Part shown: one piece after another, positions 1-64,000 of the stretch
How the letters are laid out: every line of letters starts with the position of its first letter
Numbering within the stretch: the first letter of the stretch is position 1
Origin: Candidatus Omnitrophota bacterium
Lineage (GTDB): Bacteria > Omnitrophota > Gorgyraeia > Zapsychrales > Zapsychraceae
Assembly (NCBI GenBank): GCA_003528115.1
Contig: DOGZ01000012.1
Span: 2,095 to 66,094 of the forward strand
Length of the DNA stretch: 64,000 nt
Reading direction: 5' to 3'
Made by a program: the position numbers and the translations under genes
Notes under the pieces: generated by a model
Told to the model about the DNA's origin: nothing
Databases searched by the model: none
What the model saw: the letters and a program-made list of their open reading frames with translations, nothing else

Positions 1-1459
1 CGTAGATGCCTCTTAACATGGCGGGCCAGGGAGTGGTGATGGCCAAATAACCTCCGCCCCGCTCGATATTTTTCCCGTCCTCGGACAAAACCGCGGCCTC
101 GATGCCCGGGAGGGCGCGGGTCGCGGAACCGGGTTTGAGCGGCGTCAACCCCGGCAGGGGAGAAATCAAAATACATCCGGTCTCTGTCTGCCACCAAGTG
201 TCCACGATGGGGCATTTCTCTTTACCGATGTAATGGTAATACCATATCCACGCCTCAGGGTTAATCGGCTCGCCGACACTGCCCAACAGACGCAGGCTGG
301 ACAAATCGCATTGTTCCGGCCACTGAGTTCCCCACTTCATGAAGGACCGGATCGCCGTCGGCGCCGTGTAAAGGATGGTCGCTCGATGCCGTTCAATAAT
401 CCGCCAAAACCTGTCCCGTTGGGGATAATCCGGACTGCCTTCATACATAATCTGCGTGGCCCCGTTGGCCATCGGCCCGTAGACGATGTAACTGTGGCCC
501 GTGACCCAGCCGATGTCCGCCGTGCACCAAAAAATGTCATCTGCCCTGAGATCAAAGACCCATTGAGTCGTCGCGGCGACGCCGGTCATGTACCCGCCCG
601 TGGTGTGAATAATGCCTTTGGGTTTCCCCGTCGTTCCCGAGGTGTAGAGGATATACAAAATATCTTCCGCGTCCATGGGCTCCGGAGGGCAGTACACCTT
701 CGCCTTTTCCATGAGATCATGATACCAGTAATCCCGCCCCGATTGCATGTTCACCGGATGCCCGGCGCGATTCACCACCAGGACATGCACAACGCACGGG
801 CACTGAGAAACGACTTCATCGGAAATGTCTTTCAGAGGAATCAATTTTCCTCTGCGATACCCGCCGTCGGCCGTAATCAAAAGTTTCGCCTGGGCGTCCA
901 GAATGCGGTCTTTCAAGGCCTCCGCGCTGAATCCGCCGAAGACAACCGTGTGAATAGCCCCCACGCGCGCGCAGGCCTGCATGGCAACGACGGCCTCGGG
1001 GATCATCGGCATATAAATGGCGACCCGGTCGCCTTTGACCACACCCAACGATTTAATCACATTGGCCAGCTTGTTGACGGCCAAATACATCTCATTGTAG
1101 GTTAAAACCTTTTGTTCACCCTCCGGTTCCCCTTCCCAAATAATGGCTTTCTTGCCGCCTAACCCCGCCTTGATGTGCCGGTCGAGACAATTATAACTCG
1201 CGTTGAGTTTCCCGCCGATAAACCACTTGGAATAAGGGACATCCCATTCCAAGACCTTATCCCACTTCTTAAACCATTCTAACTTCCCGGCCCATTCGGC
1301 CCAAAATCCCTGGGGATCTTGGCGCGCCCGCTCATAAATCGAGGCGTCCTTAATAAAAGCCTTGGCCTTAAAATCATAGGGTGGGTGAAAAATCCTGTTT
1401 TCTTCCAGGAGGGCCGAAACCGTCGCGTCCGACTTCAAAGGAATTTCTTCTGGCGTCAT
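1..1459 (-). CDS. acs: Acetyl-CoA synthetase (AMP-forming), N-terminal about 486 aa; the C-terminus runs off the left edge of the window
   Basis: Minus-strand translation from the ATG at 1459 reads [38 protein letters not shown]...[11 protein letters not shown]...WQTETG, which are classic Acs motifs. The 233..1105 plus-strand ORF in the track is the antisense shadow of this gene. Confidence 0.85.
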
Positions 1460-1563
1460 CCGTAACTCCCATCATTTTTCCTCATTCCCATTTAGAAAGA
1501 AATGACGAGGCTCGTCATTTAGATTTAAATGACGGCCTTTCTCTGAAAATTAAAGATCTCGTG

Positions 1564-2103
1564 CTAGACAATCAATTTAAGAATCTCGGCGAAATCCTCA
1601 TGGCTCGCGGATTTAAGAAGTTCAAATAAGATCATTTCGGTGCTCGTCACATGATCTCCCATGGCCGTCAGGCGGGCCAGGGCCAACTCTTTGTTTTCCA
1701 AAGTACGGGAAGAGACGGCATCGCCGACAACCTGGACTTCAAACCCCCGTTGAAGCAAATCCACGGCGGTCTGATAAACGCAAACATGCGTCTCGATTCC
1801 TGAAAGGATAATCTGTTTCTTGTGAAGGGACGTTAACGCCTGGATAAAACCGGCCTCACCGCAGCAACTAAAACTGGATTTCTCAATGGGATGCTGGTGG
1901 ACGAGGTATTGTGTGATTTCCGGGATCGTCTTTCCAATCTTGCCGGGAACTTGTTCCGTGTGAAGGATCGGGATGTTCAAGCTCTGGGCCGCCTGCAGTA
2001 AGATTTGAATGTTCTTGAATAACCGTGTTTTCTCATGCATCCGATGGGCCAACCTCCCCTGCATGTCCACCACCAGCAAGATCGTATTCTCGACAACAAA
2101 CAT
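1564..2103 (-). CDS. Isochorismatase-family cysteine hydrolase
   Basis: The protein contains LLVVDMQ near the N-terminus and the catalytic-Cys block HVCVYQTA, both typical of the isochorismatase / YcaC family. Confidence 0.75.
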   Translation of the reverse strand: MFVVENTILLVVDMQGRLAHRMHEKTRLFKNIQILLQAAQSLNIPILHTEQVPGKIGKTIPEITQYLVHQHPIEKSSFSCCGEAGFIQALTSLHKKQIILSGIETHVCVYQTAVDLLQRGFEVQVVGDAVSSRTLENKELALARLTAMGDHVTSTEMILFELLKSASHEDFAEILKLIV

Positions 2104-2139
2104 AAGTTTTTCAAGTAACGCTTTTTAAAAACGGGGGAT

Positions 2140-2316
2140 TCATGAATTCTCAAAAATGTCTTGGACGGGCTCCGGATTGTCCAATGTTTTCTCGTCCACC
2201 AATTGACGCGTGAGAAACCACACCAAAAAAAAGACTGCTAACGGAACCACAATAAACGTCACAAAGACCCAGGGATGGGCTTGTTTTGTTTTTGAGTTAT
2301 AAAAAATATGACTCAT
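2140..2316 (-). CDS. Small single-TM hypothetical protein (about 58 aa)
   Basis: Internal Met MSHIFYNSKTKQAHPWVFVTFIVVPLAVFFLVWFLTRQ... carries one hydrophobic helix. A strong GGAGGAG ribosome-binding site precedes a 9-codon leader, MKKILVVAL, whose stop overlaps this Met. The longer 100-aa ORF would overlap the CheX gene. Confidence 0.25.
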   Translation of the reverse strand: MSHIFYNSKTKQAHPWVFVTFIVVPLAVFFLVWFLTRQLVDEKTLDNPEPVQDIFENS

Positions 2317-2381
2317 AGCGCGACCACCAGAATCTTTTTCATGGCTCCTCCGTATTTTGGTAATAATAAATTGCAGTCCCC

Positions 2382-2969
2382 TTATCGGGTATGCGGATCC
2401 GGGGCCATCGAGATATCCAAAACCAACGCCTTGATCTGCCACAAGAAAAAACTTAATTCATACAATTTATATTCGCCGTAATGAAATTCAACCCCGTCAG
2501 GGATATCATTCACGTACTTACTGGGAGCGGAAATAACCAGATCACTGTATCCCAAGGCCGGCAAAGCATTTTTAAACTGCCCGGCAATCATGTTACAAAA
2601 CTCGCCGCAACCGTTGAGAATGGACTCCACATCCTCTTCATTGGACCCAACGCCTTCAAAATTCAAGGCCTTCATCAACTTCTCAATAATTTCTTCCAGG
2701 ATATAAAGAACCATCACCCCCTGGACGTTTTTGGCTTCATATTCCCGCTTATTTAAATAAAAATTAACGACGGCGATATAACACGGGCCGTTAAATTTCT
2801 CCAGCCCGAAAATCCGCATGCGGCTGTTATATTCAATGATTTCCCGCTCAACATATTCCGGTTCTTTGGAGAAAGTCAAATGACAGGTCTTGGTGAAGAT
2901 TTCCTGAACACATCCTATTAATGTCGTCGCGATAGCTTGTTTATCAAATCCCTTGTCTTTGGCTGTCAT
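2382..2969 (-). CDS. cheX: CheX/CheC-like chemotaxis phosphatase domain protein
   Basis: The protein contains NGCGEFCNMIAGQFKNAL, which matches the E-x-x-N-x-x-x-G signature of CheX/CheC. The size is compatible. No other che genes are present in the window. Confidence 0.5.
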   Translation of the reverse strand: MTAKDKGFDKQAIATTLIGCVQEIFTKTCHLTFSKEPEYVEREIIEYNSRMRIFGLEKFNGPCYIAVVNFYLNKREYEAKNVQGVMVLYILEEIIEKLMKALNFEGVGSNEEDVESILNGCGEFCNMIAGQFKNALPALGYSDLVISAPSKYVNDIPDGVEFHYGEYKLYELSFFLWQIKALVLDISMAPDPHTR

Positions 2970-3100
2970 CCATCAATCCCCGCTGTGCCTTTCTCTATGT
3001 TCACGGATTTTTTGTGAAGATAGATTATAATGCCAACCCGTCCCTGTCAATCCAATATAAAGAATTTTTGACAATCCGTTCACCGAATAAAAACAAGAAT

Positions 3101-3415
3101 TTAATTCTTCTCCAAGAATAATGCCAATAAACTGGCAGTCAGTGCAAAACCTGCCATTAAGCTGAATAAAACATTAAATCCCAAACTCGAAGCAAGCACG
3201 CCACCCAAGATGGCCGCTCCTCCTTCAAACAATGATCGGTATCCATAAAAATTGGAATAAGTGTTTCTTTCTTTTCCCTCCTCTAAAGCCAAAGCAATCA
3301 CAGTGCTCCAAGATGGATTAATAATCACTTCCGCAAAAGCCAAAAGTCCCTGGATCCATACTACATGGATAGTTTTTACTCTCATCCCCGCCTTAAATAA
3401 AGGCGGGGAATTCAC
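3101..3415 (-). pseudogene. Probable C-terminal remnant of a membrane transporter (last 2–3 TM helices only)
   Basis: The 104-aa ORF is mostly hydrophobic helices (GGAAILGGVLASSLGFNVLFSLMAGFALTASLLALF). It has no N-terminal body and is wedged between the CheX and P-II-like genes. Confidence 0.25.
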
Positions 3416-3422
3416 GCTTAAA

Positions 3423-3761
3423 TTAAAGCGCCTCTTTATCGGTCTTACCAGTTCGAATACTCACAACATGATCAAGAGTTGTAACAAGAATTTTACCGTC
3501 CCCTTTGCGCCCCGTATAGGCATTTTCTTTGATGCATTTAACAATCTGATCAGCTTCTTCATCAAGGCAGGCGATTTCAATTCTAATTTTTGGTGTAAAT
3601 TCTGTAACATAATCTCTGGAATGATGCGGATAGGCTTCGTCCTTTTCTTTTCCAAATCCCTTTATTTCGCTGATACTCATCCCCCGAATATGAATCCCAT
3701 GCAGGGCGTCTGTTATCTTCTGAAGCATAAACGGTTGAATGTAAGCTTTGATTTCTTTCAT
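3423..3761 (-). CDS. P-II (GlnB-like) superfamily protein, PII-NG type, directly downstream of czcA
   Basis: MKEIKAYIQPFMLQKITDAL...GMSISEIKGFG...RIEIACLDEEADQIVKCIKENAYTGRKGDGKILVTTLDHV shows the P-II fold pattern. The start is assigned to the internal Met, 12 nt after the czcA stop. Confidence 0.7.
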   Translation of the reverse strand: MKEIKAYIQPFMLQKITDALHGIHIRGMSISEIKGFGKEKDEAYPHHSRDYVTEFTPKIRIEIACLDEEADQIVKCIKENAYTGRKGDGKILVTTLDHVVSIRTGKTDKEAL

Positions 3762-3799
3762 GGTTTGTCTCCTCTTGTTTTTTACCATAGAACCCTCTC

Positions 3800-6700
3800 C
3801 TAGAATTCGATCTGTTCTTCTTTAACAAACCATCCATAAAAGGCCGGAATGGCGAATAGCGTCAAGAATGTTGATGAAATTAATCCGCCGATAACAACAA
3901 TAGCCAAGGGTCTTTGTACTTCCGATCCCGTGCCTGATGAAAAAACTAACGGAATTAAACCCAACGCCGCCGCTAAAGCTGTCATTAAAACCGGCCTTAA
4001 ACGATCTATTCCGCCCTGGATCGAGGCCGGGATCATGTCATTTCCCTCCAATCTAAGCTGCCCAATGCGCGATACCAATACCAGACCATTTCCGACGGCA
4101 ATCCCGAAAAGAGCAATAAACCCCACGGACGCCGGAACAGACAAATTTTCTCCGGTAAGGAACAGCGCGATTAAACCTCCCACCAGAGCTAGCGGGATAT
4201 TAAGAATAATCAAAAAAGCCTTTTGAAGAGAGCTAAAAGTCGAATAGAGAAGAAGAAATATCAAACCAATCGTGATGGGAACAACCACCGCCAGTCTTTT
4301 ATTGGCTTTTTGCTGAAGCTCAAACTGTCCTCCCCATTCAACAATATAGCCGGGCGGGAGTTTTATCTTTTCTTTTATAGCTTTTTCTCCCTCTTCGACA
4401 AAACTTCCCATATCTCGTCCGCGGACATTGCATTGAACAACGATAAACCGCTGGTTATTTTCTCTTGTAATCTGACGGGAACCGACAACTTCCTTAATAT
4501 CAGCTAACTGAGCTAAAGGTACATGCGCTCCATTGGGGGCTGATAGAAGAAGCCGCGCAATCGCGTCTTTGCTTGCTCGATCCTCTTCTCTGTATCGAAC
4601 AAGAATATCAAAACGTTTCACACCTTCAAAAACCTGCCCGGCTGTTTCTCCTCCCACAGATGCCCTGATAGTCGACTGTACCTCTTCCATACTTAAGCCG
4701 TAGCGAGCTATCTTATGAGGATCAGGAGTTATGATTAACTGCGGCGCGCCGGTTACCTGATCAGCCTGCACATCCGCGGACCCCGGCACTTCTTTAATAA
4801 CTTCAACAATTTTGTCCGCAAGCTCTTTAAGCTCAGTAAGATCATCCCCGTAAATTTTAATGGCCAAATCAGAGCGGATACCCTCCAACAACTCATCAAT
4901 CGACATGGCAATCGGCTGAGTGAAACCCAAATTAATCCCCGGGAATTTTTCCATTTTTTCGCTGATGGCCTCAAATAACTCTTCTTGAGTTTTAGCTGTC
5001 TTCCATTCTTTCTTTGGTTTTAGAGAGACATACATCTCCGCGCTATTGACCGGATCAGCGTGGGCACCCACTTCTCCGCGGCCGACACGGCTGACAACTT
5101 GAGTCACCTCGGGGAATTTCATAAGCTGCTTTTCGATAAGGAGTGCTGTGTTCCTTGATTCAGTTAACGAAATTGACGGAGCCATTGTAGCCCGGACTAC
5201 CAATGTTCCCTCCTGGAGTTCAGGAGTAAATTCTTTTCCTAAAAACGGAATAGTCATAAATCCCACAATAGCAAATATGATTGTTGAAATGAGCGTAATT
5301 TTTCTATGTTGAACAAAATACGTCACCCATGGTTTGTAGAACTTTTGTAAACTGCCCACAAACTTCGCGCTTAAGGAGACAAGCAAACCTTGCGTCTTCT
5401 CTTTTTTCATAATGACTGAACTTAAGGCGGGAACGAAGAACATCGCATAGACAAGAGAACTGCTCATCGACATCATGATGGTTAAGGCTAACGGACCGAA
5501 TGTTTTCCCCTCGACTCCTTGTAAAGTAAGAAGCGGTAAAAACACAATGACGATAATCAAGATGGCAAAGAAAATCGGCTGTCCCACTTCCCGACATGCC
5601 TCACCGATAATTTTTACTTTGGATTGATCTTTAGATTGCGGTAGGTGAAAATGACGTTCACAGTTTTCCACCATAACAATCGCCGCGTCAACCAATATCC
5701 CGATAGCAATAGCCAATCCTCCCAATGTCATCAAATTGGCTGAGATTTTAAAGGCGCTCATGAGAATAAAAGTCAAGAACACGCTGAAAATAATGGCTCC
5801 GGCCACAATAATTGTTTCCCGGAATCCTCCGATAAAAATAAAAAGGACTAAGGTCACCAATACAATCCCTTCCAGCAAGGCATGAGTAACGGTTTTAACG
5901 CAGGCTTCAACCAGCGTCTTCTGGTCATAATAAGGAATAATTTTGATGCCTTCGGGTAAAGCGGCATTAATTTTCTTCATGCGCTCTTCTACGTTACGGA
6001 TAACGGTTGACGTATTAGAACCGAACAACTTGACCACCATCCCGGCCACAACTTCCTTGGTGCCGTTAAAGGTCTGTAAACCGCGGCGGACAGCCCCGCC
6101 GATTTTAATATCAGCGACTTGGCTAAGATAAATCCGGGTATTATCTTCCAAAGTTTTAATAACAACATTTTCCAAATGTTCGATATTTCTGACTAATCCA
6201 ATCGAACGGATAACGTATTCCTCCTGGCCCTTCTCGATAAATTGCGCTCCCACGTTGAGATTATTTCGTTTAATAGCCTCGATGATCTCAGAAAGCGTTA
6301 AATTATAAGCCAACAATTTCTCAGGGCGGATAACAACCTGATATTGTTTCTCCTCACCGCCTATCCCCAAAACTTCGGTAACCCCCGGAACAGTTTGTAA
6401 ATTAAATTTAATGAGCCAATCCTGAATAGTTCTCATTTCTTCAGCGGTGCGCGTACCTGTCTCATCTTCCAAATAATAAAACAATACCAATCCCAGCCCT
6501 GTTGAAATAGGCCCCATTCCCGGTTCACCCATGCCTTCCGGAATTTGTTCCCGGGCTTCATTTAATCTTTCAGACACTAACTGTCTTGCCCAAAAAATAT
6601 CCGTTCCATCTTTAAAATAGACATTCACAACTGAAAGTCCGAAATTAGAGATCGACCGGATCTCCTCCACATTAGGAAGCCCATTCATCGCGGATTCAAC

Positions 6701-6910
6701 AGGATAGGTCACCAATTGCTCGACTTCCTCAGGCGCCAACCCTTCTGTCTCGGTAAAAACCTGAACTAAGGCCGGGGTCACGTCCGGAAAGGCATCAATC
6801 GGCAGGCGGTCATAAGCAAATTTTCCAAAAACACATATGGCCACAAAGGCCACAAAAACAAGAAGACGGTTTTTTAAAGATGCGTCTATAATTCTATTGA
6901 TCATCATCAA
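3800..6910 (-). CDS. czcA: Heavy-metal efflux RND transporter, CzcA/CusA family
   Basis: The 1036-aa protein has a 12-TM RND architecture. Its N-terminus, NRIIDASLKNRLLVFVAFVAICVFG...DAFPDVT, is typical of heavy-metal-efflux RND pumps. Confidence 0.9.
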   Translation of the reverse strand: MMMINRIIDASLKNRLLVFVAFVAICVFGKFAYDRLPIDAFPDVTPALVQVFTETEGLAPEEVEQLVTYPVESAMNGLPNVEEIRSISNFGLSVVNVYFKDGTDIFWARQLVSERLNEAREQIPEGMGEPGMGPISTGLGLVLFYYLEDETGTRTAEEMRTIQDWLIKFNLQTVPGVTEVLGIGGEEKQYQVVIRPEKLLAYNLTLSEIIEAIKRNNLNVGAQFIEKGQEEYVIRSIGLVRNIEHLENVVIKTLEDNTRIYLSQVADIKIGGAVRRGLQTFNGTKEVVAGMVVKLFGSNTSTVIRNVEERMKKINAALPEGIKIIPYYDQKTLVEACVKTVTHALLEGIVLVTLVLFIFIGGFRETIIVAGAIIFSVFLTFILMSAFKISANLMTLGGLAIAIGILVDAAIVMVENCERHFHLPQSKDQSKVKIIGEACREVGQPIFFAILIIVIVFLPLLTLQGVEGKTFGPLALTIMMSMSSSLVYAMFFVPALSSVIMKKEKTQGLLVSLSAKFVGSLQKFYKPWVTYFVQHRKITLISTIIFAIVGFMTIPFLGKEFTPELQEGTLVVRATMAPSISLTESRNTALLIEKQLMKFPEVTQVVSRVGRGEVGAHADPVNSAEMYVSLKPKKEWKTAKTQEELFEAISEKMEKFPGINLGFTQPIAMSIDELLEGIRSDLAIKIYGDDLTELKELADKIVEVIKEVPGSADVQADQVTGAPQLIITPDPHKIARYGLSMEEVQSTIRASVGGETAGQVFEGVKRFDILVRYREEDRASKDAIARLLLSAPNGAHVPLAQLADIKEVVGSRQITRENNQRFIVVQCNVRGRDMGSFVEEGEKAIKEKIKLPPGYIVEWGGQFELQQKANKRLAVVVPITIGLIFLLLYSTFSSLQKAFLIILNIPLALVGGLIALFLTGENLSVPASVGFIALFGIAVGNGLVLVSRIGQLRLEGNDMIPASIQGGIDRLRPVLMTALAAALGLIPLVFSSGTGSEVQRPLAIVVIGGLISSTFLTLFAIPAFYGWFVKEEQIEF

Positions 6911-6965
6911 ACTCCCTGATTAGTAGTTATCCCTTGGCTCTATTGAACGGAAAGGTTTGGTCAAA

Positions 6966-7955
6966 TCAATGGCCATGCCCGTCTCCAAAAGATTCTTTGG
7001 CTTGTTCGCTCTTTAAATTAAAACTTCCTTGAGTCACAACGTGTTCGCTTTCCTCGACACCCTTTTTTATCTCCACATAATCGCCGAAGCTTTGCCCTAA
7101 AGTCACTTCTCTTAAAGCAAATTTATTTTTACTTCCCTTCACAAAAACAATATCCTCTCCGTTAAGTTCCTGAACCGCGCTCCGGGGAATCGCCGAAACT
7201 TCCTTATCAGAATCATAGATCAACTCTCCGGACACAAACATTCCTAAACGTAGCAAATGTTCGGAGTTATCAACATTGATCCGCACCTTTATCGCCTGAG
7301 ATTCCTCTTCCACCTGAGGAGAAATATAAACAACCTCACCTAAGAACTTTTTGCCGGGAAAGGCAATGGATTCAATTTCAGCCTTTTGTCCGACCTTTAC
7401 AGAACCGATATCCTTCTCATACACATCCACCGTCACTCGCAATTTATCGATGTTGACAATACTCATTAATGACTTTAATCTATCGACATGATCTCCCCGC
7501 TTAACATAAATAGCCAAAATGACCCCGGTGCTTTCCGATAAAATATCCTGAATACTGCCGTCAGATTTACGGATGGTTAACAATGCGCTTTCTTTTTCAA
7601 CCGTAGCCCCTAAGTCCACATGAATCTTTTCAACAATACCGTCATCCGCTGTTACATAAGAGTGTTCTTCTGTATCCTTGGCTACTTTACCAAAGACCTT
7701 AAGACGATACTCCACAAGCCGCTTTTCAACCGTCGCGGTTTTTAATTGAATCATCCCCTGGGCTTCCTCGTCCAGCTCAATGATACCCTCTTCATGACCG
7801 GCTTCTTCATCTTCGCCATGCTCATCTCCCTGTTCTTTTTGGTCGGCATGTTTCTCCTCTTCAGCCTTGGAACAACTCATCGTTGGCATGCTAAGCACAA
7901 CGGCAAAAAGGCCCACGATCAGGATTTTATTGATATAAACAAAATGCTTTTTCAT
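6966..7955 (-). CDS. czcB: RND efflux periplasmic adaptor (membrane fusion protein) with His-rich ends
   Basis: Signal/TM N-terminus. A His/Glu-rich stretch, HADQKEQGDEHGEDEEAGHEEG, is followed by beta-barrel/lipoyl-like MFP regions and a C-terminal GDGHGH. The gene overlaps czcC by 4 nt, consistent with an operon. Confidence 0.8.
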   Translation of the reverse strand: MKKHFVYINKILIVGLFAVVLSMPTMSCSKAEEEKHADQKEQGDEHGEDEEAGHEEGIIELDEEAQGMIQLKTATVEKRLVEYRLKVFGKVAKDTEEHSYVTADDGIVEKIHVDLGATVEKESALLTIRKSDGSIQDILSESTGVILAIYVKRGDHVDRLKSLMSIVNIDKLRVTVDVYEKDIGSVKVGQKAEIESIAFPGKKFLGEVVYISPQVEEESQAIKVRINVDNSEHLLRLGMFVSGELIYDSDKEVSAIPRSAVQELNGEDIVFVKGSKNKFALREVTLGQSFGDYVEIKKGVEESEHVVTQGSFNLKSEQAKESFGDGHGH

Positions 7956-9241
7956 TTCTTTTTCTCCTGTGTAAATTCTTGTGTTTTACCAATGGATTGC
8001 TCTAAATCCGCTAACCTATGAGAATAGTCGGTCAGGGCCTCAAGATATTCCTGTTTTGTTTTTTGATAAGAAGCTATCCCCTCTAAATAAGTCAAGAATG
8101 GCGCTTCCCCTTCCTCATATTCAATGGTAATGATCCGCAATAATTCATTGGCCTCTTTAATAGAGTCCTCCAAATTATGGACGGTTTGAAAGGTCAGGTT
8201 GACATTTTGAAAAGCTTCGTAGACCTCAAGCTCTACCATCCTGTTTAAGGCTTCAAGGCGAATCCCGGCTGTTTCTTTTTCCAGCTTGGCGGCTTTGACA
8301 TCTCCTTGATATTGATGCCACAGCGGCAATTCAAAAGAAATCCCCGCGCCCGCGTTGTACAATTCATCTTCCCGATTCGCGAAGCCACTCACCGTGACAT
8401 CCGGTAATTTCTGGCGTTGGGCGAGTTTAAGCTCTTTATCACGTTTAACAACTTCCTGCTGTTGGCTCAAAATTTCCGTATTTTGAGATATGGCCATATT
8501 AAGGTATTCTTTCAAAGTTTTCGCGATGGCCTTGGGCGTGAGGTTATCCTGCAACTTAATAACCTCATTCATTTTTCTGCCCAAAAGAATATTTAATTTT
8601 CCAAGAGCAATGCGAAAATCATTTTCTACCTTTAATAAACTGTTTCTGACATTAGCAGCTTCTAGTTTTGCCCTGGCCAATTCGTGATTACGCGCCTTGC
8701 CTGTGTTAAACCGAACCTGGACCTGATCCAAAAGCCTTCTGGCGATATTCAAATTTTCTTCTGCCAGCTCAATACTTTTCTGTCCAAGAAGGGTTTGAGC
8801 GTACTGCTCTTTGATCTGACGGTAAACGTCTAACCACAACTTCTTATATTCCAGCTCTGCCTGAACCACTTCATCTTTGGCAATACCGATTTTTAGCCCC
8901 TTCTTTCCCCACAATTCCAAGGGTTGCTTCACTCTTCCTTCACCCTCAAGCACGCGCTTGTCATATTCGTTTTCACCGGTAAAGTCCTTACGTAATTTAT
9001 TAACCTCAAATTCGATTTCCGGATTGGCAAACTTGCGGGATTGACGAAAGCGTGCTTTCTGTATTTCGACTTTCTTGCGCGCCTCCAGCACCTCTGGATT
9101 ATTTTGCGATGCGATTGAAAGAGCCTTCTCTAAAGACACCACCTCCGGTTGCTCTTGCGCCGGCAGAGGCACAATAAGAATGGCCATTAGAAATAAAATA
9201 ATAAAATTAATTCTTAAAATAAGGACAATCATTATCGGCAC
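7952..9241 (-). CDS. czcC: TolC-family outer-membrane efflux protein (CzcC-like)
   Basis: The 429-aa protein has a signal peptide and two coiled-coil/beta repeat halves typical of outer membrane factor proteins. It is the first gene of the czcCBA-ordered operon. Confidence 0.8.
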   Translation of the reverse strand: MPIMIVLILRINFIILFLMAILIVPLPAQEQPEVVSLEKALSIASQNNPEVLEARKKVEIQKARFRQSRKFANPEIEFEVNKLRKDFTGENEYDKRVLEGEGRVKQPLELWGKKGLKIGIAKDEVVQAELEYKKLWLDVYRQIKEQYAQTLLGQKSIELAEENLNIARRLLDQVQVRFNTGKARNHELARAKLEAANVRNSLLKVENDFRIALGKLNILLGRKMNEVIKLQDNLTPKAIAKTLKEYLNMAISQNTEILSQQQEVVKRDKELKLAQRQKLPDVTVSGFANREDELYNAGAGISFELPLWHQYQGDVKAAKLEKETAGIRLEALNRMVELEVYEAFQNVNLTFQTVHNLEDSIKEANELLRIITIEYEEGEAPFLTYLEGIASYQKTKQEYLEALTDYSHRLADLEQSIGKTQEFTQEKKK

Positions 9242-9322
9242 CTCATAACAATTTTTTTAAAAAGAAATCAACTTAACTCAAAGGATATTTAACTTTAAGA
9301 AACAGAGGAAAGGGTGAAACTT

Positions 9323-9583
9323 TTAGGCGGAAATAATTGGGGGGCGTTTGTGGACAAGAATGGTAGGATTTTCGAAGGATAAACTGTATGCGGTGGTCGT
9401 TGTGAACATCGGGGGCACTGCTATGCTGGGAGTTTGATTACTTGGGGGAATAACATGATGACAACAGGTATGACAGACCAACACACAGTTGTGCTCTGCG
9501 GAAGGATCGGCACAAAATCCATCCAAAGGCAGAAAGGACAAAATCATTACAACAAAAAGTAATATTTGGAAAATTTTTTTCAT
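9323..9583 (-). CDS. Small exported Cys/His-rich protein (candidate metal-binding)
   Basis: Signal peptide MKKIFQILLFVVMILSFLPLDGFCA, then HNCVLVCHTCCHHVIPPS. It sits immediately upstream of the czc operon on the same strand. Confidence 0.35.
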   Translation of the reverse strand: MKKIFQILLFVVMILSFLPLDGFCADPSAEHNCVLVCHTCCHHVIPPSNQTPSIAVPPMFTTTTAYSLSFENPTILVHKRPPIISA

Positions 9584-9664
9584 AATTTTTTGTAGTTTAT
9601 AATTTAAATCAAATTTGTCAAGATTTTCCTTATCTTTTTTGCTCGGGCTTACCGTTAGCTAAAT

Positions 9665-10759
9665 TCAGCGGCCCAAGTGAACGGGCACGCATTTGCCCCC
9701 CCAGATGCCGGGCTTTTCATCAAAATGTCCCGCGCACACAGCGCCGCAGGTGTCGCAGTGATTTTTGTTCTTCAAGTGGTAGCCCCCTAATCGATACCAG
9801 TCTCGCTCAATCAACACCTGGCCGCAATGATGACAATACGTGCTGGCCCCTTGGGAATCGTGGACATTGCCTGTGTAAACATACCTGAGCCCTTTGGACA
9901 AAGCGATGGCGCGGGCACGGGTTAATGTGACCGGCGGGGTCGGCGGATGGTCCAGCATTTTGAAATCCGGATGAAAGGCGGAGAAATGCAGGGGCACATC
10001 GGTCCCCAATTTCTCAGCAATCCACTGCGTCATGGCATGCAGTTCCTTGTCGCTGTCGTTTTCCCCGGGGATCAATAAATTCGTAATCTCCAGCCAAACA
10101 TTGGTCTGCGTTTTTAAATAAACCAAGGTATCCAACACCGGTTGTAAGGCGGCCAAAGTGATTTTTCTGTAAAAATCATCGGTAAAAGCCTTCAAATCAA
10201 CGTTGGCCGCGTCCATCCGGCGGAAAAACTCCGGACGGGCCTGTTCCGTGATGTACCCGGCGGTAACTGCTACGGTCTTAATCCCCATTTCATGGGCCGC
10301 CTCAGCCACATCCATCGCGTACTCCGCGAAAATCACCGGGTCATTGTACGTAAAAGCGATACTCGCGCACCCCAGGTTCTTGGCCGCCTGGGCAATCTCC
10401 TTCGCAGAGGCCGCGTCCGTCAAACGGTCAAATTCCCGTGATTTGCTGATATCCCAATTTTGACAGAATTTACAACCGAGATTACAGCCTGCTGTCCCAA
10501 AAGAAAGAACACTCGTCCCCGGGTAAAAATGGTTCAATGGTTTCTTCTCAATGGGGTCGATGCAAAAGCCGCTGCTGCGGCCATACGCGGTTAAAATCAT
10601 CCGGCCGCCGACATTCTTGCGGACAAAACAAAATCCGCGCTGTCCCTCATCCAGGGTGCAATAGCGCGGACACAGCCCACAGCGGATCCGCCCGTCCGGC
10701 CTCTTTTCCCAAAATCGTCCCCGATAAAGATCGGAATTCGTATTTCCCATGATACACAC
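9665..10759 (-). CDS. amrS: AmmeMemoRadiSam-system radical SAM enzyme (AmrS-like, PFL-activase-like)
   Basis: N-terminal CGLCPRYC plus a CNLGCKFCQNW radical-SAM cluster motif. C-terminal Cys-rich tail CHHCGQ...CDTCGAVCAGH. Confidence 0.75.
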   Translation of the reverse strand: MCIMGNTNSDLYRGRFWEKRPDGRIRCGLCPRYCTLDEGQRGFCFVRKNVGGRMILTAYGRSSGFCIDPIEKKPLNHFYPGTSVLSFGTAGCNLGCKFCQNWDISKSREFDRLTDAASAKEIAQAAKNLGCASIAFTYNDPVIFAEYAMDVAEAAHEMGIKTVAVTAGYITEQARPEFFRRMDAANVDLKAFTDDFYRKITLAALQPVLDTLVYLKTQTNVWLEITNLLIPGENDSDKELHAMTQWIAEKLGTDVPLHFSAFHPDFKMLDHPPTPPVTLTRARAIALSKGLRYVYTGNVHDSQGASTYCHHCGQVLIERDWYRLGGYHLKNKNHCDTCGAVCAGHFDEKPGIWGGKCVPVHLGR

Positions 10760-10949
10760 CCCCTCTGCTCAATGGCGGAATAGTCGATCAATCTCCCACT
10801 TTTATTCTAATATGTCCCTTGAGATAATGCATCAAGTAATCCTGACGCGATCCTGACGCGTTATCTCAGCCTGATCTCCAAGAAATTTATTGACATTCCC
10901 CCTCGCGCGTTTAATATACCTACAAAACTTTTGAAGTTCACCTTCGCCG

Positions 10950-12767
10950 ATGAAAAAATCCTTTAACCCCCAATTCAACACACCCCCTGAAAACTTTTGC
11001 AAAGAAGAGTTCGTTAAACTGAACTCACGCGGTCTAAGAGGAGACCTTTATCAAGAACTGCGCGACGACAAGCCGGATATCGCCTGGGAGTCGGAACAAC
11101 TGGCTAAATCGCACGGGATTTATCTGGAATACAACCGCGCCATGTCCGGAGACGAAAAAGAATGGATCTACATGATCCGTTTCGGCATCCCGGGCGGCGG
11201 GCCTATTTCCCGAAGCCAATGGCTGCTCTTCGATGAATTATCTGAAAAATACACCGTTGATCCCGAGGGCTCATCCTCCTTGCGTTTAACCACGCGTCAG
11301 AACATTCAATTCCACTGGATCAAAAAACAAAATCTTATTCCCATCATTAAAACACTCGCCGAAGCCGGCCGCAACAGCCTCAACGGCTGCGGCGACAACA
11401 TGCGTAACGTCTTGGGGTGTCCACTCTCGGATCATTCGGATCTCTTTAACGCGCGCCGATGGGCCCAACGGACCGGCGAATATTTCCAGCTTCCCCTGGA
11501 TCCTTTTATCGAAATCTTTGCCGTTGACCCGCATCGGGTCGATAAACCCGCCGCCTCCTTTGCGTACGGGCCCAATTTGCTCAACCGTAAATTTAAGATC
11601 GCCTTTTCCGCGATCCATAAAAACCCGCTTACTGGACAACTGGTGCCGGATAATTGCGTGGAAGTCTTGACCAACGATGTCGGCGTCGTGCCTATTGTCG
11701 AAAATCATGTTGTTAAGAAATTTCAAATTTATATCGGCGGAGGGCAAGGCGAACGCAACGGTAAACCCTCGCTGGCCTGTTTAGCTCAACCGCTGGGCAT
11801 TGTCGCCGAGGATCAGCTCCTGAAGGTCCTGGACGGCATTGTGCACGTTCATCAAGCCTACGGCGACAGACAAAATCGCGTCTGGGCACGTCTGAAATTT
11901 GTCGTGAAGAAGATGGGCATCGCGTGGTACCGGGATCAAGTCACGGCCAAGGTTGGTTTTTCCCTGGAGCCACCCGACTCGACTCTCGACATCGGAGACC
12001 GCCATCTGCATCACGGCTGGCATCAGCAACCGGACAACGGGTTGTTCACCTTCGGTGCCTTTGTGGAAACCGGCCGGATCACGGACGCCGGCCCCAACGG
12101 CCGTCTGAAAACCATGGTTCGGGAGATGGTCAACACCTATCCCGTGGACCTGATGATTACGCCCAACCAGGATCTCCTTTTTACCAATATCCCGCCCACA
12201 GACAAAGAGTCCTTTGAAACAGATTTACGGCATTACGGCTATGGGTTTCGCAATAGCAAACCTTATTCCCGTTTAAGAGTCCTTTCCGGAGCCTGTGTCG
12301 GTCGGGACACCTGCCGTTTGACTTACACCGACTCCGAGCGGTTTGAACCGTTTTTAATCGATGAACTTGAGGCCATGGGATGGGGAGATCTGGCGGAATC
12401 GGTGGGGGTCACAGGATGTGAACGGCAGTGTTTTCGCCCCGCCACCAAATCAATCGGTCTGGTGGGCAGCGGGTTTGAACGGTATCAATTTGTCTTGTTC
12501 GGGGACGAAACCGCCCGCGTCCAAGGAACGCCCCTCATTGCGAGCAACGGCGAAGAGTTGTATCTGCGCTCAGTCCCTCGGGAAAAGGTGGCCCAGGTGA
12601 TCGATGTCCTTTTGAAATTCTACAAGCGCACCGCGCAACCAGGCGAGGGCCTGGGGGCGTTTCACCGCAGGATCGGCGCCGACGCCATCATCGGGCATCT
12701 CAAAGAAAATCCTCTCACGGCACAACTCATGGACAAACCGTTCAACACCGATTGCATGATTGTCTGA
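10950..12767 (+). CDS. cysI: Sulfite reductase hemoprotein-type nitrite/sulfite reductase (CysI-like)
   Basis: TTRQNIQFHWI matches the ferredoxin-like half-domain. The siroheme/4Fe-4S cysteines are SGACVGRDTC and TGCERQC...IGLVG (compare E. coli TGCPNGC...GLVG). Confidence 0.8.
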   Translation: MKKSFNPQFNTPPENFCKEEFVKLNSRGLRGDLYQELRDDKPDIAWESEQLAKSHGIYLEYNRAMSGDEKEWIYMIRFGIPGGGPISRSQWLLFDELSEKYTVDPEGSSSLRLTTRQNIQFHWIKKQNLIPIIKTLAEAGRNSLNGCGDNMRNVLGCPLSDHSDLFNARRWAQRTGEYFQLPLDPFIEIFAVDPHRVDKPAASFAYGPNLLNRKFKIAFSAIHKNPLTGQLVPDNCVEVLTNDVGVVPIVENHVVKKFQIYIGGGQGERNGKPSLACLAQPLGIVAEDQLLKVLDGIVHVHQAYGDRQNRVWARLKFVVKKMGIAWYRDQVTAKVGFSLEPPDSTLDIGDRHLHHGWHQQPDNGLFTFGAFVETGRITDAGPNGRLKTMVREMVNTYPVDLMITPNQDLLFTNIPPTDKESFETDLRHYGYGFRNSKPYSRLRVLSGACVGRDTCRLTYTDSERFEPFLIDELEAMGWGDLAESVGVTGCERQCFRPATKSIGLVGSGFERYQFVLFGDETARVQGTPLIASNGEELYLRSVPREKVAQVIDVLLKFYKRTAQPGEGLGAFHRRIGADAIIGHLKENPLTAQLMDKPFNTDCMIV

Positions 12768-12811
12768 CCAATCCCCTGTCGCCGGGGTATTCGTCCCTGA
12801 TCCCTTGGTGT

Positions 12812-14185
12812 TTACAGGACCGCCACGATTTCCTGCAACGACACAAATTTCTCCCGGGGTTTGCCTAAACATTTTCCGCGTTCCATCTCGACGGCGTCAA
12901 TTTTTTTCCAATCCGCAAAACTGATCACGCGCCCTTTTTTTTCCAGGAGAAGACGCGCCAAGGCGTCCATGTCCTGACTCTCGCAGGGTTGTAATTGAGG
13001 CATATCTTCCAAAAGATGCTTCACCGTCTCCTGACTATCGGCTTTGTTTGTTCCAATAACTCCCGACGGCCCCCGCTTAATCCATCCCGTCGCATAAAAA
13101 CCCGCCAGGACTTGATTCCCCTCCATCACCCGCCCCTGGCTGTTAGGGACAATGCCCTTTTCTTCGTTGAAGGGCAACCCTCGCATCGGAATTCCCCGGT
13201 AACCAACGCTTCGAAATAAAATATCGGACGCGAGCTCTTCCTTGTCCCCAGTCCCTTTGGCCTTTTGCCGGCCCGCCTCGCCCTCCAAGCGGTTTTTCTC
13301 CAAAATCACTTTCTGGACTTTTCCCTGTCCCACAATTTCAACGGGGCTTCGTAGAAAATGGCAATAAAATTTCTTCCTTTTTGTTTTGGAGGCGCTCGAA
13401 GAAAGTTTCTTCAAGATCTCAAAATTTTTAATGGCGTGGACATTGGCCGGATCGCTTAATTCTTGCCGGCTGGCCTCATTGATTTCCATGTCCCTGGGGT
13501 CTACGACCGGATCACAATCACCGAGATCCCCAAACTCATCAATTTCCACCGGCGTAAACGCGGCCTGGGCCGGCCCCCGTCGGCCGATCATGTGCACTTC
13601 CTTGACGCGGCTCGCGGCAAGGAGATCCAGGGCGTATCCGGCGATGTCGGTCGTTTTTAATTCATCCGCTGTTTTACATAAAATACGGCACACATCGACG
13701 GCCACATTGCCCTGTCCGATAACGACCGCCACCTCACCGGATAAATCAAAGCGCCTGTCTTTATAATCCGGATGGCCGTTGTACCAGGCCACGAATTCCG
13801 TGGCGGTATGACTGCCGGGCAAATCCTCTCCCGGGATGCCAAGTTTTTTGTCCGTCTCGGCGCCATAAGCCAAAATAACGGCATCAAAAAATCGCTTCAA
13901 TTCCCCCAAGCTGATGTCCCGGCCGACGTTCACGTTCCCCCAAAAAGCGAATCCTTTCTTTTCCGCTATCCGTTCATAGACTTTGATGACGTTCTTGATC
14001 TTCTGATGATCCGGCGCGACCCCGTAACGCACAAGGCCGTAGGGAGACGGCAACCGGTCAAACATATCCACCCGCACCGGCACTTGTGACGACAATAACG
14101 CGTCCGCGGCATAAAAACCGCTCGGCCCGCTCCCGATAATGGCCACCCTCAAAGGTCTTTGGTTAGTTCCCAGCTCTTCGGACAT
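12812..14185 (-). CDS. fprA: NADPH:ferredoxin/adrenodoxin oxidoreductase, FprA family
   Basis: [16 protein letters not shown] is an FAD-binding Rossmann motif. A second NADPH motif, [11 protein letters not shown], is present. The overall AdR/FprA-like layout runs to 457 aa. Confidence 0.8.
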
Positions 14186-14451
14186 AATAGTCTTCTCCTC
14201 TTTAAGTTAACAGCAGGTTATCCTTCCACCGGACTTCCTCAAAAGTGCAGTGCGTGGGTCAATAAACGCGTTTGGGTTCTCATCCTTACATTCGATCTTC
14301 TTCTTGTCAAGGCCACAAACATATATTTGCCCGTCATCATGACCAATCATTAAAAAATTTCACGTTGACATCACTTGTTATTTTGTTAATCTGGTTGCGT
14401 CTGCAACATTAAAAAATAGTACGTTAAAAAATTTCGTTAAGGAGACACCGC

Positions 14452-15579
14452 ATGCGCATCGGAGTTCCCAAAGAAACGCACCCAAACGAACCGCGGGTCG
14501 CCCTGATCCCCGCTTCCGTCGCTCGATTAGTCGCCATCGGGGCCGATGTCGCGGTTGAACCGGGGCTTGGTTTGACCATTGGCTTTTCCGACAAGGCGTA
14601 TGAAGACGCCGGCGCCAAAATTTGTGAGAGAACCGCGCTCTTCTCTTCGTCGGATATCATTGTGCGTTTGCGCAAACCACCCCAGGAGGAAATCGCTCCA
14701 TTAAAAAAGAACGCCGTTCACATCAGCTTTCTTGATCCCTTCCATGAGGTTTCCTTAATCGACGCGTTGGTCCGATGTCAGATAAGCGCCATCAGTATGG
14801 AAATGATTCCCAGGACCACCCTTGCGCAAAAAATGGATGCTTTAAGTTCTCAGGCCAATTTAGCCGGTTACGCTTCCGTCATCCTCGCCGCTGAAAAGAT
14901 GAATAAAATTCTCCCGATGATGATGACCCCGGCCGGGACGATAGCCCCAGCCCAGGTTTTTATCATCGGCGTCGGAGTTGCCGGACTTCAGGCCATTGCC
15001 ACGGCCAAACGTCTAGGCGCCCGGGTGGAGGCCTTTGATACGCGTCCTGTTGTTGAAGAACAAGTTCAGTCCCTGGGCGCGAAATTCATCAAGATGGATC
15101 TCGGGGAAACAGCACAGACCAAAGACGGTTACGCCCAGGCCCTCACGCCGGAACAAATCGAAAAACAGCGTCAAGGGATGGCGAAGGTCTGCGCCAGGGC
15201 GGACATTGTGATTACCACCGCGCAAATTTTCGGCCGCAAGGCGCCTGTGATCCTGACCCGGGACATGCTGGCCCAGATGAAACCCGGAAGTATTGTGATT
15301 GACATGGCGGTGGAATCCGGCGGAAATGTGGAAGGATCGAAGCTGGATGAGGAAGTCGTGATCCACGGAGTGCGGATCCTGGGTTCAGGAAACCTGCCGG
15401 GTCGCGTGGCGTTTCATGCCAGCCAGATGTATTCCAACAACCTCACGAATCTGATCGAGGCCTATTGGAACAAAGAGACCAATTCCTTTGTCATCAACCT
15501 GACTGACCCAATTCTCAAGGGGTGTTTAATCACCCATAACGGCGAAATCGTGAATGAAACTATAAAAAACCTTCGATAG
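14452..15579 (+). CDS. pntAA: NAD(P) transhydrogenase alpha subunit, part 1 (soluble dI)
   Basis: MRIGVPKETHPNEPRVALIP is the AlaDH/PNT N-terminal domain. GVGVAGLQA is the NAD-binding motif. Confidence 0.85.
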   Translation: MRIGVPKETHPNEPRVALIPASVARLVAIGADVAVEPGLGLTIGFSDKAYEDAGAKICERTALFSSSDIIVRLRKPPQEEIAPLKKNAVHISFLDPFHEVSLIDALVRCQISAISMEMIPRTTLAQKMDALSSQANLAGYASVILAAEKMNKILPMMMTPAGTIAPAQVFIIGVGVAGLQAIATAKRLGARVEAFDTRPVVEEQVQSLGAKFIKMDLGETAQTKDGYAQALTPEQIEKQRQGMAKVCARADIVITTAQIFGRKAPVILTRDMLAQMKPGSIVIDMAVESGGNVEGSKLDEEVVIHGVRILGSGNLPGRVAFHASQMYSNNLTNLIEAYWNKETNSFVINLTDPILKGCLITHNGEIVNETIKNLR

Positions 15580-15591
15580 TAAGGAGCGCCT

Positions 15592-15894
15592 ATGGATGCC
15601 ACTATCCTAGCCTATGTCTTCCTTGTTTTTGTCCTGTCCCTTTTTCTTGGAGTTGAGCTGATTTCCAAAGTCCCCTCCATCTTGCATACGCCCCTGATGT
15701 CGGCATCCAACGCCATCTCCGGGATCACCATCGTCGGCGCCCTTGTCTCCGCAGGGACCGCCGAAAGCAAATTCAGTCTGTTTTTAGGGACCCTGGCCGT
15801 GATCTTTGCCATGATCAATGTCGTCGGAGGATATCTGGTCACGGACCGCATGCTGGCCATGTTTAAAAAGAAAGAAACGGCAGGTAAGCCATGA
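15592..15894 (+). CDS. pntAB: NAD(P) transhydrogenase alpha subunit, part 2 (membrane)
   Basis: 100-aa, 3-TM protein located between pntAA and pntB. It overlaps pntB by 4 nt. Confidence 0.8.
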   Translation: MDATILAYVFLVFVLSLFLGVELISKVPSILHTPLMSASNAISGITIVGALVSAGTAESKFSLFLGTLAVIFAMINVVGGYLVTDRMLAMFKKKETAGKP

Positions 15895-17273
15895 ACTTAA
15901 ATATTCTCATTGATATCTTTTATATCCTGGCGGCTATCTTGTTTGCCCTGGGATTAAGAATGCTCAACTCCCCGGCTACGGCGAGGAAAGGTAATCTTTT
16001 TTCAGCCGTCGGCATGCTCCTGGCCATCGTCGCCACCCTACTCGTCAAAGGATTAAGTTTTCAATGGATCATTGTAGGGGCCGTGATCGGAACGGCCCTG
16101 GGCATTTTCGCCGCGCAAAGAGTGGCGATGACCGCCATGCCCGAGATGGTGGCTCTGCTCAACGGATCAGGCGGACTGGCCAGCCTTCTCGTTGCCTCGG
16201 CCGTCTATCATCACCACCCGGAATCGGGCGCGTTAACCGCCCTCACCATTTTTCTTTCTGTCCTGATCGGCGGTGTCACCTTTACAGGCAGCCTCGTGGC
16301 GTGGGGGAAATTAAGTGAAAAACTTCCCGGAAAACCTATTCTGTATCCCGGCCAGCAGATAGGCAATATCGCTTTATTGATAGCGCTCCTGACCTGCGGA
16401 ATCCTTTTCACCCTGAATCCCGCGGGAAACTACCCAATTTTTTTACTTTCAATTCTTTTTTCCCTTATTTTAGGTGTGCTGGTGGTCATCCCCATCGGCG
16501 GCGCCGACATGCCGGTGGTGATCTCCCTGTTAAACAGCTACTCCGGGTTGGCCGCTTGCGCCACGGGATTCGTGATCCTCAACAACATTTTAATCGTCGC
16601 CGGCGCGCTGGTGGGGGCCAGCGGCATTATCCTCACCCAAATCATGTGCAAGGCCATGAACCGATCCCTGTCCCACGTCCTTTTCAGCGGCTTTGGGGCC
16701 GTGCCTCATCCAAGGACCGAAGGGCCCCACGGGGAAGTCAAGGCCCTGAGTATTGCGGATGCCTATTTTATCCTTGAAGCGGCCCGTTCCGTTGTTTTTG
16801 TCCCCGGCTACGGCATGGCCGTGGCCCAGGCGCAGTACGCGGTCCGGGAATTGGCGAAACTGCTCGAGGCCAATGGAACAGAAGTCCGTTACGCGATCCA
16901 CCCCGTCGCGGGCCGCATGCCGGGCCACATGAATGTCCTCCTGGCCGAGGCGAATGTCCCTTATGAGCAGCTTGTGGAAATGGACGCCATCAACAGGATC
17001 ATGGAAACCCTGGATGTGGCGATTGTCATCGGCGCCAACGACGTCGTGAACCCTGCCGCGCGAAACGATAAATCCAGTCCTATTTACGGCATGCCGATCA
17101 TCAATGTGGATAAAGCCAAGACGGTGTTTGTGATGAAACGTTCCCTGGGGGCGGGATTCGCGGGAGTCCAAAATGATTTATTCTATTACGAAAATACCCG
17201 TATGATCCTGGGCGATGCGAAGCAATCCGTTCAGAACCTCATCGCGGAATTCAAAGCGGGAAGATCGACATGA
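15891..17273 (+). CDS. pntB: NAD(P) transhydrogenase beta subunit
   Basis: N-terminal polytopic membrane domain. The C-terminal dIII NADP(H)-binding domain shows GYGMAVAQAQ...GANDVVNP. Confidence 0.9.
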   Translation: MNLNILIDIFYILAAILFALGLRMLNSPATARKGNLFSAVGMLLAIVATLLVKGLSFQWIIVGAVIGTALGIFAAQRVAMTAMPEMVALLNGSGGLASLLVASAVYHHHPESGALTALTIFLSVLIGGVTFTGSLVAWGKLSEKLPGKPILYPGQQIGNIALLIALLTCGILFTLNPAGNYPIFLLSILFSLILGVLVVIPIGGADMPVVISLLNSYSGLAACATGFVILNNILIVAGALVGASGIILTQIMCKAMNRSLSHVLFSGFGAVPHPRTEGPHGEVKALSIADAYFILEAARSVVFVPGYGMAVAQAQYAVRELAKLLEANGTEVRYAIHPVAGRMPGHMNVLLAEANVPYEQLVEMDAINRIMETLDVAIVIGANDVVNPAARNDKSSPIYGMPIINVDKAKTVFVMKRSLGAGFAGVQNDLFYYENTRMILGDAKQSVQNLIAEFKAGRST

Positions 17274-17289
17274 CCTCGTGTTCCATTAC

Positions 17290-17562
17290 TTTTGCGAAAG
17301 TCCGTAGTCCTGTGTCAACTCAATGGTAGATTGTTTGACACAGCACAACACTGCGCCTTTTCTGAAAAATATTTATTGAAAGCTAATTTGACGGCGCAGT
17401 GGAAATCATTTCATCGACACGAATTTATATACGTTTTCTACCTTTTAATGCGGATTTCCTTTTACTGACTTCCGCAAAAGCAATGAATCACTATGGTAGT
17501 CAGCATCTCGACCTCCGTCCGCTGGATGGTTTAATTCTATTCCTTGTGCGGAGGTCAATAGG
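17290..17562 (+). repeat. Structured intergenic repeat, copy 1 (carries about 100 nt extra relative to copy 2)
   Basis: It shares several segments with 25398..25592: ttttgcgaaagtcc, a hairpin, acaacactgcgccttttctgaaaa, aatttgacggcgcagt, and the core ctgacttccgcaaaagcaatgaa-cactatggtagtcag-atctcgacctccgtccgctggatggtttaattctatt..ttgtgcggaggtcaata. Confidence 0.8.
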
Positions 17563-17916
17563 CGCCCGGAGGGAAGCGGTTTTCTTCTTTCGGTCCATCA
17601 AAGAAACCCCGACGAGCGCATAGCTGGCGGTTGCCTTCCTTTCCACCCGAATCACTTTGACGCGGCCTTTGAAGATATCCAGGACGCCGGACATCACCAC
17701 GCGGATTTCCAGGACATCCCCTTTTTGGTATTCCTGATCCGTGTAAAATGATAACCCGCCGATACTCATATCCTGGGTCGTTGATAAAAACGAATCCCGT
17801 TGCAGATCCTTGCGCTTGCTTTCCTTAAGACTGTATTCAATACTCAAGACCCGCCTCGCCCGGACCCATTGACGGCGTTCACCGGCCGCTTGTTTAACCA
17901 CTGCTTGTTTAACCAT
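17500..17916 (-). CDS. PilZ-domain protein (c-di-GMP binding)
   Basis: RARRV...DMSIGGLSF matches the PilZ RxxxR / DxSxGG motifs. The start is assigned to the internal Met, MVKQAVVKQ, to avoid overlap with ald. The last about 19 codons, IDLRTRNRIKPSSGRRSRC, are encoded by the repeat element. Confidence 0.6.
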   Translation of the reverse strand: MVKQAVVKQAAGERRQWVRARRVLSIEYSLKESKRKDLQRDSFLSTTQDMSIGGLSFYTDQEYQKGDVLEIRVVMSGVLDIFKGRVKVIRVERKATASYALVGVSLMDRKKKTASLRAPIDLRTRNRIKPSSGRRSRC

Positions 17917-17929
17917 GCGCTCCCTTCCT

Positions 17930-19033
17930 TTATAAAGATTTCCATGAAAGACCGAACGTTTCGGCCACCTCTTGAATGACCAACTCCCCATCGCGCATAT
18001 TCACGGACCGTTTCAAGGCAAAGATATTCCGGACAGCTTTCTCATAACCGTTGTTGGCAAGTAATAAAATATACGGAAGTGTCGCATTCGTCAAGGCGTA
18101 TGTGCTTGTCCGGGCGACAGCTCCGGGCATATTGGTCACGCAGTAATGCACCACCCCGTCGACAACATAGGTGGGGTTGTCGTGGGTCGTGGGACGGCTG
18201 GTCTCGCACGAACCTCCTTGATCAATGGCCACATCCACGATCACGGCCCCGGTCTTCATTTGAGACACGAGCTCACGGCTGATCAAACAAGGGGCCTTGG
18301 CCCCGCGCTTGAGCACACTGCTGATGACCAAATCCGCCTTCAACACACTGTCCCGGATCGTGTAACTGTTGCTCATCAGGGTATGGACATTAGGCGGCAT
18401 GATCTCATCCAAATACCTCAAACGGTTGAGATTTACATCCATGACCGTAACATTAGCCCCGAGACCCGCCGCCATCTTGCAGGCATTGGCACCGACCACG
18501 CCGGCCCCGATAATCACAACATCCGCCGGGATCACCCCCGGGACGCCTCCCAAAAGGATTCCCCTTCCTTTCATAGGCTCCTCAAGATACTTGGCCCCCT
18601 CGTGAACGGCCATGCGGCCCGCCACCTCACTCATGGGCGTCAAACAGGGCAACTCTCCGCTTTCTAATTGAAGGGTCTCGTAGGCCATGGCGACAATCCG
18701 GGAAGCCAGCAGGGCCTCCGTCAATGACCGACTGGCGGCGAAATGAAAATACGTAAAGACGATCTGACCGGGCCTTAACAACGCGTATTCCCCTTCCTGC
18801 GGCTCTTTGATCTTGACAATCATCTCGGCCTCGGCATAAATCTCCGCCGGAGAATCCAGAATGACCGCCCCCGAGGCCTGATATTCCCCGTCCGTAATAC
18901 CGCTCCCCAGCCCTGCGCCCTTCTCTAGGTAGACTTTATGCCCGTCCCGCTTGAGCATGTCCACCCCCACAGGTAAAAGGGCCACCCGGTATTCATTGTT
19001 TTTGATTTCTTTAGGGACACCGATAATCATCAT
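17930..19033 (-). CDS. ald: Alanine dehydrogenase
   Basis: N-terminus MIIGVPKEIKNNEYRVALLPVGV. GAGVVGANA is the NAD-binding motif. Confidence 0.9.
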   Translation of the reverse strand: MMIIGVPKEIKNNEYRVALLPVGVDMLKRDGHKVYLEKGAGLGSGITDGEYQASGAVILDSPAEIYAEAEMIVKIKEPQEGEYALLRPGQIVFTYFHFAASRSLTEALLASRIVAMAYETLQLESGELPCLTPMSEVAGRMAVHEGAKYLEEPMKGRGILLGGVPGVIPADVVIIGAGVVGANACKMAAGLGANVTVMDVNLNRLRYLDEIMPPNVHTLMSNSYTIRDSVLKADLVISSVLKRGAKAPCLISRELVSQMKTGAVIVDVAIDQGGSCETSRPTTHDNPTYVVDGVVHYCVTNMPGAVARTSTYALTNATLPYILLLANNGYEKAVRNIFALKRSVNMRDGELVIQEVAETFGLSWKSL

Positions 19034-19053
19034 GGAATAAACCTGTTATTTTT

Positions 19054-20442
19054 CTACCGTGGACCGAGCATTTCTTCCGGACGGACCAATTTATCAAAAT
19101 CTTCAGGACTTAAAAAGCCCAAAGCCACGGCGGCCTGTTTCAAGGTGATATGTTCGGCGTGCGCTTTTTTCGCCACCTTGGCGGCCTTGTCATACCCGAT
19201 ATGAGGATTGAGCGCGGTCACGAGCATCAAAGAACCGTTGAGATGACTCTGGATTCTTTCTTCATTGGCCTCGATGCCCACCACACAATGTTCCGTAAAA
19301 CTTGCGCAGGCGTCGGCGATCAGACGGATGGATTGAAGGAGATTATAAATGATGACCGGTTTAAAGACGTTGAGCTCGAAATTCCCGCTGGCGCCGGCAA
19401 AGGCGATCGTGGTGTCATTGCCCATCACCTGGACGCAGACCATGGTCATGGCTTCACATTGAGTCGGGTTGACCTTGCCGGGCATGATGGAGCTTCCCGG
19501 TTCATTCTCCGGTAAGGTAATCTCCCCGATGCCGCATCGCGGACCGGAACCGAGCCACCGGATATCATTGGCGATCTTCATCAGCGAAGCGGCGATGGTT
19601 TTTAAGACGCCGCTGAACTCCACCATCGCGTCGTGGGCCGCCAGCGATTCAAATTTATTCACCGCCGTGATAAATGGAAACCCGGTCAATTCCTGTATTT
19701 TCTTAGCCGCCTGGACGGCAAAGCGCGGGTGCGTATTCAATCCCGTTCCAACGGCCGTCCCCCCCAGCGCCAATTCATACATTCTCGGCAAGGCCCCTTC
19801 GATCCTTCTTAATCCATTTTCCAACTGCCGGACATATCCTGAAAATTCATGCCCCAGCGTCAGAGGGGTCGCGTCCATCAAATGGGTGCGTCCGATTTTG
19901 ATGATATTTTTAAACTGCTCCGCCTTGTGTTTTAACGCCTCGCCTAATCGCGTGACCGCGGGGATTAACTTTTCATGGATCTGCAGAACGCTCGCGACAT
20001 GCATGGCCGTCGGAAAGACATCGTTGGAAGACTGGGCCTTATTGACATCGTCATTGGGATGAATCAAGGTCTTGTTCCCCATTGCCCCGCCGGAAAGTTC
20101 TGCCGCGCGGTTGGCGATGACCTCATTGACATTCATGTTGGTCTGCGTGCCGCTGCCTGTCTGCCAGATCACCAACGGGAAATGGTCCTGCCACCGGCCC
20201 GCGATAATCTCATCGGCGACGTTGGCAATCAGATCCGCCTTCTGTTTCGGTAACGTCCCCAGTTCCTGATTCACCAGGGCCGCCGCCTTCTTGATAATTG
20301 CCAGGGCCCTGATCAGCTCCGGAGGCATCACCTCACCGCCGATCTTGAAATGGATTAACGATCGGGCCGTCTGGGCGCCGTAATATTTATCCGCCGGGAC
20401 TTGGATTTCTCCCATGGAATCCGACTCTAAGCGATAGTTCAT
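19054..20442 (-). CDS. fumC: Class II fumarate hydratase
   Basis: [20 protein letters not shown] is the fumarate lyase signature. Confidence 0.88.
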
Positions 20443-20471
20443 TTCTCCTCCTCCAACATTGAATTCAGAAA

Positions 20472-20693
20472 TTATAAGACCATGTGTCTGGCGACAATCC
20501 TTTTAAAAGGTCGGGGTTCATGATTCATCATCGCGCCGAACTCCGTCAAGAAATCAATCCATTTGTCCGCGTCCACTTCGCCGTTATCCATAAAAAGAGC
20601 TGGGCTGCCGAATGCTAATTTCCGCAGGCTTTCTCTCAAACCCGCGGACTTGGACAAATCTAATAATTCTTTTTTGCTCTCTTCGTCCAGCAT
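20472..20693 (-). CDS. Hypothetical small protein
   Basis: 73-aa ORF with no recognisable motif. A 41-codon ORF (MGDIESFMKLHGSALNAALLSEYYRLFGLDKEFYDLKIKYL) lies just upstream on the same strand. Confidence 0.25.
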
Positions 20694-20910
20694 TTTATGC
20701 CTATAAATATTTTATTTTTAAATCATAAAATTCCTTGTCCAGACCAAATAAACGATAATACTCACTGAGCAGCGCAGCGTTCAAGGCGCTTCCGTGCAAT
20801 TTCATGAAAGACTCAATATCCCCCATTTCTCCCCGAAAGCCGCCTGATGCTCTATTTAAGAAAAAGTCCCAAAGAACAAAAAGTTATTATTCAACTCATT
20901 AATCGCTAAA

Positions 20911-21582
20911 TCACAATTTTTTGTGAGTCTTCCAGAATAAATCAAGATTGTCAATTTCTTTAATCTCATGTCCATCGGGTGCCATTAACACAACTGACCA
21001 TTTAATAACACTCGCCCCTTTAGGTAATTTTCGTATCCCAACTACAGGATGACCATAATATTCATCTTTGGGGTATCCGCCGACAACATCAAGCTGGTGC
21101 GCATTGGATAATCTTTTTATATTACTGCCATCAAAATTTGCCCGATACAAAATAGCGTCAACTGCACAGTGTTGACTTAGAAAAAATATATAATTCCCAT
21201 CTGGAGAAAAATTCAAACTATCAAAAGAACCAAGATAGTATGACATATTGGGATGGTCCGCGTAATTACTCTTTATTATTCGATGTTCATTACTACCATC
21301 CACATTCACAGCCCAGATTTCTTCACAATCTGAAGGCATCCAGCCCGCATCTGAGGTGCCAGGACATGGCTTAATCTCTCGAACGAAAATAATTTTCTCA
21401 CGATCAGGCGACAGTTTTGCCCCGTAATCTTTCCCTTTGAACGTCAACTGAGACTCTTTATTATTTACATCACGAAAATAAATATTCTGATCTTTTTCAT
21501 AAACTTCTTGAGCGCATGCAGAAATAGCCAAAAGAATCCCTATTCCAATACTGCACATAAGAATCGCTATTTTTCTTCTCAT
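20911..21582 (-). CDS. Exported lipoprotein, probable beta-propeller (TolB-like DGS repeats)
   Basis: Signal peptide with a lipobox-like LAISAC. Repeated DGSN/DGNY blade-like motifs follow. Confidence 0.45.
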   Translation of the reverse strand: MRRKIAILMCSIGIGILLAISACAQEVYEKDQNIYFRDVNNKESQLTFKGKDYGAKLSPDREKIIFVREIKPCPGTSDAGWMPSDCEEIWAVNVDGSNEHRIIKSNYADHPNMSYYLGSFDSLNFSPDGNYIFFLSQHCAVDAILYRANFDGSNIKRLSNAHQLDVVGGYPKDEYYGHPVVGIRKLPKGASVIKWSVVLMAPDGHEIKEIDNLDLFWKTHKKL

Positions 21583-21731
21583 CTTTTATCTATCATCATT
21601 TACAGAACCATCATATACGATTTTACAAGTGTCTTTAGAAATCATATAAAACCCGATATTAAAAACCACTCAGGCCTCGTATTTTGTCGATTGCGCTCAC
21701 GTTGTCTATGCTTAATATCGATTCCTTATTT

Positions 21732-21775
21732 TGTCACAGTAAAATGTCACAGCATGTCACAGTAGCGTGTCACAG
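21732..21775. repeat. Direct-repeat array of 4 x TGTCACAG
   Basis: TGTCACAG occurs at 21732, 21745, 21755 and 21768, spaced 13/10/13 nt apart. The array spans the fic stop codon and lies about 150–190 nt upstream of the lipoprotein gene start. Confidence 0.8.
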
Positions 21776-22819
21776 TAAAACGTAGTGCTTGGTCGGATCA
21801 GTGGCGCTCTTGGCCACGATTTTAATGACCTTTTTCTCGACCAATTCTTCTAAATCCCTCTGAGCCGTACGCCGGATACAAGATGCGACAGACTGATACT
21901 CATTGACGGAGAGCGTGCTTTTAATAATAAGGTGCTTAACCGCTTTCTCCTGACGCTTATTCAAACCGATCTTCTTAATCTTTTGAAACTGGCTATCCTG
22001 TTTAATCAACTGTTCGCCTTTAGCCTGAATCTCGGTCATCTGCGAACGCAGGCCGTCAACGAAGTATTCAATCCATGTGGTCATGTCCATGTTATTCTTG
22101 CGGACGGTCTGGATGGCCTGATAATAGCTCGGACGGTCTTTGTCGTAATACTCCGAAATAGTAAAAAGGCGTTTAAAATCATAGCCGGTCTTGTAGAGGA
22201 TGAGCGTTGAAAGAAGCCGGGCCGTCCTGCCGTTGCCGTCGATGAATGGATGAATATGCACAAATTGAAATTGAGCGATACCAGCCACAAGGATAGGCGA
22301 CACATCCTCAGCCTTACTTACCCACTCCGTAAACTCCCGCATAAGATGCGGAACATCCAAAGGCCCGGGCGGAGTATAAACAACCTCACGTGTGCGGGAA
22401 TTGACGACATAGTTTTGTATCTTGCGGTAATTGCCCGGGTCTGCGTTTTCGCCACGGACGCCTTTAACGAGAATCTTGTGAAGCTCCCGGACAATGCCTT
22501 CCGAAACCGGATCGTCTTTGCCGAGATACTTTGAAATAAAATCCATTGCCTTCTTGTAATTCAAAAGCTCCCGCTCATCATCACGATTTACGCCCTTGAC
22601 CTTTCCACCTTCCAAGATGCTCTTGGCCTGCTCAAGGCTTAGGGCTGTGCCTTCAATATGCGTGGAATGGTGCGATTCAAGGATAAGCGCCTTTTTCTGC
22701 ATGTCGGCGATCCAGTCGTCCTTGAGCTTAACCGCATCCAGAAAGCCCCGCACCCGCTCGATCTCAACGAGCGCCTTATTGATCTTTGGTGTGATATTAA
22801 ATTTTGGGGCAAATGCCAT
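21770..22819 (-). CDS. fic: Fic-family protein (AMPylation / phosphocholination fold) with a C-terminal winged-helix domain
   Basis: HPFIDGNGRTARLL is the canonical Fic motif HPFx[DE]GNGR. The ATG one codon into the TTG-initiated ORF is preceded by an AGAGAGG ribosome-binding site. Confidence 0.85.
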   Translation of the reverse strand: MAFAPKFNITPKINKALVEIERVRGFLDAVKLKDDWIADMQKKALILESHHSTHIEGTALSLEQAKSILEGGKVKGVNRDDERELLNYKKAMDFISKYLGKDDPVSEGIVRELHKILVKGVRGENADPGNYRKIQNYVVNSRTREVVYTPPGPLDVPHLMREFTEWVSKAEDVSPILVAGIAQFQFVHIHPFIDGNGRTARLLSTLILYKTGYDFKRLFTISEYYDKDRPSYYQAIQTVRKNNMDMTTWIEYFVDGLRSQMTEIQAKGEQLIKQDSQFQKIKKIGLNKRQEKAVKHLIIKSTLSVNEYQSVASCIRRTAQRDLEELVEKKVIKIVAKSATDPTKHYVLL

Positions 22820-23051
22820 CAATTACCTCTCTAATCCAAGCAAACGTTTAATTTCTTTAATTCCGCATCAATCGATCCGAGAATCTTGACTGAAGAAACA
22901 TACTGAGAAGCATTCTCATCGGCATAAACACAGTCGAACGGGCGATACCCCATAACCCCATCGCAAAACCGCCAATGACGGCGTAACGGAATTCTCGCTT
23001 GAGAAACGTTTTAAGAGGAGTTCAAGGGTAATCTTAAAATCCATCCAGTGC

Positions 23052-23804
23052 CTATCTGCCGTCCTTGATACCCGTCAAGGCTTTTATGATATCTATGGGG
23101 ATAGGGAACAGCGTCGTTGTGTTATTTTCCTTTCCGATCTCCACCAGAGTTTGGAGATATCTTAATTGCAGGGCCATGGGAGATTTCTGCATCATATCTG
23201 CCGCCAGACAAATTTTTTCCGCGGCCTGCGCCTCGCCTTCCGCGGCGATAATTTTGGCACGGCGCTCGCGTTCCGCCTCGGCCTGGCGCGCCATGGCCCG
23301 GCGTAAATCCTCGGAAATGTCCACATGCTTGACGGCCACATTGGACACTTTGATGCCCCAGGGATCCGTCTGTTTGTCCAGGACTTCCTGGAGTTTCTCA
23401 TTGATCTTTTCCCGTTGGGATAACAGGCCGTCCAATTCCATCTCGCCCAGGATGCTTCTCAAGGTCGTCTGAGACATCTGAGACGTGGCAAACACGTAAT
23501 CCTGGACCTCGATGATGGCCTTGATGGGATCCATGACCCTGAAATAGACGACCGCGTTCACTTTCGCCGAAACGTTGTCCCGGGTGATAATATCCTGCGG
23601 CGGGACATCCAGGGTGACCAGACGCAAAGAGACAACCACAATACGGTCGATCGGCCAAAGTGCCAGCACGATCCCGGGACCTTTTTCTTTGGGTAAAACA
23701 CGTCCCAGACGGAAAACAACCGCCCGCTCGTATTCATTCAAAATCCTGACGCTGTTCATGAGCCAGACAACAAAAATAATAAAGACAATTAACGGCAAAG
23801 ACAT
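23052..23804 (-). CDS. SPFH / Band-7 (stomatin-like) membrane protein
   Basis: An N-terminal TM helix is followed by the SPFH domain ([10 protein letters not shown]...). A C-terminal Ala/Glu-rich coiled-coil is present. Confidence 0.85.
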
Positions 23805-23816
23805 GTTTCTCTCCTT

Positions 23817-25295
23817 TCAAGAACCCTTTTCTACTTTTAACTTTAACCCTTTCACCTCAATCACCCGGATCTTGTCACCCGGACGAATCATCTCATCGCT
23901 CTGGGCGTTCCAGAGTTCCCCATGAATAAACACCGTTCCACTCTGCGCGGCGTTGATCTCGGTCCTGGCCTCTCCGCTTTCTCCGACGAGTCCCTTTTGT
24001 CCACCTAAAATACGCGCCCTTTGCGCGCGGATCACAGATTGCAAAAGGAATACCGATATCGCCGCCGTGGAGAATGAAACAGCCAAAATAACGGATTTCG
24101 AGACACGCATCACCGGATCCACGGAATCAAAAAGCAACAGAGACCCTAAAACCAAACTAACCAGTCCCCCCAGCGTTAAAAGACCGAACCCCGGGACAAA
24201 AGCCTCGGCAACCAGCAGGGCCATCCCCAAAATCATCAAGGCCAAACCGGCGTAATTCGTCGGCAACGTCTGCATACTGTAAAAAGCCAGTATAAGAAAA
24301 ATCGCCCCCAAGACGCCGGGGACGCCGAATCCGGGATGGGTGAGTTCAAACAAGAGACCGTAAAATCCCAGGATCATTAAAATATACGCGATGTTGGGAT
24401 TAGCCAGGATATTAAAAAACTTCTGACGCGCGTCCATCTCCTCTTTCTCAACTGAGGCGTCCTTCGTCTTTAAGACACGCGCCTCATCGCTATTCAACGT
24501 GATCACGCGGCCATCCAATTGACGCAACAGATCATCCAGATTATCCGCCAGGATTTCAACAACGCCTTTTTCCAGAGCCTCTTGCGCGGTAATCGAAGAA
24601 CTCCGGGTCACACTTTCCACCGCCCACTCGACATTACGATGTCTTTCTTTGGCAATGGCTTTAACAAAGGCCACGGTATCATTGAGAATCTTACGGCTCA
24701 TGGGATCCGCATCCTGCGGGAATTCTTCCTTCTCCAGGGGAGACTTTGGGGTCGGGCTATCTTGCGGGGCCTCTCCGTTTTTCGTCACGGAGGGAATTTC
24801 TTCTTCCTCCTTCAGGATTTTTGTCTCTTGACGCGACGCTTTCATTTCCTTAATCAACTCTTTTAATTCGTCCCAGTCACCCTCCCTGCGCGAAACGCCT
24901 TCCGCCATCTGAACAGGGTGCGCGGCGCCGATATTCGTCGAGGGCGCCATAGCCGCCACATGACTGGCATAAGTCAGAAAAACACCGGCCGAACCCGCCC
25001 TGGACCCGCTGGGGGCGATATACACCACAATCGGGACTTTGGAAGTCAGCATCTTTTTCACAATATGCCGGGTGGAATCCAGAAGACCGCCGGGGGTATC
25101 CAGCATAATAACCAGACATTGGGCCTTTGCCTCGTACGCCCTGTCAATGCCGTGGATGATATATTCCGCCGTGATGGGATTGATGCCGGCATCATTGAGC
25201 TGGATCACATGGATCTTTGGGGAAGGAGGGTTCGCGTAAGACGTTTGAATGAACGGCAGGATCAGGCATGTCGAGACGAACAAAATAAGTACCAC
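23817..25295 (-). CDS. nfeD: NfeD-family membrane-bound ClpP-class serine protease (long form with a C-terminal OB domain)
   Basis: DTPGGLLDS...VAAMAPSTNIGAAHPV is the ClpP-like block. An internal multi-TM region and a C-terminal OB fold follow. The gene pairs with the upstream SPFH gene. The start is set to the GTG at 25295, which gives a clean signal peptide, VVLILFVSTCLILPF. The alternative ATG at 25403 or the track ORF to 25583 would read through repeat copy 3. Confidence 0.75.
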   Translation of the reverse strand: MVLILFVSTCLILPFIQTSYANPPSPKIHVIQLNDAGINPITAEYIIHGIDRAYEAKAQCLVIMLDTPGGLLDSTRHIVKKMLTSKVPIVVYIAPSGSRAGSAGVFLTYASHVAAMAPSTNIGAAHPVQMAEGVSRREGDWDELKELIKEMKASRQETKILKEEEEIPSVTKNGEAPQDSPTPKSPLEKEEFPQDADPMSRKILNDTVAFVKAIAKERHRNVEWAVESVTRSSSITAQEALEKGVVEILADNLDDLLRQLDGRVITLNSDEARVLKTKDASVEKEEMDARQKFFNILANPNIAYILMILGFYGLLFELTHPGFGVPGVLGAIFLILAFYSMQTLPTNYAGLALMILGMALLVAEAFVPGFGLLTLGGLVSLVLGSLLLFDSVDPVMRVSKSVILAVSFSTAAISVFLLQSVIRAQRARILGGQKGLVGESGEARTEINAAQSGTVFIHGELWNAQSDEMIRPGDKIRVIEVKGLKLKVEKGS

Positions 25296-25311
25296 CCAGG
25301 GCCGAACCTTT

Positions 25312-25372
25312 ATTGACCTCCGCGCGAGTAATGGAATTGGACCATCTTGCGGACGGAGATCGAGATTCCCAT
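25312..25372 (-). repeat. Structured repeat, copy 3 (core only, inverted)
   Basis: The minus-strand sequence is atctcgatctccgtccgcaagatggtccaattccattactcgcgcggaggtcaataaagg. It matches the core of copies 1 and 2. The stem gatctccg/cggaggtc is kept through a C-to-T change that gives a G·U pair. Confidence 0.7.
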
Positions 25373-25397
25373 GCTTTGGTAATAAAATGTTTGCGTG

Positions 25398-25592
25398 TCC
25401 CATTATTTTTACGGAAGTGCTACCGTGTCCACTGAATAGTCGGACACGGTACAACACTGCGCCTTTTCTGAAAATATCTACTGACTTCCGCAAAAGCAAT
25501 GAAACACTATGGTAGTCAGTATCTCGACCTCCGTCCGCTTGGTGGTTCAATTCTATTATTTGTGCGGAGGTCAATAATAGCAATGAATTTGA
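25398..25592 (+). repeat. Structured intergenic repeat, copy 2 (compact form)
   Basis: Colinear with copy 1. Internal inverted segments are ttttacggaagt/acttccgcaaaa, actgcgcc/ggcgcagt, ctgact/agtcag and gacctccg/cggaggtc. Confidence 0.8.
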
Positions 25593-25617
25593 CGGCGCAG
25601 TAAGTTAAGACTTGGCA

Positions 25618-27090
25618 TTAATTATACCGCAAGAAATGCGTCAAGAGCCTCACGCCCGCGCCTGTGGCCCCATGGCCGAAATACATTCTCCCATCCCCTT
25701 CAACAAAAGCTGTCCCGGCGATGTCCAAATGAGCCCACGGGGTGTTTTCCGTGAACTGATGAAGAAATTCCGCCGCGGTGAGAGCTCCGGCGGCCCCTTT
25801 GGCAAAACCGATATTGCGGATGTCCGCGACTTTTGATTTTATCGCGTCTTTCAATTCCGCGTAAATCGGCAGGCGCCAAACGCGGTCGTCCGTTTGTTCC
25901 GAAGAACGCAATAATTGCGAAGCAAGCTGTTCGTCGGGGGATACCAACCCTGAATAATCATACCCCAGGGCCACCACACAGGCCCCGGTCAACGTGGCAA
26001 TGTCGATCAGGCGCGACGGCTTGTAATTTTTAATCGTGTAGGAAATCGCGTCCGCCAAAACAAGCCGGCCCTCCGCGTCCGTGTTCCCCACCTCAACCGT
26101 TTTTCCGGCGTACCCTTTGATCACGTCCCCGGGTTTATACGCCTGAGAACCGATGACATTTTCCGCCAAGGCGATCACGAACAAAATATTCTTTTTGACA
26201 TTCAAACTTAAAACATTTTTCAACACGCCCAGGACAGCGGCGGCCCCGCTCATGTCGGTCCGCATGGTTTCCATGCTTCCGGTCGGCTTCAAATTCAGGC
26301 CGCCGGTATCAAAGGTCAACCCCTTGCCGACCAGAGCCGTGGTATCATCCTTTTTCGAAGAACCGTGATACTGAACAATCATCAATTTCGGTTCTTTCTT
26401 GCTGCCCTGATTCACCGCCAGATGCAGGCCAAGCCCTTTGGCTTTCAGTTCCTTTTTGTTCAGAATCTCCACGGAAACATTTTTTTTGTCCTTAATGAGA
26501 CGGCGGACGGCCCCTTCCATATACTCCGAGGTAATCACATCCGCGTTATCATTAATCAGATCACGGGTAAAATTGACCCCTTCACAAATGACCCGGGTTT
26601 CTTCAAAAACTTTCTTGCTGCCCGCTACCAGAAAAATATGCTTATCGTCGACTGTTTTATTTTCCGAATTTTCTGTCCGGTATTTCCGCCATGTATAATT
26701 GCCGATCAGAACGGCTTCAAGAACGGCGTTCATGACATCGTCGGTGGGGTCAGGGACGAGCATCTCAACGTTCTTGATTTTCTTGAGAAAAGAAGCCTGA
26801 AGAGCCTTGCGGACCGTCGCGCGCAAGGACATCAAGGTGAGTTCTTCTTTCTTTCCAAGCCCGGCCAAGAGGATGATCTTTTTACGAAAAATCAACGGGA
26901 AAACCTGCCCGCTTTCACCGGTAAACTGGTCCGTCGTGTGAAGGAATTCGATTTCTTTCTTTAACTCACCCGGAAAAGACTCAAGCGTCTTACCCAGGAC
27001 ATGATCTTGTTCTAAAAAAATCAAAGTGGCTTCCTTATCAAATACAGCTTGTGGTCGATACGTAATCACTGCCCTGCCCCTTTCTTCCAT
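25618..27090 (-). CDS. pepA: Leucyl aminopeptidase (M17)
   Basis: NTDAEGRLVLADA is the M17 signature. The N-terminal regulatory domain is present. Confidence 0.9.
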   Translation of the reverse strand: MEERGRAVITYRPQAVFDKEATLIFLEQDHVLGKTLESFPGELKKEIEFLHTTDQFTGESGQVFPLIFRKKIILLAGLGKKEELTLMSLRATVRKALQASFLKKIKNVEMLVPDPTDDVMNAVLEAVLIGNYTWRKYRTENSENKTVDDKHIFLVAGSKKVFEETRVICEGVNFTRDLINDNADVITSEYMEGAVRRLIKDKKNVSVEILNKKELKAKGLGLHLAVNQGSKKEPKLMIVQYHGSSKKDDTTALVGKGLTFDTGGLNLKPTGSMETMRTDMSGAAAVLGVLKNVLSLNVKKNILFVIALAENVIGSQAYKPGDVIKGYAGKTVEVGNTDAEGRLVLADAISYTIKNYKPSRLIDIATLTGACVVALGYDYSGLVSPDEQLASQLLRSSEQTDDRVWRLPIYAELKDAIKSKVADIRNIGFAKGAAGALTAAEFLHQFTENTPWAHLDIAGTAFVEGDGRMYFGHGATGAGVRLLTHFLRYN

Positions 27091-27104
27091 CCCATGATTT
27101 CAAA

Positions 27105-28406
27105 TTATCGTTGTTCCATCGGAATATAATCGCGGACGCGCTCTCCCGTGTAAATCTGACGCGGCCGACCGATCTTGGATTTTGAATTTTCTTTCATTTC
27201 TTTCCAGTGCGCGATCCAGCCCGGCATACGCCCGATCGCGAACATCACCGGGAACATAACCGTCGGGATACCAATGGCGCGATAAATAATCCCGCTGTAA
27301 AAATCAACATTCGGATAGAGTTTTCTTTGAGTGAAATAATCATCCTTGAGCACCGCCTCTTCCAATCGGACAGCGATATCCAAAAGCGGATCATGAATGC
27401 CGAGTTTGGCAAATAGCTCATGCGCTTTTTCCTTAATAATCTTCGAGCGCGGATCAAAGTTTTTATAAACCCTGTGACCAAATCCCATCAAACGGTAACT
27501 ATCCTTGGGATCCTTGGCTCTGTCGATAAACTTCTGAATATCGCCTCCCGCTTTTTGAATCTCTTCAAACATCTCAACGACCTGCTGATTCGCGCCCCCA
27601 TGCAATGGGCCCCATAAAGCGCAAACGCCGGCGGAAATCGAAGCGAACAGATTCGCCCACGAACTCCCGACCAAACGGACCGTGGACGTGCTGCAGTTTT
27701 GCTCATGATCCGCGTGCAAAATAAGGACCGTTTCCAGGGCGCTGACAACTTCCTCCATCATTTTGTATGGTTGATGAGGGCTCGAGAACATCATGTGAAG
27801 AAAATTGGGGATGTACTCAAAATCTCTGCGCGGCGCGACGAATGGTTCTCCCATGGATTTCTTATACGTGTAGGCCGTGATGGTGCAGACTTTCGAGAGA
27901 AGTTCCGCCGCGGTCGTTCGAATATCTTCCTGGGTGGGCTCGGTGTTCAATAGTTCCGGATAATACCCGGAAAGAGAACAGACCATCGCGGAGAGAAGCC
28001 CCATGGGATGTCCGGTGGTCGGATAACCGTCAAAAAATTTTAACATATCCGGATGAAGATCCGCGTGGATCTTCAGCGAATGAGCGAATTCATCTAATTT
28101 TTGCCGTTGAGGGAATTCTCCGTAGATCAAGAGATACGAGGTTTCGACAAACGTGGATTTCTCCGCCATCTGTTCAATGGGAATGCCCCGATAACGCAGG
28201 ATGCCCGTCTCCCCGTCTAAGAAGGTAATCCCGCTTGTGCATGAGCCGGTATTGCCAAAGCCGTTGTCCAAAGTGATATAGGAGGTTTCACTGCGCAGAT
28301 TCGTGATGTCAATCGCCTTTTCATTTTCCGTACCGACGATAATAGGAAACTCAAACGTTTTTCCGTCCAAAATGATTTTCGCTTTTTCCTCCATAAAACC
28401 TCCCAT
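27105..28406 (-). CDS. gltA: Citrate synthase
   Basis: 433-aa protein. GFGHRVYKNFDPR is the citrate synthase active-site block. Confidence 0.9.
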   Translation of the reverse strand: MGGFMEEKAKIILDGKTFEFPIIVGTENEKAIDITNLRSETSYITLDNGFGNTGSCTSGITFLDGETGILRYRGIPIEQMAEKSTFVETSYLLIYGEFPQRQKLDEFAHSLKIHADLHPDMLKFFDGYPTTGHPMGLLSAMVCSLSGYYPELLNTEPTQEDIRTTAAELLSKVCTITAYTYKKSMGEPFVAPRRDFEYIPNFLHMMFSSPHQPYKMMEEVVSALETVLILHADHEQNCSTSTVRLVGSSWANLFASISAGVCALWGPLHGGANQQVVEMFEEIQKAGGDIQKFIDRAKDPKDSYRLMGFGHRVYKNFDPRSKIIKEKAHELFAKLGIHDPLLDIAVRLEEAVLKDDYFTQRKLYPNVDFYSGIIYRAIGIPTVMFPVMFAIGRMPGWIAHWKEMKENSKSKIGRPRQIYTGERVRDYIPMEQR

Positions 28407-28506
28407 GATAAGTTTCGAACTTTGAGTTGGGGCCGACGACCACAGGGTTCCATGACTGTAGCGGAAGTCAGTATATTATGAACGCGTCTTCTTTTCAAAC
28501 ATTATG

Positions 28507-29571
28507 TCAGCGGCGATCTAGGGGGGCATTACCTTTAAACAGACGCGGATTCTGGGAAATCCATGCGACCATCTTTTCAATCCCTTGCCGGGGAGACACC
28601 GTTGGTTTCCATCGCAGCAACCTTCCGGCGCGGCGGATGTCGGACACATAAACTTTCTGATCAAATTTCCGCCACGCACCAAAATTTATTTTGACATTCT
28701 TTTGAGTCACGTTTTTCAAAGCCGCCACCAACTCTAAAAGAGAGAGGGTATTTTGAGGACCTCCGCCGATATTAAAAACCTCCCCCTGCAACCCGCTTTC
28801 AATAAATTTTTCATACGCCCGGGCTAAATCCTCGACCCATAAGACATCCCGAATCTGTTTCCCGTCTCCGTAGATGGTGATCGGTTTTCCAAGAAGAAAC
28901 CGTATCGCGAACCACGCCAGCCACCCCTGATCCTCGAAGCCGAATTGTCTGGTCCCGTAAATACAACTCATCCGGAACACCCCGCATTTCAAGCCGTACA
29001 CATAAGCGTAATCCTGCGCGTAGAGATCGCCCGCCAATTTAGAAACACCATACGGCGTGTGTCCCGTCCGATCGATGCCGAAGTCCTCGCTGATCCCTTT
29101 TCCCCGCTTATACGCGTAGCGCATTTCCGTTTCACGGATCGGAAGAGAATTGCCGTTGTCTCCGTAAACTTTATTCGTCGAACAGTAAATGAAGACGCCC
29201 TTTTTATTTGTCAGACGCAGGGCCTCGAGGACATTCAGAGTACCGGTGGCATTAATCGCGTAATCTTCCAACGGATCCTCCAAAGAAAACCGCACCCCGG
29301 GCTGACCCGCGGCATGAATCACCACGTCCGGCTTTTCCCGTTTAAAGATGCGCTGCATTTCCGCTCGATCCCGAATATCCTTTTTAAGTAATTGAATATT
29401 CTTCAAAGTCTCCAGGTAATGCCAATTGTACTCCACGGACTTGTTTTTAGACCCGAATATTTTGGATCTCATGAGATTATCGACAACGACAATCTGATGT
29501 TTCTTCCTGGCAAAATACTCCGCGCAGTGCGATCCCACCATCCCCGCTCCGCCCGTGATCAATATCTTCAT
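28507..29571 (-). CDS. NAD-dependent sugar-nucleotide epimerase/dehydratase (SDR family)
   Basis: ILITGGAGMVGSH is the Rossmann motif. YCSTNKVYG and YxxxK form the catalytic pair. Confidence 0.8.
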   Translation of the reverse strand: MKILITGGAGMVGSHCAEYFARKKHQIVVVDNLMRSKIFGSKNKSVEYNWHYLETLKNIQLLKKDIRDRAEMQRIFKREKPDVVIHAAGQPGVRFSLEDPLEDYAINATGTLNVLEALRLTNKKGVFIYCSTNKVYGDNGNSLPIRETEMRYAYKRGKGISEDFGIDRTGHTPYGVSKLAGDLYAQDYAYVYGLKCGVFRMSCIYGTRQFGFEDQGWLAWFAIRFLLGKPITIYGDGKQIRDVLWVEDLARAYEKFIESGLQGEVFNIGGGPQNTLSLLELVAALKNVTQKNVKINFGAWRKFDQKVYVSDIRRAGRLLRWKPTVSPRQGIEKMVAWISQNPRLFKGNAPLDRR

Positions 29572-29646
29572 AGCGCTCTTTCCGTTTGTCGGATAATAGG
29601 TAAACAGTCTTCAGCGCAATTCAACCCTTGGCTGTGGTGTTTACCT

Positions 29647-30633
29647 TTACGTTTCATTATAAAAAATAATCTGGCTGCCGGAATTCTCAAATTGGAACTT
29701 CACTTCCAGCATGTTCTTGAACTTCTGTCTCACCTTTTCTTGAAACTCCGGCTTGACAAAAAATATAATGAAACCGCCGCCGCCGGCGCCTAATAATTTC
29801 CCGCCGGTAGCCCCCGCCTGAAGCGCCGCTTCATAAATTTGATCAATATCGACGCTGGATATCTTCGTCGTTAAAGAACGTTTAAGCTGCCACGACTCCT
29901 CCAACAACTTTCCAAAATCCTTTAAATCATGATTGCCGGATAAAATGTTCAAGGCCGCGTCCACCATCTGATACATCTGACGCAATTCATGGGTCTTGTG
30001 AGGGGTATTTTTAATCTGCTGCAGGGCGATCTCAGAGGCAATCCTTGAAAAACCCGTAAAATAGAGCATGATGTGTTTTTCTAAATCCAACAAACGTTCC
30101 TTAGAAATGATAATGGGTTCAACAAAGAAACCCCCGTCTTTTTTGAAGCTGATCTTATTAAAACCGCCAAAGGCCGCGGCAATTTGATCTTGCGACCCGA
30201 CATGCTCCTTTAAGATGTCCCTTTCAATATGGATGGATTCTTTGGCCAATTGCGACTTTGTGATCATCGATCCTTTAAGGGCGTACAAAGAATGCAAAAG
30301 GCCCACCGTGAATGAAGAACTCGAGCCTAATCCGGTGCGCGCCGGCAAGTCCCCGTCGTGATGCAGCTCAATTCCCTTTTGGATCTTCATATAATCCAGA
30401 CAGGCCCGCACGGCCGGATGCACAATCGTGTTGTTGTCTTTGGCCAATTCGACTTTTGAATAAACAATCCTGTGTTTATACTCAAAAAACGGGGGCAAAT
30501 AACGGCAGGTCAAATAACAATATTTATCGATCGTCGTTGACAACACCGCCCCTTCATTGGCTTCATACCAAACAGGGTAATCTGTGCCTCCCCCAAAAAA
30601 AGAAATACGAAACGGTGTACGGCTGATAATCAT
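29647..30633 (-). CDS. GHMP-family sugar kinase, heptose-7-phosphate-kinase-like (HddA-like)
   Basis: N-terminus RTPFRISFFGGGTD. PARTGLGSSSS is the GHMP phosphate-binding loop. Confidence 0.7.
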   Translation of the reverse strand: MIISRTPFRISFFGGGTDYPVWYEANEGAVLSTTIDKYCYLTCRYLPPFFEYKHRIVYSKVELAKDNNTIVHPAVRACLDYMKIQKGIELHHDGDLPARTGLGSSSSFTVGLLHSLYALKGSMITKSQLAKESIHIERDILKEHVGSQDQIAAAFGGFNKISFKKDGGFFVEPIIISKERLLDLEKHIMLYFTGFSRIASEIALQQIKNTPHKTHELRQMYQMVDAALNILSGNHDLKDFGKLLEESWQLKRSLTTKISSVDIDQIYEAALQAGATGGKLLGAGGGGFIIFFVKPEFQEKVRQKFKNMLEVKFQFENSGSQIIFYNET

Positions 30634-30828
30634 ACGCTGTCCTCTTGAATGATCCTTTCCATTTCTCTATTCAAACAATCACGTCCTCAACCTTCTTGAG
30701 TAGGATAAAATCTGAGACCCAATGGAGATAATGTGAAAAAAGGCAACAGCCGCTGCGACATAATGAATCTGAATCACCCAAAAAAGAAAAACACTGACGG
30801 CAGTGAGGAAATTTTATAGAATATATCT

Positions 30829-33800
30829 TTAATGATTTGTGTTGATTAATTCCAAAGACCCCTCTATCTCCTGATTTAATTCATCCATGTTCTTGGAGCG
30901 ATCAGATATTTTCTGTTCAAGAAGCTTGTTTTTCTCCTGCCCGGCCTGAATCTGTTTCTTATAATCTTCTGTTGCCTCCTCGAGTTTACTCGTCAAGGCG
31001 TTAAGCCTCTTAATTTCATTCTCTAAAACGAATTGACTCTCTTTGATTCTTTGATCCAGAGTTTGTCGCGTTTCCTGATTCAAATTTTCCAGTTTGGCGA
31101 TTTTTTCCTGAAGAGGAATTTTTGCCGCCTCTACTTTATCCGACATGCTCAATTGCGCCCTCTTAAGCTCATCGGTCAGCGACTTCTTTTCTCCTTCTAA
31201 CTTCTCTAACCGCTGATTAAGATCGGCGCGTTCCTTATTGAGATTCTCCATCAATTGATTTCTTTCTTTTAATAATCGCTCCATGTTATTCACGCGTTCC
31301 TGCAAAACAACGAAGTCATTAGCCAGATTTATCTTAACTTGATCTGTTATTAGTAATTTATGTTGAAGATCCTTCTCGGATTTCTCAATATGGCTAATCA
31401 GTGAATCTTTGCTGTTGATCATTTCCTGCATCTGACCAACTTTTTCTTCCGCGCTCTTCAGAGAAGCCTCCAGGGGCATCTTGGCCTTAGCGACCCTCAA
31501 CCCAACGTTGGATTCCAGATCGGCCTTTTGGGTTTTCAAATCTTGAAGCTCCATTTCGATATTTTGCTTCCCTTGTGTTAAAACCTCTATCTCTTGGGCA
31601 AGTTTACCTTTCTCGCCGGCTAAACCGGCTGATTGAACGTCTTTCTGTTTAACGAGTTCTGAAGTCTCATGCAACTGTTGTTCCAATACCGTGATCTTTT
31701 CCTGCAAAGAGACTTTGACCATTTCAACTTTATTCTGCCAAACAACTTTGATACTCTTCAATTCATCAGATAATTCTGCAATACGATCATTTAAAGAAGC
31801 CCTTTCCTTTTGTGTCATGAGCAATTCATTCTTTAATCCGGTTTTCTCATCTTCCAACTGCTTAAACAATTGTTCTTTTTGATTTAAGACATTAACACGG
31901 CTCTGAACATTCTGCTCTAATTTCAACATCGCCTCTATCAGTGGCTGTTTTGCCTCGGCGATCTGAGCCGCGACAGAGCCTTTGAGGCTGCGCCAATTTC
32001 CTTGCAATATCTCGGCATTCTTTAACAAATCGAAATTTTTTGCCTGAAGATAACTGATATCTCTCTTTAAAGTGTCATTAACACCTAAAATTTCTTTGAG
32101 CTTGTTTTCGCTTTCTAAAACCAATCCTTGAATACTCTGTTTTTCTTCCTCTAATTGGGTGACACTTTGCCGCAGAGGTTCCTGAACCTCTTTTAATTCA
32201 AGCAGCCTTTGGTCCTGAAGTTCCTTCATTTGATTTTCTAAGCCGGATATCTTCTGATTTAACGGTTGTCGCGTCTCTTCAACCTTCTGATTCATCAGGG
32301 CTTCGGTGTTCTTGAGTTTGTCCGTCAATGAAACGATTGTTTTCTCAAAAGCGCTCTTCTCTGATAAAACCGCGTTATAATTTTTGCTAAGGATGTCCTT
32401 GTCCCCTTTCAGAGTTTGAATAAGAGCTTCTTGATCTTGCGCTAACTGCCGACTTTTTTGAAGTTCCCCCGCGCTCATCTGAAGTGTTTTTTCTAAAAGC
32501 TTTTGAGCTTCTGTAATTTTCTGAGTTATTGACGCGCGCAGGTTTTCCAACGCCTCTTCTTTCTCTTTCAATTGATCTTCCACGGTAACTTTTTCCCCCT
32601 TCAAGGCAACAGACACCTTGATTAAGGCCTCTCGCTCTTTCATGAGATCTTCCGCGTAAACAATTTTTTCTTTTAAGAGGCCTTCAGAGGCTCTTAATTT
32701 TTCTTCGAGAGATTTTATCACGTCTTGAAGGGGAGCCTTGGCTTCTGAAATCTTCGACGGAATTTCTGACTCGACGGCCTTTGAGCGCTCATCCAAAGCC
32801 CTAATATTACTTTGTAAAACGTCTTTTTCTTGATTAAGCGCAACGATCTGTTGGGTCAGAGTCTCTTTGTCTTTAAAAACGCCCGCCATGATCTTTTCAT
32901 TCTCACGGATAACATTTTCCTGGGTTTTGAGAGTGGCATTAAGATTTTGTATTTGATCCTTCAAAGGAGCTTGCGCCTTGGCAATCTCATCAGGAATAGA
33001 ATCCTCAACTTGCTTTGCCTTGGCTTTCCAATCTTCAAAACTTTTTGAAAGACCGGAACTGTCTTGCTGAATTGCCGCATATTGCTTTGTCAAATCCTCA
33101 TACTGTCCCTGGGCATCTCGTAACTGGTCGGCTTGATTTTTAAGAAGGGCATCTTTTTCCGCCAAAACTGTTTTCAGGGAGGCGTTCTCATTCTCCAATG
33201 AGGATTGGGCTGCCGCGATCTTAGTTGGAACGGATTTTTGGAGTTCATCCAATTGTGCCGTCCGACGCGTAATTTCTTGCTGCAAATCTTTGTTCTGATT
33301 CATGGCCTTTTCTAAATCGCCTTTTAAGGCCACATGCTTGCGGCCTAATTCTCCGACAGATTTCTCTTTTGATTTTATCGTCCCCTGGACATTGCTTAAA
33401 TTTTCCCTAAGGGTCTTGAGCTCATTCTGCAAAGGATTTTTCGCCGCCTCTATCTGTTGAGGGATATTCGATTCTGTTTGAAGCAAGGCATTCTTTAACG
33501 TTATTTTGTCATTCTCACTTTTTTTCAATTCAAGACTCAATAATTCTTTGGCTTGAATAAGTTCATTGATGGCTGTCTGTTTTGCCTGAACAAGATTTTC
33601 CGTATCTAATAACCGCTTTTCCAGAAATCGGACACTTTTCTCTAACGGCGCTTTTTTCTCGGCAATATGAACTTGGATCGACGCCTGGGTTTCCTTAAGT
33701 TTGTTCACGGAATCCGAAAGTTCAAGACTCAAATCCTCGCGTTCCTTTTGGATTTTCTCCAAATCACCGGACAATAACGCCTTGGCTTGAGACAATTCCA

Positions 33801-36800
33801 CATTCTCGGACTCCTTATTTTTTAAAGCCGCCTCTAAATTATCGCGCTGCGCTTCCAATTGAGTTATCTTGTTTTGAAGCGTCGTCTTGTTTTGATCCAT
33901 TTGTTGAGAAGCCGAGATCTCCTGCTGACGCAACGTTTCTCTAACCAATTTCAGTTCTTGCGTAAGATCGGCATTCCGGCTTGTTCTGTCGTTGAGATCC
34001 TGGCTCAATTGGACAAGGCGCTTCTGAAAATCATTGATTTGAGATTCTTTTTGGGCAATCGATTTTCCTGTCTCAGATAATCGCGCGTTTAAATCTGCGA
34101 TCTCCTTTCTCAGCGGCGATTGAATATCTTCCACCTGTTTGGCAAACGCGTCCTTTGTCTGACTCAATTGTGTCTGAATCGCCTCAAATTTACCGGCCAA
34201 AGCCCCTTGTTCCTCGTTTAAGCTCTTCAAGGCGTTATCCGCCGTCTTCTTTTCATTGGTCACCTTGGTTAATTGGCCCTGTCTGATGAGAAGATCTTCT
34301 TCAAGGGCATTAACCTTCTCCTTTAACATCTTGATGCTCTCTTCTAAAGGTTTCTTTTCTTCAAGAATGCGCTCTTGAAAAGAATTTTTCCTTTCCACGA
34401 CTTCTTCCTGCAATAAATTCTTTTCATTGAATAACTTCGTCTGCTCTTCCTGAAGGGCCTTCATATCCTTATCCAGTTTTCTCATCGCGTGATCTTTTTC
34501 AACCAGGAGTTGCGTGGACTCATTAAATTTAGCTTCTAACGATTGCAATTGTTTCTTCAGCGTGTTTTCAGCGTCGGCAACTTTTTGAGGCAATAACTCC
34601 TCCGCAATTTTTATTTTTTGCTTTAACCCGGTCATCTCCGTTTCCAGGCCGGCCTTTTGATTTTGTAAATTAACTAAGGACGCATTAAGGGTGCCCTGTT
34701 GGCTGTTAAGATTATTGATAAAGGCCTCCCTCTCATGCATCAGACCTTCCGTCTCATTTAATTTTTCGACCAAAGCGGAATTTTCTTTCTCCAAAGGCAG
34801 TCTTACGGCATTAATCTTATTCTTGACAGAGGCCTCTAATTCTTGCAAGTGACCTTCTAAATCCTTAATCTTATTTTCCAAAGGCGCTTTAACCTGAAGC
34901 AATTTTTCCTGCACAGCCGATTCAGAGGCCTGAATTTTACTCTTATAAATCTCGAGTTCAGCCGCCAAGGATTCTTTCTCCTGTCCGTTTTGGCTGAGTT
35001 CCCGTGCAATATCATCTTTTTCTCCGGAAAGCCGCTTGAATTGAACATCCTTTTCTTTGATACTACTTTCCAGTAATTGCAAATTCTTTTCTAACTCAAC
35101 GACCTTCTGCGCCAGTTGGGTCCTTGCCTTTTCGACCATGCCTGGAATTTCTCCTTGAGTTTCTTTCAATTTCAGGGTTGCCTGATCTAAGGCCAGACTC
35201 AGCCGATTCTTTACCTCCTCACTTTGACTAAGCTGTTGCGCCAGGCTTTCCTTCGTCGTCGATAACTGTTTTAAACTTGTCTCTTTTTCCTTAATCCCGT
35301 TCCCCAGCTCTTCAAGCTGTTTCTTTAATCCCGCGATCTCTTCGGCCAGCGGGCCCTTCGCCTTCTCGATCATCTCGGGTACAGACCCTTCAGTCTCTTT
35401 TAACTTCGCGGTTAATTGATCGAGTTCAACACTCAATCGTTGCTTTTCTTCTTCACTTTGCCCAAGCGTTTTGACGATCCCAGCCTTCTCTTGCGTCAAT
35501 TGATTTAAACTCGTCTCTTTCTCCTTTATCCCGTTCCCCAGCTCTTCAAGCTGTTTCTTTAATCCCGCGATCTCTTCGGCCAACGGGCCCTTCGCCTTCT
35601 CGATCATCCCAGGCACCGACCCCTGCGTCTCTTTTAACTTTGCGGTTAATTGATCGAGTTGCGCGCTCAGACGTTGCTTTTCTTCTTCGCTTTGCCCAAG
35701 CGTTTTGACGATCTCGGCCTTCTCTTGCGTCAATTGATTTAAACTCGTCTCTTTCTCCTTAATCCCGTTCCCCAGCTCTTCAAGCTGTTTCTTTAATCCC
35801 GCGAGCTCTTCAACCAACGGGCCCTTTGCCTTCTCGATCATCCCAGGCACCGACCCCTGCGTCTCTTTTAACTTTGCGGTTGATTGATCGAGTTCAACAC
35901 GCAACTGTTTTTTTTCTTCCTCGCTCCGGTTAAGTTGTTTTACTATGTCCGTTTTTTCTTTCTCTAATACGCTCAATATTCCTTCTTTTTGCTTTATGTC
36001 TTCCTGTAAACTTTTAAGAGTTGCCTGTAAAACATTGACCTGCTCGTTCCAAGAAGATTGAGACTTTGCCAATTCATCCGCTGATTCAGCCTCACTCATT
36101 TTCAACTTTTCTTTTAAAAAAATAATCTCTTGTTTCAAAGACTCTTGTTGGCTCCTCCCCTCATCGAGTTGAGTGAGGACATCAGCATGTTCTTTAGTCA
36201 ATTTGGCTAAATTAGCCGAATACAATTGAACGTCGTTTTCCGAAACCTTTAACTTTTCCGAAAAGGCCTGAATTTTATTTTCCAGAGGGAGCTTCGCATC
36301 AGCCGATTTCTTTACAAACTCTTCCTCTTTAATCCTCAACGTCTCGCGTAGCCCGGCAATTTCCTGGTTGAGGGAAAGCCGCTGTTTTTCGCTTTGTTGA
36401 AATTGAAGCCTAACTGAATCTCTTTCTTGGGCCAGTTGATCCAGGCTGGAATTTCTACCGGCAATTTCGACATCAGTCTTTTTTAATTTGTTTTCCAAAT
36501 CCCTTAATTTTTCCTCCAACCCCTTCGTGAGCTGATCGATTTTATCCGCGGCCCCTGACTTCTCAATGCCCAATTCCTTCTGTAAAGAGGCGATCTGTTC
36601 AATGAACAATTTCTTTTCATATTCCAAATTACCCAACTGTTTTCTTAAACCTGCTTTTTCTTGATTAATCTTTTCTAACTCCTCGCTCTTCTGTTTCAGC
36701 TCTGTTTGAACGGCCTCCACCTTTTCTTCCAAACTTTTAAGACGTTCCGTCAAAGGAGCTCTTTCCTTAGCCAGACGCTCCGGCATCTCGGCCTCAATGC

Positions 36801-39800
36801 CCTTTAACCGTTCCGCTAGACTGATGAGTTCTTTATTTATGACTTCCCGATTTTGTTCACTTTGTTTTAACTGACCCGCAAGGGACTGCTTATCTTGATT
36901 GAGGGTGTTTAACTCATCCGCCTTGGCCAAAACTGTTTGTCCGGCGGTATTTAATTGCTCACGCAGATGCTTAATTTCATCCTCCAGAGACGTCTTCGCC
37001 TGGGCTAGTTGGACAGTAAAATTTTCTTCATTAGTTTTCACTTTTGCTTTCGCGCCCGCCAACTCTTTAGAAATAGTTTCTTTCTCCTGCTTTGCTTGAT
37101 CGATTTGTTTAAGAATCCCCTCGTTTTGTTTTAATAATTTGTTTAACCCATCCTCTTTTTCCTGGACATGACCTTCGGCCGCTTTTAATTGTTCTTCCAT
37201 TGATTGAATCTTGGTCTCTAATAAGATCTTGGTGGTCGCCAGTTGATCCGACCATTGCTTTTCTTTTAGGCCGGCGTCATTCTTTAGACTGTCCATTTCA
37301 GCGCGGAGCGTTTTCTTTTCCTCTTCGCGTTGAGCCAATTGAAAGCTGATATCATTCTTTTCCTTATTCAAATTGTCTAAAACGGTCTTCTGGTCTTTAA
37401 CCGCGGAGTCTGTTGCCGCCATTTTTTTTTCCAATACAACTATTTGTTCCTTCAGGGTCGCCTTCACCTTTGAAACCTTGTCAAAGCCCTCTGATTCCAT
37501 CGTCCTCAATTTCTCTTTTAGAACCGAAACCTCTTGCTTCAAGAATTCTTTTTCTTTACTCGATTGCGTAAGTTTTTCTGCCAAGAAAATCTTCTCTTGC
37601 TCCATCTGCCATGTGGCCGACTTCATTTTCTCAATATCTTTGTCTTTTAGAACCAATTGATCATTCAATTGCTTGATGCTGGCTTCTAAAGGCGATTGAA
37701 CTTCCTGGATCTTTTGAGAAAATGTCTTTTCTGACTCATCGGCTTGCTTTTTTAAAAGGTCGAATTCTTTGCTTAACGTCTCTTGCTGAGCCTTTAAATC
37801 ATTTAATTCAACTTCAATAAAACCCTTTTCGCTGCTCAACTTTATGGCCAAATCATTTTTCTGTTTGATCTCAGTCTCTTTTTGCTGAAGGCCGGCTTGC
37901 AGATCGCCTATCTTATGTTCCATGGAAGCCTGAAGCGTTTTCATATCTTCCTTGTACGTCTTCTGCGCCTCATCGAATTGAACTCTTAAAACACCGATCT
38001 CTTTTTCTAAAGGAGCTCTGGCTTTGTCGATCCTTTCGGCCGCTTCCCTTTCGGTTGCCTGAAGTTGTTCAACCAGAGAAACAATGCGTTTTTCCAAATC
38101 GGATTTTTCAGACTGCGCATTTTTGAGCCGCTTATCGGTTTCCTCTTTCTTGACGGTAACATCTTTGATCGCGGCAGCTCTTTCATTAACCACACGCTCT
38201 TTCTCAAGAAGCTGACTTTCCAATAACTTTATTTTAGTTTCCAAAGGCGCCCTGCCGCCTTGAACTTTTTCATTAACACCCTTTTCGGCAGCGAGGATCT
38301 TATTTTGTAACACCTCTATCTGAACCTGGAATGGTTTTCCCGCATCTACAATTTCTTGAGATACCCGGGACTCATTTTTAGATAGTTCTTCTTTTGTAAC
38401 GGCAACTTGCAGCTCCAACGCTTCTTTATCTTTGACAATTTTATTTAAATCCCCTCTTAGCATTTCTTGCTCATTCTGGAGTTGATCAATAAGAAAATCC
38501 TTTTCTTTGATCTGTGTCGCCGTTGCCTGAACTTCTGTCCGCAGATCTTCCACCTTCTTCAATAACGGGGCCTTCTGCAACTCGACCTCGGCCTCATATT
38601 TCTTTTTGGCTTCTTGAATCGTTTGTTCTAACGTGAGAATTTTATTCTCCAGCGGTGACTTGGCCGCGGCTATTTTCTGAGTCAATGAATCTTCAACGTT
38701 TTTCAATTTCTGGTTTAATTGGGATAAATCATCGTTCAATTGCCCCTGCTTCCGAGTACTGGCCAAAAGATCATGATCCAGCTTGGTTTTTTCATGAGCC
38801 AAAGACACGATTTGATTTTCCTTGTCCTGGATAATGTCTTCCATGTCCCTCAACTTCTTCTTTAAATCATCCATCTCACCTTTTAATGCCGACACCTTCA
38901 AAACAACATTCTGCTGATAGGAGTTCTCCGCGGACGACAATTTCTCTTCAAGTGTTTTTATTTTTTCCTTCAAAGGGGCTTGAACCTCAACGATTTTCTT
39001 TTCATGCAGGGATTCCGCTTCTTTAAGCTTGTTTTTAAGGCCTTCCAACTGTTCGGCCAGTTGTTGGCTTTCCTTTTTAGAAAGCGAGAGCTCTCCCGAC
39101 AAAGAATCTTTTTCGCGTTTCAAATCCGTAGCGGCTGACTTTTGGGCCTGAACAACCTCCTGCATACTTTTAATTTTTTCTTCAAGGTCATGAACGCCCC
39201 GCTTATAATCCGCATTCTTTTCCTCAAGTTTTACTCGCGTCACTTCATCGCTTTTCCGTAATTTATCTTCCAAGTCTTTGATTTTTACCTCAAGTGGCGC
39301 CTTACTTTCTTTCACCAATTCATCTAGGGATTGCTTAGTCCCCTGGACTTTTTCCTTAATAGAGAGAAGCTCGCCTTCCAACTGTTCTTTTTTAGACAAA
39401 GCCTCGGCCAAATCCCGATGAACAGTTTGAAACTTTAAACTCAACTTTCTAAACTCATTTTCCTTCTCAATAATGAGGTCTTCGGAAAACTGCAACTTTT
39501 TCTCCAGGGAAAATATCTCATTCTTCAGAGGGATTTTCGCTTCTTCCATTTTATGAAAAAGTTCTGTTTGAGAAGCCTTGACTCTTTCATCCACACGGAC
39601 TTCCATTTGATCTAATTCTTTTTTCAATGATTCAATCTTTTGCTCTAAAGGAACTCTGGCCTCATGTAATTGAAATTGGAGACTTAATTCATTATCTTTG
39701 AGCCTGTCCCGAAATATCTTTAAATCATTCTGTAAAGAAATCTTTCCCTGCCGAATCGTCATCACTTGGTTGATGAGAGATTTCTTCTGAAGGGTCAATT

Positions 39801-40176
39801 CCTTAATCTTGGCCTCGTTTTCAAAGGAATACACATCCGTATGCTGCAGTTTCCACTGAAGAGACATGATCTCTTTTTCAAGAGACTCCTTTTTCTTAAT
39901 CATCTTATTAACCTCTTGGCGTAAATAATCCTTCTCGCTGATGAGATTCTCAATTTCAATCTCTTTGCTCTTCAGGATGCCTCCAAGATCTTCAAGAGAA
40001 TCTTCCGTTGAGGCCACTTGGGCGATAAGAATATCCTGCGGTTCCTGCCGTCTTCCATCGCGGAATTGCCCGTTCCCAGTATCGACAGCCCCCCAACTCC
40101 TCCCTGGGGAGAACGGAAAAGATAATAAAAAAATAAAACCTAAACTGACATAAAATAAACGTTGACTATTTTTCAT
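30829..40176 (-). CDS. Giant (3115 aa) secreted coiled-coil repeat protein of unknown function
   Basis: Signal peptide MKNSQRLFYVSLGFIFLLSFPFSPGRSWGA. The remainder is Glu/Lys/Leu/Gln-rich heptad coiled coil, broken roughly every 75–110 aa by a motif such as AKAPLEvKIkdLEdKL. About 35 such modules are present. No enzymatic or anchoring motif was seen. Confidence 0.85.
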   Translation of the reverse strand: MKNSQRLFYVSLGFIFLLSFPFSPGRSWGAVDTGNGQFRDGRRQEPQDILIAQVASTEDSLEDLGGILKSKEIEIENLISEKDYLRQEVNKMIKKKESLEKEIMSLQWKLQHTDVYSFENEAKIKELTLQKKSLINQVMTIRQGKISLQNDLKIFRDRLKDNELSLQFQLHEARVPLEQKIESLKKELDQMEVRVDERVKASQTELFHKMEEAKIPLKNEIFSLEKKLQFSEDLIIEKENEFRKLSLKFQTVHRDLAEALSKKEQLEGELLSIKEKVQGTKQSLDELVKESKAPLEVKIKDLEDKLRKSDEVTRVKLEEKNADYKRGVHDLEEKIKSMQEVVQAQKSAATDLKREKDSLSGELSLSKKESQQLAEQLEGLKNKLKEAESLHEKKIVEVQAPLKEKIKTLEEKLSSAENSYQQNVVLKVSALKGEMDDLKKKLRDMEDIIQDKENQIVSLAHEKTKLDHDLLASTRKQGQLNDDLSQLNQKLKNVEDSLTQKIAAAKSPLENKILTLEQTIQEAKKKYEAEVELQKAPLLKKVEDLRTEVQATATQIKEKDFLIDQLQNEQEMLRGDLNKIVKDKEALELQVAVTKEELSKNESRVSQEIVDAGKPFQVQIEVLQNKILAAEKGVNEKVQGGRAPLETKIKLLESQLLEKERVVNERAAAIKDVTVKKEETDKRLKNAQSEKSDLEKRIVSLVEQLQATEREAAERIDKARAPLEKEIGVLRVQFDEAQKTYKEDMKTLQASMEHKIGDLQAGLQQKETEIKQKNDLAIKLSSEKGFIEVELNDLKAQQETLSKEFDLLKKQADESEKTFSQKIQEVQSPLEASIKQLNDQLVLKDKDIEKMKSATWQMEQEKIFLAEKLTQSSKEKEFLKQEVSVLKEKLRTMESEGFDKVSKVKATLKEQIVVLEKKMAATDSAVKDQKTVLDNLNKEKNDISFQLAQREEEKKTLRAEMDSLKNDAGLKEKQWSDQLATTKILLETKIQSMEEQLKAAEGHVQEKEDGLNKLLKQNEGILKQIDQAKQEKETISKELAGAKAKVKTNEENFTVQLAQAKTSLEDEIKHLREQLNTAGQTVLAKADELNTLNQDKQSLAGQLKQSEQNREVINKELISLAERLKGIEAEMPERLAKERAPLTERLKSLEEKVEAVQTELKQKSEELEKINQEKAGLRKQLGNLEYEKKLFIEQIASLQKELGIEKSGAADKIDQLTKGLEEKLRDLENKLKKTDVEIAGRNSSLDQLAQERDSVRLQFQQSEKQRLSLNQEIAGLRETLRIKEEEFVKKSADAKLPLENKIQAFSEKLKVSENDVQLYSANLAKLTKEHADVLTQLDEGRSQQESLKQEIIFLKEKLKMSEAESADELAKSQSSWNEQVNVLQATLKSLQEDIKQKEGILSVLEKEKTDIVKQLNRSEEEKKQLRVELDQSTAKLKETQGSVPGMIEKAKGPLVEELAGLKKQLEELGNGIKEKETSLNQLTQEKAEIVKTLGQSEEEKQRLSAQLDQLTAKLKETQGSVPGMIEKAKGPLAEEIAGLKKQLEELGNGIKEKETSLNQLTQEKAGIVKTLGQSEEEKQRLSVELDQLTAKLKETEGSVPEMIEKAKGPLAEEIAGLKKQLEELGNGIKEKETSLKQLSTTKESLAQQLSQSEEVKNRLSLALDQATLKLKETQGEIPGMVEKARTQLAQKVVELEKNLQLLESSIKEKDVQFKRLSGEKDDIARELSQNGQEKESLAAELEIYKSKIQASESAVQEKLLQVKAPLENKIKDLEGHLQELEASVKNKINAVRLPLEKENSALVEKLNETEGLMHEREAFINNLNSQQGTLNASLVNLQNQKAGLETEMTGLKQKIKIAEELLPQKVADAENTLKKQLQSLEAKFNESTQLLVEKDHAMRKLDKDMKALQEEQTKLFNEKNLLQEEVVERKNSFQERILEEKKPLEESIKMLKEKVNALEEDLLIRQGQLTKVTNEKKTADNALKSLNEEQGALAGKFEAIQTQLSQTKDAFAKQVEDIQSPLRKEIADLNARLSETGKSIAQKESQINDFQKRLVQLSQDLNDRTSRNADLTQELKLVRETLRQQEISASQQMDQNKTTLQNKITQLEAQRDNLEAALKNKESENVELSQAKALLSGDLEKIQKEREDLSLELSDSVNKLKETQASIQVHIAEKKAPLEKSVRFLEKRLLDTENLVQAKQTAINELIQAKELLSLELKKSENDKITLKNALLQTESNIPQQIEAAKNPLQNELKTLRENLSNVQGTIKSKEKSVGELGRKHVALKGDLEKAMNQNKDLQQEITRRTAQLDELQKSVPTKIAAAQSSLENENASLKTVLAEKDALLKNQADQLRDAQGQYEDLTKQYAAIQQDSSGLSKSFEDWKAKAKQVEDSIPDEIAKAQAPLKDQIQNLNATLKTQENVIRENEKIMAGVFKDKETLTQQIVALNQEKDVLQSNIRALDERSKAVESEIPSKISEAKAPLQDVIKSLEEKLRASEGLLKEKIVYAEDLMKEREALIKVSVALKGEKVTVEDQLKEKEEALENLRASITQKITEAQKLLEKTLQMSAGELQKSRQLAQDQEALIQTLKGDKDILSKNYNAVLSEKSAFEKTIVSLTDKLKNTEALMNQKVEETRQPLNQKISGLENQMKELQDQRLLELKEVQEPLRQSVTQLEEEKQSIQGLVLESENKLKEILGVNDTLKRDISYLQAKNFDLLKNAEILQGNWRSLKGSVAAQIAEAKQPLIEAMLKLEQNVQSRVNVLNQKEQLFKQLEDEKTGLKNELLMTQKERASLNDRIAELSDELKSIKVVWQNKVEMVKVSLQEKITVLEQQLHETSELVKQKDVQSAGLAGEKGKLAQEIEVLTQGKQNIEMELQDLKTQKADLESNVGLRVAKAKMPLEASLKSAEEKVGQMQEMINSKDSLISHIEKSEKDLQHKLLITDQVKINLANDFVVLQERVNNMERLLKERNQLMENLNKERADLNQRLEKLEGEKKSLTDELKRAQLSMSDKVEAAKIPLQEKIAKLENLNQETRQTLDQRIKESQFVLENEIKRLNALTSKLEEATEDYKKQIQAGQEKNKLLEQKISDRSKNMDELNQEIEGSLELINTNH
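35283..35985. repeat. Three near-identical 234-bp tandem repeats inside the giant gene (78-aa modules)
   Basis: The units begin at about 35293, 35527 and 35761. Only a handful of substitutions separate them. Each encodes GSVPGMIEKAKGPLxEExAGLKKQLEELGNGIKEKETSLNQLTQEKAxIVKTLGQSEEEKQRLSxxLDQLTAKLKETQ. Confidence 0.85.
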
Positions 40177-40297
40177 CGATCTTCTGATTCCCTTCCATGA
40201 GATTTGTCATAATTTCCAGTTTTTCCTTCAAATGAAGAATCGTAGTGCGCACGTTGGCCAATTGTCGCTGCTGATCTTCTTCCTCATTGATTTTCAT
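40166..40297 (-). CDS. Possible 43-aa upstream ORF translationally coupled to the giant gene
   Basis: MKINEEEDQQRQLANVRTTILHLKEKLEIMTNLMEGNQKIDEK. Its TAG stop overlaps the giant gene start in the sequence ATGAAAAATAG. Confidence 0.2.
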   Translation of the reverse strand: MKINEEEDQQRQLANVRTTILHLKEKLEIMTNLMEGNQKIDEK

Positions 40298-40550
40298 GAC
40301 TTTTAACTTATCCACATCGGTTTTAAGCGCTGTTGAAAAAATAACGTCTCTTGACCTACGCAGTAGTAAAGAACGCGCATGGGGAGAAAGACAACCAAAA
40401 TGTTTTTTTACTTACGGAAAGCAGTAAGATAAGGATTCGTTTTAACATGAACCGTCTCTCAGGATTAAAATGATCTGTGGGTGATCAAAGAAGAATTAGA
40501 AATTAACTGACTTTCGCGCGAGTAGCACAAAATTAGTCTTGAGAAAGTAA

Positions 40551-41690
40551 TCACTCTTGATATCCATCAACCGGGATATTCCCACTCAAACCAAACGTCT
40601 TCTTAAAATCTTTCGGAATTTCAATCTGTTCCTCATCATCATACTTTTCTTTTATATTAAGAATCTCCGGCAAAAGATCAAAAAAACAATCGACCAAACG
40701 AGGGTCAAAATGAAAGCCGCGACCTTTCTTAATTTCATCCAATGTTTCGACTACCGTCCAGGCATTTTTATACGGCCGCTTGTTCATCAGGGCATCAAAA
40801 ACATCACATAATCCGCAAATCCTTCCCACAAGCGGGATCTCCTCTCCCTGGAGATTATGCGGATATCCCGTCCCGTCCCATTTTTCATGATGCGTTAAAG
40901 CGATTTCCCCCGCCAAATGTAAGAATTTAGAATCGCTCCCGGAGAGTAACTCAGCCCCAATCGTCGTGTGTGTCTTCATGACTTCCCACTCTTCGGGCGA
41001 TAACTTGCCGGGCTTGAGCAAAATGCTATCAGGGATACCAATCTTCCCGATATCATGAAGAGGACTAGCGGCCAAGACCATTTCTAAATCCTCCACACTA
41101 AAACCGACGGCCTTAGCGATACACGCGGAATAATGACTCATCCGGCTCGTATGTAAACCCGTTTCCAAATCGCGAAATTCAACCGCTCGAGACAAACGTT
41201 CAATGACATCGAGCTGAGTGGCGTATAAAGCTTGTGTCCGTTCCTGCACTTTCTGCTCCAGGATTTTATTTTGGTCACGAATTTCATTATGGAGCATCCG
41301 GACCTCTATGAGATTGCTGATACGAAGAAGAACTTCAACCCTGTCGTAGGGTTTATGGAGAAAGTCCTTGGCTCCGGCTTCTAAGGCATTAAAACGGATT
41401 TCCGGGCTTTCTTCGCCGGAAATAACAAGAATGGGGAGGTACCCATCCTCTTCAATAAATTTCAATTGTTCCATTACCTTAAAGCCATCCATGTAGGGCA
41501 TGTTTAAATCCAGCACAAGGAGATCCGGGGCCATACGCTCATAAAGGGCTCTGACTTCGCGGGAATCGGAGATGGAGGTAATATGACGATACCCCCCTTT
41601 GCGGAGAATCTCTTCTAAAAGACGAATACTCATGACCTGATCATCGACAATAAGAATTTTCGCCGATGCAAATCTGCTGTCTAAGCTCAT
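40551..41690 (-). CDS. Response regulator with HD-GYP c-di-GMP phosphodiesterase domain (RpfG-like)
   Basis: The REC domain shows ILIVDDQ...DLLVLDLNMP. The HD-GYP domain shows HDIGK...HHEKWDGTGYP. Confidence 0.85.
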   Translation of the reverse strand: MSLDSRFASAKILIVDDQVMSIRLLEEILRKGGYRHITSISDSREVRALYERMAPDLLVLDLNMPYMDGFKVMEQLKFIEEDGYLPILVISGEESPEIRFNALEAGAKDFLHKPYDRVEVLLRISNLIEVRMLHNEIRDQNKILEQKVQERTQALYATQLDVIERLSRAVEFRDLETGLHTSRMSHYSACIAKAVGFSVEDLEMVLAASPLHDIGKIGIPDSILLKPGKLSPEEWEVMKTHTTIGAELLSGSDSKFLHLAGEIALTHHEKWDGTGYPHNLQGEEIPLVGRICGLCDVFDALMNKRPYKNAWTVVETLDEIKKGRGFHFDPRLVDCFFDLLPEILNIKEKYDDEEQIEIPKDFKKTFGLSGNIPVDGYQE

Positions 41691-41847
41691 AATCTATTTA
41701 TAGTTGGACATTCGAGAAAAATTAAGAGGGTTTTCTAAAATTTTGAATTTAATATAACACAACACCTATCGCCTTTCTATAAACAATTCAAATAATTTTC
41801 TAATAAAATATAGATAATTTCACCTGAAAGGAAGGATCGGCGGTTCA

Positions 41848-42510
41848 TCACGGGGCCTCAGATAAAACAAATTTTACCGGGATGCGAACCCTGGAAGAAA
41901 TTTTTCTGGCTCCAATGTGGGCCGCGGCAAATTCCCACTTTCTGACAACTCTTAACGCAAAGTCATCCAGAATTTTATGTCCAGAACTTTTTTCAACAGA
42001 AACCTCACTGGCGCGCCCATCTTTTTTTACATTGACCTGAAGATAAACCGTTCCCTCCCATCCCAACTTCCTCGCCAATTTCGGATAGACCGGGGGCGGA
42101 TTTATAATGGGCACTGGCTTAGTTACGGAGAGTGCCCCTTGAAAGGATTTACTTGAAACGGTTTTGGAAGAACTTCTTCTTGCAATGGATTGAGCAACTG
42201 AAGCTGTCTTGGTGGTGTTATTTTCCGTGTGCGCATTTTGAAGATAATGGCTGGAGACAACGCTTTTGAATACCTCTTCCCCTTGAACTTTCTGCTGAAA
42301 GTGTTTTGTATTCCCGATCTCTTGTTCCTTTCCCGGGGGATGTTCCGCTTCGACAATCTCAAATTCAATGCTATTGGGGGCTTCCCTGACGGCAAATATC
42401 GGTGCGGGTTGGCTTAAAAAGCCGATCTTAAAGATAAGCAAATGGATGAAAATCGAGAATAAGATAAACCGATAGAACCCGTTTGAACACTCCCTAAAGG
42501 AAGGAGTCAT
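41848..42510 (-). CDS. tonB: TonB-family energy transducer (C-terminal TonB domain)
   Basis: An N-terminal TM helix and a Pro-rich linker (PPPVYP) precede the C-terminal domain, GWEGTVYLQVNVKKDGRASEVSVEKSSGHKILDDFALRVVRKWEF. The start is set at the internal Met to avoid overlap with fur. Confidence 0.7.
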   Translation of the reverse strand: MTPSFRECSNGFYRFILFSIFIHLLIFKIGFLSQPAPIFAVREAPNSIEFEIVEAEHPPGKEQEIGNTKHFQQKVQGEEVFKSVVSSHYLQNAHTENNTTKTASVAQSIARRSSSKTVSSKSFQGALSVTKPVPIINPPPVYPKLARKLGWEGTVYLQVNVKKDGRASEVSVEKSSGHKILDDFALRVVRKWEFAAAHIGARKISSRVRIPVKFVLSEAP

Positions 42511-42962
42511 GGTTTGGGGGACGAAGGACCGCATTTTTTACATAAACCAAAAATTTCCAGCCGATGTTTTTTAGGATGGAAGCCAGAGGCTTCAGATAAT
42601 TTGTGACTCAGTCTTTTTATGTTTTTATCAAAGACTTCAAAATGATATCCGCAATCCGTACAAATAAAATGAGCGTGGTATTCTCGTCCCATCTTTCGCT
42701 CAAACCTCTTGACGCCATCGTCAAAATCCACCTCTTCGGCCAAACCGCTGGAGACAATGAGTTTGAGAGTGCGATAAACCGTTGTAGCTCCGATTTCCGG
42801 ATGTTTCTTTCTGACGATTTGAAAAAGGTCATCAACGCTGACATGCCTAGTAGTCGATAAGAACACCGTGATAATATAATCACGCTTTTGGGAATGTTTG
42901 AGACCTTTCTTGGAAATGTGTCGATCGAATATTTCTAATTCTTTGACGGTATCGTTTGTCAT
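42507..42962 (-). CDS. fur: Fur-family metalloregulator
   Basis: HAHFICTDCG...GLCKKCG is the Fur metal-site pattern. A winged-helix N-terminus is present. Confidence 0.85.
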   Translation of the reverse strand: MTNDTVKELEIFDRHISKKGLKHSQKRDYIITVFLSTTRHVSVDDLFQIVRKKHPEIGATTVYRTLKLIVSSGLAEEVDFDDGVKRFERKMGREYHAHFICTDCGYHFEVFDKNIKRLSHKLSEASGFHPKKHRLEIFGLCKKCGPSSPKP

Positions 42963-43117
42963 GTCGGCTTTAACGGAATCCCGTGGAAGGTGATTTTGGT
43001 GAAATGCTAACAGCCCCTATTCCCTCTGTCAATCCTAAATTCTAGCCCATCTAGGACTTATTCTGTATTTGATACCAAACCCCATTGACATCAATCCCTC
43101 CAGAAAAACATTCTTTC

Positions 43118-44923
43118 TTAAATAAAATATTCGGGATCAAGGGCAATGGCTTTTCTTAATACATCGATAATTTTTGTGACGGCAGTCTGAGTATTCTCCT
43201 TTTGAGACAAAACCAAATCGATCTGATCTATCGGGAAACGATTTTCCCCCACATTCACGACAATAGTTTTATTGGGTTGATTAAGGGATTTAAGCATACC
43301 TAATTCATATTCATCAATATCAGAAATACTTGTGATAAAGACAAGCCCTGCGTCTGTCAAGATATGAGACATATTCCCCAATTGTTGAATATGCTGCATT
43401 TTATTCAAAGTCCGATCATTCGAACTGGCCTCCGTTAATGATAATTCATTTGAAATTCCCAGGAAATAGGTAAATTTCCCCAAACCGAAAATGGACGCCT
43501 CCAATGCCTTGGCGATCTCTTTTTTACCGGTATCCGGATCCCCTATAATGACAATAAGCGCTGATTTATGCTGATACTTCAAGGCACGCTTAAGCGGCGT
43601 GATATCACTTCTGACCCAATTAAAATCCCTGGATTTTACATATTGACTTAAAATGGATTCTTGCTCAAAGACAGGTGACAGAATAATGCCTCCGCCGGCA
43701 ATTTCATAGTTATCAACGATCACAAACCGTCCAGTTTCTGCAATATGATTAATGTCATCAAAAGCAACGGGTTTGAGCGTTTCCAGAATGCACTCCGCCA
43801 CATCATGACGATCAACCTGAGACTTATTACCGATCGAAGATAACTCGGAGGCGTCGAGCACACTAATTATATTCACTAATTCCACAGGCACCTGCTGAGT
43901 GGTAATCTTCAATTTATAATCTTTGCCCTTGATCAACGGTTCTTTGCTCATCCAAAAGATGTTGGCTTTAAATTTAGTCGTGACATGCGGCCCTTGTTCC
44001 CCTTTTTTGCACATAATCTCCCCGGGACGAATGTAAATTTGCGTCTGGAACGTAACACCCGTACTCTGACCCGCATAAGCCTCAGTTGCCTTTTCCACAT
44101 TAAAACCTTCAATCGTTTCAATACGGGAAGTCTTGTACGACGGGAAAAAAACAACCTCTTCTCCCACGCTCACAGTGCCGGATTCAATACGACCGGCCAT
44201 GATTCTTCTTTCATCACCTTCCGCGGTAAATTTATAAATATCCTGGATCGGAAATCTTAATGGCCTGGCGTAATTAGGGGCCGCTTTAGAAAAGTTATCC
44301 AAGGCCTCCATCAAAAAAGCCTCCTGATACCAAGGCATTTGAGGTGAAATCGAAATGATATTGTCCCCCTCCCGAGCGGCGATAGGGATAAAACTTTTTG
44401 GCTTGATGTTGATCTCTTCTAAAAAAGCCGAATATTCAGATTTGATATTTTCAAAAACCTCCTGGCTATAATCAACCATATCCATCTTGTTCACACAGAC
44501 CATGAAATTCTTTATCCCTAAAAAAGACATCATGTACCCATGCCGCTTGGAGTTTTCCCGTATCCCTTCTTTGGCATCTATGACAAGAACCGCCGCCTCA
44601 GCACGGGCAGCACCGCTGATCATATTTTTTAAGAATTCAATATGCCCCGGGGCATCGATAATAATATAGTCGCGTTTCTTCGATTTAAAAAAACACCGCG
44701 CTGTATCAATGGTGATCCCTTGGGACTGTTCATCTTTTAAGGCGTCCAGTAAAAAGGCGTATTCAAAAGGCTTGGCGTTTCGAAGGCAATTAGCTTTCAC
44801 AGCCTCCAGTTTCCCTTCCGGCAAGGAACCCGTGTCGGCCAACAACCGACCCACTAAAGTACTTTTTCCGTGGTCCACATGACCGACAATAACGACATTC
44901 ATCTGTTCTCTAAGTAGGCTCAT
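43118..44923 (-). CDS. cysN: Sulfate adenylyltransferase large subunit CysN fused to an APS-kinase-like domain with a degenerate P-loop
   Basis: The GTPase shows [16 protein letters not shown] and NKMD. The C-terminal roughly 170 aa resemble CysC, but the P-loop reads IGDPDTGKK rather than GLSGSGKST. Confidence 0.85.
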
Positions 44924-44974
44924 CTCTAACTTCCTTAAACTTTTTCAATAATGATTATTGAAGTGATGGTCTCA

Positions 44975-45868
44975 TTACATATATCCGGTTCGTCTCAAGG
45001 TCTCAAGCCCACCGCCATCTTCTTTATCCTGAGCGCGGCCCGAGCGTTCAGCGATATTGGCAAACTTGCCTGTCCTTAATTCTTCAACGATATCGTGGAC
45101 ATTTTTGGCCGTGGACTCAACGGGGAATGTGCATGGATAGCAGCCGAGCGACCGATAACGCTTGCCGTTTCCCTGATCGAAATAGAGTTTTGTGATAGGA
45201 ATATTTTCACGTTCAATGTATTCCCAAATATTCAATTCTGTCCAGTCCAAAAGCGGATGGATCCTTAGATGTGTGCCGAGGGCAAAATCCGTTTTAAATT
45301 GATTCCAGAGTTCCGGCGGCTGATCCCCGACGTCCCAATCATTATTTCTATCCCGGGGAGAAAAATATCTTTCCTTGGAACGGCTGCCTTCCTCATCCGC
45401 TCTCACACCCACAATCACGCCGGTATAAGGCTCTTTATTCTGATCAACCTCATATTCCCCTGTCCTGTGATTCAACCGGTAGCGCGGCCAATCGCCGGCG
45501 AGCGTGTGTTTCAACGCCTCGGACTTTAATAATTTGCAGCATTGCAGCCGATCAATGGCCCCCTCTGGAAAAGTCCTTTTGGCCGTAAGGGCATCTTTAT
45601 TCTGACCAAACACCATATTCAATCTCCACTCCCTCGCCAACCTGTCCCGGTACTCAATCATCTCAGGAATTTTATAACTTGTATCGATATGAACGAGAGG
45701 TAACGGGACATGACTGAAAAAAGCCTTTCTCGCCAGCCATAACAAAACGGTGCTATCCTTGCCGATAGACCAAAGCATCGCCAGACTCTTGAACTCCCGA
45801 TAAGCCTCTCGCAAAATATATATGCTCTGCGACTCCAACACATCCAATTTGGACATGACTTTGTTCAT
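44975..45868 (-). CDS. cysD: Sulfate adenylyltransferase small subunit
   Basis: PAPS-reductase-fold ATP-PPase with [12 protein letters not shown]. The start is taken at MNKVMSKLD, so the gene abuts cysH. Confidence 0.85.
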
Positions 45869-45881
45869 ACGCCTACGCCTC

Positions 45882-46607
45882 CTATGGCTTGGGCCGATTG
45901 GGGTTATCGTGCAATCCACATTCCTTTTGTTCAGGAGCTTCCCACCACCATCGACCCGCCCGGATGTCCTCCCCTTTCTTAATTGCCCGTGTACAACCCG
46001 CGCAACCTATACTGACAAATCCTTTTCTGTGAAGAGGATTAACATCAACATGGTTCTCTTGAATATACCTTTGAAGATCCTCCAGCGACCAGGACGCCAA
46101 CGGATTAATTTTTATTTTTTGATTGGCAACGTCCCACTCAAACGTTTCAACCGCGCTTCGCGTGGCCGCTTGGGAACGGCGCAACCCGCATATCCACGCA
46201 TCCGCGGACTTCAAAGCCCTTTGGAGCGGTTCAACCTTTCGAATCCCGCAGCATCGTTTTCTATTGTCCACACTCTCATAAAACAAATTAATCCCGTAAC
46301 TCTGCACCATCTCTTCAACCGCTTCCGTTTCAGGATAGTAAATCTTGAATGTCATAGGATAGCGTTTCTGTGTCCTGGCTAATAACTCATAAGTCTCTTG
46401 AAACAACCGTCCGGTATCCAGCGTAAAGATTTCAATGGCAGGGGCTATCTTGGAGATCATATCCGTAATCACCTGATCCTCCTCCCCCAAACTCGTGGCA
46501 AAAACCAACCTGTCGCCAAACTCTCCATAAGCGCATTGGATGATCTCTTGAGCCGTAGAGTTTTTAGTCTTTTCCAATAATTCTTTAATCTTATTTTGAT
46601 AGGTCAT
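45882..46607 (-). CDS. cysH: Adenylyl-sulfate / phosphoadenylyl-sulfate reductase, APS-reductase type with a Cys cluster
   Basis: The [10 protein letters not shown] and CAGC Cys pairs mark the [4Fe-4S] APS reductases. The C-terminal ECGLH is the catalytic Cys motif. Confidence 0.85.
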
Positions 46608-46690
46608 ATCTTTGTCTCACTTTACTCGCTTCCAGAATTACGTTATCATATCTCTCAAAATATTCACAAGAAAAATTTTTGACGGTGCTG

Positions 46691-47815
46691 TCACCTACAG
46701 GACTTACTTATGCCGCCAGGACTCAACCCGATTCTTTCGACAGAATTTTCACTTTCCAATCTGGCCACAAGTTTGGCATTACCGGAGGGCATGGGATAAT
46801 TGCTCAATTCCTTCAAAGTCACCCATTGGTGGGTTTGATCCCCAGAAGGATAAGATTTCAGTTTGCACCTAAAGACATAAAGATGCACCCGAAAACTGGT
46901 ATAGAAATGACGCAAATTCATAATATGCTCGGCTTTTTCCAGCTCACACCCTAACTCCTCTTTAATCTCTCGTCTTATTGCCTGCAGAGCGGTTTCTCCT
47001 TCCCCTAATTTTCCGCCGGGGAATTCCCATAAATCAGCCAGAAGACCGTGCGAGGGCCGTTTTTGAATAAAATAGTGTCCATTCCTTTCTAGAATCCCTA
47101 TAGCCGCGGCGATGTCTTGAATATTTCTCTTCTTCGGAGTCGGAATGATCTCTTGAACCCCTTTCCTATACGCCGCACAGTTTTGTTTGACGGGACAAAG
47201 TAAACATAAGGGTTGACGATTCCGGCAGATTAAAGCGCCTAATTCCATTAACCCCTGATTAAAAATCCCTATATCCCTGTGAGGCATCGTTTGATGTAAG
47301 AATTCCAGAATCCGCTTGTCTTGTGTTGTATCCGCGCATCCCTTAATCGCCAAGACACGCATGATCACCCGCCGGACATTGGCATCGATAATCGGATACC
47401 GCTTGTTAAAGGCAATACTTAAAACGGCCCCGGTTGTATACGGCCCAAACCCGGGAAGTCTTCTTAAAGACTCCGCTTCTTCGGGCAATTGACCGGCATA
47501 CCCATCACAAACTATTTTCGCAGATTTGTGGATGTTCTTCGCCCGTTGATAATATCCTAACCCCTGCCAAAGTTTTAAAATCTTTTGAAGAGGCGCTTGC
47601 GACACATCCGCAATGGAAGGGAACTCCCTCACCCATCGTTCATAATAGGGGATCACTGCGTTGACCGTGGTCTGTTGCAACATAACCTCCGATATCCAGA
47701 TCTTATACGGGTCCTTCGTCTTTCTCCAGGGAAGTGACCGGGCATTTTTCTTATACCATGAAATAAGAGATTGACTGAAGGTTGATTTAATCTTCATAGA
47801 AAAAAAGAGGGACAC
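46691..47815 (-). CDS. mutY: A/G-specific adenine DNA glycosylase MutY with a C-terminal NUDIX-like domain
   Basis: HhH-GPD shows LPGFGPYTTGAV. The 4Fe-4S loop reads CRNRQPLCLLCPVKQNC. The C-terminus is MutT-like. The true start may be the internal Met MKIKSTF. Confidence 0.85.
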   Translation of the reverse strand: MSLFFSMKIKSTFSQSLISWYKKNARSLPWRKTKDPYKIWISEVMLQQTTVNAVIPYYERWVREFPSIADVSQAPLQKILKLWQGLGYYQRAKNIHKSAKIVCDGYAGQLPEEAESLRRLPGFGPYTTGAVLSIAFNKRYPIIDANVRRVIMRVLAIKGCADTTQDKRILEFLHQTMPHRDIGIFNQGLMELGALICRNRQPLCLLCPVKQNCAAYRKGVQEIIPTPKKRNIQDIAAAIGILERNGHYFIQKRPSHGLLADLWEFPGGKLGEGETALQAIRREIKEELGCELEKAEHIMNLRHFYTSFRVHLYVFRCKLKSYPSGDQTHQWVTLKELSNYPMPSGNAKLVARLESENSVERIGLSPGGISKSCR

Positions 47816-47824
47816 CAGAATAAT

Positions 47825-48199
47825 TTAGGGCACGTTAGTCAGGCCTTCGCTTATTGTCTGAAGAAAAAGCTCACCGATTTTAGGATGTTGGCCAATAGGT
47901 TGACTCAGAGTGAATTTAAGACCAGGGTAACGTTGATGAGCGGTATTAACAATACGGGGGACATCTTCATCCACATGCTTTCCGGAATTTAAGAAATTCA
48001 AAAGCACAAAAATCTCCGTAGCCCCTTTATGAACGCACGTATCAATAGCCTCAGGGATACTCGGTCTTTGCTGTTCCAAAAATCCATATTCAAAGAGAGC
48101 CACCCCGCTTTTGTTCTTCAATTGGCCGATGAGGTTTTGAACCTCCTCACTACTCTTAAAGGATCGACTGCCATGCGATATAAAAAGAACAGCCTTCAT
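47825..48199 (-). CDS. Small CbiX/SirB-type sirohydrochlorin chelatase
   Basis: 124-aa protein with AVLFISHGSR and a conserved His. It resembles the short CbiX(S) form and could plausibly supply siroheme to CysI. Confidence 0.6.
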   Translation of the reverse strand: MKAVLFISHGSRSFKSSEEVQNLIGQLKNKSGVALFEYGFLEQQRPSIPEAIDTCVHKGATEIFVLLNFLNSGKHVDEDVPRIVNTAHQRYPGLKFTLSQPIGQHPKIGELFLQTISEGLTNVP

Positions 48200-48256
48200 T
48201 TTTACTTTTCATCTCTGGAAAAATTATTTAACTTTCGTAAGAAAAAAGATATCACG

Positions 48257-49126
48257 TCAAATCCTGATCATTCTTAACGGATGGGGAGATAAAGAAATTT
48301 TCAATTTGGACCCAAAAGGAAATGGAAAATGATAATGGGCCCCATCAACACACAGCATTCCTTCCCGCATCAAAGAAACGACAGAAATTTTTTGATTCCC
48401 GGATAGAAGGCCACCGGTCAATTGATATTTACGACCCAACATAACATACAACTCTCTGGGCCAATATTGCATTTTCTTTAAGCCGGGATTGATGACTTTT
48501 CCGCCGGCGGATTGGATCGCCCCGGAACTGCCTAAGGCGGTTGATATCCAAAGGCCCGAGTTTCGCTGTTCTTCTTGCCTACCGCCAATCTCTAAACGGT
48601 AGCGGCTCATGGCCGCCGGGTGATGATGACAGATCAAAATATCATTGGTCACTTCAATTGATTCTTTTCGTCCGCTCATCCACACCCGTAACCGCGGCAC
48701 AAGGCTAACCTTGATCTTTCTTTGCAACAGCAACTTAAGGATTCTTTCAAAATTAGAAGGATTGGCCGAGCATAACCTGCCCATGCTGAAATTCGGGGAA
48801 GAATTGACTCCGAGAATGATCTGCTTTTGAACATTTCTGGCCGCTTCAAGAAAAGTCCCATCACCGCCAACGGCAATAATAAAATCAAATTTATTATAAT
48901 TTATATTCTCGCCCCTGGATGTCTTCTCGTATCGGACGCGATATTTCTTCAAGACATCCTCTATCAAACCCAACGTCTGATAATGTTCTTCATGCGCCTT
49001 TTTAAACCTCTCGATTTCATTCCGGATCAAATGGCGTTTGACATCTGCAAAGGCCTTTTTGCGTTCAAGAAAATAGATGGTATAAGCACTTTTTTTATAA
49101 AGAAGAAGAATGTTTTTTAACGGCAT
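48257..49126 (-). CDS. nadK: NAD+ kinase
   Basis: FDFIIAVGGDGTFL is the GGDG motif. Confidence 0.85.
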   Translation of the reverse strand: MPLKNILLLYKKSAYTIYFLERKKAFADVKRHLIRNEIERFKKAHEEHYQTLGLIEDVLKKYRVRYEKTSRGENINYNKFDFIIAVGGDGTFLEAARNVQKQIILGVNSSPNFSMGRLCSANPSNFERILKLLLQRKIKVSLVPRLRVWMSGRKESIEVTNDILICHHHPAAMSRYRLEIGGRQEEQRNSGLWISTALGSSGAIQSAGGKVINPGLKKMQYWPRELYVMLGRKYQLTGGLLSGNQKISVVSLMREGMLCVDGAHYHFPFPFGSKLKISLSPHPLRMIRI

Positions 49127-49155
49127 CGTGCTATCCCAAAAAGAAGGTTCTCTGT

Positions 49156-49824
49156 TTAAAGGCTTAAATAAAAACTGACTTTATCCTTGAGTTCTTTGAT
49201 TGAGGAAAAAACAGCATCGGCCTCTTGAAGATACTCTCTGGGCAGCGATGTCTCGATCGCAAAACATTTTAACCCCGCCCTTTTCGCTGATTGTATTCCG
49301 AATGGCGCGTTCTCGATGACAACACCCAGAGACGGCTTTATACCTAATTGCTTAATGGATTTTAAATAGGGTTCTGGATGCGGCTTGCCGTTACAGACAT
49401 CATTTCCCGTAATGATAACGGAAAAAGCGCTATAAAGAGACTCGGGCAATATTTGATATAACTCATGCCGGGATGTCCCTGTCACGAGGGCCAGTTCAAA
49501 TTTGCTCTTACGCAACATCTTGACGAAACTTCGGGCTCCGGCCACAAACCGTGTCTTAACGATCTTTTTAAAAAGATCCTCCTTTTCCCGTAAAATTTCA
49601 TCTGCCTTTTTCTTATTCAACACGCGCCCATATCTATGGAAAATTTGCGTTACGCTTTCAATGCCGGGCTGCCCTTCCCTTAAATAAATATCATGATATG
49701 TCACCTGAATACCCTGCCGCTGAAGAATTGTCTTCCAGGCAAAATAATGGTCCGGCATCGTGTTGGTTATCACACCGTCCATATCAAACAATATCGATGA
49801 AACCTCTAGTTCATGTTCAACCAT
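49156..49824 (-). CDS. HAD-superfamily hydrolase (subfamily IA, beta-PGM-like)
   Basis: ILFDMDGVITNT is HAD motif I. Confidence 0.75.
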   Translation of the reverse strand: MVEHELEVSSILFDMDGVITNTMPDHYFAWKTILQRQGIQVTYHDIYLREGQPGIESVTQIFHRYGRVLNKKKADEILREKEDLFKKIVKTRFVAGARSFVKMLRKSKFELALVTGTSRHELYQILPESLYSAFSVIITGNDVCNGKPHPEPYLKSIKQLGIKPSLGVVIENAPFGIQSAKRAGLKCFAIETSLPREYLQEADAVFSSIKELKDKVSFYLSL

Positions 49825-49960
49825 ACCATTCCTTTAAAATCACTTTGATTCATAATTCCACCGCGGCCGTCAAACAAATCGTGACTTAAGCGAAAATATT
49901 TTTGAAGCCGTATTATACTTTACCTCCCGCCTCTATTCAATATTAGTTTCCAATCAATAA

Positions 49961-49997
49961 CAATCAAAAAACAGGGCCTGACGATTGATCAGGCCCT
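49961..49997 (-). terminator. Rho-independent terminator after amtB-glnK
   Basis: On the minus strand the sequence is agggcctga-tcaatcg-tcaggccct, a 9-bp perfect stem, followed by GTTTTTTGATTG. It lies 28 nt past the glnK stop. Confidence 0.7.
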
Positions 49998-50024
49998 TGA
50001 ACAAACATAAGAAATGCCCTTCTC

Positions 50025-50366
50025 CTAAATAGCCTTACCGCCCCTTTCCCCTGTGCGAATACGAATACATTCCTCAAGATTGGTAATAAATATCTTACCA
50101 TCGCCAACTTTGCCATCGTTGTGCTTAGCCGTTTTGAGAATCGTCTCGCAAATGATATCGACAAAGGCGTCATTACACGCGATATCCACACGCACTTTGG
50201 GTATCAGATCCAAAGCGACTTCCTGCCCACGGTAAATATCCTCTTCGATGCTTTGCCCCCGTCCTGTAACCCGGCTGACCGTAATCCTCGTGATTTCCTG
50301 TTTAACAAGGGCTTCACGAACTTCATCTAATTTATCTGGTTGGATAATAGCAGTTATTAGTTTCAT
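50025..50366 (-). CDS. glnK: Nitrogen regulatory protein P-II (GlnK)
   Basis: MKLITAIIQPDKLDEVREAL...RVTGRGQ (T-loop)...DGKIFI. It lies immediately downstream of amtB. Confidence 0.9.
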   Translation of the reverse strand: MKLITAIIQPDKLDEVREALVKQEITRITVSRVTGRGQSIEEDIYRGQEVALDLIPKVRVDIACNDAFVDIICETILKTAKHNDGKVGDGKIFITNLEECIRIRTGERGGKAI

Positions 50367-50454
50367 CGGCATCTCCTCTTTTCAAAACCAATATAAAACT
50401 GGGTCTCTTATCACTTCTTTCGTTGGGATGAAGGATCGCAACCTCTCTGCCACA

Positions 50455-51786
50455 TCAATTTAAGTTGGTAAGCCCATATCCATGCTCACCATGAAGGCTG
50501 TGGTCCAATCCCCTCATCTCATCTTTTTCGGCGATTCTAAACCCAATACATTTCTCAACAATAACGACTATAATGAACGTCATAACAGCCACATAAAGCA
50601 TCGTTATCCCAACGGCCGTTGCCTGTACGCCAAACTGTTGCAGAGCAGTCCATGTACCACCGACTTTCTCGGCCGCAGTGGCCATCCATTCAGGCCGGAT
50701 AAAAAACGTCAATCCAAGAGCCCCTACAATTCCAGCGACTCCATGAATACCAAAAACATCCAACGTATCATCATACCCCAATTTATTTTTTATTTGAATC
50801 GCTGTGAAGCTGATCAAGGAGGCCACGCAACCTAATATGAGGGCGCCATCAACTTGAACCACTCCCGCCGCCGGCGTTATGACAACTAACCCAGCCAGAA
50901 TTCCGCTCGCGACCCCCAAGCTTGTAACTTTTTTGTGCTGAAATCCTTCGATCAACATCCACATGACTGCGCCAGCCGAGGCAGCCGCCTGAGTTACGGT
51001 GAGAGCGCGGGCTGTGTCCAAATTACTATTAATCGAGCTTCCCGCATTAAAACCAAACCAGCCGACCCAAAGGAGTCCCGCCCCCGTCAATGTCATCACA
51101 AGGTTATTGGGATGCATAGCTATTTTGGGATAACCACGCCGAGATCCAAGATATAAAGCCACAACCAGCGCGCTGATCCCGGAAGAAATATGAACAACGG
51201 TTCCTCCGGCATAATCAATGGCCCCGTTGGCCCCCATATTGAAAAGAAAACCATCGGACGCCCATACCCAGTGGCATAAGGGGTTGTAAACAAACAAGCT
51301 CCACAAGGCAATAAAAATACAATAGCTTTTGAAGCGAACCCTTTCTGCAAAGGCCCCGGCAATCAGGGCCGGCGTGATGATGGCGAACTTCCCTTGAAAC
51401 ATGGCAAAAACATATTCAGGAACTCCCGCCTCCATAATCGAACCATCAATACCCTTCAAGAGAAACAATTTAGGATCCCACCCGAACCATCCTCCTAATA
51501 CATTATGTCCAAAACTCATACCGTATCCACAAACAGCCCAAATGACACCAATGATAGCCAATGCCCCATAGCTATGCAACATCGTGCCAAGGACATTTTT
51601 TGTCCTTACCAATCCGCCATAAAACATTGCCAGTCCTGGTATCATAAGAAGAACCAAGGCTGTTGAAGTTAACATCCAGGCCGTTATTCCCGAATCACTG
51701 ACCGGGCCCTCTTGAGCAAATGCCAAACGCGAAAACAACACGAGGCATCCCATAATAAGCATTATCAATAAGAGTTTCTTTTTCAT
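50455..51786 (-). CDS. amtB: Ammonium transporter
   Basis: 443-aa protein with a signal peptide and 11 TM helices. It contains the Amt signature DFAGGTVVHISSG. Confidence 0.9.
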   Translation of the reverse strand: MKKKLLLIMLIMGCLVLFSRLAFAQEGPVSDSGITAWMLTSTALVLLMIPGLAMFYGGLVRTKNVLGTMLHSYGALAIIGVIWAVCGYGMSFGHNVLGGWFGWDPKLFLLKGIDGSIMEAGVPEYVFAMFQGKFAIITPALIAGAFAERVRFKSYCIFIALWSLFVYNPLCHWVWASDGFLFNMGANGAIDYAGGTVVHISSGISALVVALYLGSRRGYPKIAMHPNNLVMTLTGAGLLWVGWFGFNAGSSINSNLDTARALTVTQAAASAGAVMWMLIEGFQHKKVTSLGVASGILAGLVVITPAAGVVQVDGALILGCVASLISFTAIQIKNKLGYDDTLDVFGIHGVAGIVGALGLTFFIRPEWMATAAEKVGGTWTALQQFGVQATAVGITMLYVAVMTFIIVVIVEKCIGFRIAEKDEMRGLDHSLHGEHGYGLTNLN

Positions 51787-52054
51787 TCTTCCCCCTTTCT
51801 ATTGGTTGAACCTTTTATCTATAAAATAAAAAATCCTTCTTACGAAGCAACGCTGCTTTTATAAGAAGGACATCTTTGTCCAACAAAATTATTTTTATTT
51901 AAATCGCTCGATGGCCGCTCTGCCGATCAATTACTCAATTTTTTCGCCGAACCATATCTTTATCTAAAGCTGTGCAAAATATATCATCCATCTTAATTCC
52001 TGTCAAGCTCCAAGATTAATTTCTTTACCAATTTAAACGAGGCGCAAATAGACT

Positions 52055-53548
52055 TTACTTTTTCAGCCACTCAGCCACATCATTTGAAAACTGAGACGGG
52101 ATACTATTTCTTTTGATGATCTCCTGATCGACGACATCAATTTTTTCATTATCAAGAATAACCTGCACTTTATGCTCTGTTTCAATGACCGTAAATTTTA
52201 CTTTTCGCTTGATTTCGTTGATAAGCAAAACAAACTCTTTAAATGAATTAAATTTTTTCCCGTTGACGGTCTCGATAATATCATCGCCATATTCATGATA
52301 ACCGGCATTAATATCATCAGATAACACATCAAGGATCACAACTAAATCATTACGGCCTTGTCTGTTCAACCGACCAGAACCAAGTAGATAATAGTTAAAA
52401 TCCAAAGGGGCCTTCTCCCACCATTCGTTCCCCCAGGATCTTAATAAATCCGACGTTAATACCGTAAAGACCATCCCACCGTAAATAAAATACGGCGGCT
52501 TTTTATAATATCTCGGATAAGGAACTAATGTCGCGAAAGGTTTTAGGGTGACCGAAATATTCTTGATCTTTCCTTCCCGCATAACTTTTAAAGGAATTTC
52601 TTCCCCTATCTGTTTTTCAGTAATTAAATGGGACATGATGAGCCGTTCCTTCCCCCGGAAGGCAAAAGTCCCATCCTCGCCAATGGGCACCCCAGAAATC
52701 TCAAGAACGACATCCCCTTCTTTTAAACGATCAACGGCAGGTGAAAAAGGCAAAACCCGCGTCACAAGGATACCGCCATTTTCATTCTTGATTTTATAAA
52801 AGTTTCTAAGTGTGGTGTTCTCTGTATTATTAAAATCGATTCCCAAGACAGGAAATCCATCATATTTTCCGTCATCCAAATCATTCAAGAAATGCTCTAT
52901 AATGGGGACCGGAATCATATAACCAATATTTTGTCCGGCCTGATAAACTTGCATGGCAACTCCAACAAATTTCCCATCCTGGACAACCGGTCCCCCGCTA
53001 TTGCCTGGATTAATAGCCGCATCAATCTGGACAGTTAATAACTTTCGGTTACTCTGAGAATAGGCTGTCACTTCAACGCGCGAGACCACGCCTTCTGTGA
53101 TCGAAAGCATGTCCCCTCCTTCCGGATAACCCAGAACGGAAACGGCATCTTGCAGTTTAGGCAATCCGCCGAATTCCAAAGGCGATGTGCCTTCAAAAAA
53201 TTGCGGGTCATCCACCGTCAGAATGGCTAAATCACAATCATGTCCCATGGCCAACACCTTAGCCGTATATTTCTTTGGATCAGCATCTTTTCGTACCTGA
53301 ATAAAAGTTTGGTCAGCAATAACATGCGCGTTCGTCAAGATTTTATTCCCTTTGATAATGCTGCCCGAGCCACTGGCTCCCCTAATTCCCAATGATTGCC
53401 AGGGCCGGTAATAATCTGTCGGATTGGCGGTGACAAAAATTTTGACAACCGACGTCGTAGATTGACCGGCATGAAGAGCCGATGCCATCATCAAGATAAG
53501 AAATAACAACGCCGCAATATATTTCCCAATGGGTCTCATAAAATGCAC
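52055..53548 (-). CDS. HtrA/DegP-family periplasmic serine protease with PDZ domains
   Basis: The catalytic triad blocks are TNAHV, D and GNSGGPV. C-terminal PDZ-like regions are present. Confidence 0.85.
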   Translation of the reverse strand: MHFMRPIGKYIAALLFLILMMASALHAGQSTTSVVKIFVTANPTDYYRPWQSLGIRGASGSGSIIKGNKILTNAHVIADQTFIQVRKDADPKKYTAKVLAMGHDCDLAILTVDDPQFFEGTSPLEFGGLPKLQDAVSVLGYPEGGDMLSITEGVVSRVEVTAYSQSNRKLLTVQIDAAINPGNSGGPVVQDGKFVGVAMQVYQAGQNIGYMIPVPIIEHFLNDLDDGKYDGFPVLGIDFNNTENTTLRNFYKIKNENGGILVTRVLPFSPAVDRLKEGDVVLEISGVPIGEDGTFAFRGKERLIMSHLITEKQIGEEIPLKVMREGKIKNISVTLKPFATLVPYPRYYKKPPYFIYGGMVFTVLTSDLLRSWGNEWWEKAPLDFNYYLLGSGRLNRQGRNDLVVILDVLSDDINAGYHEYGDDIIETVNGKKFNSFKEFVLLINEIKRKVKFTVIETEHKVQVILDNEKIDVVDQEIIKRNSIPSQFSNDVAEWLKK

Positions 53549-53560
53549 ATCCCCGCCTCT

Positions 53561-55093
53561 TTAGTAACTTTCTTCATGGTTCAAGAATTCATCGATTTCC
53601 TGAAGATCATCGACAGGCAAGTAACCATTGAACTTTTCAAAATCAGTTAAACTCATCTGTAAATACTGATGAATATCCTTTAATCTGCTTCTTAAATCCG
53701 CCAGCTCTTGCTCCTCCCAAGGAGATTTTGCCTGATGCTGAGTCTCACGGTTTTCTAAGGCTATCAATTTTTCCTGGATATCATTCAATTGATTTTCTAA
53801 TGAAACGAAATTGTCTCTTGTTTCTTGAAGGGCATCCCCTCTTTGAAAAATTTTTGTCTGCGCCAAAGTCAACTGCTCCTCCAAAGTGGATATTGTAGCT
53901 GTTTTTTCTTTATTCATACCTGTTGCATCCGCCAATTTAAGTCGATAAATACGCAAAATCCCGTTCAGTTCGATCAATTGTTCATCTTTCTTAGCCAAAA
54001 AATCATCCTTCTTTTTATTTTCCGTTGAAGCGGCTGATCGAAAATCCTCAATCGTTCCTTGAAGAGATTGAATCTGGTCATTCTTTTCCTGAAGAATTCT
54101 TTGCCCCAAATCAAATCGTGAGCGTATATCGACAAATTCTTTATTCAATGAAGCTAATTCTTCATTTTTCTTAGAAAGAAGTCTGTCCTTTTCCGAAAGT
54201 TGAAGGGCGTGATCAATAAGTTCTTTAGTGAGTTTATTCATGTGCTGCTCTTTTTCATCCAGAATTTTCTTTAGACCGTATAGTCTCCGATGGATAAGAG
54301 CCATATGCCTCTTAACTAAATCGATCTCTGGATTGGTCTCTCCAGCAATATCATCGCGGAGATGATCATTTTGCGTATCTGGCGGGATAGATAATATCGG
54401 GCGATAATTTCTCACATTTTGATAATGCGTCCTTGGACGACTCGTTCCCCCGATGTTATCCCTGAAGGATTTTAGGGACGCCACAGACCGATCGTGCCCC
54501 TGAAAATCTTTTTGTAAATCTTTTAATCGATCGTATTGTCTGGAATGGATGAGTACTTTTTCTGATAATCGATCTTTTTCAAAGGCCACGGAATCAATAA
54601 CGACGGCCAAGGGATCCTGTTGCTTTGAAGAATCACGTCTCGCGTTCTTAAAAGTTCGTTGGGCAAATCCCTCTATTTCTTTTGTTATTGACAATAAGTT
54701 TTCATCAATAAAGGCACGCCTCATTCCACTCTTGATTAATGTATTTTCTAAAGCGGCCTTCTTAGACTGATAATAATCTATTTTATTTAATAAATTCTGC
54801 CGCTGCGAAACCAGATCTTCAAAAAACAAAAGATTAATTTTTTGCTTGGCCGTCAATCTTTGTAACGATGACATGTGAATCAATGCTTCGTATGCCTCTT
54901 TATCATCCGGATCCATCAGTAAGGCACGGCTCAAATCATTCATCGCCCCTAAGATGTCACCCTGCTGGTATAACTCCAAGCCATGTTGCTTAAAAGCGTA
55001 AGCGATCTCCGTCTCATTTTCTGCCCAAAGGGGATCGCACAAAATAAGACAAGCAATAATAAATAAAACAGTACCTATAAACTTATTTTTCAT
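53561..55093 (-). CDS. Exported TPR + coiled-coil protein
   Basis: A signal peptide and a TPR-like N-terminus are followed by long heptad coiled coil. The gene abuts the htrA-like gene with a 13-nt gap. Confidence 0.5.
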   Translation of the reverse strand: MKNKFIGTVLFIIACLILCDPLWAENETEIAYAFKQHGLELYQQGDILGAMNDLSRALLMDPDDKEAYEALIHMSSLQRLTAKQKINLLFFEDLVSQRQNLLNKIDYYQSKKAALENTLIKSGMRRAFIDENLLSITKEIEGFAQRTFKNARRDSSKQQDPLAVVIDSVAFEKDRLSEKVLIHSRQYDRLKDLQKDFQGHDRSVASLKSFRDNIGGTSRPRTHYQNVRNYRPILSIPPDTQNDHLRDDIAGETNPEIDLVKRHMALIHRRLYGLKKILDEKEQHMNKLTKELIDHALQLSEKDRLLSKKNEELASLNKEFVDIRSRFDLGQRILQEKNDQIQSLQGTIEDFRSAASTENKKKDDFLAKKDEQLIELNGILRIYRLKLADATGMNKEKTATISTLEEQLTLAQTKIFQRGDALQETRDNFVSLENQLNDIQEKLIALENRETQHQAKSPWEEQELADLRSRLKDIHQYLQMSLTDFEKFNGYLPVDDLQEIDEFLNHEESY

Positions 55094-55282
55094 GAACCGT
55101 ATAAAAATAAAAACAAAATGGGGTTAGTCAGATAAAGTGGATTAACTATACCATTGTCGCCTTAATGTTTCAAGAAATGTCTAAAGGGAGGATTTAGTGG
55201 GTGTCTGCGAGGGCAAAAAAGAATGATTTGGAGGGAAAAGAAAACAAATTTTTACAACGAGCTGAAATATAATTTAAAATTC

Positions 55283-56573
55283 GGCACTGGTATAGATTTA
55301 GTGCTGTAAATTAATAGGAGGCGTTAAACTTTCCGACGCTGTGTTGCCTTAAAATCGTGTATAATCCTGAAAGAGCAGGACACTTATCGGTTTTTGGCAA
55401 CTTTGCGGAAAGGAATCCTCCCGTTATGTCTTCAAATTTTTTTGCCCGAGATGTCGGGGTTGCTCTTTCACAAAAGCTGGTTTTAAAGAACTCCGGGTGT
55501 TCACGCTACATGGCTGGCATCACCAACGGTACCAGCTGTATCGTTGCGAAGCTTGTGATCACCGTTTCCATTGCGCGGAGGTGATCGGCATGTACACGGT
55601 CAAAGTGATTGAATATGTGACCTTCATGTACTTGCGAAGTATGTCGTTCAATCAGGTCAACGCGATCCTGCGAGCGTTCTACGAGCGCAATGTGTTCACC
55701 AAGTCGCAACTCATTGAACATATCGAACAACTTACGGATCGAATCCCGGAACATCAGGCCATCAGCCGCTGGCTCAAGCCAAAGCGCAGCGGTTATTACG
55801 CGCTGGATGGGACATGGCTCAAATATCGTGGCGAAGACATCGTGCTTCTGATCATGTTCGATGTCGAAACACTGGACACGGTAGCGTACCATGTGGCTGA
55901 TGACGAAACCGAAGAATCATACACGGCGCTTATCCAGATGGCCAGGCCGGAGATCTCCGTCGGAATTAAAGGCCTTTTTGGCGACGGCGACCTTGGCCTC
56001 ATGGCCGCGATAGAAAAACTTTGCCCGGGCGTTCCGTTCCAGTTGTGCGTCTTTCACAAGTACGCGCGTGTCGGCCAGTTGATTCCGTTCAGGTACTCCA
56101 AGAACGCGCTGGATCGGGAAATCAAAGAGCGGGTTGAAAAAGTCCTGTTTGCTGAAAGCAAAGACGCGGCCACAAGCGCGTTGCATGAACTTGAGTTGTT
56201 CGCCAAAGAAAATCAGGGTTACGGGAAGCTTAACAAGGCGATTGAAGTCTTGCATTACAACTTCGAACTTCTCCTGACCCATTTTGATCATCCCGAGATG
56301 AGCCCGTATAACAATGTGCTTGAGGGATTCAACGCGGTCATCAAACGTCGCACCTGGCTTATGAAAGGGTTTAAGAAAGACATTAACATCGACCGTTGGA
56401 TCAAACTCCTGCTTCTGGACTGGCGGTTCCATGTGCTTAAGGAGTCGGCCTTCGATAGCCGCAGAGGAAAAATGCCCCTTGAGCTGGCCGAAGTCAAACT
56501 TCCAGAGATTTACAACTGGCTAACTTTTGTGAGAAAGAACTATCGGAAAAACCACTAATTCTATACCAGTGCC
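55283..56573 (+). mobile_element. Complete IS1-like insertion sequence (1291 bp) with terminal inverted repeats and an 8-bp target-site duplication
   Basis: The left inverted repeat is GGCACTGGTATAGATTTAGTG. The right inverted repeat, read as reverse complement, is GGCACTGGTATAGAATTAGTGG. The target-site duplication TAAAATTC is present at 55275–55282 and 56574–56581. Confidence 0.8.
55497..56558 (+). CDS. DDE transposase with an N-terminal zinc ribbon (IS1 InsA-like CPRC...HQRYxCxxC)
   Basis: The in-frame extension upstream to 55371 reads ...FFCPRCRGCSFTKAGFKELRVFTLHGWHHQRYQLYRCEACDHRF. The DDE residues are placed at ALDGTW, FGDGDLG and NNVLEGFNAVIKRR. The only ATG upstream (55426, MSSNFF) is in another frame and joins through a T7 tract. 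Confidence 0.75.
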   Translation: MFTLHGWHHQRYQLYRCEACDHRFHCAEVIGMYTVKVIEYVTFMYLRSMSFNQVNAILRAFYERNVFTKSQLIEHIEQLTDRIPEHQAISRWLKPKRSGYYALDGTWLKYRGEDIVLLIMFDVETLDTVAYHVADDETEESYTALIQMARPEISVGIKGLFGDGDLGLMAAIEKLCPGVPFQLCVFHKYARVGQLIPFRYSKNALDREIKERVEKVLFAESKDAATSALHELELFAKENQGYGKLNKAIEVLHYNFELLLTHFDHPEMSPYNNVLEGFNAVIKRRTWLMKGFKKDINIDRWIKLLLLDWRFHVLKESAFDSRRGKMPLELAEVKLPEIYNWLTFVRKNYRKNH

Positions 56574-56587
56574 TAAAATTCTATTAT

Positions 56588-57085
56588 TTAGAATACTTTT
56601 GTTAATTTCGGCCAATGTTCTTCGGCCAAGATATACCCAACGCACCGTTTTGTCCTACATTCACATCTATGGTCCTCATGTTCTTCATACCCATACCCAT
56701 AATTATATGTTAATTCCTCCCCTTTCCTTATATCACGTAAGGCTTTAATCCATATATGGCCACGGATTATCTCGGCTTCACAATTAGGATCGCAGGCGTG
56801 ATTAATAAACCTTGCCGTATTATAAGGCACAAACCCATCAATATCATGCCGCTTATTTAATTCAAAAAGATAAACTGCACCAAAAACATTGTTTTCTTTG
56901 TGCTTTAATAAAGGAATACCCGCCCTTCTATCCGACTCGGCTTTAGTTATTTTTTCCCCCACATATTCAATAATAGGCGTTCCCGCAGAGATATCCTTTT
57001 TTGCGAAAACTCCATTACTATGAATACTTGATCTTCTTATAACAAAATAACGATTCTTTATTTTCCCCATCAATTTACATTTCAA
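56588..57085 (-). CDS. SET-domain protein (putative lysine methyltransferase)
   Basis: RFINHACDPNC matches NHSCxPN. ELTYNYG matches ELxxDY. The post-SET motif is CECRTKRC. Confidence 0.8.
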   Translation of the reverse strand: MKCKLMGKIKNRYFVIRRSSIHSNGVFAKKDISAGTPIIEYVGEKITKAESDRRAGIPLLKHKENNVFGAVYLFELNKRHDIDGFVPYNTARFINHACDPNCEAEIIRGHIWIKALRDIRKGEELTYNYGYGYEEHEDHRCECRTKRCVGYILAEEHWPKLTKVF

Positions 57086-57165
57086 TTCTTCTTGAAAGGA
57101 TAAAAGAAATTAACGATGATGCTTTACCTATTTATGTGCTCGAGGATAAAGCACCTATTGCGCTT

Positions 57166-57549
57166 TTATTCATCAGCCTTAAAATTGGCTTCGATTGAAT
57201 TTAGCAAGACATCTAACCTGCTGGGTTTAGCGATAAACGGATGTCCACCGATCCATCCCCCTTGGGACTTAACCTCTTCTGTTGTTACGGTAGCCGTTAA
57301 AAAAACAATAGGGGTTTCCTGCAAAACTTTATTATTCCGGATTTCCATAGCGACGTCAGGCCCTTCTTTTTGTGGCATCATAACATCCAGCAATATTAAA
57401 TCAGGCTTTAGATGAAGGGCCGTCGAGAATGCCTTATTCGAGTCGTTCTCAACCGTAACGTCATAGTTTCCTACTGACTCAAGATTTATTCTTAAAATAG
57501 AAGTGAAACTTTTTTCATCATCAACAATAAGAATTCGTTTTTTTTCCAT
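57166..57549 (-). CDS. Single-domain response regulator (CheY-like)
   Basis: REC domain with ILIVDDE...DLILLDVMMP...KP. Confidence 0.8.
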   Translation of the reverse strand: MEKKRILIVDDEKSFTSILRINLESVGNYDVTVENDSNKAFSTALHLKPDLILLDVMMPQKEGPDVAMEIRNNKVLQETPIVFLTATVTTEEVKSQGGWIGGHPFIAKPSRLDVLLNSIEANFKADE

Positions 57550-58765
57550 ACTCGTCTCCTTTGTTGCTGTTAACTGAAAAAACGAGTGTCGCTCTTACCC
57601 CTCCTTCCTTTTTATTACTTATAAAGATCTGCCCCCCATGGATATCCATGATATTCTTAGAGACAGCTAATCCCAAACCAACCCCGCCCCGAGATCTTCG
57701 AGTAGTAAAAAAAGGCTCAAATATCTTATCAATTTCGTTATCCGGAATACCACATCCCTTATCATCAACGTGAATCATAATTATGGTTTGACCGAGGTAA
57801 AAAATATTTTGATTTAATTCTGGCATTTTCTTCAAGTCTTCTGTGGATAAAATAAAAATTTGACTTGTAACGACTACTTCTCCGCCATCGGGCATTGCAA
57901 AAATGGCATTAATAAGCAGGTTAACCATAACCTGCTCAATCCTCGCGCTGTCAATTTCAATCTTGGGAATATTTGAATCAAATATTTTTATAAGCTTAAT
58001 GTGATGCTTATCCAATTCATGCCGTACTAATGAAATTGCTTTCTCCAAGACATCTTTTAAATCTTCCATTTTTTTATTAAGTCTTGTTAAACCTGAAAAA
58101 TTTAATAAATCGGTAATAATATTATTTGCCCGGTTGATCGCCTCTAACATGCTCTCAAAAACAATTCTGATATCTTCTTTGTTTTTGTCGAATTTTTCAG
58201 AAAGATACGTAATCCCATAAAGGATTGTGGCCAAAGGGTTCTTAACCTCATGGGCTATTCCACTGGCCAAGACACCAACGACGCGCATTTTCTCAGCCTG
58301 AACCAACTGGGATTGAAGATCCTTTAAATTATCATAGGCCATCTTAAGTTCGAGTTCTAGCCGCTTTCGTTCAATAGCATAAAGAAGAGATTTATTTAAT
58401 GTGTAAGAATTATATTTGCCTTTATTCAAGAAGTCCTGAGCCCCAAGACGTAAAGAAATTACACCGACTTCATCTTCATAAGCGCCTGTATTAACGACGA
58501 TCGTTATTAGTGGAAACTTCTTATTGAGTTCAATAAGCGTTTGCTCTCCTTGACTATCGGGCAAATTCAAATCCAAAACGACAACATCAAAATCCTGTTC
58601 AGTTAGAGATTCCATAGCGTCTGCCAATGATGTGGCACATCTAAAGAAGCAAGGTCCCGCTTCATTTTCAGTTAACATAGCTTCTAACATCCGCAGATCG
58701 ACATCATTATCATCAACCACCAGCACTCTTAAATGTTTAGAAATTTTATTTTCTTGATTGATCAT
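57521..58765 (-). CDS. Hybrid histidine kinase (N-terminal REC, HisKA, HATPase_c)
   Basis: REC shows VLVVDDN...VVVLDLNLPD. HisKA shows the H-box IAHEVKNPL. The G-box GGVGLGL is present. Confidence 0.8.
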   Translation of the reverse strand: MINQENKISKHLRVLVVDDNDVDLRMLEAMLTENEAGPCFFRCATSLADAMESLTEQDFDVVVLDLNLPDSQGEQTLIELNKKFPLITIVVNTGAYEDEVGVISLRLGAQDFLNKGKYNSYTLNKSLLYAIERKRLELELKMAYDNLKDLQSQLVQAEKMRVVGVLASGIAHEVKNPLATILYGITYLSEKFDKNKEDIRIVFESMLEAINRANNIITDLLNFSGLTRLNKKMEDLKDVLEKAISLVRHELDKHHIKLIKIFDSNIPKIEIDSARIEQVMVNLLINAIFAMPDGGEVVVTSQIFILSTEDLKKMPELNQNIFYLGQTIIMIHVDDKGCGIPDNEIDKIFEPFFTTRRSRGGVGLGLAVSKNIMDIHGGQIFISNKKEGGVRATLVFSVNSNKGDEYGKKTNSYC

Positions 58766-58952
58766 TCAATACCAATAAAAATAGCCACGGACTCATTTCC
58801 CCTTCAACGATCCGCGGCTTAAGCGTTGACATACGATTATGCTTCAGTCTATGTTAATTCCTTGGTTAAAATATAAAATATATTTATTAAAATGTCAAAT
58901 CAAGCCCGACACTATCAACGTATGAAATTCTAAAAAAAACCAATTTAAGAAA

Positions 58953-60359
58953 CTAATAAAGACAACTAGCACCGAACATGAGCGCGGTAGAATTCCACTT
59001 GATTTGATTCAATTGTGTGTCAATAACACTCCCATCACTGAAAAACGTTCTATCCAGCCCCTCCCAGGCCTGCCAATCCTGTAAATCTGCGTTAAAATTC
59101 AAATTCCAATGATCATTTAATTGATAGGCTGCCCCTAGATTCAAAACAAGGCCGCGACCATCGGCTATATGCTCAAAACTTTTCGGATGCTGGAAATCAT
59201 CTCTAAGGTTCCAATTGGCTGAACCATAATAATCCGCCATATGATATTCAAATCTGAACAGGGCGGAAATCTTCTTCCTCTTTCCAATTAATTCAAATCC
59301 GGTCCAAGGGCCTTCCCATTCAGCCCAATAGCTGGTATGCAATTGTGGCGGCAACGGACCAGACCCTCCAACCACCTGTCTTCCGTCAATCGCAATAAGA
59401 TTTAATTCATGCCGAGAGAAACCTCCCAAGGCTGTAAACCAAATATCATCTGACAACAGTTCTTTAGAGACAGAACCTAAAGAAAACTTATATCCGAGGC
59501 CATATGACCAATCTATGGCGCTCCCGTCATCGGCTCGACTAACGGATCTTGAAAATTCATCGGCATGATTGTCACTAAAATAATCCGAATCCTGAACCTC
59601 CCCATCATAGATGTCCGCATATGACATCATGCCATCAAGTACAAAACGCTGATCGACAGTGATTTCTCCTTTAGCTTTAAGTTGAGTCATTTTCAAATCT
59701 TTCCAAGTCAACTCAGACAAAACATTCGGATTGGCCCCATCCGTATCCCCAGCAATACTAAACTGAAAATCGTCTTGTCGATATCCCCCAAAAAGTTGCA
59801 AACTTGCCTCTATTAATTTTTGTCGATTGGAGTCGTCATTATTGGAATATTGCATTCCCACTGAATTAATAGACTTATCCCCCCCAACACTAGCAATACT
59901 CAAATGATTATTATCAGCTTCGTCACTAATGCTTTCGGATTTAACTGCGATATCAGAAGAAAATGGGGCGGAAACGAAATCTACTTTTTGTGGATGAGGA
60001 AATCGCTCAACAGCATCAAGGCTTTTTTTAATTAAATCACTTCTTTTTGCCTCATAATTCTTAAGAGACTCTCCTGAATAACAAAGATCCTGCCAAGATA
60101 AGCTATTCTTTCTATACGCTTTCTGTCCTAAACAATCTGCGGATTTTCGTGAAGATAAAATAAATTTATGATCATCAGCATCTTGAACTACGTTCTTTCG
60201 ATTATGCGATTCCATCTGCCGTGTATAGGTCAACCACTCCCTTCTGATCAAAATATTTCTTTCATTAGGACTAGGATTTTGTTTCGCATAAACCAATTTT
60301 GAGTCATGGGAAATGTAAAATGCCATTGTCAGGACCAGTAAATATTGATATTTTTTCAT
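58953..60359 (-). CDS. Putative outer-membrane beta-barrel protein
   Basis: Signal peptide. The C-terminal half shows amphipathic beta-strand alternation (WNLNFNADLQDW, LVLNLGAAYQL) and ends in an aromatic residue (...SCLY). Confidence 0.35.
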   Translation of the reverse strand: MKKYQYLLVLTMAFYISHDSKLVYAKQNPSPNERNILIRREWLTYTRQMESHNRKNVVQDADDHKFILSSRKSADCLGQKAYRKNSLSWQDLCYSGESLKNYEAKRSDLIKKSLDAVERFPHPQKVDFVSAPFSSDIAVKSESISDEADNNHLSIASVGGDKSINSVGMQYSNNDDSNRQKLIEASLQLFGGYRQDDFQFSIAGDTDGANPNVLSELTWKDLKMTQLKAKGEITVDQRFVLDGMMSYADIYDGEVQDSDYFSDNHADEFSRSVSRADDGSAIDWSYGLGYKFSLGSVSKELLSDDIWFTALGGFSRHELNLIAIDGRQVVGGSGPLPPQLHTSYWAEWEGPWTGFELIGKRKKISALFRFEYHMADYYGSANWNLRDDFQHPKSFEHIADGRGLVLNLGAAYQLNDHWNLNFNADLQDWQAWEGLDRTFFSDGSVIDTQLNQIKWNSTALMFGASCLY

Positions 60360-60423
60360 TTAAAAAAGCAATTGTTAAGAAGAAGTGATGGATTCATAAA
60401 TGTTTTTTTTGTGCCTCTACCCC

Positions 60424-60852
60424 TTACCCTCGGATAGTCTCATCCGCCAAATTATTATGACTAGCGATGACAACCCAACGCTCTTTTTGTTTTTTCCATG
60501 TCATTGTATAACGCCGAATGACTCTCTTGCCACCTTCCATATTCTTCTCGATAGTGAATATGAAATATTGCAAAATAGCTATATCTTCATGGATTTTAAT
60601 ATCAATAGGTCTGAGTTCACAAATAACAATTTGCGTTGATTTCGTCCAGAATCCGACCCATTTCTTAAGCCATGGTTTATCAATATTGATCGGACTTTCA
60701 TGACCAAACCCAATAAAATCATCATGAATGTACTTTAAGAAATCCTCCACCCTTTGATTTATAAGATGATCCCAATGTTCCTCCAGGCATCTCCATACGC
60801 CATTCTGCTCTTCATTCCAATAAGACGGTTTTGATGATGTCAACCCATGCAT
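60424..60852 (-). CDS. NTF2-like / SnoaL-like small protein
   Basis: 142-aa protein whose size and aromatic/hydrophobic pattern fit the NTF2-like fold. No specific motif was found. Confidence 0.35.
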   Translation of the reverse strand: MHGLTSSKPSYWNEEQNGVWRCLEEHWDHLINQRVEDFLKYIHDDFIGFGHESPINIDKPWLKKWVGFWTKSTQIVICELRPIDIKIHEDIAILQYFIFTIEKNMEGGKRVIRRYTMTWKKQKERWVVIASHNNLADETIRG

Positions 60853-60880
60853 AAAAGTCTCCTAAAAAAATTAAATAATT

Positions 60881-61276
60881 TTATTGAACAAATTTCTTTT
60901 TTCCACTTCGCTCCAACTCAAACTTCTTTCTATGTACCTCAGTCTGATACATACCACAGTCAGGACAAATAAACGCATATTTAATTTTAAAAAAGCAAAG
61001 ATTATTTCTTCGGTAACTTCTTTCTTCTTTATCGATAATAATAAAGTTGCCAGATTTAACAAACTGCTGATCTTTGTTCAAGACCTTTAATTGCCCGTCT
61101 ATTCCTACGTCTTCGTATACTCCACAATCAGCACAGGTAAGTAACTCATATCGGCTATTTGTATTTCCTGATGCCGTTTGGACCTCCCAAATGATTTTTT
61201 TGAGTGCAACGACTAATTTCTTATACTCCTTAGACTTTAAATAATCATCTTCACGATTTTTTTGTTGTGAATTCAT
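60881..61276 (-). CDS. Zinc-ribbon hypothetical protein
   Basis: Two CxxC pairs are present: CADCGVYE and CPDCGMYQ. Confidence 0.35.
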   Translation of the reverse strand: MNSQQKNREDDYLKSKEYKKLVVALKKIIWEVQTASGNTNSRYELLTCADCGVYEDVGIDGQLKVLNKDQQFVKSGNFIIIDKEERSYRRNNLCFFKIKYAFICPDCGMYQTEVHRKKFELERSGKKKFVQ

Positions 61277-61335
61277 TGTTTTTTAATTACTTCAAAAAAG
61301 TATTCTAAGGTAATGATTTTGCAAAATCAAATATT

Positions 61336-61728
61336 TCATTTATTATTTTCCCGTATTTTCTCCGCCATTTTTATCAATTCCTCCTTGCTAACGGATTTGG
61401 CCTTGGCAAAGTTCAAATCTGATATTTCAAATATAGGCACAAGATGAATATGCGCATGGGGGACTTCTAATCCAGCTATCATCACACCAATCTTTTTACA
61501 AGAAACAGATTTCTTAATCATACAGGAAACTTTCTTGGCAAAAATCATAAGACCACCCAATAAATCGTCCTCAACATCAAAAATATAATCAATTTCCTGT
61601 TTGGGTATAACCAACGTGTGTCCCGGATTTATTGGCCGTAAATCCAGGAAAGCTAAATAATTTTCATCTTCAAGAATTTTGTAACAAGGGATTTCTCCGT
61701 TAATTATTTTTGTAAATACAGTAGCCAA
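61336..61728 (-). CDS. HIT-family nucleotide hydrolase/transferase
   Basis: HAHIHLV is the histidine triad. Confidence 0.8.
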   Translation of the reverse strand: MATVFTKIINGEIPCYKILEDENYLAFLDLRPINPGHTLVIPKQEIDYIFDVEDDLLGGLMIFAKKVSCMIKKSVSCKKIGVMIAGLEVPHAHIHLVPIFEISDLNFAKAKSVSKEELIKMAEKIRENNK

Positions 61729-61891
61729 TTCTATTCCTAAATCACCCCGGGGGGAACGTCAATCTGTATAATATTTTTTTCTGAATATACTCGACATCTT
61801 TTTCTGGGTCTTTTCCATATAAAACAAAAATATTATAATTTCGTTTCCGGGTTTTTTCCATTAAATACATTATTTTTTTATTACAAAAAAA

Positions 61892-62686
61892 TTAATTATA
61901 AAATTCACCAGCGGGTTTAGGGAATTGCCCTTTAAGAGCATTTTCAACAAGAGCTTTAACCTCTTCGCTGAAATTTGCCGAAATAATCCATTCTAAATAT
62001 TTTGAATCCTTTTTAACAATTTCCTGCAAACTATATTGTTTGGCATATTTTCCAAACATCATATATAACTTTCCATTCCACCACCGAAATTTCTTTTCTC
62101 CATCAAAAAATTCAACATTATTTTTGTAATTAAACGAACCCAATATCTTGATATCATCCTCGCCTTTACCGTATTTAAATGCTTGTGCGGAAAGAATTTC
62201 AAGAGTCGCCTCGGTATCTGCTAACGCAGAGTGCGCGTTCCCCAGATTTTTATTACAATAAAATTTATAAGCTGAGGAAAGATCCCTTTTTTCATTCAGA
62301 TGATAAACCTTTTGAGCGTCGTATATCTTAAGTTTTTGCCAATTAAATTTCAATCCAACCTCAACCAACTCTCTTTCTAATAAAGGCAAATCAAACCTCT
62401 CAATATTAAAGCCAGCCAAATCAGCTGAGCCGATGAAATTCAAAACCTCATTACCAATATCTTTAAACACTGGCGCTAGATGGACATCATCATCCACGAT
62501 CCCTGTTAATTCACTGACTATTTTCGGTATTGGGATTTGCGGATTAACTCTTTTGTCATAAACTTCTTTTTTCCCATCAACAAAACATTTGATCATTGCA
62601 ATTTCAATGATTTTATCTTTTTCAATCCATGTTCCAGTTGTTTCAAGATCTAAGATAACCAGCGTATTAGAAAACATCATAAACAA
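61892..62686 (-). CDS. DEDDh 3'-5' exonuclease (DnaQ / RNase T-like) with a roughly 90-aa C-terminal extension
   Basis: Exo motif I is ILDLETTG. Exo motif II is FNIERFDLPLL. Exo motif III is HSALADTEA. Confidence 0.8.
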   Translation of the reverse strand: MFMMFSNTLVILDLETTGTWIEKDKIIEIAMIKCFVDGKKEVYDKRVNPQIPIPKIVSELTGIVDDDVHLAPVFKDIGNEVLNFIGSADLAGFNIERFDLPLLERELVEVGLKFNWQKLKIYDAQKVYHLNEKRDLSSAYKFYCNKNLGNAHSALADTEATLEILSAQAFKYGKGEDDIKILGSFNYKNNVEFFDGEKKFRWWNGKLYMMFGKYAKQYSLQEIVKKDSKYLEWIISANFSEEVKALVENALKGQFPKPAGEFYN

Positions 62687-62698
62687 ATCCTTTTTAGG

Positions 62699-63724
62699 TC
62701 AATATTTAGCACCTTTTTTAATTAATAGATCTATAATCTCTTGATTATTAGACTTAACCGCGAGCATCAGTGGTGTCATACGATATTTATCTGTGATGTT
62801 CGTATTCGCCCCATGCTCTAGGAGAAGATTAACAACAGCCACTTGGTTTGGAAATTCCTCATTGGAATTTGAAATGGCCTCACTGAGGGCGGTATAACCG
62901 TTTGTCCCTATGATATTAACATCAGCACCGTTCTTGATAAAAAGATTAACAAAGTCAAGATGCCCCCACCAACTTGCCTCCATCAATAGCGTTTTTCCAG
63001 AAGATGCACTAAGACGGTTAATTTCAATTCCCTTTGAAAGAAGATATTCAACTATTTGAACATGTCCTCCTCGTACAGATTTGTAAATGGTTTCTTCATT
63101 CAACTCAGATCCTTTATCAATAAGCAATTTAAGGATATCAAGATGCCCAGAGTAGGCCGCGATATCAGCACTTGTCTCTAAATCACTCCTGGAGTTGGAG
63201 GAACCTTTCTGGTGAATATCTGATCCTTTTTCAATCAACAACTCAACTAAAGATAACTGCCCCTTATATGCGGAACACATTAAGGGCGTCCAGTCCCAAT
63301 CCACCTGAATTCCGTGAATAATTCTTTTATAACCTTTAATATTTACTTCTGCTCCTGCTTCGATGAGTGCTTTGGCCGCCTCGTATCGTTCATGCATAAT
63401 GGCATTAATCAATAGACCTGTATCTTTAAAATTCGTTGGGTTAGCATGGGCGCCTTTTTCAATAAGATATTTGATAACACTGGTTTGATTTCCCATCACA
63501 GCCGCTGCTAATGCGGTATCAAGTTGTTCTTGTTGTGAGACGGTTTCTAGTAGCTTTTTCATCATTTCCAAGTTCCCGGCTCGGGCAGCAGAAAACAGGC
63601 CTCCTTCAACGTATTGTGCGTAACTGGTAGAGGCGTAAAATAAGGCAAAAAATAAATATACTCTAAAGACTTCTCGCGGGGATTTAATTATAAATAGAAA
63701 TGACTTAAGTTTGAAAGTACGCAT
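62699..63724 (-). CDS. Secreted ankyrin-repeat protein
   Basis: A signal peptide is followed by about 8 ANK repeats (..TALMEAS..GHLDFVNLFIKNGADVN..). Confidence 0.8.
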   Translation of the reverse strand: MRTFKLKSFLFIIKSPREVFRVYLFFALFYASTSYAQYVEGGLFSAARAGNLEMMKKLLETVSQQEQLDTALAAAVMGNQTSVIKYLIEKGAHANPTNFKDTGLLINAIMHERYEAAKALIEAGAEVNIKGYKRIIHGIQVDWDWTPLMCSAYKGQLSLVELLIEKGSDIHQKGSSNSRSDLETSADIAAYSGHLDILKLLIDKGSELNEETIYKSVRGGHVQIVEYLLSKGIEINRLSASSGKTLLMEASWWGHLDFVNLFIKNGADVNIIGTNGYTALSEAISNSNEEFPNQVAVVNLLLEHGANTNITDKYRMTPLMLAVKSNNQEIIDLLIKKGAKY

Positions 63725-63835
63725 AAGTGAAATGATTTGGTGATTTTAAAAGATATTTTAAATCAGCTGTAGGTTTCGGTCAAAGTAAATATCGAATATC
63801 GCATATCGAATAAGAAATCAAATTTTGTTAAAAAT

Positions 63836-63865
63836 TTGGGCAATTCATTTTAATGGTGATATACT
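63836..63865 (+). promoter_or_regulatory. Candidate sigma70-type promoter for the downstream pilT-like gene
   Basis: TTGGGC, then 18 nt, then TATACT. The start codon lies 45 nt downstream. Confidence 0.2.
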
Positions 63866-63909
63866 TTTTTTGCACTTATACATAATACTATTAAAGGAAT
63901 TTAAATAAA

Positions 63910-64000
63910 ATGGATCAAGGTAAAATTAAGGAACTATTATCATTAGCGGTACAACGTAAAGCAACGGATATTCATCTCGTCACTGGCCTTTCACCTGTCT
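63910..64000 (+). CDS. pilT: PilT-like type IV pilus retraction ATPase, N-terminal 30 aa (continues beyond the window)
   Basis: MDQGKIKELLSLAVQRKATDIHLVTGLSPV matches the PilT N-terminal consensus ...ELL..AV...ASDLHL..G.PP. Confidence 0.45.
   Translation, partial: MDQGKIKELLSLAVQRKATDIHLVTGLSPV

What the first reader, a model, noticed from the sequence alone, without database searches (positions are those of the whole stretch)
17290..17562. Structured intergenic repeat family present three times in the window
Elements at 17290–17562, 25398–25592 and an inverted core at 25312–25372 share long identical stretches and multiple nested inverted segments. In the core hairpin gacctccg(N31)cggaggtc, copy 3 carries gatctccg, and the C-to-T change keeps pairing as a G·U. 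That is the signature of selection on RNA or DNA secondary structure rather than on coding. Copy 1 has about 100 nt of extra sequence, and the ggcgcagt arm sits on different sides of the core in copies 1 and 2. The layout looks modular, like REP/BIME elements, MITEs or a small-RNA family.
Basis: seen in the sequence. Interest (0 to 1): 0.7.

Follow-up and report, generated by a model that had tools for sequence, protein, structure and literature searches.

The report
Nested miniature transposon-like repeats, Omnitrophota genome
The repeated, hairpin-rich intergenic sequences are real and are best read as small non-coding mobile-DNA relics (MITE-like elements inserted next to and into one another) in an uncultivated Omnitrophota bacterium, which is an ordinary kind of feature, not a new structured RNA.

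Summary
The window is from Omnitrophica WOR_2 bacterium GWA2_45_18. It holds two 98-nt 'BC' units that are 93% identical (17463-17560 and 25479-25576), a solo inverted C hairpin (25311-25366), two copies of a second, roughly 98-nt two-hairpin element 'AP', two inverted 29-nt B-end fragments, and two decayed copies (28435-28473 and 60138-60235).

At least six more BC copies lie at unrelated loci of the same genome, and two lie in short contigs of unknown origin. BC has sharp ends and 26-nt imperfect terminal inverted repeats (17-21 of 26 identical in all ten copies). TA flanks both ends: 10 of 10 on the left, 9 of 10 on the right. Its centre is variable, with inserts of 0, 21 or 82 nt, and it occurs in either orientation relative to genes. 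In copy 2, BC sits inside the loop of an AP hairpin at a TA, which explains the 'arm on different sides' layout.

On 11 copies the B and C hairpins show no covariation: 90.5% of positions are paired, against 90.6% in shuffles. Both strands fold equally well, and Rfam gives nothing. Only the older AP hairpins show 2-3 compensatory changes, from three copies.

Verdict: a new, low-copy MITE-like family, possibly of Tc1/IS630 type with a TA target. No matching transposase was found.

The parts
17278..17306 (-). armL-1: an inverted 29-nt fragment of the B (left) end of a BC element, ending in TA and abutting AP-1
   Evidence: BLAST and nhmmer match to B positions 1-29 on the minus strand at about 87% identity. 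This fragment is the source of the long-range pairing with B seen in the fold of copy 1.
17305..17402 (+). AP-1: the second element type, about 98 nt. Hairpin A is 17310-17318 paired with 17335-17343. Hairpin P1 is cactgcgcc 17349-17357 paired with ggcgcagtg 17393-17401.
   Evidence: About 90% identical to a standalone copy at L008 2175-2267 (minus strand) and homologous to 25421-25478 plus 25577-25601. Fold z-score is -5.1.
17403..17462 (.). Unique spacer between AP-1 and BC-1. It is most of the 'extra about 100 nt' of copy 1.
   Evidence: No second copy in the window or in any locus.
17463..17560 (+). BC-1: a 98-nt unit with hairpin B at 17463-17505 and hairpin C at 17505-17560. Its ends are TACTGACTTCCGC...GCGGAGGTCAATA.
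   Evidence: 120.7 bits. Terminal inverted repeat 19/26.
17500..17916 (-). PilZ-domain gene. Its last roughly 19 codons and its TGA stop lie inside BC-1, read on the reverse strand of hairpin C.
   Evidence: Pfam PilZ match and gene call. The tail PIDLRTRNRIKPSSGRRSRC is frame r2 of BC. Homologues carry different basic tails of similar length.
25311..25366 (-). C-3: a solo C hairpin with no B module, lying just upstream of or within the annotated 5' end of the NfeD gene.
   Evidence: (63 bits). Public gene calls for NfeD start at 25403 or 25337 and read through it.
25395..25422 (-). armL-2: an inverted fragment of the B end abutting AP-2, about 76% identical to armL-1.
   Evidence: (weak hit at 25397-25418), and by eye against armL-1.
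25421..25478 (+). AP-2, 5' part: hairpin A (taccgtgtcc 25421-25430 paired with ggacacggta 25442-25451), the P1 5' arm at 25455-25463, and the first half of the P1 loop.
   Evidence: Hairpin A carries compensatory changes relative to AP-1 and L008.
25479..25576 (+). BC-2: a 98-nt unit inserted at a TA in the loop of the AP-2 P1 hairpin.
   Evidence: 123.1 bits. With BC and one TA removed, the stretch from 'tat' to the 3' arm is 23 nt, the same as in AP-1 and the L008 AP.
25577..25601 (+). AP-2, 3' part: the rest of the P1 loop and the P1 3' arm ggcgcagt at 25594-25601.
   Evidence: 16/16 identical to 17385-17400.
28435..28473 (-). Degenerate B-like copy, followed at 28425-28434 by the first bases of the D insert. 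It lies in the citrate synthase / epimerase intergenic region.
   Evidence: (I3 and I4, 76-79% complementarity), nhmmer E 1e-3, CM 16.9 bits, sequence.
60138..60235 (+). Old, degenerate full-length BC copy, antisense within the N-terminal part of a Pom-family outer-membrane protein ORF (58953-60359, minus strand).
   Evidence: CM 37.2 bits, E 2.6e-6, full model length. 57/98 ungapped identity; apart from the known element copies, no other position exceeds 47. Pfam Pom domain covers residues 191-463.

Best explanation
The region holds decaying and nested copies of small non-autonomous DNA transposons (MITE-like elements) of at least two types.

Type BC is 98 bp. It has 26-bp imperfect terminal inverted repeats (TAYTGACYTCCGCAMAAG.AAT..AA). 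Each end folds back on a short internal inverted copy of itself, which creates hairpins B and C. The centre is variable, as expected if BC arose by internal deletion of a longer parent element.

Inferred mechanism: a transposase supplied in trans binds the two ends, excises or copies the unit, and inserts it at a TA dinucleotide in AT-rich intergenic DNA, duplicating the TA. This is the Tc1/mariner/IS630 style.

Type AP is about 98 bp with two hairpins. It is older and has similar TAYTG...CARTA ends.

The layout at the flagged coordinates follows from the order of insertions. An AP element lies next to a truncated inverted BC end, and this composite is present twice. A young BC later landed 60 nt downstream of one AP (copy 1) and inside the P1 loop of the other (copy 2). 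A solo C sits nearby.

The hairpins are by-products of the inverted repeats needed for transposition, not an RNA fold under selection. Side effects on the host are shown by sequence only. BC-1 supplies the last 19 codons and the stop codon of a PilZ gene, C-3 occupies the 5' end region of nfeD, and several database 'hypothetical proteins' are ORFs read through these elements.
For: Dispersed copies with unrelated flanks. A metagenome scan anchored only on the 5' arm and loop of C returned five distinct loci. A search with translated element frames found three more ORFs that lie on elements. Cluster names show that L005-L014 and L021-L023 belong to the same organism as the window.

Sharp common boundaries. 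Every one of the ten BC/BDC copies starts with TACTGAC, and nine end with GTCAATA. Flanks share nothing beyond that.

Terminal inverted repeats. 17-21 of 26 bases are identical in all ten copies; the chance of at least 20/26 is about 2e-7. The reverse strand folds end to end through these repeats at -34.7 kcal/mol.

TA at both ends, plus a filled-versus-empty comparison. With BC and one TA removed, the stretch from 'tat' to the P1 3' arm in AP-2 is 23 nt, exactly as in the two AP copies without an insert.

Variable centre at one junction. The insert is 0 nt in most copies, 21 nt in L015b, and 82 nt ('D', with its own inverted ends) in L008, L011 and L013.

Fragments and decayed copies. These are the solo C, a solo B (L023 12658-12696), armL x2, 28435-28473 and 60138-60235.

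Orientation relative to flanking genes is mixed, 4 sense and 6 antisense.

The element is not coding. The differences between copies 1 and 2 are mostly non-synonymous in the open frame.

No RNA-family match, and no covariation in B or C.

One assembly contig breaks inside hairpin C, as happens at repeats.

The defining features of MITEs and the TA-flanked bacterial examples are taken from PMC3184786. The TA preference of Tc1/IS630 elements is taken from the abstracts of PMC2170065 and PMC6400869.
Against: No autonomous element or transposase with matching ends was found in about 150 kb of this genome. The only transposases seen are an IS256-family IS in the window, with unrelated ends, and an IS481-like ORF in L015.

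No true orthologous empty site was obtained. The closest relative locus (L020, 92% nt identity in accA) has a diverged intergenic region and the contig ends 72 nt after the stop. The TA duplication therefore rests on one nested-insertion comparison. TA could simply be part of the element.

The D insert shows TA on one side only. The solo C copy has AA, not TA, on its left.

Copy number appears low (about 10-20), and no movement has been observed.

Hairpins A and P1 show 2-3 compensatory double changes among three copies. Neutral decay of a transposon does not predict this.
Confidence: 0.66

Rival explanations
1. This is a REP/BIME- or REPIN-like system. Each 35-55-nt palindromic unit (A, P1, B, D1, D2, C) would be a hairpin recognised as single-stranded DNA by a domesticated Y1 (RAYT / IS200-like) transposase. 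Units would cluster into mosaics and be kept palindromic by that recognition.
For: The elements are strings of consecutive imperfect palindromes in variable combinations: B-C, B-D1-D2-C, A-P1, solo C and solo B. Compensatory changes keep hairpins A and P1 paired across diverged copies. Location is strictly intergenic or at gene ends. No DDE transposase with matching ends was found.
Against: B almost always travels with C, with conserved outer ends and a 26-nt inverted-repeat relation between the two ends. This points to a two-ended unit, not single hairpins. No conserved GTAG-type head is present, and no fixed target tetranucleotide lies 5' of the copies (flanks). The apparent copy number is tens, not hundreds. 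The loops are as conserved as the stems. No Y1 transposase was seen among the roughly 30 larger window ORFs scanned directly or the loci with precomputed Pfam. The rest of the genome was not searchable.
Confidence: 0.14
2. This is a family of structured non-coding RNAs, either small RNAs or cis-acting mRNA elements, whose hairpins are under selection at the RNA level.
For: Predicted folds are much more stable than shuffles, with z from -4 to -5. The inner stem of C is rich in G.U pairs on the element strand, and its variation is by transitions that keep pairing. One C-to-T change gives G.U in copy 3. A and P1 show compensatory changes.
Against: Pairing and covariation in B and C are no better than in shuffled controls, and several substitutions break pairs. 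The reverse strand folds as well or better, with z -4.9 against -4.1. The two window copies adopt different global folds, because BC lies inside P1 in one and outside it in the other. Orientation relative to transcription is mixed. The consensus scans find no convincing promoter or terminator. Rfam gives no match. G.U pairs tolerate both possible transitions, so their conservative variation carries no information.
Confidence: 0.08
3. This is not a mobile or functional family at all. It would be local segmental duplication or gene conversion between a few intergenic regions, or an assembly artefact of a metagenome-assembled genome.
For: All secure copies come from one population genome, and copy number is low. 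Some segments are identical between copies 1 and 2 (24/24 and 16/16 nt) while neighbouring segments are about 76% identical, which suggests some gene conversion.
Against: At least nine loci on different long contigs have unrelated flanking genes and identical element boundaries. Independent assemblies from NCBI, ENA and Logan reproduce the window copies base for base.
Confidence: 0.03

Closest known systems
Correia elements (CREE) of Neisseria
   Same: About 100-155 bp, non-coding, about 26-bp terminal inverted repeats, TA at both ends, intergenic and often overlapping gene ends, size variants through internal differences, and no known cognate transposase. Sizes and class are from PMC3184786. 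The TA and 26-bp details are partly from my own knowledge and from reference titles in that review.
   Different: A different phylum, and as far as I recall the Correia ends there is no sequence resemblance (not aligned here). Copy number here is tens, not hundreds. No IHF site, promoter or RNase III processing has been shown here.
IS630/Tc1/mariner-derived bacterial MITEs (for example Nezha in cyanobacteria, RUP in pneumococcus) and ERIC-type units with TA flanks
   Same: Short inverted-repeat elements flanked by TA, inserted at TA targets in intergenic DNA, and able to fold into a long hairpin (PMC3184786; TA preference of ISY100 from the abstracts of PMC2170065 and PMC6400869).
   Different: No IS630-family parent with matching ends was found, and the TA duplication is inferred from one nested site only. 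Each end of BC is additionally a small palindrome of its own.
BIMEs / REPINs (REP clusters mobilised by RAYTs) and pneumococcal BOX elements
   Same: A mosaic, modular arrangement of palindromic units in variable combinations in intergenic DNA. Some compensatory changes preserve stems (REPIN background: PMC3116915 and PMC3337134).
   Different: The units are longer, there is no GTAG head, and no RAYT was found. BC behaves as one two-ended unit with terminal inverted repeats. Copy number is low.

Membership tests
MITE (generic, as defined in PMC3184786) | Small size (under about 200-400 bp) and no transposase gene | tested here: met
   BC is 98 bp (94-179 bp with variants) and AP is about 98 bp. 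The open frames carry mostly non-synonymous differences between copies and have no family match.
MITE (generic) | Terminal inverted repeats | tested here: met
   17-21 of 26 terminal bases identical between the left end and the reverse complement of the right end in all ten copies; chance of at least 20/26 is about 2e-7.
MITE (generic) | Target-site duplication flanking the element | tested here: inconclusive
   TA on the left in 10/10 copies and on the right in 9/10. One filled-versus-empty comparison (the AP P1 loop with and without BC) fits a TA duplication. No orthologous empty site was obtained.
MITE (generic) | Multiple dispersed copies with unrelated flanks in one genome | tested here: met
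   Eight BC/BDC copies plus fragments on at least six contigs of one organism.
MITE (generic) | Parent insertion sequence or trans-acting transposase with matching ends | tested here: not met
   None was found in about 150 kb. The IS256-family IS at 55269-56587 has unrelated ends. The L015 ORFs between two BC copies look like membrane proteins with no family hit. The whole genome could not be scanned.
IS630/Tc1/mariner-derived MITE | TA target duplication plus end similarity to an IS630-family element | tested here: inconclusive
   The TA flanks are consistent with this. No IS630-family transposase was found in the DNA held. The IS481-like ORF in L015 hits the IS630 model only weakly, over its N-terminal DNA-binding part.
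REP / REPIN-RAYT | Short (20-40 nt) palindromes with a conserved GTAG-like head, in inverted doublets, with a RAYT gene flanked by them | tested here: not met
   Units are 34-56 nt, no conserved GTAG head is present, and B and C are not inverted copies of one REP. No Y1 transposase was seen among the window ORFs scanned directly or the loci with precomputed Pfam. Presence of a RAYT elsewhere in the genome is not testable with these tools.
Any Rfam RNA family | Covariance-model match at the gathering score | tested here: not met
   0 matches for the whole window at gathering thresholds, and 0 at E<=1 for both regions.
Structured non-coding RNA (new family) | Covariation supporting one conserved architecture, and strand specificity | tested here: not met
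   B and C: 90.5% paired against 90.6% in shuffles. AP: 2 double changes, reached by 41/500 shuffles, from three copies. The two window copies have different architectures. Both strands fold equally well. Orientation is mixed.
Integron attC sites | One orientation at the 3' ends of promoterless cassettes next to an integrase, with RYYYAAC/GTTRRRY core sites | tested here: not met
   Both orientations occur, the neighbours are housekeeping genes (pntAB, fumarase, citrate synthase, nuo, accA), and no integrase was seen. The core-site motifs are not present at the ends (by eye).

The most novel reading that the evidence does not exclude
The hairpin modules (A, P1, B, D1, D2, C) could be units of a hairpin-recognising system not yet described in Omnitrophota. 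That could be a REPIN/RAYT-like single-strand transposition system, or a host-recruited family of RNA/DNA stem-loops that shape gene ends. Under this reading the compensatory changes in A and P1 reflect real selection for the stems. The elements would then be maintained, not merely decaying, and would repeatedly supply stop codons, C-terminal tails and 5' leaders to housekeeping genes.
Probability: 0.12. Interest if true: 0.5.

Novelty: new member of a known kind. Interest (0 to 1): 0.25.

Why it matters
The practical value is modest. It documents a MITE-like repeat family in Omnitrophota, a phylum known almost only from metagenomes, and I found no paper that pairs Omnitrophica with such elements. 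It explains several database artefacts: 'hypothetical proteins' such as OGW96703.1/HBR14404.1 that are ORFs read through an element, over-extended NfeD starts, the PilZ tail, and a contig break. It also gives a sequence marker (TACTGACTTCCGCAAAAG...GCGGAGGTCAATA) for tracking this population and for spotting mis-binned contigs. It does not open a new mechanism.

Tried and rejected
Rfam search of the whole window at gathering thresholds and of both regions at E<=1: nothing. tRNA and tmRNA scan: none.

GTDB species genomes were scanned twice. The C pattern gave 0 hits. The B pattern gave one chance hit inside a Marinomonas coding sequence. The family is therefore not seen outside this lineage at exact-pattern sensitivity. 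Two scans of viral contigs gave 0 hits.

Coding hypothesis. Frames f3 and r3 of BC are open, but the differences between copies are mostly non-synonymous, and the proteins hit are obvious read-through ORFs. Rejected.

Promoter or terminator reading. The consensus scans are not above shuffled expectation. The TTGACA in hairpin A is not conserved in copy 2 (GGACAC). Rejected.

Autonomous-element hypothesis for L015. Two inverted BC copies bracket two ORFs, but these look like membrane proteins with no Pfam, NCBIfam, PADLOC or PHROG hit. Not supported.

Empty-site search through accA homologues. Only one close relative was found (L020, 92% nt identity). Its contig ends 72 nt after the stop and its intergenic region is diverged. 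Uninformative.

PilZ homologues are at most 61% identical, so no close relative is available for the window loci.

I first took L013 and L014 to be a second genome carrying the element, which would have implied horizontal transfer. Cluster names showed they are the same organism, plus a probably mis-binned contig, so I dropped that idea.

Extending the genome sample by about 25 kb (L022, L023) added only one diverged solo B copy.

Full report
**What is in the sequence.** 17463-17560 and 25479-25576 are 93% identical over 98 nt. 17345-17368 equals 25451-25474 (24/24) and 17385-17400 equals 25586-25601 (16/16). 25311-25366 is an inverted copy of the last 56 nt, at 84%. The hairpin gacctccg-N31-cggaggtc and the gatctccg variant are as stated.

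I divide the region into modules:
- B: a 42-nt hairpin, TACTGAC...GTCAGTA.
- A: a 34-nt hairpin.
- P1: cactgcgcc...ggcgcagtg.
- 'armL': a 29-nt inverted copy of the B end, lying immediately 5' of A in both window copies (17278-17306 and 25395-25422).

Two further decayed copies lie at 28435-28473 (minus strand) and at 60138-60235. The second has 57/98 ungapped identity; apart from the known element copies, no other window position exceeds 47.

**Context.** The window is part of contig MHFX01000022.1 of the metagenome-assembled genome Omnitrophica WOR_2 bacterium GWA2_45_18. The neighbours are housekeeping genes. Copy 1 lies between the converging pntB and a PilZ gene. Copy 2 and the solo C lie between a leucyl aminopeptidase gene and nfeD, both on the minus strand. 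The PilZ reading frame runs 19 codons into the reverse strand of hairpin C and stops there. Homologues have other basic tails of similar length. Public gene calls for NfeD read through the solo C.

**More copies.** A scan of JGI metagenome contigs used a pattern that fixes only the 5' arm and part of the loop of C. It returned five distinct new loci. A protein search with the translated open frames of BC found three ORFs that are simply read-throughs of elements. Cluster names show that all the long contigs (L005-L014, L021-L023) are the same organism as the window. L015-L019 are short contigs of unknown origin with two more diverged copies.

At exact-pattern sensitivity the family is absent from 185,579 GTDB species genomes and from IMG/VR. 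About 150 kb of this genome holds:
- eight BC-type copies;
- one solo C;
- solo or partial B copies: two armL fragments, 28435-28473, and L023 12658-12696;
- one decayed full copy;
- three AP copies: two in the window and a standalone one at L008 2175-2267.

This suggests tens of copies per genome, not hundreds.

**Anatomy of BC.**
- All ten BC-type copies begin with TACTGAC, and nine end with GTCAATA. Outside these ends the flanks are unrelated.
- The first 26 nt and the reverse complement of the last 26 nt are 17-21/26 identical in every copy. The chance of at least 20/26 is about 2e-7.
- On the reverse strand the minimum-energy fold pairs the two ends into one long foldback at -34.7 kcal/mol.
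- Each end also pairs with a short internal inverted copy of itself, and this is what makes hairpins B and C.
- The B/C junction is variable. It carries no insert in most copies, a 21-nt GC hairpin in L015b, and an 82-nt two-hairpin insert 'D' in L008, L011 and L013.
- This pattern of conserved ends and a variable middle is what internal-deletion derivatives of a longer transposon look like.

**Why copies 1 and 2 differ.** AP exists on its own in L008, between two genes, with P1 closing a simple 36-nt loop. Copy 1 has the same arrangement, with BC 60 nt further on. In copy 2, BC lies inside the P1 loop. Removing BC and one of its two TA dinucleotides leaves 23 nt from 'tat' to the 3' arm, the same as in the two AP copies without an insert. 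Removing both TAs leaves 21. This explains the 'arm on different sides' observation. It is also the one filled-versus-empty comparison I have, and it fits insertion at TA with duplication of the TA. In both window copies armL ends in TA exactly where AP begins (TAGT...), which again fits TA-targeted insertion next to an existing element.

**Is the structure selected?** I aligned 11 BC/C copies and counted pairs for the predicted B and C helices. 90.5% of cells are paired, against 90.6% in shuffles. The covariation score is 0.061 against 0.069 in shuffles. Every departure in helix B is a broken pair, and in helix C three pairs are broken in some copies.

The G.U produced by the C-to-T change in copy 3 is therefore one transition among changes that break pairs about as often as they preserve them. 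The one-sided changes in the inner stem of C occur at G.U pairs, which tolerate both possible transitions, so they carry no information.

Both strands fold equally well, with z -4.1 and -4.9. The two window copies have different global folds. Orientation relative to neighbouring genes is 4 sense and 6 antisense. Rfam has no match. The consensus scans find no convincing promoter or terminator.

The exception is the older AP element. Between copies, hairpin A changes U-A to C-G at one pair, and by eye A-U to C-G at a second pair that the alignment gaps. P1 changes C-G to U-A once and has two wobble changes. The counted measures are reached by 41 of 500 shuffles. With three sequences this is a hint of maintained palindromy, not proof. 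It is also what hairpin-recognising DNA systems or arm-to-arm template switching would produce.

**Interpretation.** The best-supported reading is a low-copy family of MITE-like non-autonomous transposons that have inserted beside and into each other.
- Shown: size, non-coding nature, terminal inverted repeats, dispersed copies with sharp ends, nesting, truncated and decayed copies, and foldback potential. These are the defining MITE features listed in PMC3184786.
- Inferred: the TA target duplication and therefore the Tc1/mariner/IS630-type mechanism, and mobilisation in trans.
- Not met: a parent element or transposase with matching ends. The window's only transposase belongs to an IS256-family IS at 55269-56587 with unrelated ends.

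The lack of a known parent is also true of Correia elements (from my own knowledge). In size, 26-bp ends and TA flanks, Correia elements are the closest analogue, although I do not claim membership of that family.

The main rival is a REP/BIME/REPIN-like system that recognises single hairpins. It is favoured by the modular strings of palindromes and the AP compensatory changes. It is disfavoured by the two-ended behaviour of BC, the lack of a GTAG head or a fixed 5' target, and the low copy number.

**Verdict.** This is a new member of a known kind. Interest is low to moderate. Its main use is for annotation hygiene in Omnitrophota MAGs and as a starting point for asking what mobilises these elements.

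Noticed in passing
window 55269-56587: An apparently complete IS256-family insertion sequence. It has 35-nt inverted ends (55269-55303 and 56553-56587, 83% complementary) bracketing a Transposase_mut ORF at 55497-56558. Its ends are unrelated to the BC/AP elements.
   Followed up: partly
window 30829-40176 (minus strand): A giant 3115-aa ORF with no Pfam match, containing 234-nt (78-aa) tandem repeats (for example 35264-35960, three copies at 82-90%) and strong AT skew.
   Followed up: no
window 60138-60235, within ORF 58953-60359 (minus strand): A decayed BC copy (58% identity) lies antisense inside the N-terminal, non-domain part of a Pom-family outer-membrane protein, downstream of a plausible signal peptide. 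This may be an old element absorbed into a coding region.
   Followed up: partly
L013 10001-10258, L010/L022 10001-10297, L015 4054-4335: The database 'hypothetical proteins' P0028 (OGW96703.1, HBR14404.1), P0027 and P0026 are ORFs read straight through BC or B-D-C elements. They are annotation artefacts, not genes.
   Followed up: yes
L014 (MHAA01000129.1, GCA_001802805.1): A contig binned as Stygiobacter sp. GWC2_38_9 is identical across the accA-element-rlmN region to the Omnitrophica GWA2_45_18 / DD723 contig. This is probably a mis-binned or chimeric contig.
   Followed up: partly
window 21214-21277 and 21962-22031: A contig from another sample (L003) is identical to the window over 11.7 kb except for 27 substitutions clustered in these two roughly 65-nt patches. 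The patches lie inside a Tricorn_N-like ORF and a Fic-domain ORF, and may be localised recombination or hypervariable patches. The window also differs from its own public contigs by one base at 22421.
   Followed up: no
window 17534 (end of contig L004): A Logan assembly contig of the same strain stops inside hairpin C, as expected where an assembler meets a dispersed repeat.
   Followed up: yes
L015 2362-2480 and 4229-4326: In short contigs of unknown organism, two BC copies in inverted orientation bracket two ORFs with no family match (301 aa, membrane-like, and 207 aa). About 9 nt of matching flank lie beyond each outer end. An IS481-like transposase ORF (358-1452) and a PIN/DUF6364 toxin-antitoxin pair lie nearby. 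This could be a composite mobile unit, but it is unresolved.
   Followed up: partly
L023 12658-12696 (about 4.2 kb left of the window start): A solo, roughly 75%-identical B module with no C, lying between an acetyl-CoA synthetase gene and a CopG-like gene.
   Followed up: partly

Follow-up and report, generated by a model that had tools for sequence, protein, structure and literature searches.

Most cells of the Omnitrophota measure about 0.2 micrometres (PMC10066038); the phylum is uncultured, its members probably depend on hosts, and hardly anything is known of how their cells are constructed. Giant genes reported from this phylum (Archaeovorin, dockerin-type) encode multi-domain proteins, many of at least 10 kaa and some of up to ~147 kaa, which combine enzymatic, lectin and dockerin modules with transmembrane helices (10.1101/2023.11.21.568195; 10.64898/2026.06.07.730766); the word "coiled" is absent from both reports. 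The protein described here is encoded in a 64-kb stretch of Omnitrophota DNA (the whole stretch analysed, hereafter the window). It resembles these giants in its phylum, in being a large and apparently secreted protein and in the presence of c-di-GMP genes nearby (PilZ there, HD-GYP here), but at 3115 aa, with no Pfam domain and a single hydrophobic segment, it falls outside that class.

Sec-exported coiled coils with a mechanical role in the envelope include CrvA (the periplasmic curvature filament of Vibrio), Lpp, Omp-alpha of Thermotoga, MreC and EnvC, which are 60-500 aa long and carry anchoring or globular domains. Searches of Pfam and of PDB sequences revealed no sequence relationship of the giant to any of them, and the literature on Omnitrophota, giant genes and giant or periplasmic coiled coils yielded no description of its family. 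The giant is proposed to be a Sec-exported fibrous structural protein of the cell envelope, belonging to a lineage-specific Omnitrophota family and forming an extended parallel coiled coil, a reading for which the chances appear about even.

The gene, its reading frame and the assembly

The single 9.3-kb ORF of 3115 aa noted in the first-pass annotation is present on the reverse strand, with an ATG start and 3115 codons followed by a stop (Table 1). Half of the residues of its product (50%) are L, E, K or Q, while 41 are Pro and none is Cys. That the frame arose through faulty assembly, or is open but non-coding within repetitive DNA, is extremely improbable. A 650-nt stretch is indeed a near-identical tandem repeat; it reads as the mark of a recent unit duplication and is the single spot in the gene where the assembly could miscount unit copies. 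The remaining array units, however, have diverged in DNA and are ~22-35% identical as protein, and chance cannot yield an open frame of 3115 codons at 42% GC. Amino-acid conservation is moreover column-specific, which points to selection acting on the protein, and independent assemblies carry homologues of similar size (2823, 3913, 4119, 4143 and 4400 aa) with conserved ends and synteny. Since only one repeat is detectable at the DNA level and similar-sized homologues occur in independent assemblies, the ORF does not appear to be an obvious assembly concatenation.

Table 1. Features of the giant gene and its surroundings (positions in the window; residues are those of the giant protein).
Feature	Coordinates	Strand	Basis or remarks
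Terminator-like hairpin followed by a T-run, 24 nt past the giant's stop	30792..30805	-	consensus match only
Giant gene	30829..40176	-	homologues P0001-P0008 and P0032-P0046
Conserved C-terminal tail NMDELNQEIEGSLELINTNH	30832..30891	-	C-terminal comparison, 10 family members
PL-motif module array, residues 172-3050 (78, 71, 29/40 and 120 aa)	31027..39663	-	
Special 71-aa unit, residues 2173-2243, motif PLEKSVRFLEKRLLDTENL	33448..33660	-	
Unbroken run of twelve 78-aa units, residues 825-1760	34897..37704	-	
Sole DNA-level tandem repeat (234 nt x 2.8 copies, 91% matches)	35270..35919	.	
N-terminal coiled-coil "head", residues about 45-171, without PL motif	39664..40044	-	N-terminal alignment
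Predicted Sec signal peptide, residues 1-29	40090..40176	-	n-region K2, R6; h-region 7-23; c-region ends SWG|A
Partner remnant, last 49 codons, stop overlapping the giant's ATG	40166..40315	-	tblastn with the L015 partner
Orphan 30-codon ORF MLKRILILLLSV...	40356..40448	-	reading frames
Response regulator with HD-GYP domain	40551..41690	-	REC Asp (LDLNMP), HD at 212, HHEKWDGTGYP 267-277
Syntenic anchor genes TonB, Fur, CysN	41848..44923	-	context only, no claim as functional partners

Repeat units

Residue identity within the giant reaches 23.3% at a lag of 78, against 8.8% +/- 0.5% in shuffled sequences (z ~30), with further peaks at 156, 234 and 312. An HMM of the repeat unit tiles residues 45-3109, and the repeat alignment was built from non-overlapping windows. 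A total of 41 modules was counted, of which 29 are 78 aa long, two 71 aa, eight 29 aa, one 40 aa and one 120 aa; in 40 of these the length equals 7n+1. The modular build described earlier therefore stands, while the count and sizes given with it (about 35 modules of 75-110 aa) give way to 41 modules of quantised length, the 107-aa modules of that description being 29 + 78 aa. The opening motif of the [AKQ]xPL type was found again as 28 "xPL" motifs of that form, and the module motif keeps its register even where its Pro is lost.

The standard 78-aa segment comprises 11 heptads and one skip residue. The 71-aa unit is this segment minus one heptad and the 29-aa unit the same segment minus exactly seven, and such heptad-quantised indels fit a continuous coiled coil. 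The one skip per unit lies at columns 73 to 77, in a short joint (V/I-P-x-x-I-x-x-A-K-x-P-L) with a helix-N-cap proline on either side; such a pair could break a two-stranded coil instead of kinking it. Each unit has 22 core positions, and four of these hold a conserved Lys (columns 3, 27, 38 and 52), preceded by Glu in three cases. The other 18 core columns are hydrophobic, in at least 70% of units for 15 columns and in about 35-40% for the remaining three (columns 20, 48 and 69).

Unit-by-unit orthology among family members is blurred, as BLAST aligns the arrays in many different registers, at identities of ~22-23%. Individual conservation is limited to the head, the tail and the SVRFLEKRLL unit; the PLEKSVRFLEKRLLDTENL motif of the special 71-aa unit is individually conserved in P0001, P0032, L017 and P0046.

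Helix, coiled coil and oligomeric state

The earlier impression that almost the whole chain past the N-terminus is heptad coiled coil is borne out by three lines of evidence, namely the a/d seam, the hydrophobic periodicity and the predicted helix. Core residues are L, I, K or V at a and L at d, and this heptad a/d seam on a long predicted helix places the giant among left-handed coiled coils. The periodicity peaks at 3.545 aa, which equals 78/22, with nothing at 3.5 or 3.667. Structure prediction of individual modules, proposed in the first-pass annotation, was carried out with AlphaFold2 over three units of the twelve-unit run (residues 1449-1682) and gave a single helix over residues 3-228 (pLDDT 82.9, pTM 0.32); the run was of a monomer with a 7-row alignment of internal repeats, and the model is for that reason silent on the oligomeric state.

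A chain that folds back on itself, forming either spectrin-like helical hairpins or three-helix bundles or an apolipoprotein-like amphipathic lipid belt, would give a shorter, beads-on-a-string monomer. The regular spacing of the prolines and the enrichment of Gly/Asn at columns 21-22 and 71 could be taken in this sense, as could the length of a spectrin repeat, which is close to 78 + 29 = 107 aa. Fold-back is nevertheless quite improbable. The spectrin repeat is a three-helix fold-back bundle of ~106 aa, while the model of three modules is one continuous, unbroken helix; unit variants that differ by exactly one or seven heptads would keep their register in an extended coil and be mismatched in a bundle. 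Exchangeable apolipoproteins, in turn, consist of proline-punctuated 11/22-mers with a broad hydrophobic face, whereas the giant has a narrow seam that is hydrophobic in the a/d columns only and lacks 11/3 periodicity (spectral power 0.16 at 3.667 aa against 16.6 at 3.545 aa). Pfam returned neither a spectrin nor an apolipoprotein match. The spectrin and apolipoprotein analogies offered at first reading are thus not retained.

Charge pairing also argues against fold-back and for inter-chain, parallel packing. Charged g-to-e'(+5) pairs are attractive in 60 cases and repulsive in 14, while the other i-to-i+5 classes show no comparable excess (f-to-d, the next best, 12:6; among the other large classes, b-to-g 27:29 and e-to-c 25:33). 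As opposite charges are enriched only at g-to-e', the pattern supports a rod that would pack as a parallel, in-register oligomer. Coiled-coil statistics associate Lys at a with dimers, and the number of strands is most likely two. Analysis of charge stagger for myosin-like lateral assembly returned only the 78-aa period and local i+3/i+4 pairs. Fully extended, the rod has a calculated length of 458 nm (~0.46 micrometres), each 78-aa segment contributing ~11.6 nm.

Predicted export signal, head and tail

The N-terminus (MKNSQR-LFYVSLGFIFLLSFPFS-PGRSWG|AVD) is the sole hydrophobic segment of the giant, with a Kyte-Doolittle 19-residue mean of 1.59 at residue 7 and a next-best value of 0.83. The signal peptide was called from hydropathy and inspection by eye, in agreement with the first-pass annotation, and equivalent N-termini occur in the giant's homologues and in every protein of the partner family described below. 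The giant would thus be Sec-exported, with the signal either cleaved or retained as an anchor. The head carries the motifs K-[ED]-I-x-I-E-x-L-x-x-E-K-D and L-x-L-Q-K-K-x-L-x-x-Q in an alignment that took in P0001, P0033, P0042, L015, L017 and P0035. The tail follows the motif [LI]-x-x-E-[IVL]-x-x-[AS]-[LM]-[ED]-L-[IVL], after which 2-5 residues lead to the C-terminus.

No catalytic domain, anchor or SMC head had been seen at first reading, and Pfam and motif scans of the giant lead to the same result. Walker A, LPXTG, lipobox, RTX and PEP motifs and a second hydrophobic segment were all sought in the giant and none was found, nor was any peptidoglycan-binding, outer-membrane or secretion-system signal. 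Pfam gave no domain above its cut-off, the Pfam and NCBIfam matches being sub-threshold and generic to coiled coils. Searched against PDB sequences, the profiles of the unit and of the partner likewise matched generic coiled coils only (best E 1e-6).

These scans bear directly on a cytoplasmic chromosome protein of the SMC/Rad50/SbcC type, which the public names of three homologues would imply ("Exonuclease SbcC" for P0001, "chromosome segregation ATPase" for P0003 and P0006), together with an NCBIfam SMC_prok_B match at E 1e-64. The composition of SMC/Rad50/SbcC arms is like that of the giant and leads to sub-threshold profile matches; the SMC_prok_B match lies wholly within the arm (positions 232-449), and its 219 bits fall short of the cut-off of 567. 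No Walker A motif ([AG]xxxxGK[ST]) occurs anywhere in the giant, Pfam SMC_N is not matched, no hinge domain was detected and the repeat array continues uninterrupted through the middle, while zero Cys means no Rad50 zinc hook. SMC arms are, in addition, antiparallel and intramolecular, whereas the giant combines a parallel-register g-to-e' signature with a signal-peptide-like N-terminus that is, by heuristic, conserved in homologues. A chromosome protein can therefore hardly be intended here, and the public labels are wrong. An SMC/RecN-like identity was rejected on the missing ATPase head domains.

The partner gene and the neighbourhood

Most relatives with a readable locus carry, translationally coupled upstream of the giant gene, a small secreted partner with a signal peptide, a beta-barrel (GEIINVN..Y.IAFTD) and a C-terminal coil. 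The stop or last codons of the partner overlap or abut the giant's start in L001, L002, L008, L015, L088 and L089, and a 94-nt gap separates the two called genes in L004. In the AlphaFold2 model of the partner, the beta domain (residues 29-107), a six-stranded beta-barrel, is joined by a disordered linker (111-180) to a helix of 108 aa (183-290). The barrel most resembles, weakly, the periplasmic scaffold proteins FlgT and MreC.

The window holds a remnant of this gene (40166-40448) instead of an intact coupled partner. The L015 partner matches the remnant with 53% identity over 36 aa (tblastn, E 4e-5), and the orphan 30-codon ORF upstream looks like the signal peptide of the partner, left behind by an internal deletion. 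The partner is absent in L017 as well; with the giant ORF intact, this implies that the partner is dispensable or is supplied from elsewhere in the genome. A metagenome scan for further partner loci found three only, one of which was already known. The family-specific partner and its remnant in the window had been overlooked at first reading.

Upstream of the remnant lies a response regulator with intact HD-GYP catalytic motifs, which is likely a c-di-GMP phosphodiesterase. Conservation of the neighbourhood, which had been posed as a question, holds in part: the HD-GYP gene is upstream in the closest syntenic loci (L015, L017), with an overlap of 4 nt between its stop and the giant's ATG in L017. 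The heptose-kinase and epimerase genes do not adjoin the giant in relatives and were rejected as conserved neighbours. The TonB/Fur/CysN block adjoins family members in L001, L015, L017 and L088, and the HD-GYP adjacency may be simple inherited synteny within one lineage.

Family and distribution

The search for homologues suggested by the first-pass annotation uncovered rare relatives, with eight matches to the giant among 5.8 billion proteins. Among 1.84 billion representatives, the unit profile matched 18, 98 and 1180 at E <= 1e-30, 1e-10 and 1e-3, respectively; the 18 are clusters, and the homologues are 1.7-4.4 kaa long. Among the best matches listed, 147 proteins were new, and ~30 of these carried PL motifs at family density. 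The family of PL-repeat giant coiled coils is rare, and all members that can be placed taxonomically are Omnitrophota. They share a signal peptide, an N-terminal head, PL units of 78/71/29 aa and a tail of the form E-[IV]-x-x-A-L-[ED]-L-[IL], all of which are found in the giant.

Proposed role and location

In the proposed mechanism, the ~3085 residues after the signal peptide would assemble as a single extended alpha-helical coiled coil, parallel and in register, an underwound rod with 3.545 residues per core position, 41 segments and regular hinges. The fibre would lie in the periplasm or reach the surface, its head and tail serving for attachment or nucleation. In the majority of relatives with a readable locus the rod would dock to the co-translated secreted partner, its production may be under the adjacent response-regulator HD-GYP (c-di-GMP) module, and its length would change as whole units are gained or lost. 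The analysis shows the gene, its repeat anatomy and helicity, the charge signature of a parallel register, and the distribution and synteny of the family, while cleavage, export, the number of strands, a physical partner-rod link, the location in the cell and the function are inferred. The original suggestion of a "periplasmic or cell-surface fibre, tether or ruler" seems the most reasonable reading, with the qualification that orthologues in the same syntenic slot, at anything from 1889 to 4400 aa, speak against a ruler of fixed length.

The extended rod would be roughly twice the size of a typical Omnitrophota cell, and this excess is one of several observations favouring an extracellular fibre that crosses the outer membrane (for example, by a type II secretion or pilus-like system) and either acts as a long adhesin or tether to host or prey or scaffolds a polysaccharide matrix; c-di-GMP would control its display. 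Besides the adjacent HD-GYP gene, homologues P0002 and P0004 adjoin Glycos_transf_4, AAA_22 and HD_5 genes, with polysaccharide-export genes near both and Wza, Wzc, Wzy_C and Wzt also at P0002. Type II secretion pseudopilin genes lie within 10 kb of P0004. Giant secreted proteins of the phylum have been reported beside T2SS-like loci and PilZ genes (10.1101/2023.11.21.568195), and many of its members are thought to be host-dependent (10.1101/2023.11.21.568195; PMC10066038). On the other hand, the giant shows neither a signal for translocation across the outer membrane nor a beta-barrel, RTX, CTD or adhesive tip domain, secretion-system genes are absent from the window, and the partner barrel is nearest to periplasmic scaffolds, albeit weakly. 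An extracellular location is accordingly a possible but rather unlikely alternative to an envelope fibre. The contig of P0003 ends after its Glycos_transf_4 region.

A further and decidedly speculative proposal is a previously unseen exported cytoskeleton of nanobacteria, a rod hinged every 11.6 nm and longer than the width of the cell: a periplasmic girdle around the ~0.2-micrometre cell, with the number of units setting or sensing the circumference, or a c-di-GMP-controlled host tether, with the partner's beta-barrel and the C-terminal tail as the two anchoring ends. As a lineage-specific, chromosomally stable and syntenic family, the giants are concrete candidates for the role of envelope skeleton or attachment fibre, and offer a defined target for cryo-ET and metaproteomics. 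The array is also a natural and very regular 78/22 design, combining a proline-flanked skip joint, conserved core Lys-Glu pairs and length variants that are strictly heptad-quantised. It could serve both as a modular nanoscale rod and as a means of learning how coils accommodate skips and prolines.

Comparison with known systems

Streptococcal M proteins and the stalks of YadA, BadA and NadA are, like the giant as proposed here, exported parallel coiled coils with block repeats, heptad irregularities and a length set by repeat number. Membership of the M proteins, to which the giant had first been likened, fails because it has no LPXTG anchor; a C-terminal hydrophobic segment is missing as well. 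It also differs from both groups in having no C-terminal beta-barrel anchor and no head domain, and its host is a diderm PVC-group bacterium. In place of the YadA-type barrel of a trimeric autotransporter, its C-terminus is a short, conserved helix-type tail with no Pfam match.

The myosin II rod and tropomyosin are comparable to the proposed rod of the giant, parallel and most likely two-stranded, and like it contain skip residues and regularly spaced destabilising core residues. They are, however, eukaryotic and cytoplasmic, whereas in the giant no 28-residue charge stagger was detected and skips are far commoner (one per 78 aa).

Among bacterial proteins, crescentin and other CCRPs, and Scy and FilP of Streptomyces (with a long non-heptad super-repeat), are like the giant almost pure coiled coil, with long-period repeats over the heptad, periodic register discontinuities and a presumed structural role. 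The giant's homologues give faint or weak Pfam matches to Rod_CreS and Filament. These filament proteins are nonetheless cytoplasmic, without a signal peptide and with no detectable homology to the giant, which is distinguished by a 78-residue unit with joint prolines, a length two to three times greater and, in its family, a dedicated secreted partner gene.

Repeat structure of the giant gene

The giant gene was recovered at the length given in the first-pass annotation, as a single minus-strand ORF with an ATG start and 3115 codons. Half of the residues of its product are L, E, K or Q, Cys is absent and Pro occurs 41 times. The PL-type motif proposed earlier (x-A-K-x-P-L-E-x-x-I-x-x-L-E-x-x-L) is present in 28 copies at quantised spacings of 78, 29, 107 (29 + 78), 156 or 312 aa, and subdividing the long intervals in 78-aa steps yields degenerate motifs in perfect register from which only the Pro is gone. 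Matches to an HMM of the 78-aa unit cover residues 45-3109 end to end. The modular array thus holds, but not the initial estimate of about 35 modules of 75-110 aa: 41 modules are present (29 of 78 aa, two of 71, eight of 29 and one each of 40 and 120), with lengths of 7n+1 in all but one. Identity at a lag of 78 (23.3% vs 8.8 ± 0.5% in shuffles; z about 30) is far above chance level.

Assembly concatenation, a doubt raised at the first reading, was checked. DNA-level repetition is confined to one patch (234 nt x 2.8 copies, 91%), while the remaining units, about 22-35% identical to each other as protein, are old duplicates. A concatenation artefact is not obvious from the sequence, and direct tests contradict the artefact reading.

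Walker A, LPXTG, lipobox, RTX and PEP motifs, a second hydrophobic segment and Pfam domains above cut-off are all lacking in the giant, in agreement with the catalytic, anchoring and SMC ATPase features reported absent in the first-pass annotation. NCBIfam SMC models matched the arm region only (219 bits vs a cut-off of 567), and PDB sequence searches with the unit profile returned generic coiled coils only. Therefore, the public names of homologues ('SbcC', 'chromosome segregation ATPase') were rejected as coiled-coil artefacts; the SMC reading is contradicted by direct tests.

Architecture of the rod

In an alignment of 26 in-register units, hydrophobic residues occupy columns 6, 10, 13, 17, (20), 24, 31, 34 and 41, followed by 45, (48), 55, 59, 62, 66, (69), 73 and 77 (bracketed columns in about 35-40% of units, the other 15 in at least 70%). 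The pattern is an unbroken a/d heptad series that accommodates one additional residue between columns 73 and 77. Lys is conserved at the four other core columns (3, 27, 38 and 52), with Glu directly before three of them. Units meet at the joint E-[SG]-S-[VI]-P-x-x-I-x-x-A-K-x-P-L, whose second, less conserved Pro lies nine residues N-terminal to the PL Pro. Heptad register is kept in variant units, the 29-aa form being exactly 49 residues (seven heptads) shorter than the 78-aa unit and the 71-aa form lacking one heptad.

Hydrophobicity along the whole protein peaks sharply at a single period, 3.545 aa (78/22), with no power at 3.5 or 3.667 aa. AlphaFold2 modelled three units (residues 1449-1682, with other non-overlapping triplets as the alignment) as one helix spanning residues 3-228 (mean pLDDT 82.9) without fold-back. 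The heptad coiled coil suggested earlier is thereby borne out; the accompanying comparisons fail, with spectrin on the single helix and with apolipoprotein on the absent 3.667-aa power. A fold-back bundle is likewise contradicted by direct tests.

Opposite charges are strongly enriched in just one class of charged i-to-i+5 pairs, g-to-e' (60 attractive vs 14 repulsive; f-to-d, the next best, 12:6; b-to-g 27:29; e-to-c 25:33), which is the pattern classically shown by parallel chains in register. Core composition is L, I, K and V at a, and L at d. Such a core, and Lys at a, favour two strands in coiled-coil statistics, and the rod is probably two-stranded. The calculated mature length is about 458 nm at 0.1485 nm per residue (11.6 nm per unit).

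Family and distribution

The family is rare and Omnitrophota-restricted; the ends of its members are conserved, and it has a partner gene of its own. The giant itself is absent from a collection of 5.8 billion proteins, in which only eight relatives were found (22-24% identity, 1738-4143 aa). A unit-profile search of 1.84 billion representatives gave 18 matches at E <= 1e-30 and 98 at E <= 1e-10; PL motifs at family density occurred in about 30 of 147 newly returned proteins among the top matches, many of these 30 being fragments. Four features unite the members: the N-terminus is signal-peptide-like, some 125 aa form a conserved head, the repeat unit recurs at spacings of 78, 71, 29, 107, 149 and 156 aa, and the C-terminal tail reads [LI]-x-x-E-[IV]-x-x-A-L-[ED]-L-[IL] with 2-5 residues after it. 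One unit is individually conserved from member to member (PLE-x-S-[VI]-RFLEKRLL-x-x-EN). All taxonomically placeable members are Omnitrophota: loci L015 and L017 are labelled as Omnitrophota MAGs, the relative P0007 and the partner protein have cluster mates named Candidatus Omnitrophica, NrdD on the contig of P0002 is 84% identical to a Candidatus Omnitrophica protein, and CysN of the window is 63-75% identical to that of many Candidatus Omnitrophota MAGs.

Same-slot orthologues range from 1889 to 4400 aa. In some other Omnitrophota (L014, L024, L025), the slot downstream of CysN holds only a secreted coiled-coil relative of about 820 aa, whose PL motifs number no more than 3-4 and whose conserved C-terminus differs (LLELKNHPxIKQADS); it may be a short ancestor or paralogue. 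Whole units have therefore been both gained and lost in the array, and this speaks against a ruler of one fixed length throughout.

P0005-P0008 (about 1.9-2.3 kaa) form a second subgroup, set apart by a C-terminus that contains Cys (CGV.MEELQKPW.DKI), and the P0005 locus (L006/L007) has differing neighbours, a 650-aa unknown protein upstream and TPR and PG_binding_1 proteins downstream. Many other profile matches (P0045, P0052, P0061 and others; E 1e-33 to 1e-12; 1.3-3.8 kaa) have hydrophobic N-termini and lack PL motifs; thus, secreted giant coiled coils may be commoner than the PL family.

Neighbourhood and partner gene

The window is ordinary chromosomal DNA (including sulfate assimilation, citrate synthase, transhydrogenase and AcrAB-TolC genes), and the giant gene belongs to an inherited syntenic block. 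The gene orders are CysD-CysN-Fur-TonB-RR_HD-GYP-[remnant]-GIANT-GHMP kinase-epimerase-citrate synthase (window); CysN-ExbB-ExbD-TonB-SurE-RR_HD-GYP-partner-GIANT (L015); CysN-SurE-RR_HD-GYP-GIANT(1889 aa)-citrate synthase (L017); CysN-Fur-ExbBD-...-SurE-partner-GIANT(4143 aa) (L001); and FeoAB-ExbBD-TonB-SurE-partner-GIANT(4400 aa) (L088). The first three place RR-HD-GYP, a response regulator and likely c-di-GMP phosphodiesterase, consistently beside the giant. Its stop overlaps the giant ATG in L017, and in the window it retains intact HD, HHExxDGxGYP and REC-Asp motifs. Of the neighbours whose conservation had been queried, the regulator is thus retained (L015, L017), whereas conservation does not extend to the heptose-kinase and epimerase genes in the compared loci.

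In a more distant branch (P0002, P0003, P0004), a Glycos_transf_4 gene adjoins the giant; the P0002 and P0004 loci also carry AAA_22 and HD_5 genes, and the former Wza, Wzc, Wzy_C and Wzt genes. The P0004 and P0003 giants are each followed directly by a RiPP-like cassette (Transglut_core3, PqqD, an unknown gene, radical SAM/SPASM and a 49-aa ORF), with ABC transporter genes after it.

The partner gene (243-308 codons) directly precedes the giant in L001, L002, L004, L008, L015, L088 and L089, its stop or last codons overlapping or directly abutting the giant start in six of the seven (the called genes in L004 are 94 nt apart). Its product consists of a signal peptide, a highly conserved domain whose invariant motif is GEIINVN..Y.IAFTD.S...L..GD.V, a disordered linker rich in Pro and, at the C-terminus, a helix of about 108 aa. 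As a family, the partner is rarer still than the giant (six matches in 5.8 billion proteins; three metagenome loci). In the window, only its last 49 codons, in frame and with the stop/ATG overlap kept, and an orphan signal-peptide-like ORF remain; the partner has therefore been internally deleted, losing the conserved beta-barrel domain, while the 9.3-kb giant ORF is intact.

Elsewhere in the window, the eukaryote-like, effector-type genes of a low-GC patch hint at a host-associated lifestyle.

Coordinates of the giant gene, its neighbours and other features (window unless a locus is named)
Feature	Position	Strand	Remark
Giant ORF	30829-40176	-	
DNA-level repeat in giant	35270-35919		
Partner remnant	40166-40315	-	53% identity to L015 partner, E 4e-5
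Orphan 30-codon ORF	40356-40448	-	upstream of remnant
RR-HD-GYP	40551-41690	-	
~820-aa relative	L014 13942-16536; L024 13987-16518; L025 8140-10671		
RiPP-like cassette	L004 15239-18037; L008 7693-10328		
Fic-domain protein	21770-22822	-	
SPFH/Band-7 and NfeD pair	23052-23804 and 23817-25583	-	after Fic gene
DegP-like protease	52055-53548		adjoins 510-aa protein
510-aa protein	53561-55093	-	weak TPR and coiled-coil matches only, no family match
Low-GC patch	55497-64000		GC 0.33-0.40 vs 0.51-0.54 at 10-20 kb
IS256/Mutator-type transposase	55497-56558	+	low-GC patch
SET-domain protein	56588-57085	-	low-GC patch
Protochlamydia 'Pom'-type outer-membrane protein	58953-60359	-	low-GC patch
Ankyrin-repeat protein	62699-63724	-	low-GC patch

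Interpretation and comparison with known systems

The giant gene is genuine and under selection, and it encodes a coiled-coil rod that is exported-looking, all-helical, parallel-register and regularly hinged. The N-terminus of the rod points to Sec export, and an envelope-associated structural role is the leading candidate. Typical Omnitrophota cells are about 0.2 micrometres wide (PMC10066038), and the extended rod would be about twice as long; it would therefore have to encircle the cell inside the periplasm or project beyond it. An envelope fibre, whichever course it takes, is an evenly balanced proposition, and its specifically extracellular variant, a tether or matrix fibre, we consider rather unlikely. 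Such an envelope fibre could dock through its head, its tail or the partner, and might be under c-di-GMP-linked control.

Published Omnitrophota giant-gene classes comprise multi-domain proteins, many of which reach 10 kaa or more (10.1101/2023.11.21.568195; 10.64898/2026.06.07.730766); the word 'coiled' is absent from both papers, and literature searches found no published match to the repeat or architecture of the giant. Long bacterial coiled-coil fibres are already known as a kind of object. What is new is a predicted Sec-exported protein family of 3-4 kaa with a 78/22 skip-plus-proline super-repeat, together with its partner gene and its Omnitrophota-only distribution.

Follow-up and report, generated by a model that had tools for sequence, protein, structure and literature searches.

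M and M-like proteins of streptococci are size-variable coiled-coil surface fibrils, in which the number of repeats changes by recombination, altering the length of the fibre. M proteins are Gram-positive, LPXTG-anchored polypeptides of ~400–600 aa with repeat blocks of 7–40 aa. Alpha C and Rib proteins of group B streptococci contain in-frame repeats of ~79–82 aa (~240 bp), which are variable in number and troublesome for assembly. These repeats are beta-rich Ig-like domains, typically almost 100% identical to each other. Perfect direct repeats are good substrates for RecA-dependent unequal recombination, and fibrous surface proteins are known to vary in length and antigenicity through in-frame gain or loss of modules. 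Members of the phylum Omnitrophota are nanobacteria, with large exported proteins suspected of mediating cell-cell contact. Giant proteins of 10,000–147,000 aa described in this phylum (Archaeovorins, Dockerin-type proteins and tandem-repeat scaffolds) contain TM helices, HEAT, dockerin, TSP3 and enzyme domains, have a suggested role in cell-cell contact and carry repeats that fragment assemblies (10.1101/2023.11.21.568195; 10.64898/2026.06.07.730766; Seymour et al., PMC10066038). A coiled-coil class is mentioned in neither of the two preprints (10.1101/2023.11.21.568195; 10.64898/2026.06.07.730766).

Here we analyze a locus of an uncultured Omnitrophota bacterium, located in a 64,000-nucleotide stretch of DNA, hereafter referred to as the window, in which a giant gene harbors a block of 234-bp tandem repeats. 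The block is probably a young, module-level tandem array in a gene coding for an exported, extended alpha-helical coiled-coil rod. Gain or loss of modules would here act in a protein family that is named in no database.

The giant gene, its protein and its relatives

The gene and its putative export signal, the latter read from the translation, are:
30829..40176, minus strand: giant gene, one uninterrupted ORF of 3115 aa, 9.3 kb (9348 nt)
40090..40176, minus strand: putative N-terminal signal peptide, aa 1–29, MKNSQRLFYVSLGFIFLLSFPFSPGRSWG/AV

The putative signal peptide has a basic N-terminus, a hydrophobic core and small residues ahead of the presumed cleavage site. The same kind of start is present in six of the seven homologue sequences read, P0004 being apparently truncated at the N-terminus. 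From about residue 50 to the end of the protein the sequence is tiled with modules at a 78-aa period, without a distinct central domain. There are ~40 modules in total (an earlier note on this sequence had put those outside the tandem block at roughly 32); a module HMM produced 46 matches, including partial ones, spaced by 78, 71, 49 or 29 aa. The C-terminus, ...NMDELNQEIEGSLELINTNH, is a short conserved helix, and neither an LPXTG motif nor a hydrophobic tail is present there in the translation. A Pfam search with the giant protein returned zero families at the gathering cutoff. We infer that the product is an exported, all-helical coiled-coil rod. Scanning the window for Rfam families and tRNAs gave no match, and a promoter scan across the giant gene gave results at the level of shuffled sequence. 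Predicted terminators at 35305, 35539 and 35773 are a single repeated motif on the non-coding strand and were rejected as not meaningful. TonB and a Pom-type porin are encoded near the giant gene, and the host is a diderm PVC-group bacterium.

The anatomy of the module was deduced from 122 full-length HMM matches in seven family proteins, 95 of which are 78 aa and 20 are 71 aa long. In the 78-aa set, hydrophobic core positions fall at residues 2, 6, 9, 13, 17, 20, 24, 28, 31, 35 and onwards, and the module consists of two hendecads followed by eight heptads (2 x 11 + 8 x 7 residues). Two conserved prolines sit in the hendecads, within the motif S-I-P-x-K-I...A-K-x-P-L-E-x-K-I; 37% of modules have a proline at position 14, and 66% have one at position 23. 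The register is likewise preserved at the other spacings (71 = 78 - 7, 49 = 7 x 7, 29 = 22 + 7). The AlphaFold2 model of aa 1431–1664, a monomer that cannot show the oligomeric state, is a single continuous helix (H2–233) with a mean pLDDT of 87.7, dipping to 83–85 at the proline boxes. Since the module is made of two hendecads and eight heptads, gain or loss of a whole module keeps the coiled-coil register and would alter only the length of the rod, by ~11.6 nm per module as calculated from a canonical rise of ~0.148 nm per residue. All indels seen are whole modules or whole heptads, a clean and testable design rule under which rod length can change while the coiled-coil register is undisturbed.

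The giant protein belongs to a small family, so far without a name, that occurs in Omnitrophota and is mis-annotated as SbcC/SMC. We define this family by a signal peptide, tiling with the 78-aa (or 71-aa) module, the Pro14/Pro23 pair and the conserved C-terminal helix, and the giant protein has the features of this 78-residue proline-box module family, of which no description was found in the literature. Homologues sharing the module are 1738–4143 aa long, and the module recurs in P0001–P0006 at 78- and 71-aa spacing. When 1.84 billion representatives were searched with a profile, 28 proteins matched at E <= 1e-30 and 146 did so at E <= 1e-10, with as many as 56 module stretches in one protein. 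The C-terminal helix motif, (N/E)E(I/L)xx(A/S)(L/M)(E/D)L(I/V), is common to the window protein, P0001, P0002, P0003, P0004 and P0011 and is absent from P0005 and P0006. Internal duplications of 71, 99, 209, 269 and 371 aa, at 66–74% identity, are found in other members of the family. When JGI metagenome contigs were searched with aa 1275–1820, only three distant relatives (24–32% identity) came up; being distant, they allowed no strain comparison. A scan of GTDB genomes with a two-protein alignment yielded no more than two Omnitrophota contigs, each partial and truncated at a contig end.

The names given to homologues in sources ('Exonuclease SbcC', 'chromosome segregation ATPase') and matches to NCBIfam SMC models at E = 1e-64 point to a chromosome ATPase of the SMC/SbcC/Rad50 type with the repeats located in its coiled-coil arm. 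We give this identity next to no credence. The match to SMC_prok_B covers the coil only (model positions 232–449 of 1181) and reaches 218.7 bits where the cutoff is 567.35; for Rad50 models the scores are 42–73 bits and the cutoffs 700–1087. Where a Walker A head would be expected the protein starts with the putative signal peptide, it ends with the short conserved helix, and the proline-box module fills it from about residue 50 onwards. The absence of ATPase head domains refutes the assignment, and a hinge or zinc hook is likewise missing, as modules tile the protein without a distinct central domain and Pfam finds nothing.

In four related loci (L007, L008, L012 and L032) an intact partner gene lies upstream, overlapping the start of the giant gene. 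The partner is a secreted protein of 246–308 aa with an N-terminal GEIINVNxxYKIAFxDL domain and a C-terminal coil; mutual E-values of intact partners range from 6e-39 to 3e-10. An intact partner gene is absent at the window locus, and none was found by tblastn in the rest of the window. Instead, the giant gene is preceded by a 374-bp spacer with two short ORFs:
40166..40297, minus strand: 43-aa ORF, overlapping the ATG of the giant gene
40356..40448, minus strand: 30-aa signal-peptide-like ORF, MLKRILILLLSVSKKTFWLSFSPCAFFTTA followed by a stop

The 43-aa ORF is probably a C-terminal remnant of the partner gene: its alignment scores with partner C-termini are 52–55, a borderline result compared to 31 +/- 5 for shuffled sequences. 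Judging by position and composition, the 30-aa ORF is possibly the N-terminal remnant of the same gene.

The tandem block and its units

Tandem Repeats Finder (TRF) analysis revealed a repeat far beyond chance within the giant gene (91% matches, 0 indels, score 1083):
35270..35919, minus strand: high-identity tandem block, period 234 bp, 2.8 copies

Sliding identity at an offset of 234 is 0.8–0.98 across ~35251–35640. Because the period equals 3 x 78 and the block lies within a single uninterrupted minus-strand ORF, the repeat is in frame. Three near-identical in-frame 234-bp units differing by only a few nucleotides had been proposed in the earlier note; the repeat and its frame are real, while near-identity is an overstatement. 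In the register used there (35293/35527/35761), units 1 and 2 are 91.9% identical, with differences at 19 of 234 nt, too many for the few nucleotides claimed, and unit 3 differs from units 1 and 2 at 54 and 49 of 234 nt (77–79% identity), since its last ~90 nt fall outside of the high-identity block. The contrast drawn with strongly diverged modules elsewhere in the gene is correct, the remaining module pairs having 14–41% aa and 35–53% nt identity.

In the protein's own module register the units and their flanks are:
35887..36120, minus strand: module M, upstream flank, aa 1353–1430
35653..35886, minus strand: unit A, aa 1431–1508
35419..35652, minus strand: unit B, aa 1509–1586
35185..35418, minus strand: unit C, aa 1587–1664
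34951..35184, minus strand: module D, aa 1665–1742

Units A and B are 94% identical at the nt and 92% at the aa level. Unit C is 77–80% (nt) and 74–78% (aa) identical to A and B, with the likeness limited to its first 52 codons (88–90% nt identity); over the last 26 codons identity is just 55–59%. Module D, with 44–46% aa identity to A, B and C, is an older paralogue of the same lineage. The last 26 codons of module M are 63–67% identical in nt sequence to the A and B tails. In the window, exact matches between neighboring copies extend to at most 55 nt.

Array length in public assemblies and the history of the copies

The same locus was found in seven other public assemblies by exact look-ups of the neighboring citrate synthase, HD-GYP regulator and GHMP kinase genes. 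Outside of the array these sequences are 99.98–100% identical to the window. Within the array, every one of the seven has an N-gap or a contig end, bearing out an earlier warning that the repeats are a hazard for assembly. N runs are present in NCBI MHFX01000022.1 and ENA ANAN16-1 scaffold_2348; contigs end or start inside the array in Logan SRR6482412_127, ERZ978281, ERZ27254739, ERZ909595 and NCBI MHGD01000080.1. The order of units in ERZ27254739 (L023, k141) is M-A-B-X-A2, and in MHFX01000022.1 (L014) it is M-A'-B'-X(part)-NNN-A2(part)-C-D. Both therefore have B followed by X, a unit absent from the window, and one assembly has A2 followed by C. The end of L023 overlaps the post-gap start of L014 by 121 nt with 0 mismatches, and the joined ORF (9816 nt, 3271 aa, units A-B-X-A2-C) has no internal stop. 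The order in this fuller version of the locus is M-A-B-X-A2-C-D.

The window gene is shorter than the joined ORF by exactly 468 bp (156 aa, two modules) and otherwise agrees with it without a mismatch. Two perfect 134-bp direct repeats lie 468 bp apart in the joined ORF (at this offset no exact run in the five-unit reconstruction is longer than 134 nt), and the 468 bp that the window lacks lie between them. In other words, the window gene is the product of removing one 134-bp repeat together with the sequence between the repeats (common prefix 4784 nt + common suffix 4698 nt - 9348 nt = 134). The segment concerned is:
35393..35526, minus strand: 134-bp segment, single-copy in the window, with two copies 468 bp apart in the five-unit reconstruction

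The missing 468 bp (the rest of the B tail, X and A2) would lie within or next to this segment. A separate 341-aa fragment with no contig on record, P0275, contains at least two X units. Arrays of three and five units are seen among assemblies of one population. The suggestion of copy-number variation in 78-aa steps holds as far as length differs between assemblies; the step observed is 156 aa, and its cause lies between a true deletion allele and a collapsed assembly, the two readings left by the fact that the window equals the joined ORF minus 468 bp between perfect repeats.

Units A, B and A2 are 93–96% identical. At the protein level unit C is closer to unit X (62% aa identity) than to D or M. 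The A and B heads are 96.2% identical in nt sequence (dS 0.10, dN 0.025), their tails are 88.5% identical (dS 0.51), and dS between the B and C heads is ~0.5; these estimates are based on 33 synonymous sites for heads and 16 for tails, and with so few sites a two-step history is weakly resolved. The dN/dS ratio between copies is ~0.05–0.25, i.e., the copies are under purifying selection. Among the other modules synonymous sites are saturated. The dS values of 0.1–0.5 make the copies younger than the other modules, in agreement with the recent expansion proposed earlier, and at the same time not freshly made. The array may have originated by duplication of one- or two-module segments, followed by partial homogenization of the A-type units A, B and A2 through gene conversion; unit C looks like an X-type unit whose head would have been overwritten by an A-type head.

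Low dN/dS combined with a dS of ~0.5 between several parts of the copies would also be expected if the modules were old and kept alike by gene conversion or by strong constraint on a binding surface, with a copy number that is stable in nature. The patchy identity of A and B (96% in heads against 88% in tails) resembles conversion tracts, and the closest full-length homologue, P0001, has a 99-aa near-duplicate pair which MAFFT places opposite the array. The P0001 alignment in this region is, however, too weak to establish orthologous positions, and the pair was rejected as evidence of an orthologous hot spot. Two array lengths are present in public sequence along with a fragment containing two X units, and perfect 134-bp repeats are suitable substrates for unequal recombination. 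We therefore consider long-term stability of old repeats unlikely and keep to a young array.

Whether the short form itself exists in nature is a closer question. Length variation would not be biological if only a long array of at least five units existed and the three-unit version were an artefact in which the assembler skipped the X-A2 loop via the 134-bp repeat. We take this to be a real possibility, though not the one we favor. Relative to the long form, the window lacks precisely one repeat period, located between perfect 134-bp repeats, which is the classic mark of a collapsed loop; the B-C order occurs in the window's own contig and in none of the other assemblies; and all seven of these fail at the array. 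The flanks are essentially identical, so that the same strain was probably sampled each time, and within one population a fixed 468-bp difference between samples is less expected. A mis-join made at a k-mer size below 134 could persist, since multi-k assemblers pass earlier contigs into later rounds. Conversely, a final k of 141 can be read from the contig name (k141_...). A stretch of 136 nt suffices to connect the B-specific base (35527) with the C-specific base (35392) across the repeat, and the B-C join should therefore have required support from reads. In L023, a sister assembly produced with the same pipeline, the B-X junction was resolved and not collapsed, and a clonal long array should have led to a break, as elsewhere, rather than to a clean 120-kb contig. 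The sole continuous assembly, that of the window, is also the sole one with the short form, and the two together would be expected of a sample without the 134-bp duplication. On balance, we lean towards the somewhat likelier reading that the short form is a genuine recombination/deletion allele dominating the window's sample. The few young copies, in the middle of the protein, sit exactly where the seven other assemblies break or differ by two modules.

Public versions of the giant gene are wrong or incomplete, and the only continuous one may be two modules short. In an NCBI MAG the gene is split into ORFs of 1639 and 1556 aa, a second assembly is gapped, and elsewhere the gene is truncated. 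Any comparative or structural use of the giant protein requires that the array be resolved. More speculatively, and with a low probability in our estimate, the array could be a length-tuning cassette in an undescribed family of exported coiled-coil rods that act, with the upstream partner protein, as a surface tether or envelope spacer. If so, rods ~0.45–0.5 um long would be made by ultra-small (~0.2 um) Omnitrophota, e.g., for contact with host or prey cells, and module recombination would create length variants in the population in steps of ~12–23 nm.

Relation to known coiled-coil and repeat proteins

Similarity to SMC, SbcC and Rad50 is limited to a very long coiled-coil composition of the antiparallel type, which gives rise to strong, sub-threshold HMM matches. 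Crescentin, Scy and FilP are also long coiled coils in which hendecad-type discontinuities occur among the heptads in a regular higher-order period, but they are cytoplasmic, lack signal peptides and have other periods. Precomputed Pfam Rod_CreS and Filament matches on homologues are only 'faint' or 'weak', and membership in this group was rejected given the putative signal peptide of the window protein and the lack of any family model at gathering score. Braun lipoprotein Lpp and the Sulfolobus S-layer stalk SlaB are exported coiled coils in which length sets distance, but they are 58–475 aa long. SlaB (PDB 8qox, PMC10903991) was the best PDB match of the module profile (E = 1e-5); the PDB profile matches were set aside as generic coiled coil only, the SlaB match lacking the proline box.

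The Omnitrophota giants belong to the same phylum, are large and mostly exported or membrane-associated, and have repeats that break assemblies. The window protein differs from them in its size (3.1–3.3 kaa) and in being purely coiled coil with no Pfam domain; at 3115 aa against more than 10,000 aa, and with no Pfam domain, it was not assigned to the Archaeovorins or Dockerin-type proteins. Alpha C, Rib and other long-repeat adhesins share with the window block the size of the repeat unit and its being in frame. In contrast to Alpha C and Rib repeats, the window units are helical, 77–96% identical in nt sequence and reside among ~37 diverged copies. M proteins combine a signal peptide, an extended alpha-helical coiled coil with heptad irregularities and in-frame tandem repeat blocks. 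The signal peptide, as read from sequence, and the extended coiled coil, as judged by the core pattern and AlphaFold2, have counterparts in the giant protein, which differs from M proteins in its length of 3115–3271 aa, its diderm PVC-group host, the lack of LPXTG, the 78-aa module and the absence of Pfam similarity.

The tandem array and its longer form

By Tandem Repeats Finder the window has one long-period array, at 35270-35919 with a score of 1083: 2.8 copies of a 234-bp period, free of indels and with 91% matches. It lies inside one uninterrupted minus-strand ORF (30829-40176, 3115 codons) and, with a period of 3 x 78 nt, keeps the reading frame, as the earlier note had stated. That note's wording, three near-identical units with differences at only a few nucleotides, describes a real array but overstates the likeness: there are 2.8 copies, and they are 77-96% identical. 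In its register (35293, 35527 and 35761) there are 19 mismatches in 234 positions between units 1 and 2; unit 3 has 54 against the first and 49 against the second, since the block of high identity covers only ~140 nt at its start. Neighbouring copies share exact runs of up to 55 nt. Putative plus-strand terminators (35305-35319, 35539-35553 and 35773-35787; a hairpin and T-run once per unit) lie opposite the gene strand and were rejected as a by-product of the repeat. In module register the units are:

aa 1431-1508, unit A
aa 1509-1586, unit B
aa 1587-1664, unit C

Three neighbouring genes, looked up by exact match, led to seven further assemblies of the locus. Their sequence outside the array is 99.98-100% identical to the window (MHFX01000022.1, 2 mismatches over 8578 nt and 0 over 2404 nt; the Logan contig, 100% over 8318 nt). 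The array is intact in none of them.

State of the array in the seven other assemblies
MHFX01000022.1 (NCBI): 9-N gap in array; annotated as split ORFs of 1639 and 1556 aa
ANAN16-1 scaffold_2348 (ENA): 100 Ns replace window 35448-35780; giant gene split, 1119 and 1514 aa
Logan SRR6482412_127: starts at window 35317
MHGD01000080.1 (NCBI): starts at aa 1618
ERZ978281 k127: ends at aa 1564
ERZ909595 k127: one contig ends at aa 1592, another begins inside the array
ERZ27254739 k141: one contig ends and one begins within the array

The splits in the MHFX01000022.1 and ANAN16-1 records are due to the N-gaps, and the 1119-aa truncation in the latter to a 1-nt indel at about 36832 when compared with the window. 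The predicted hazard for assembly is therefore proven, all seven assemblies being gapped, ending or starting inside the array.

A contig of ERZ27254739 (L023) reads M-A-B, M being the module before A, followed by a unit X (QLTAKLKETQGSLPEMIENAKSPLAEEIIALKEKLNVLGNRINEKEVNLKRLSEENDGVVNDLSRAEGDRNRLSAALD) that is absent from the window (best nucleotide identity ≤76%) and by an A-like unit, A2. The order in the MAG contig MHFX01000022.1 is M-A'-B'-X(part)-gap-A2(part)-C-D, where D is the module after C. The end of L023 and the start of the MAG sequence after the gap overlap by 121 nt with 0 mismatches. The joined sequence contains a 9816-nt ORF (3271 aa, no internal stop) with array A-B-X-A2-C (4.7 copies, 79% matches by Tandem Repeats Finder), which is two modules (468 bp exactly) longer than the giant gene of the window. 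Window gene and reconstruction agree over a prefix of 4784 nt and a suffix of 4698 nt, with an overlap of 134 nt between the two; the long form has a perfect 134-bp direct repeat, its two copies 468 bp apart, and taking out one copy and the sequence between them yields the window gene. A 341-aa protein fragment, P0275, reads X-A-X-A-hybrid, and hence an array longer still, with two or more X units, exists. The tail of A ends in ...SAQLD in the window, L023 and the retrieved locus L024, and in ...SVELD in the MAG and locus L022. Of the copy-number variation suspected earlier, a two-module difference in length between assemblies is thus proven.

The short form would read identically as a real allele or as a collapsed assembly. 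We lean towards a real allele. The source contig of the window (ENA ERZ27254745 k141_2788473, 119,987 bp) was, by its name, assembled at k = 141, which exceeds the 136 nt needed to link diagnostic bases flanking the 134-bp repeat. Collapse of a longer array, which we consider possible though somewhat doubtful, would agree with the finding of B followed by C only in this contig and with the apparent presence of one population in all samples. However, the sister assembly L023 resolved B then X without collapse, and the only assembly that runs through the array is the short form, as expected of a real allele if its sample lacked the duplicated 134 bp.

Divergence of the copies

At the amino acid level A and B are 92% identical, C matches them at 74-78%, and D, the next module, does so at 45%; the remaining module pairs share 14-41%, and the strong divergence claimed for the other modules is evident. 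Divergence was estimated by the Nei-Gojobori method for heads (52 codons) and tails (26 codons) of the units.

Nucleotide identity and divergence of array units
Heads A-B: 96.2%, dS 0.10, dN 0.025
Heads B-C: 90.4%, dS 0.50, dN 0.025
Heads A-C: 87.8%, dS 0.55, dN 0.05
Tails A-B: 88.5%, dS 0.51, dN 0.05
Tails C versus A or B: 55-59%

Units A, B and C clearly postdate the other modules, whose synonymous sites are saturated. The copies are under purifying selection and are not uniformly recent. A recent expansion, as proposed before, thus holds relative to the other modules but not as an absolute age (dS 0.10 to ~0.5 between copies). Two or more events, or tracts of gene conversion, are suggested by the patchy divergence, but few synonymous sites (33 in heads, 16 in tails) lie behind these estimates. 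Other family members also hold internal duplications (71-371 aa, 66-74% identity); duplication of modules is therefore a repeated event in this family. The closest full-length homologue, P0001 (locus L007), has its own 99-aa near-duplicate pair (aa 1699-1896, 73% identity), which MAFFT sets opposite A and B; this could reflect a duplication hot spot common to the orthologues, or the alignment may simply have drawn similar repeats together.

Neighbourhood of the giant gene

In four homologous loci a secreted partner of 246-308 aa is encoded directly upstream, overlapping the start codon of the giant gene. It has a conserved N-terminal GEIINVNxxYKIAFxDL domain (no Pfam match) and a C-terminal coil. 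The order in GCA_029261065.1, ExbB-ExbD-TonB-SurE-response regulator/HD-GYP-partner-giant-...-citrate synthase, is clearly syntenic with that of the window, Fur-TonB-response regulator/HD-GYP-[374-bp spacer]-giant-GHMP kinase-epimerase-citrate synthase. The spacer (within 40166-40550, minus strand) contains only two ORFs:

40356-40448, minus strand, 30-aa signal-peptide-like ORF
40166-40297, minus strand, 43-aa ORF that overlaps the giant ATG and is similar to the C-termini of partners

The partner gene appears largely deleted in the organism of the window, all assemblies of which share the reduced spacer without an intact partner. Fur/TonB(/ExbBD), SurE and HD-GYP (HD_5) genes occur near family members in the window (41848-42962) and in loci L007, L008 and L032. 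Their recurrence suggests a conserved neighbourhood, with regulation possibly linked to c-di-GMP or iron.

GC content is 51-54% at 1-2000 and 10000-20000 (sulfite reductase, transhydrogenase and fumarase genes) and 34-46% over the giant gene and all beyond (30000-64000). Other features of the window are:

2382-2969, minus strand, 195-aa CheX-like protein, 28 kb from the giant gene; 38% identity (E = 2e-40) to the gene directly downstream of the homologue P0005 in another genome
21732-21775, 23-bp direct repeat TGTCACAGTAAAATGTCACAGCA, 1.9 copies, at the 3' end of the Fic-domain gene
21770-22822, minus strand, Fic-domain gene
52055-55093, minus strand, second coiled-coil protein (510 aa, N-terminal TPR repeat), adjoining an HtrA/DegP-like serine protease; no relation to the 78-aa module family by tblastn
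55497-56558, plus strand, Mutator-family transposase with minus-strand genes on either side
56588-57085, SET-domain protein
58953-60359, Pom-family (Protochlamydia-type) outer-membrane porin
62699-63724, ankyrin-repeat protein

The last three, which are eukaryote-like or PVC-typical, cluster where GC drops to 34-39%.

The 78-residue module and its family

Translation of the giant gene predicts a typical N-terminal Sec signal peptide, MKNSQRLFYVSLGFIFLLSFPFSPGRSWG/AV, followed by a K/E/L/Q-rich, helix-forming composition in which copies of a motif, ...AKxPLExKIxxLE, lie 78, 156, 107 or 29 residues apart. An HMM built from the recurring segments tiles all but roughly the first 50 residues of the protein, with offsets that are nearly always 78 aa and otherwise 71, 49, 40 or 29 aa. 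Six distant homologues (22-25% identity, 1738-4143 aa) are tiled by the same module at 78- and 71-aa spacing. The consensus of 95 78-aa modules from the seven proteins is TLKEQLKETEASIPQKIAEAKKPLEEKIKSLEKQLKESEELLKEKEALIKQLSQEKEDLEKQLAALQEEKKKLEEELA. Hydrophobic core positions (2, 6, 9, 13, 17, 20, 24, 28, 31, 35, 38, 42, etc.) form two hendecads (positions 6-28) and then eight heptads; proline, found at position 14 in 37% and at position 23 in 66% of the modules, adjoins a core residue at each. The variant spacings obey the same arithmetic (71 = 78 - 7, 49 = 7 x 7, 29 = 22 + 7), and indels therefore come as register-preserving pieces.

AlphaFold2, given aa 1431-1664 and an alignment of ten triple modules, returned a single unbroken helix (residues 2-233, mean pLDDT 87.7, falling to 83-85 at proline boxes). 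We infer an extended, segmented coiled-coil rod. An alpha helix rises ~0.148 nm per residue; the predicted rod would measure ~11.6 nm per module and the mature protein ~0.46 µm.

Pfam search of the giant protein revealed no family at threshold. An SMC/Rad50 identity was rejected: NCBIfam models match coil segments only, far below cutoff, and the ATPase head is absent. For the same reason, the names 'SbcC' and 'chromosome segregation ATPase' carried by homologues are composition artefacts. In a search of 1.84 billion cluster representatives, 28 proteins matched the module profile at E ≤ 1e-30 and 146 did so at E ≤ 1e-10, and single proteins contain as many as 56 module stretches; the family is small and unnamed. 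A GTDB genome scan for the giant protein gave only two matches, both Omnitrophota contigs. The citrate synthase of the window has a 100% identical copy in a 'Candidatus Omnitrophica bacterium' MAG, and its next matches (72-81% identity) are, where named, all Omnitrophota. Cells of this phylum mostly measure ~0.2 µm (PMC10066038). The giant proteins described for it are of other kinds, and coiled coils are unmentioned in the two preprints concerned (bioRxiv 10.1101/2023.11.21.568195, 10.64898/2026.06.07.730766).

A PDB search with the module profile found generic coiled coils only. The best match, the S-layer stalk SlaB (E = 1e-5), differs from the module in being without the proline box. The tandem-repeat behaviour described here is of a familiar kind for fibrous exported proteins; here it occurs in a coiled-coil family not described before, whose 78-residue module is new and preserves the register.
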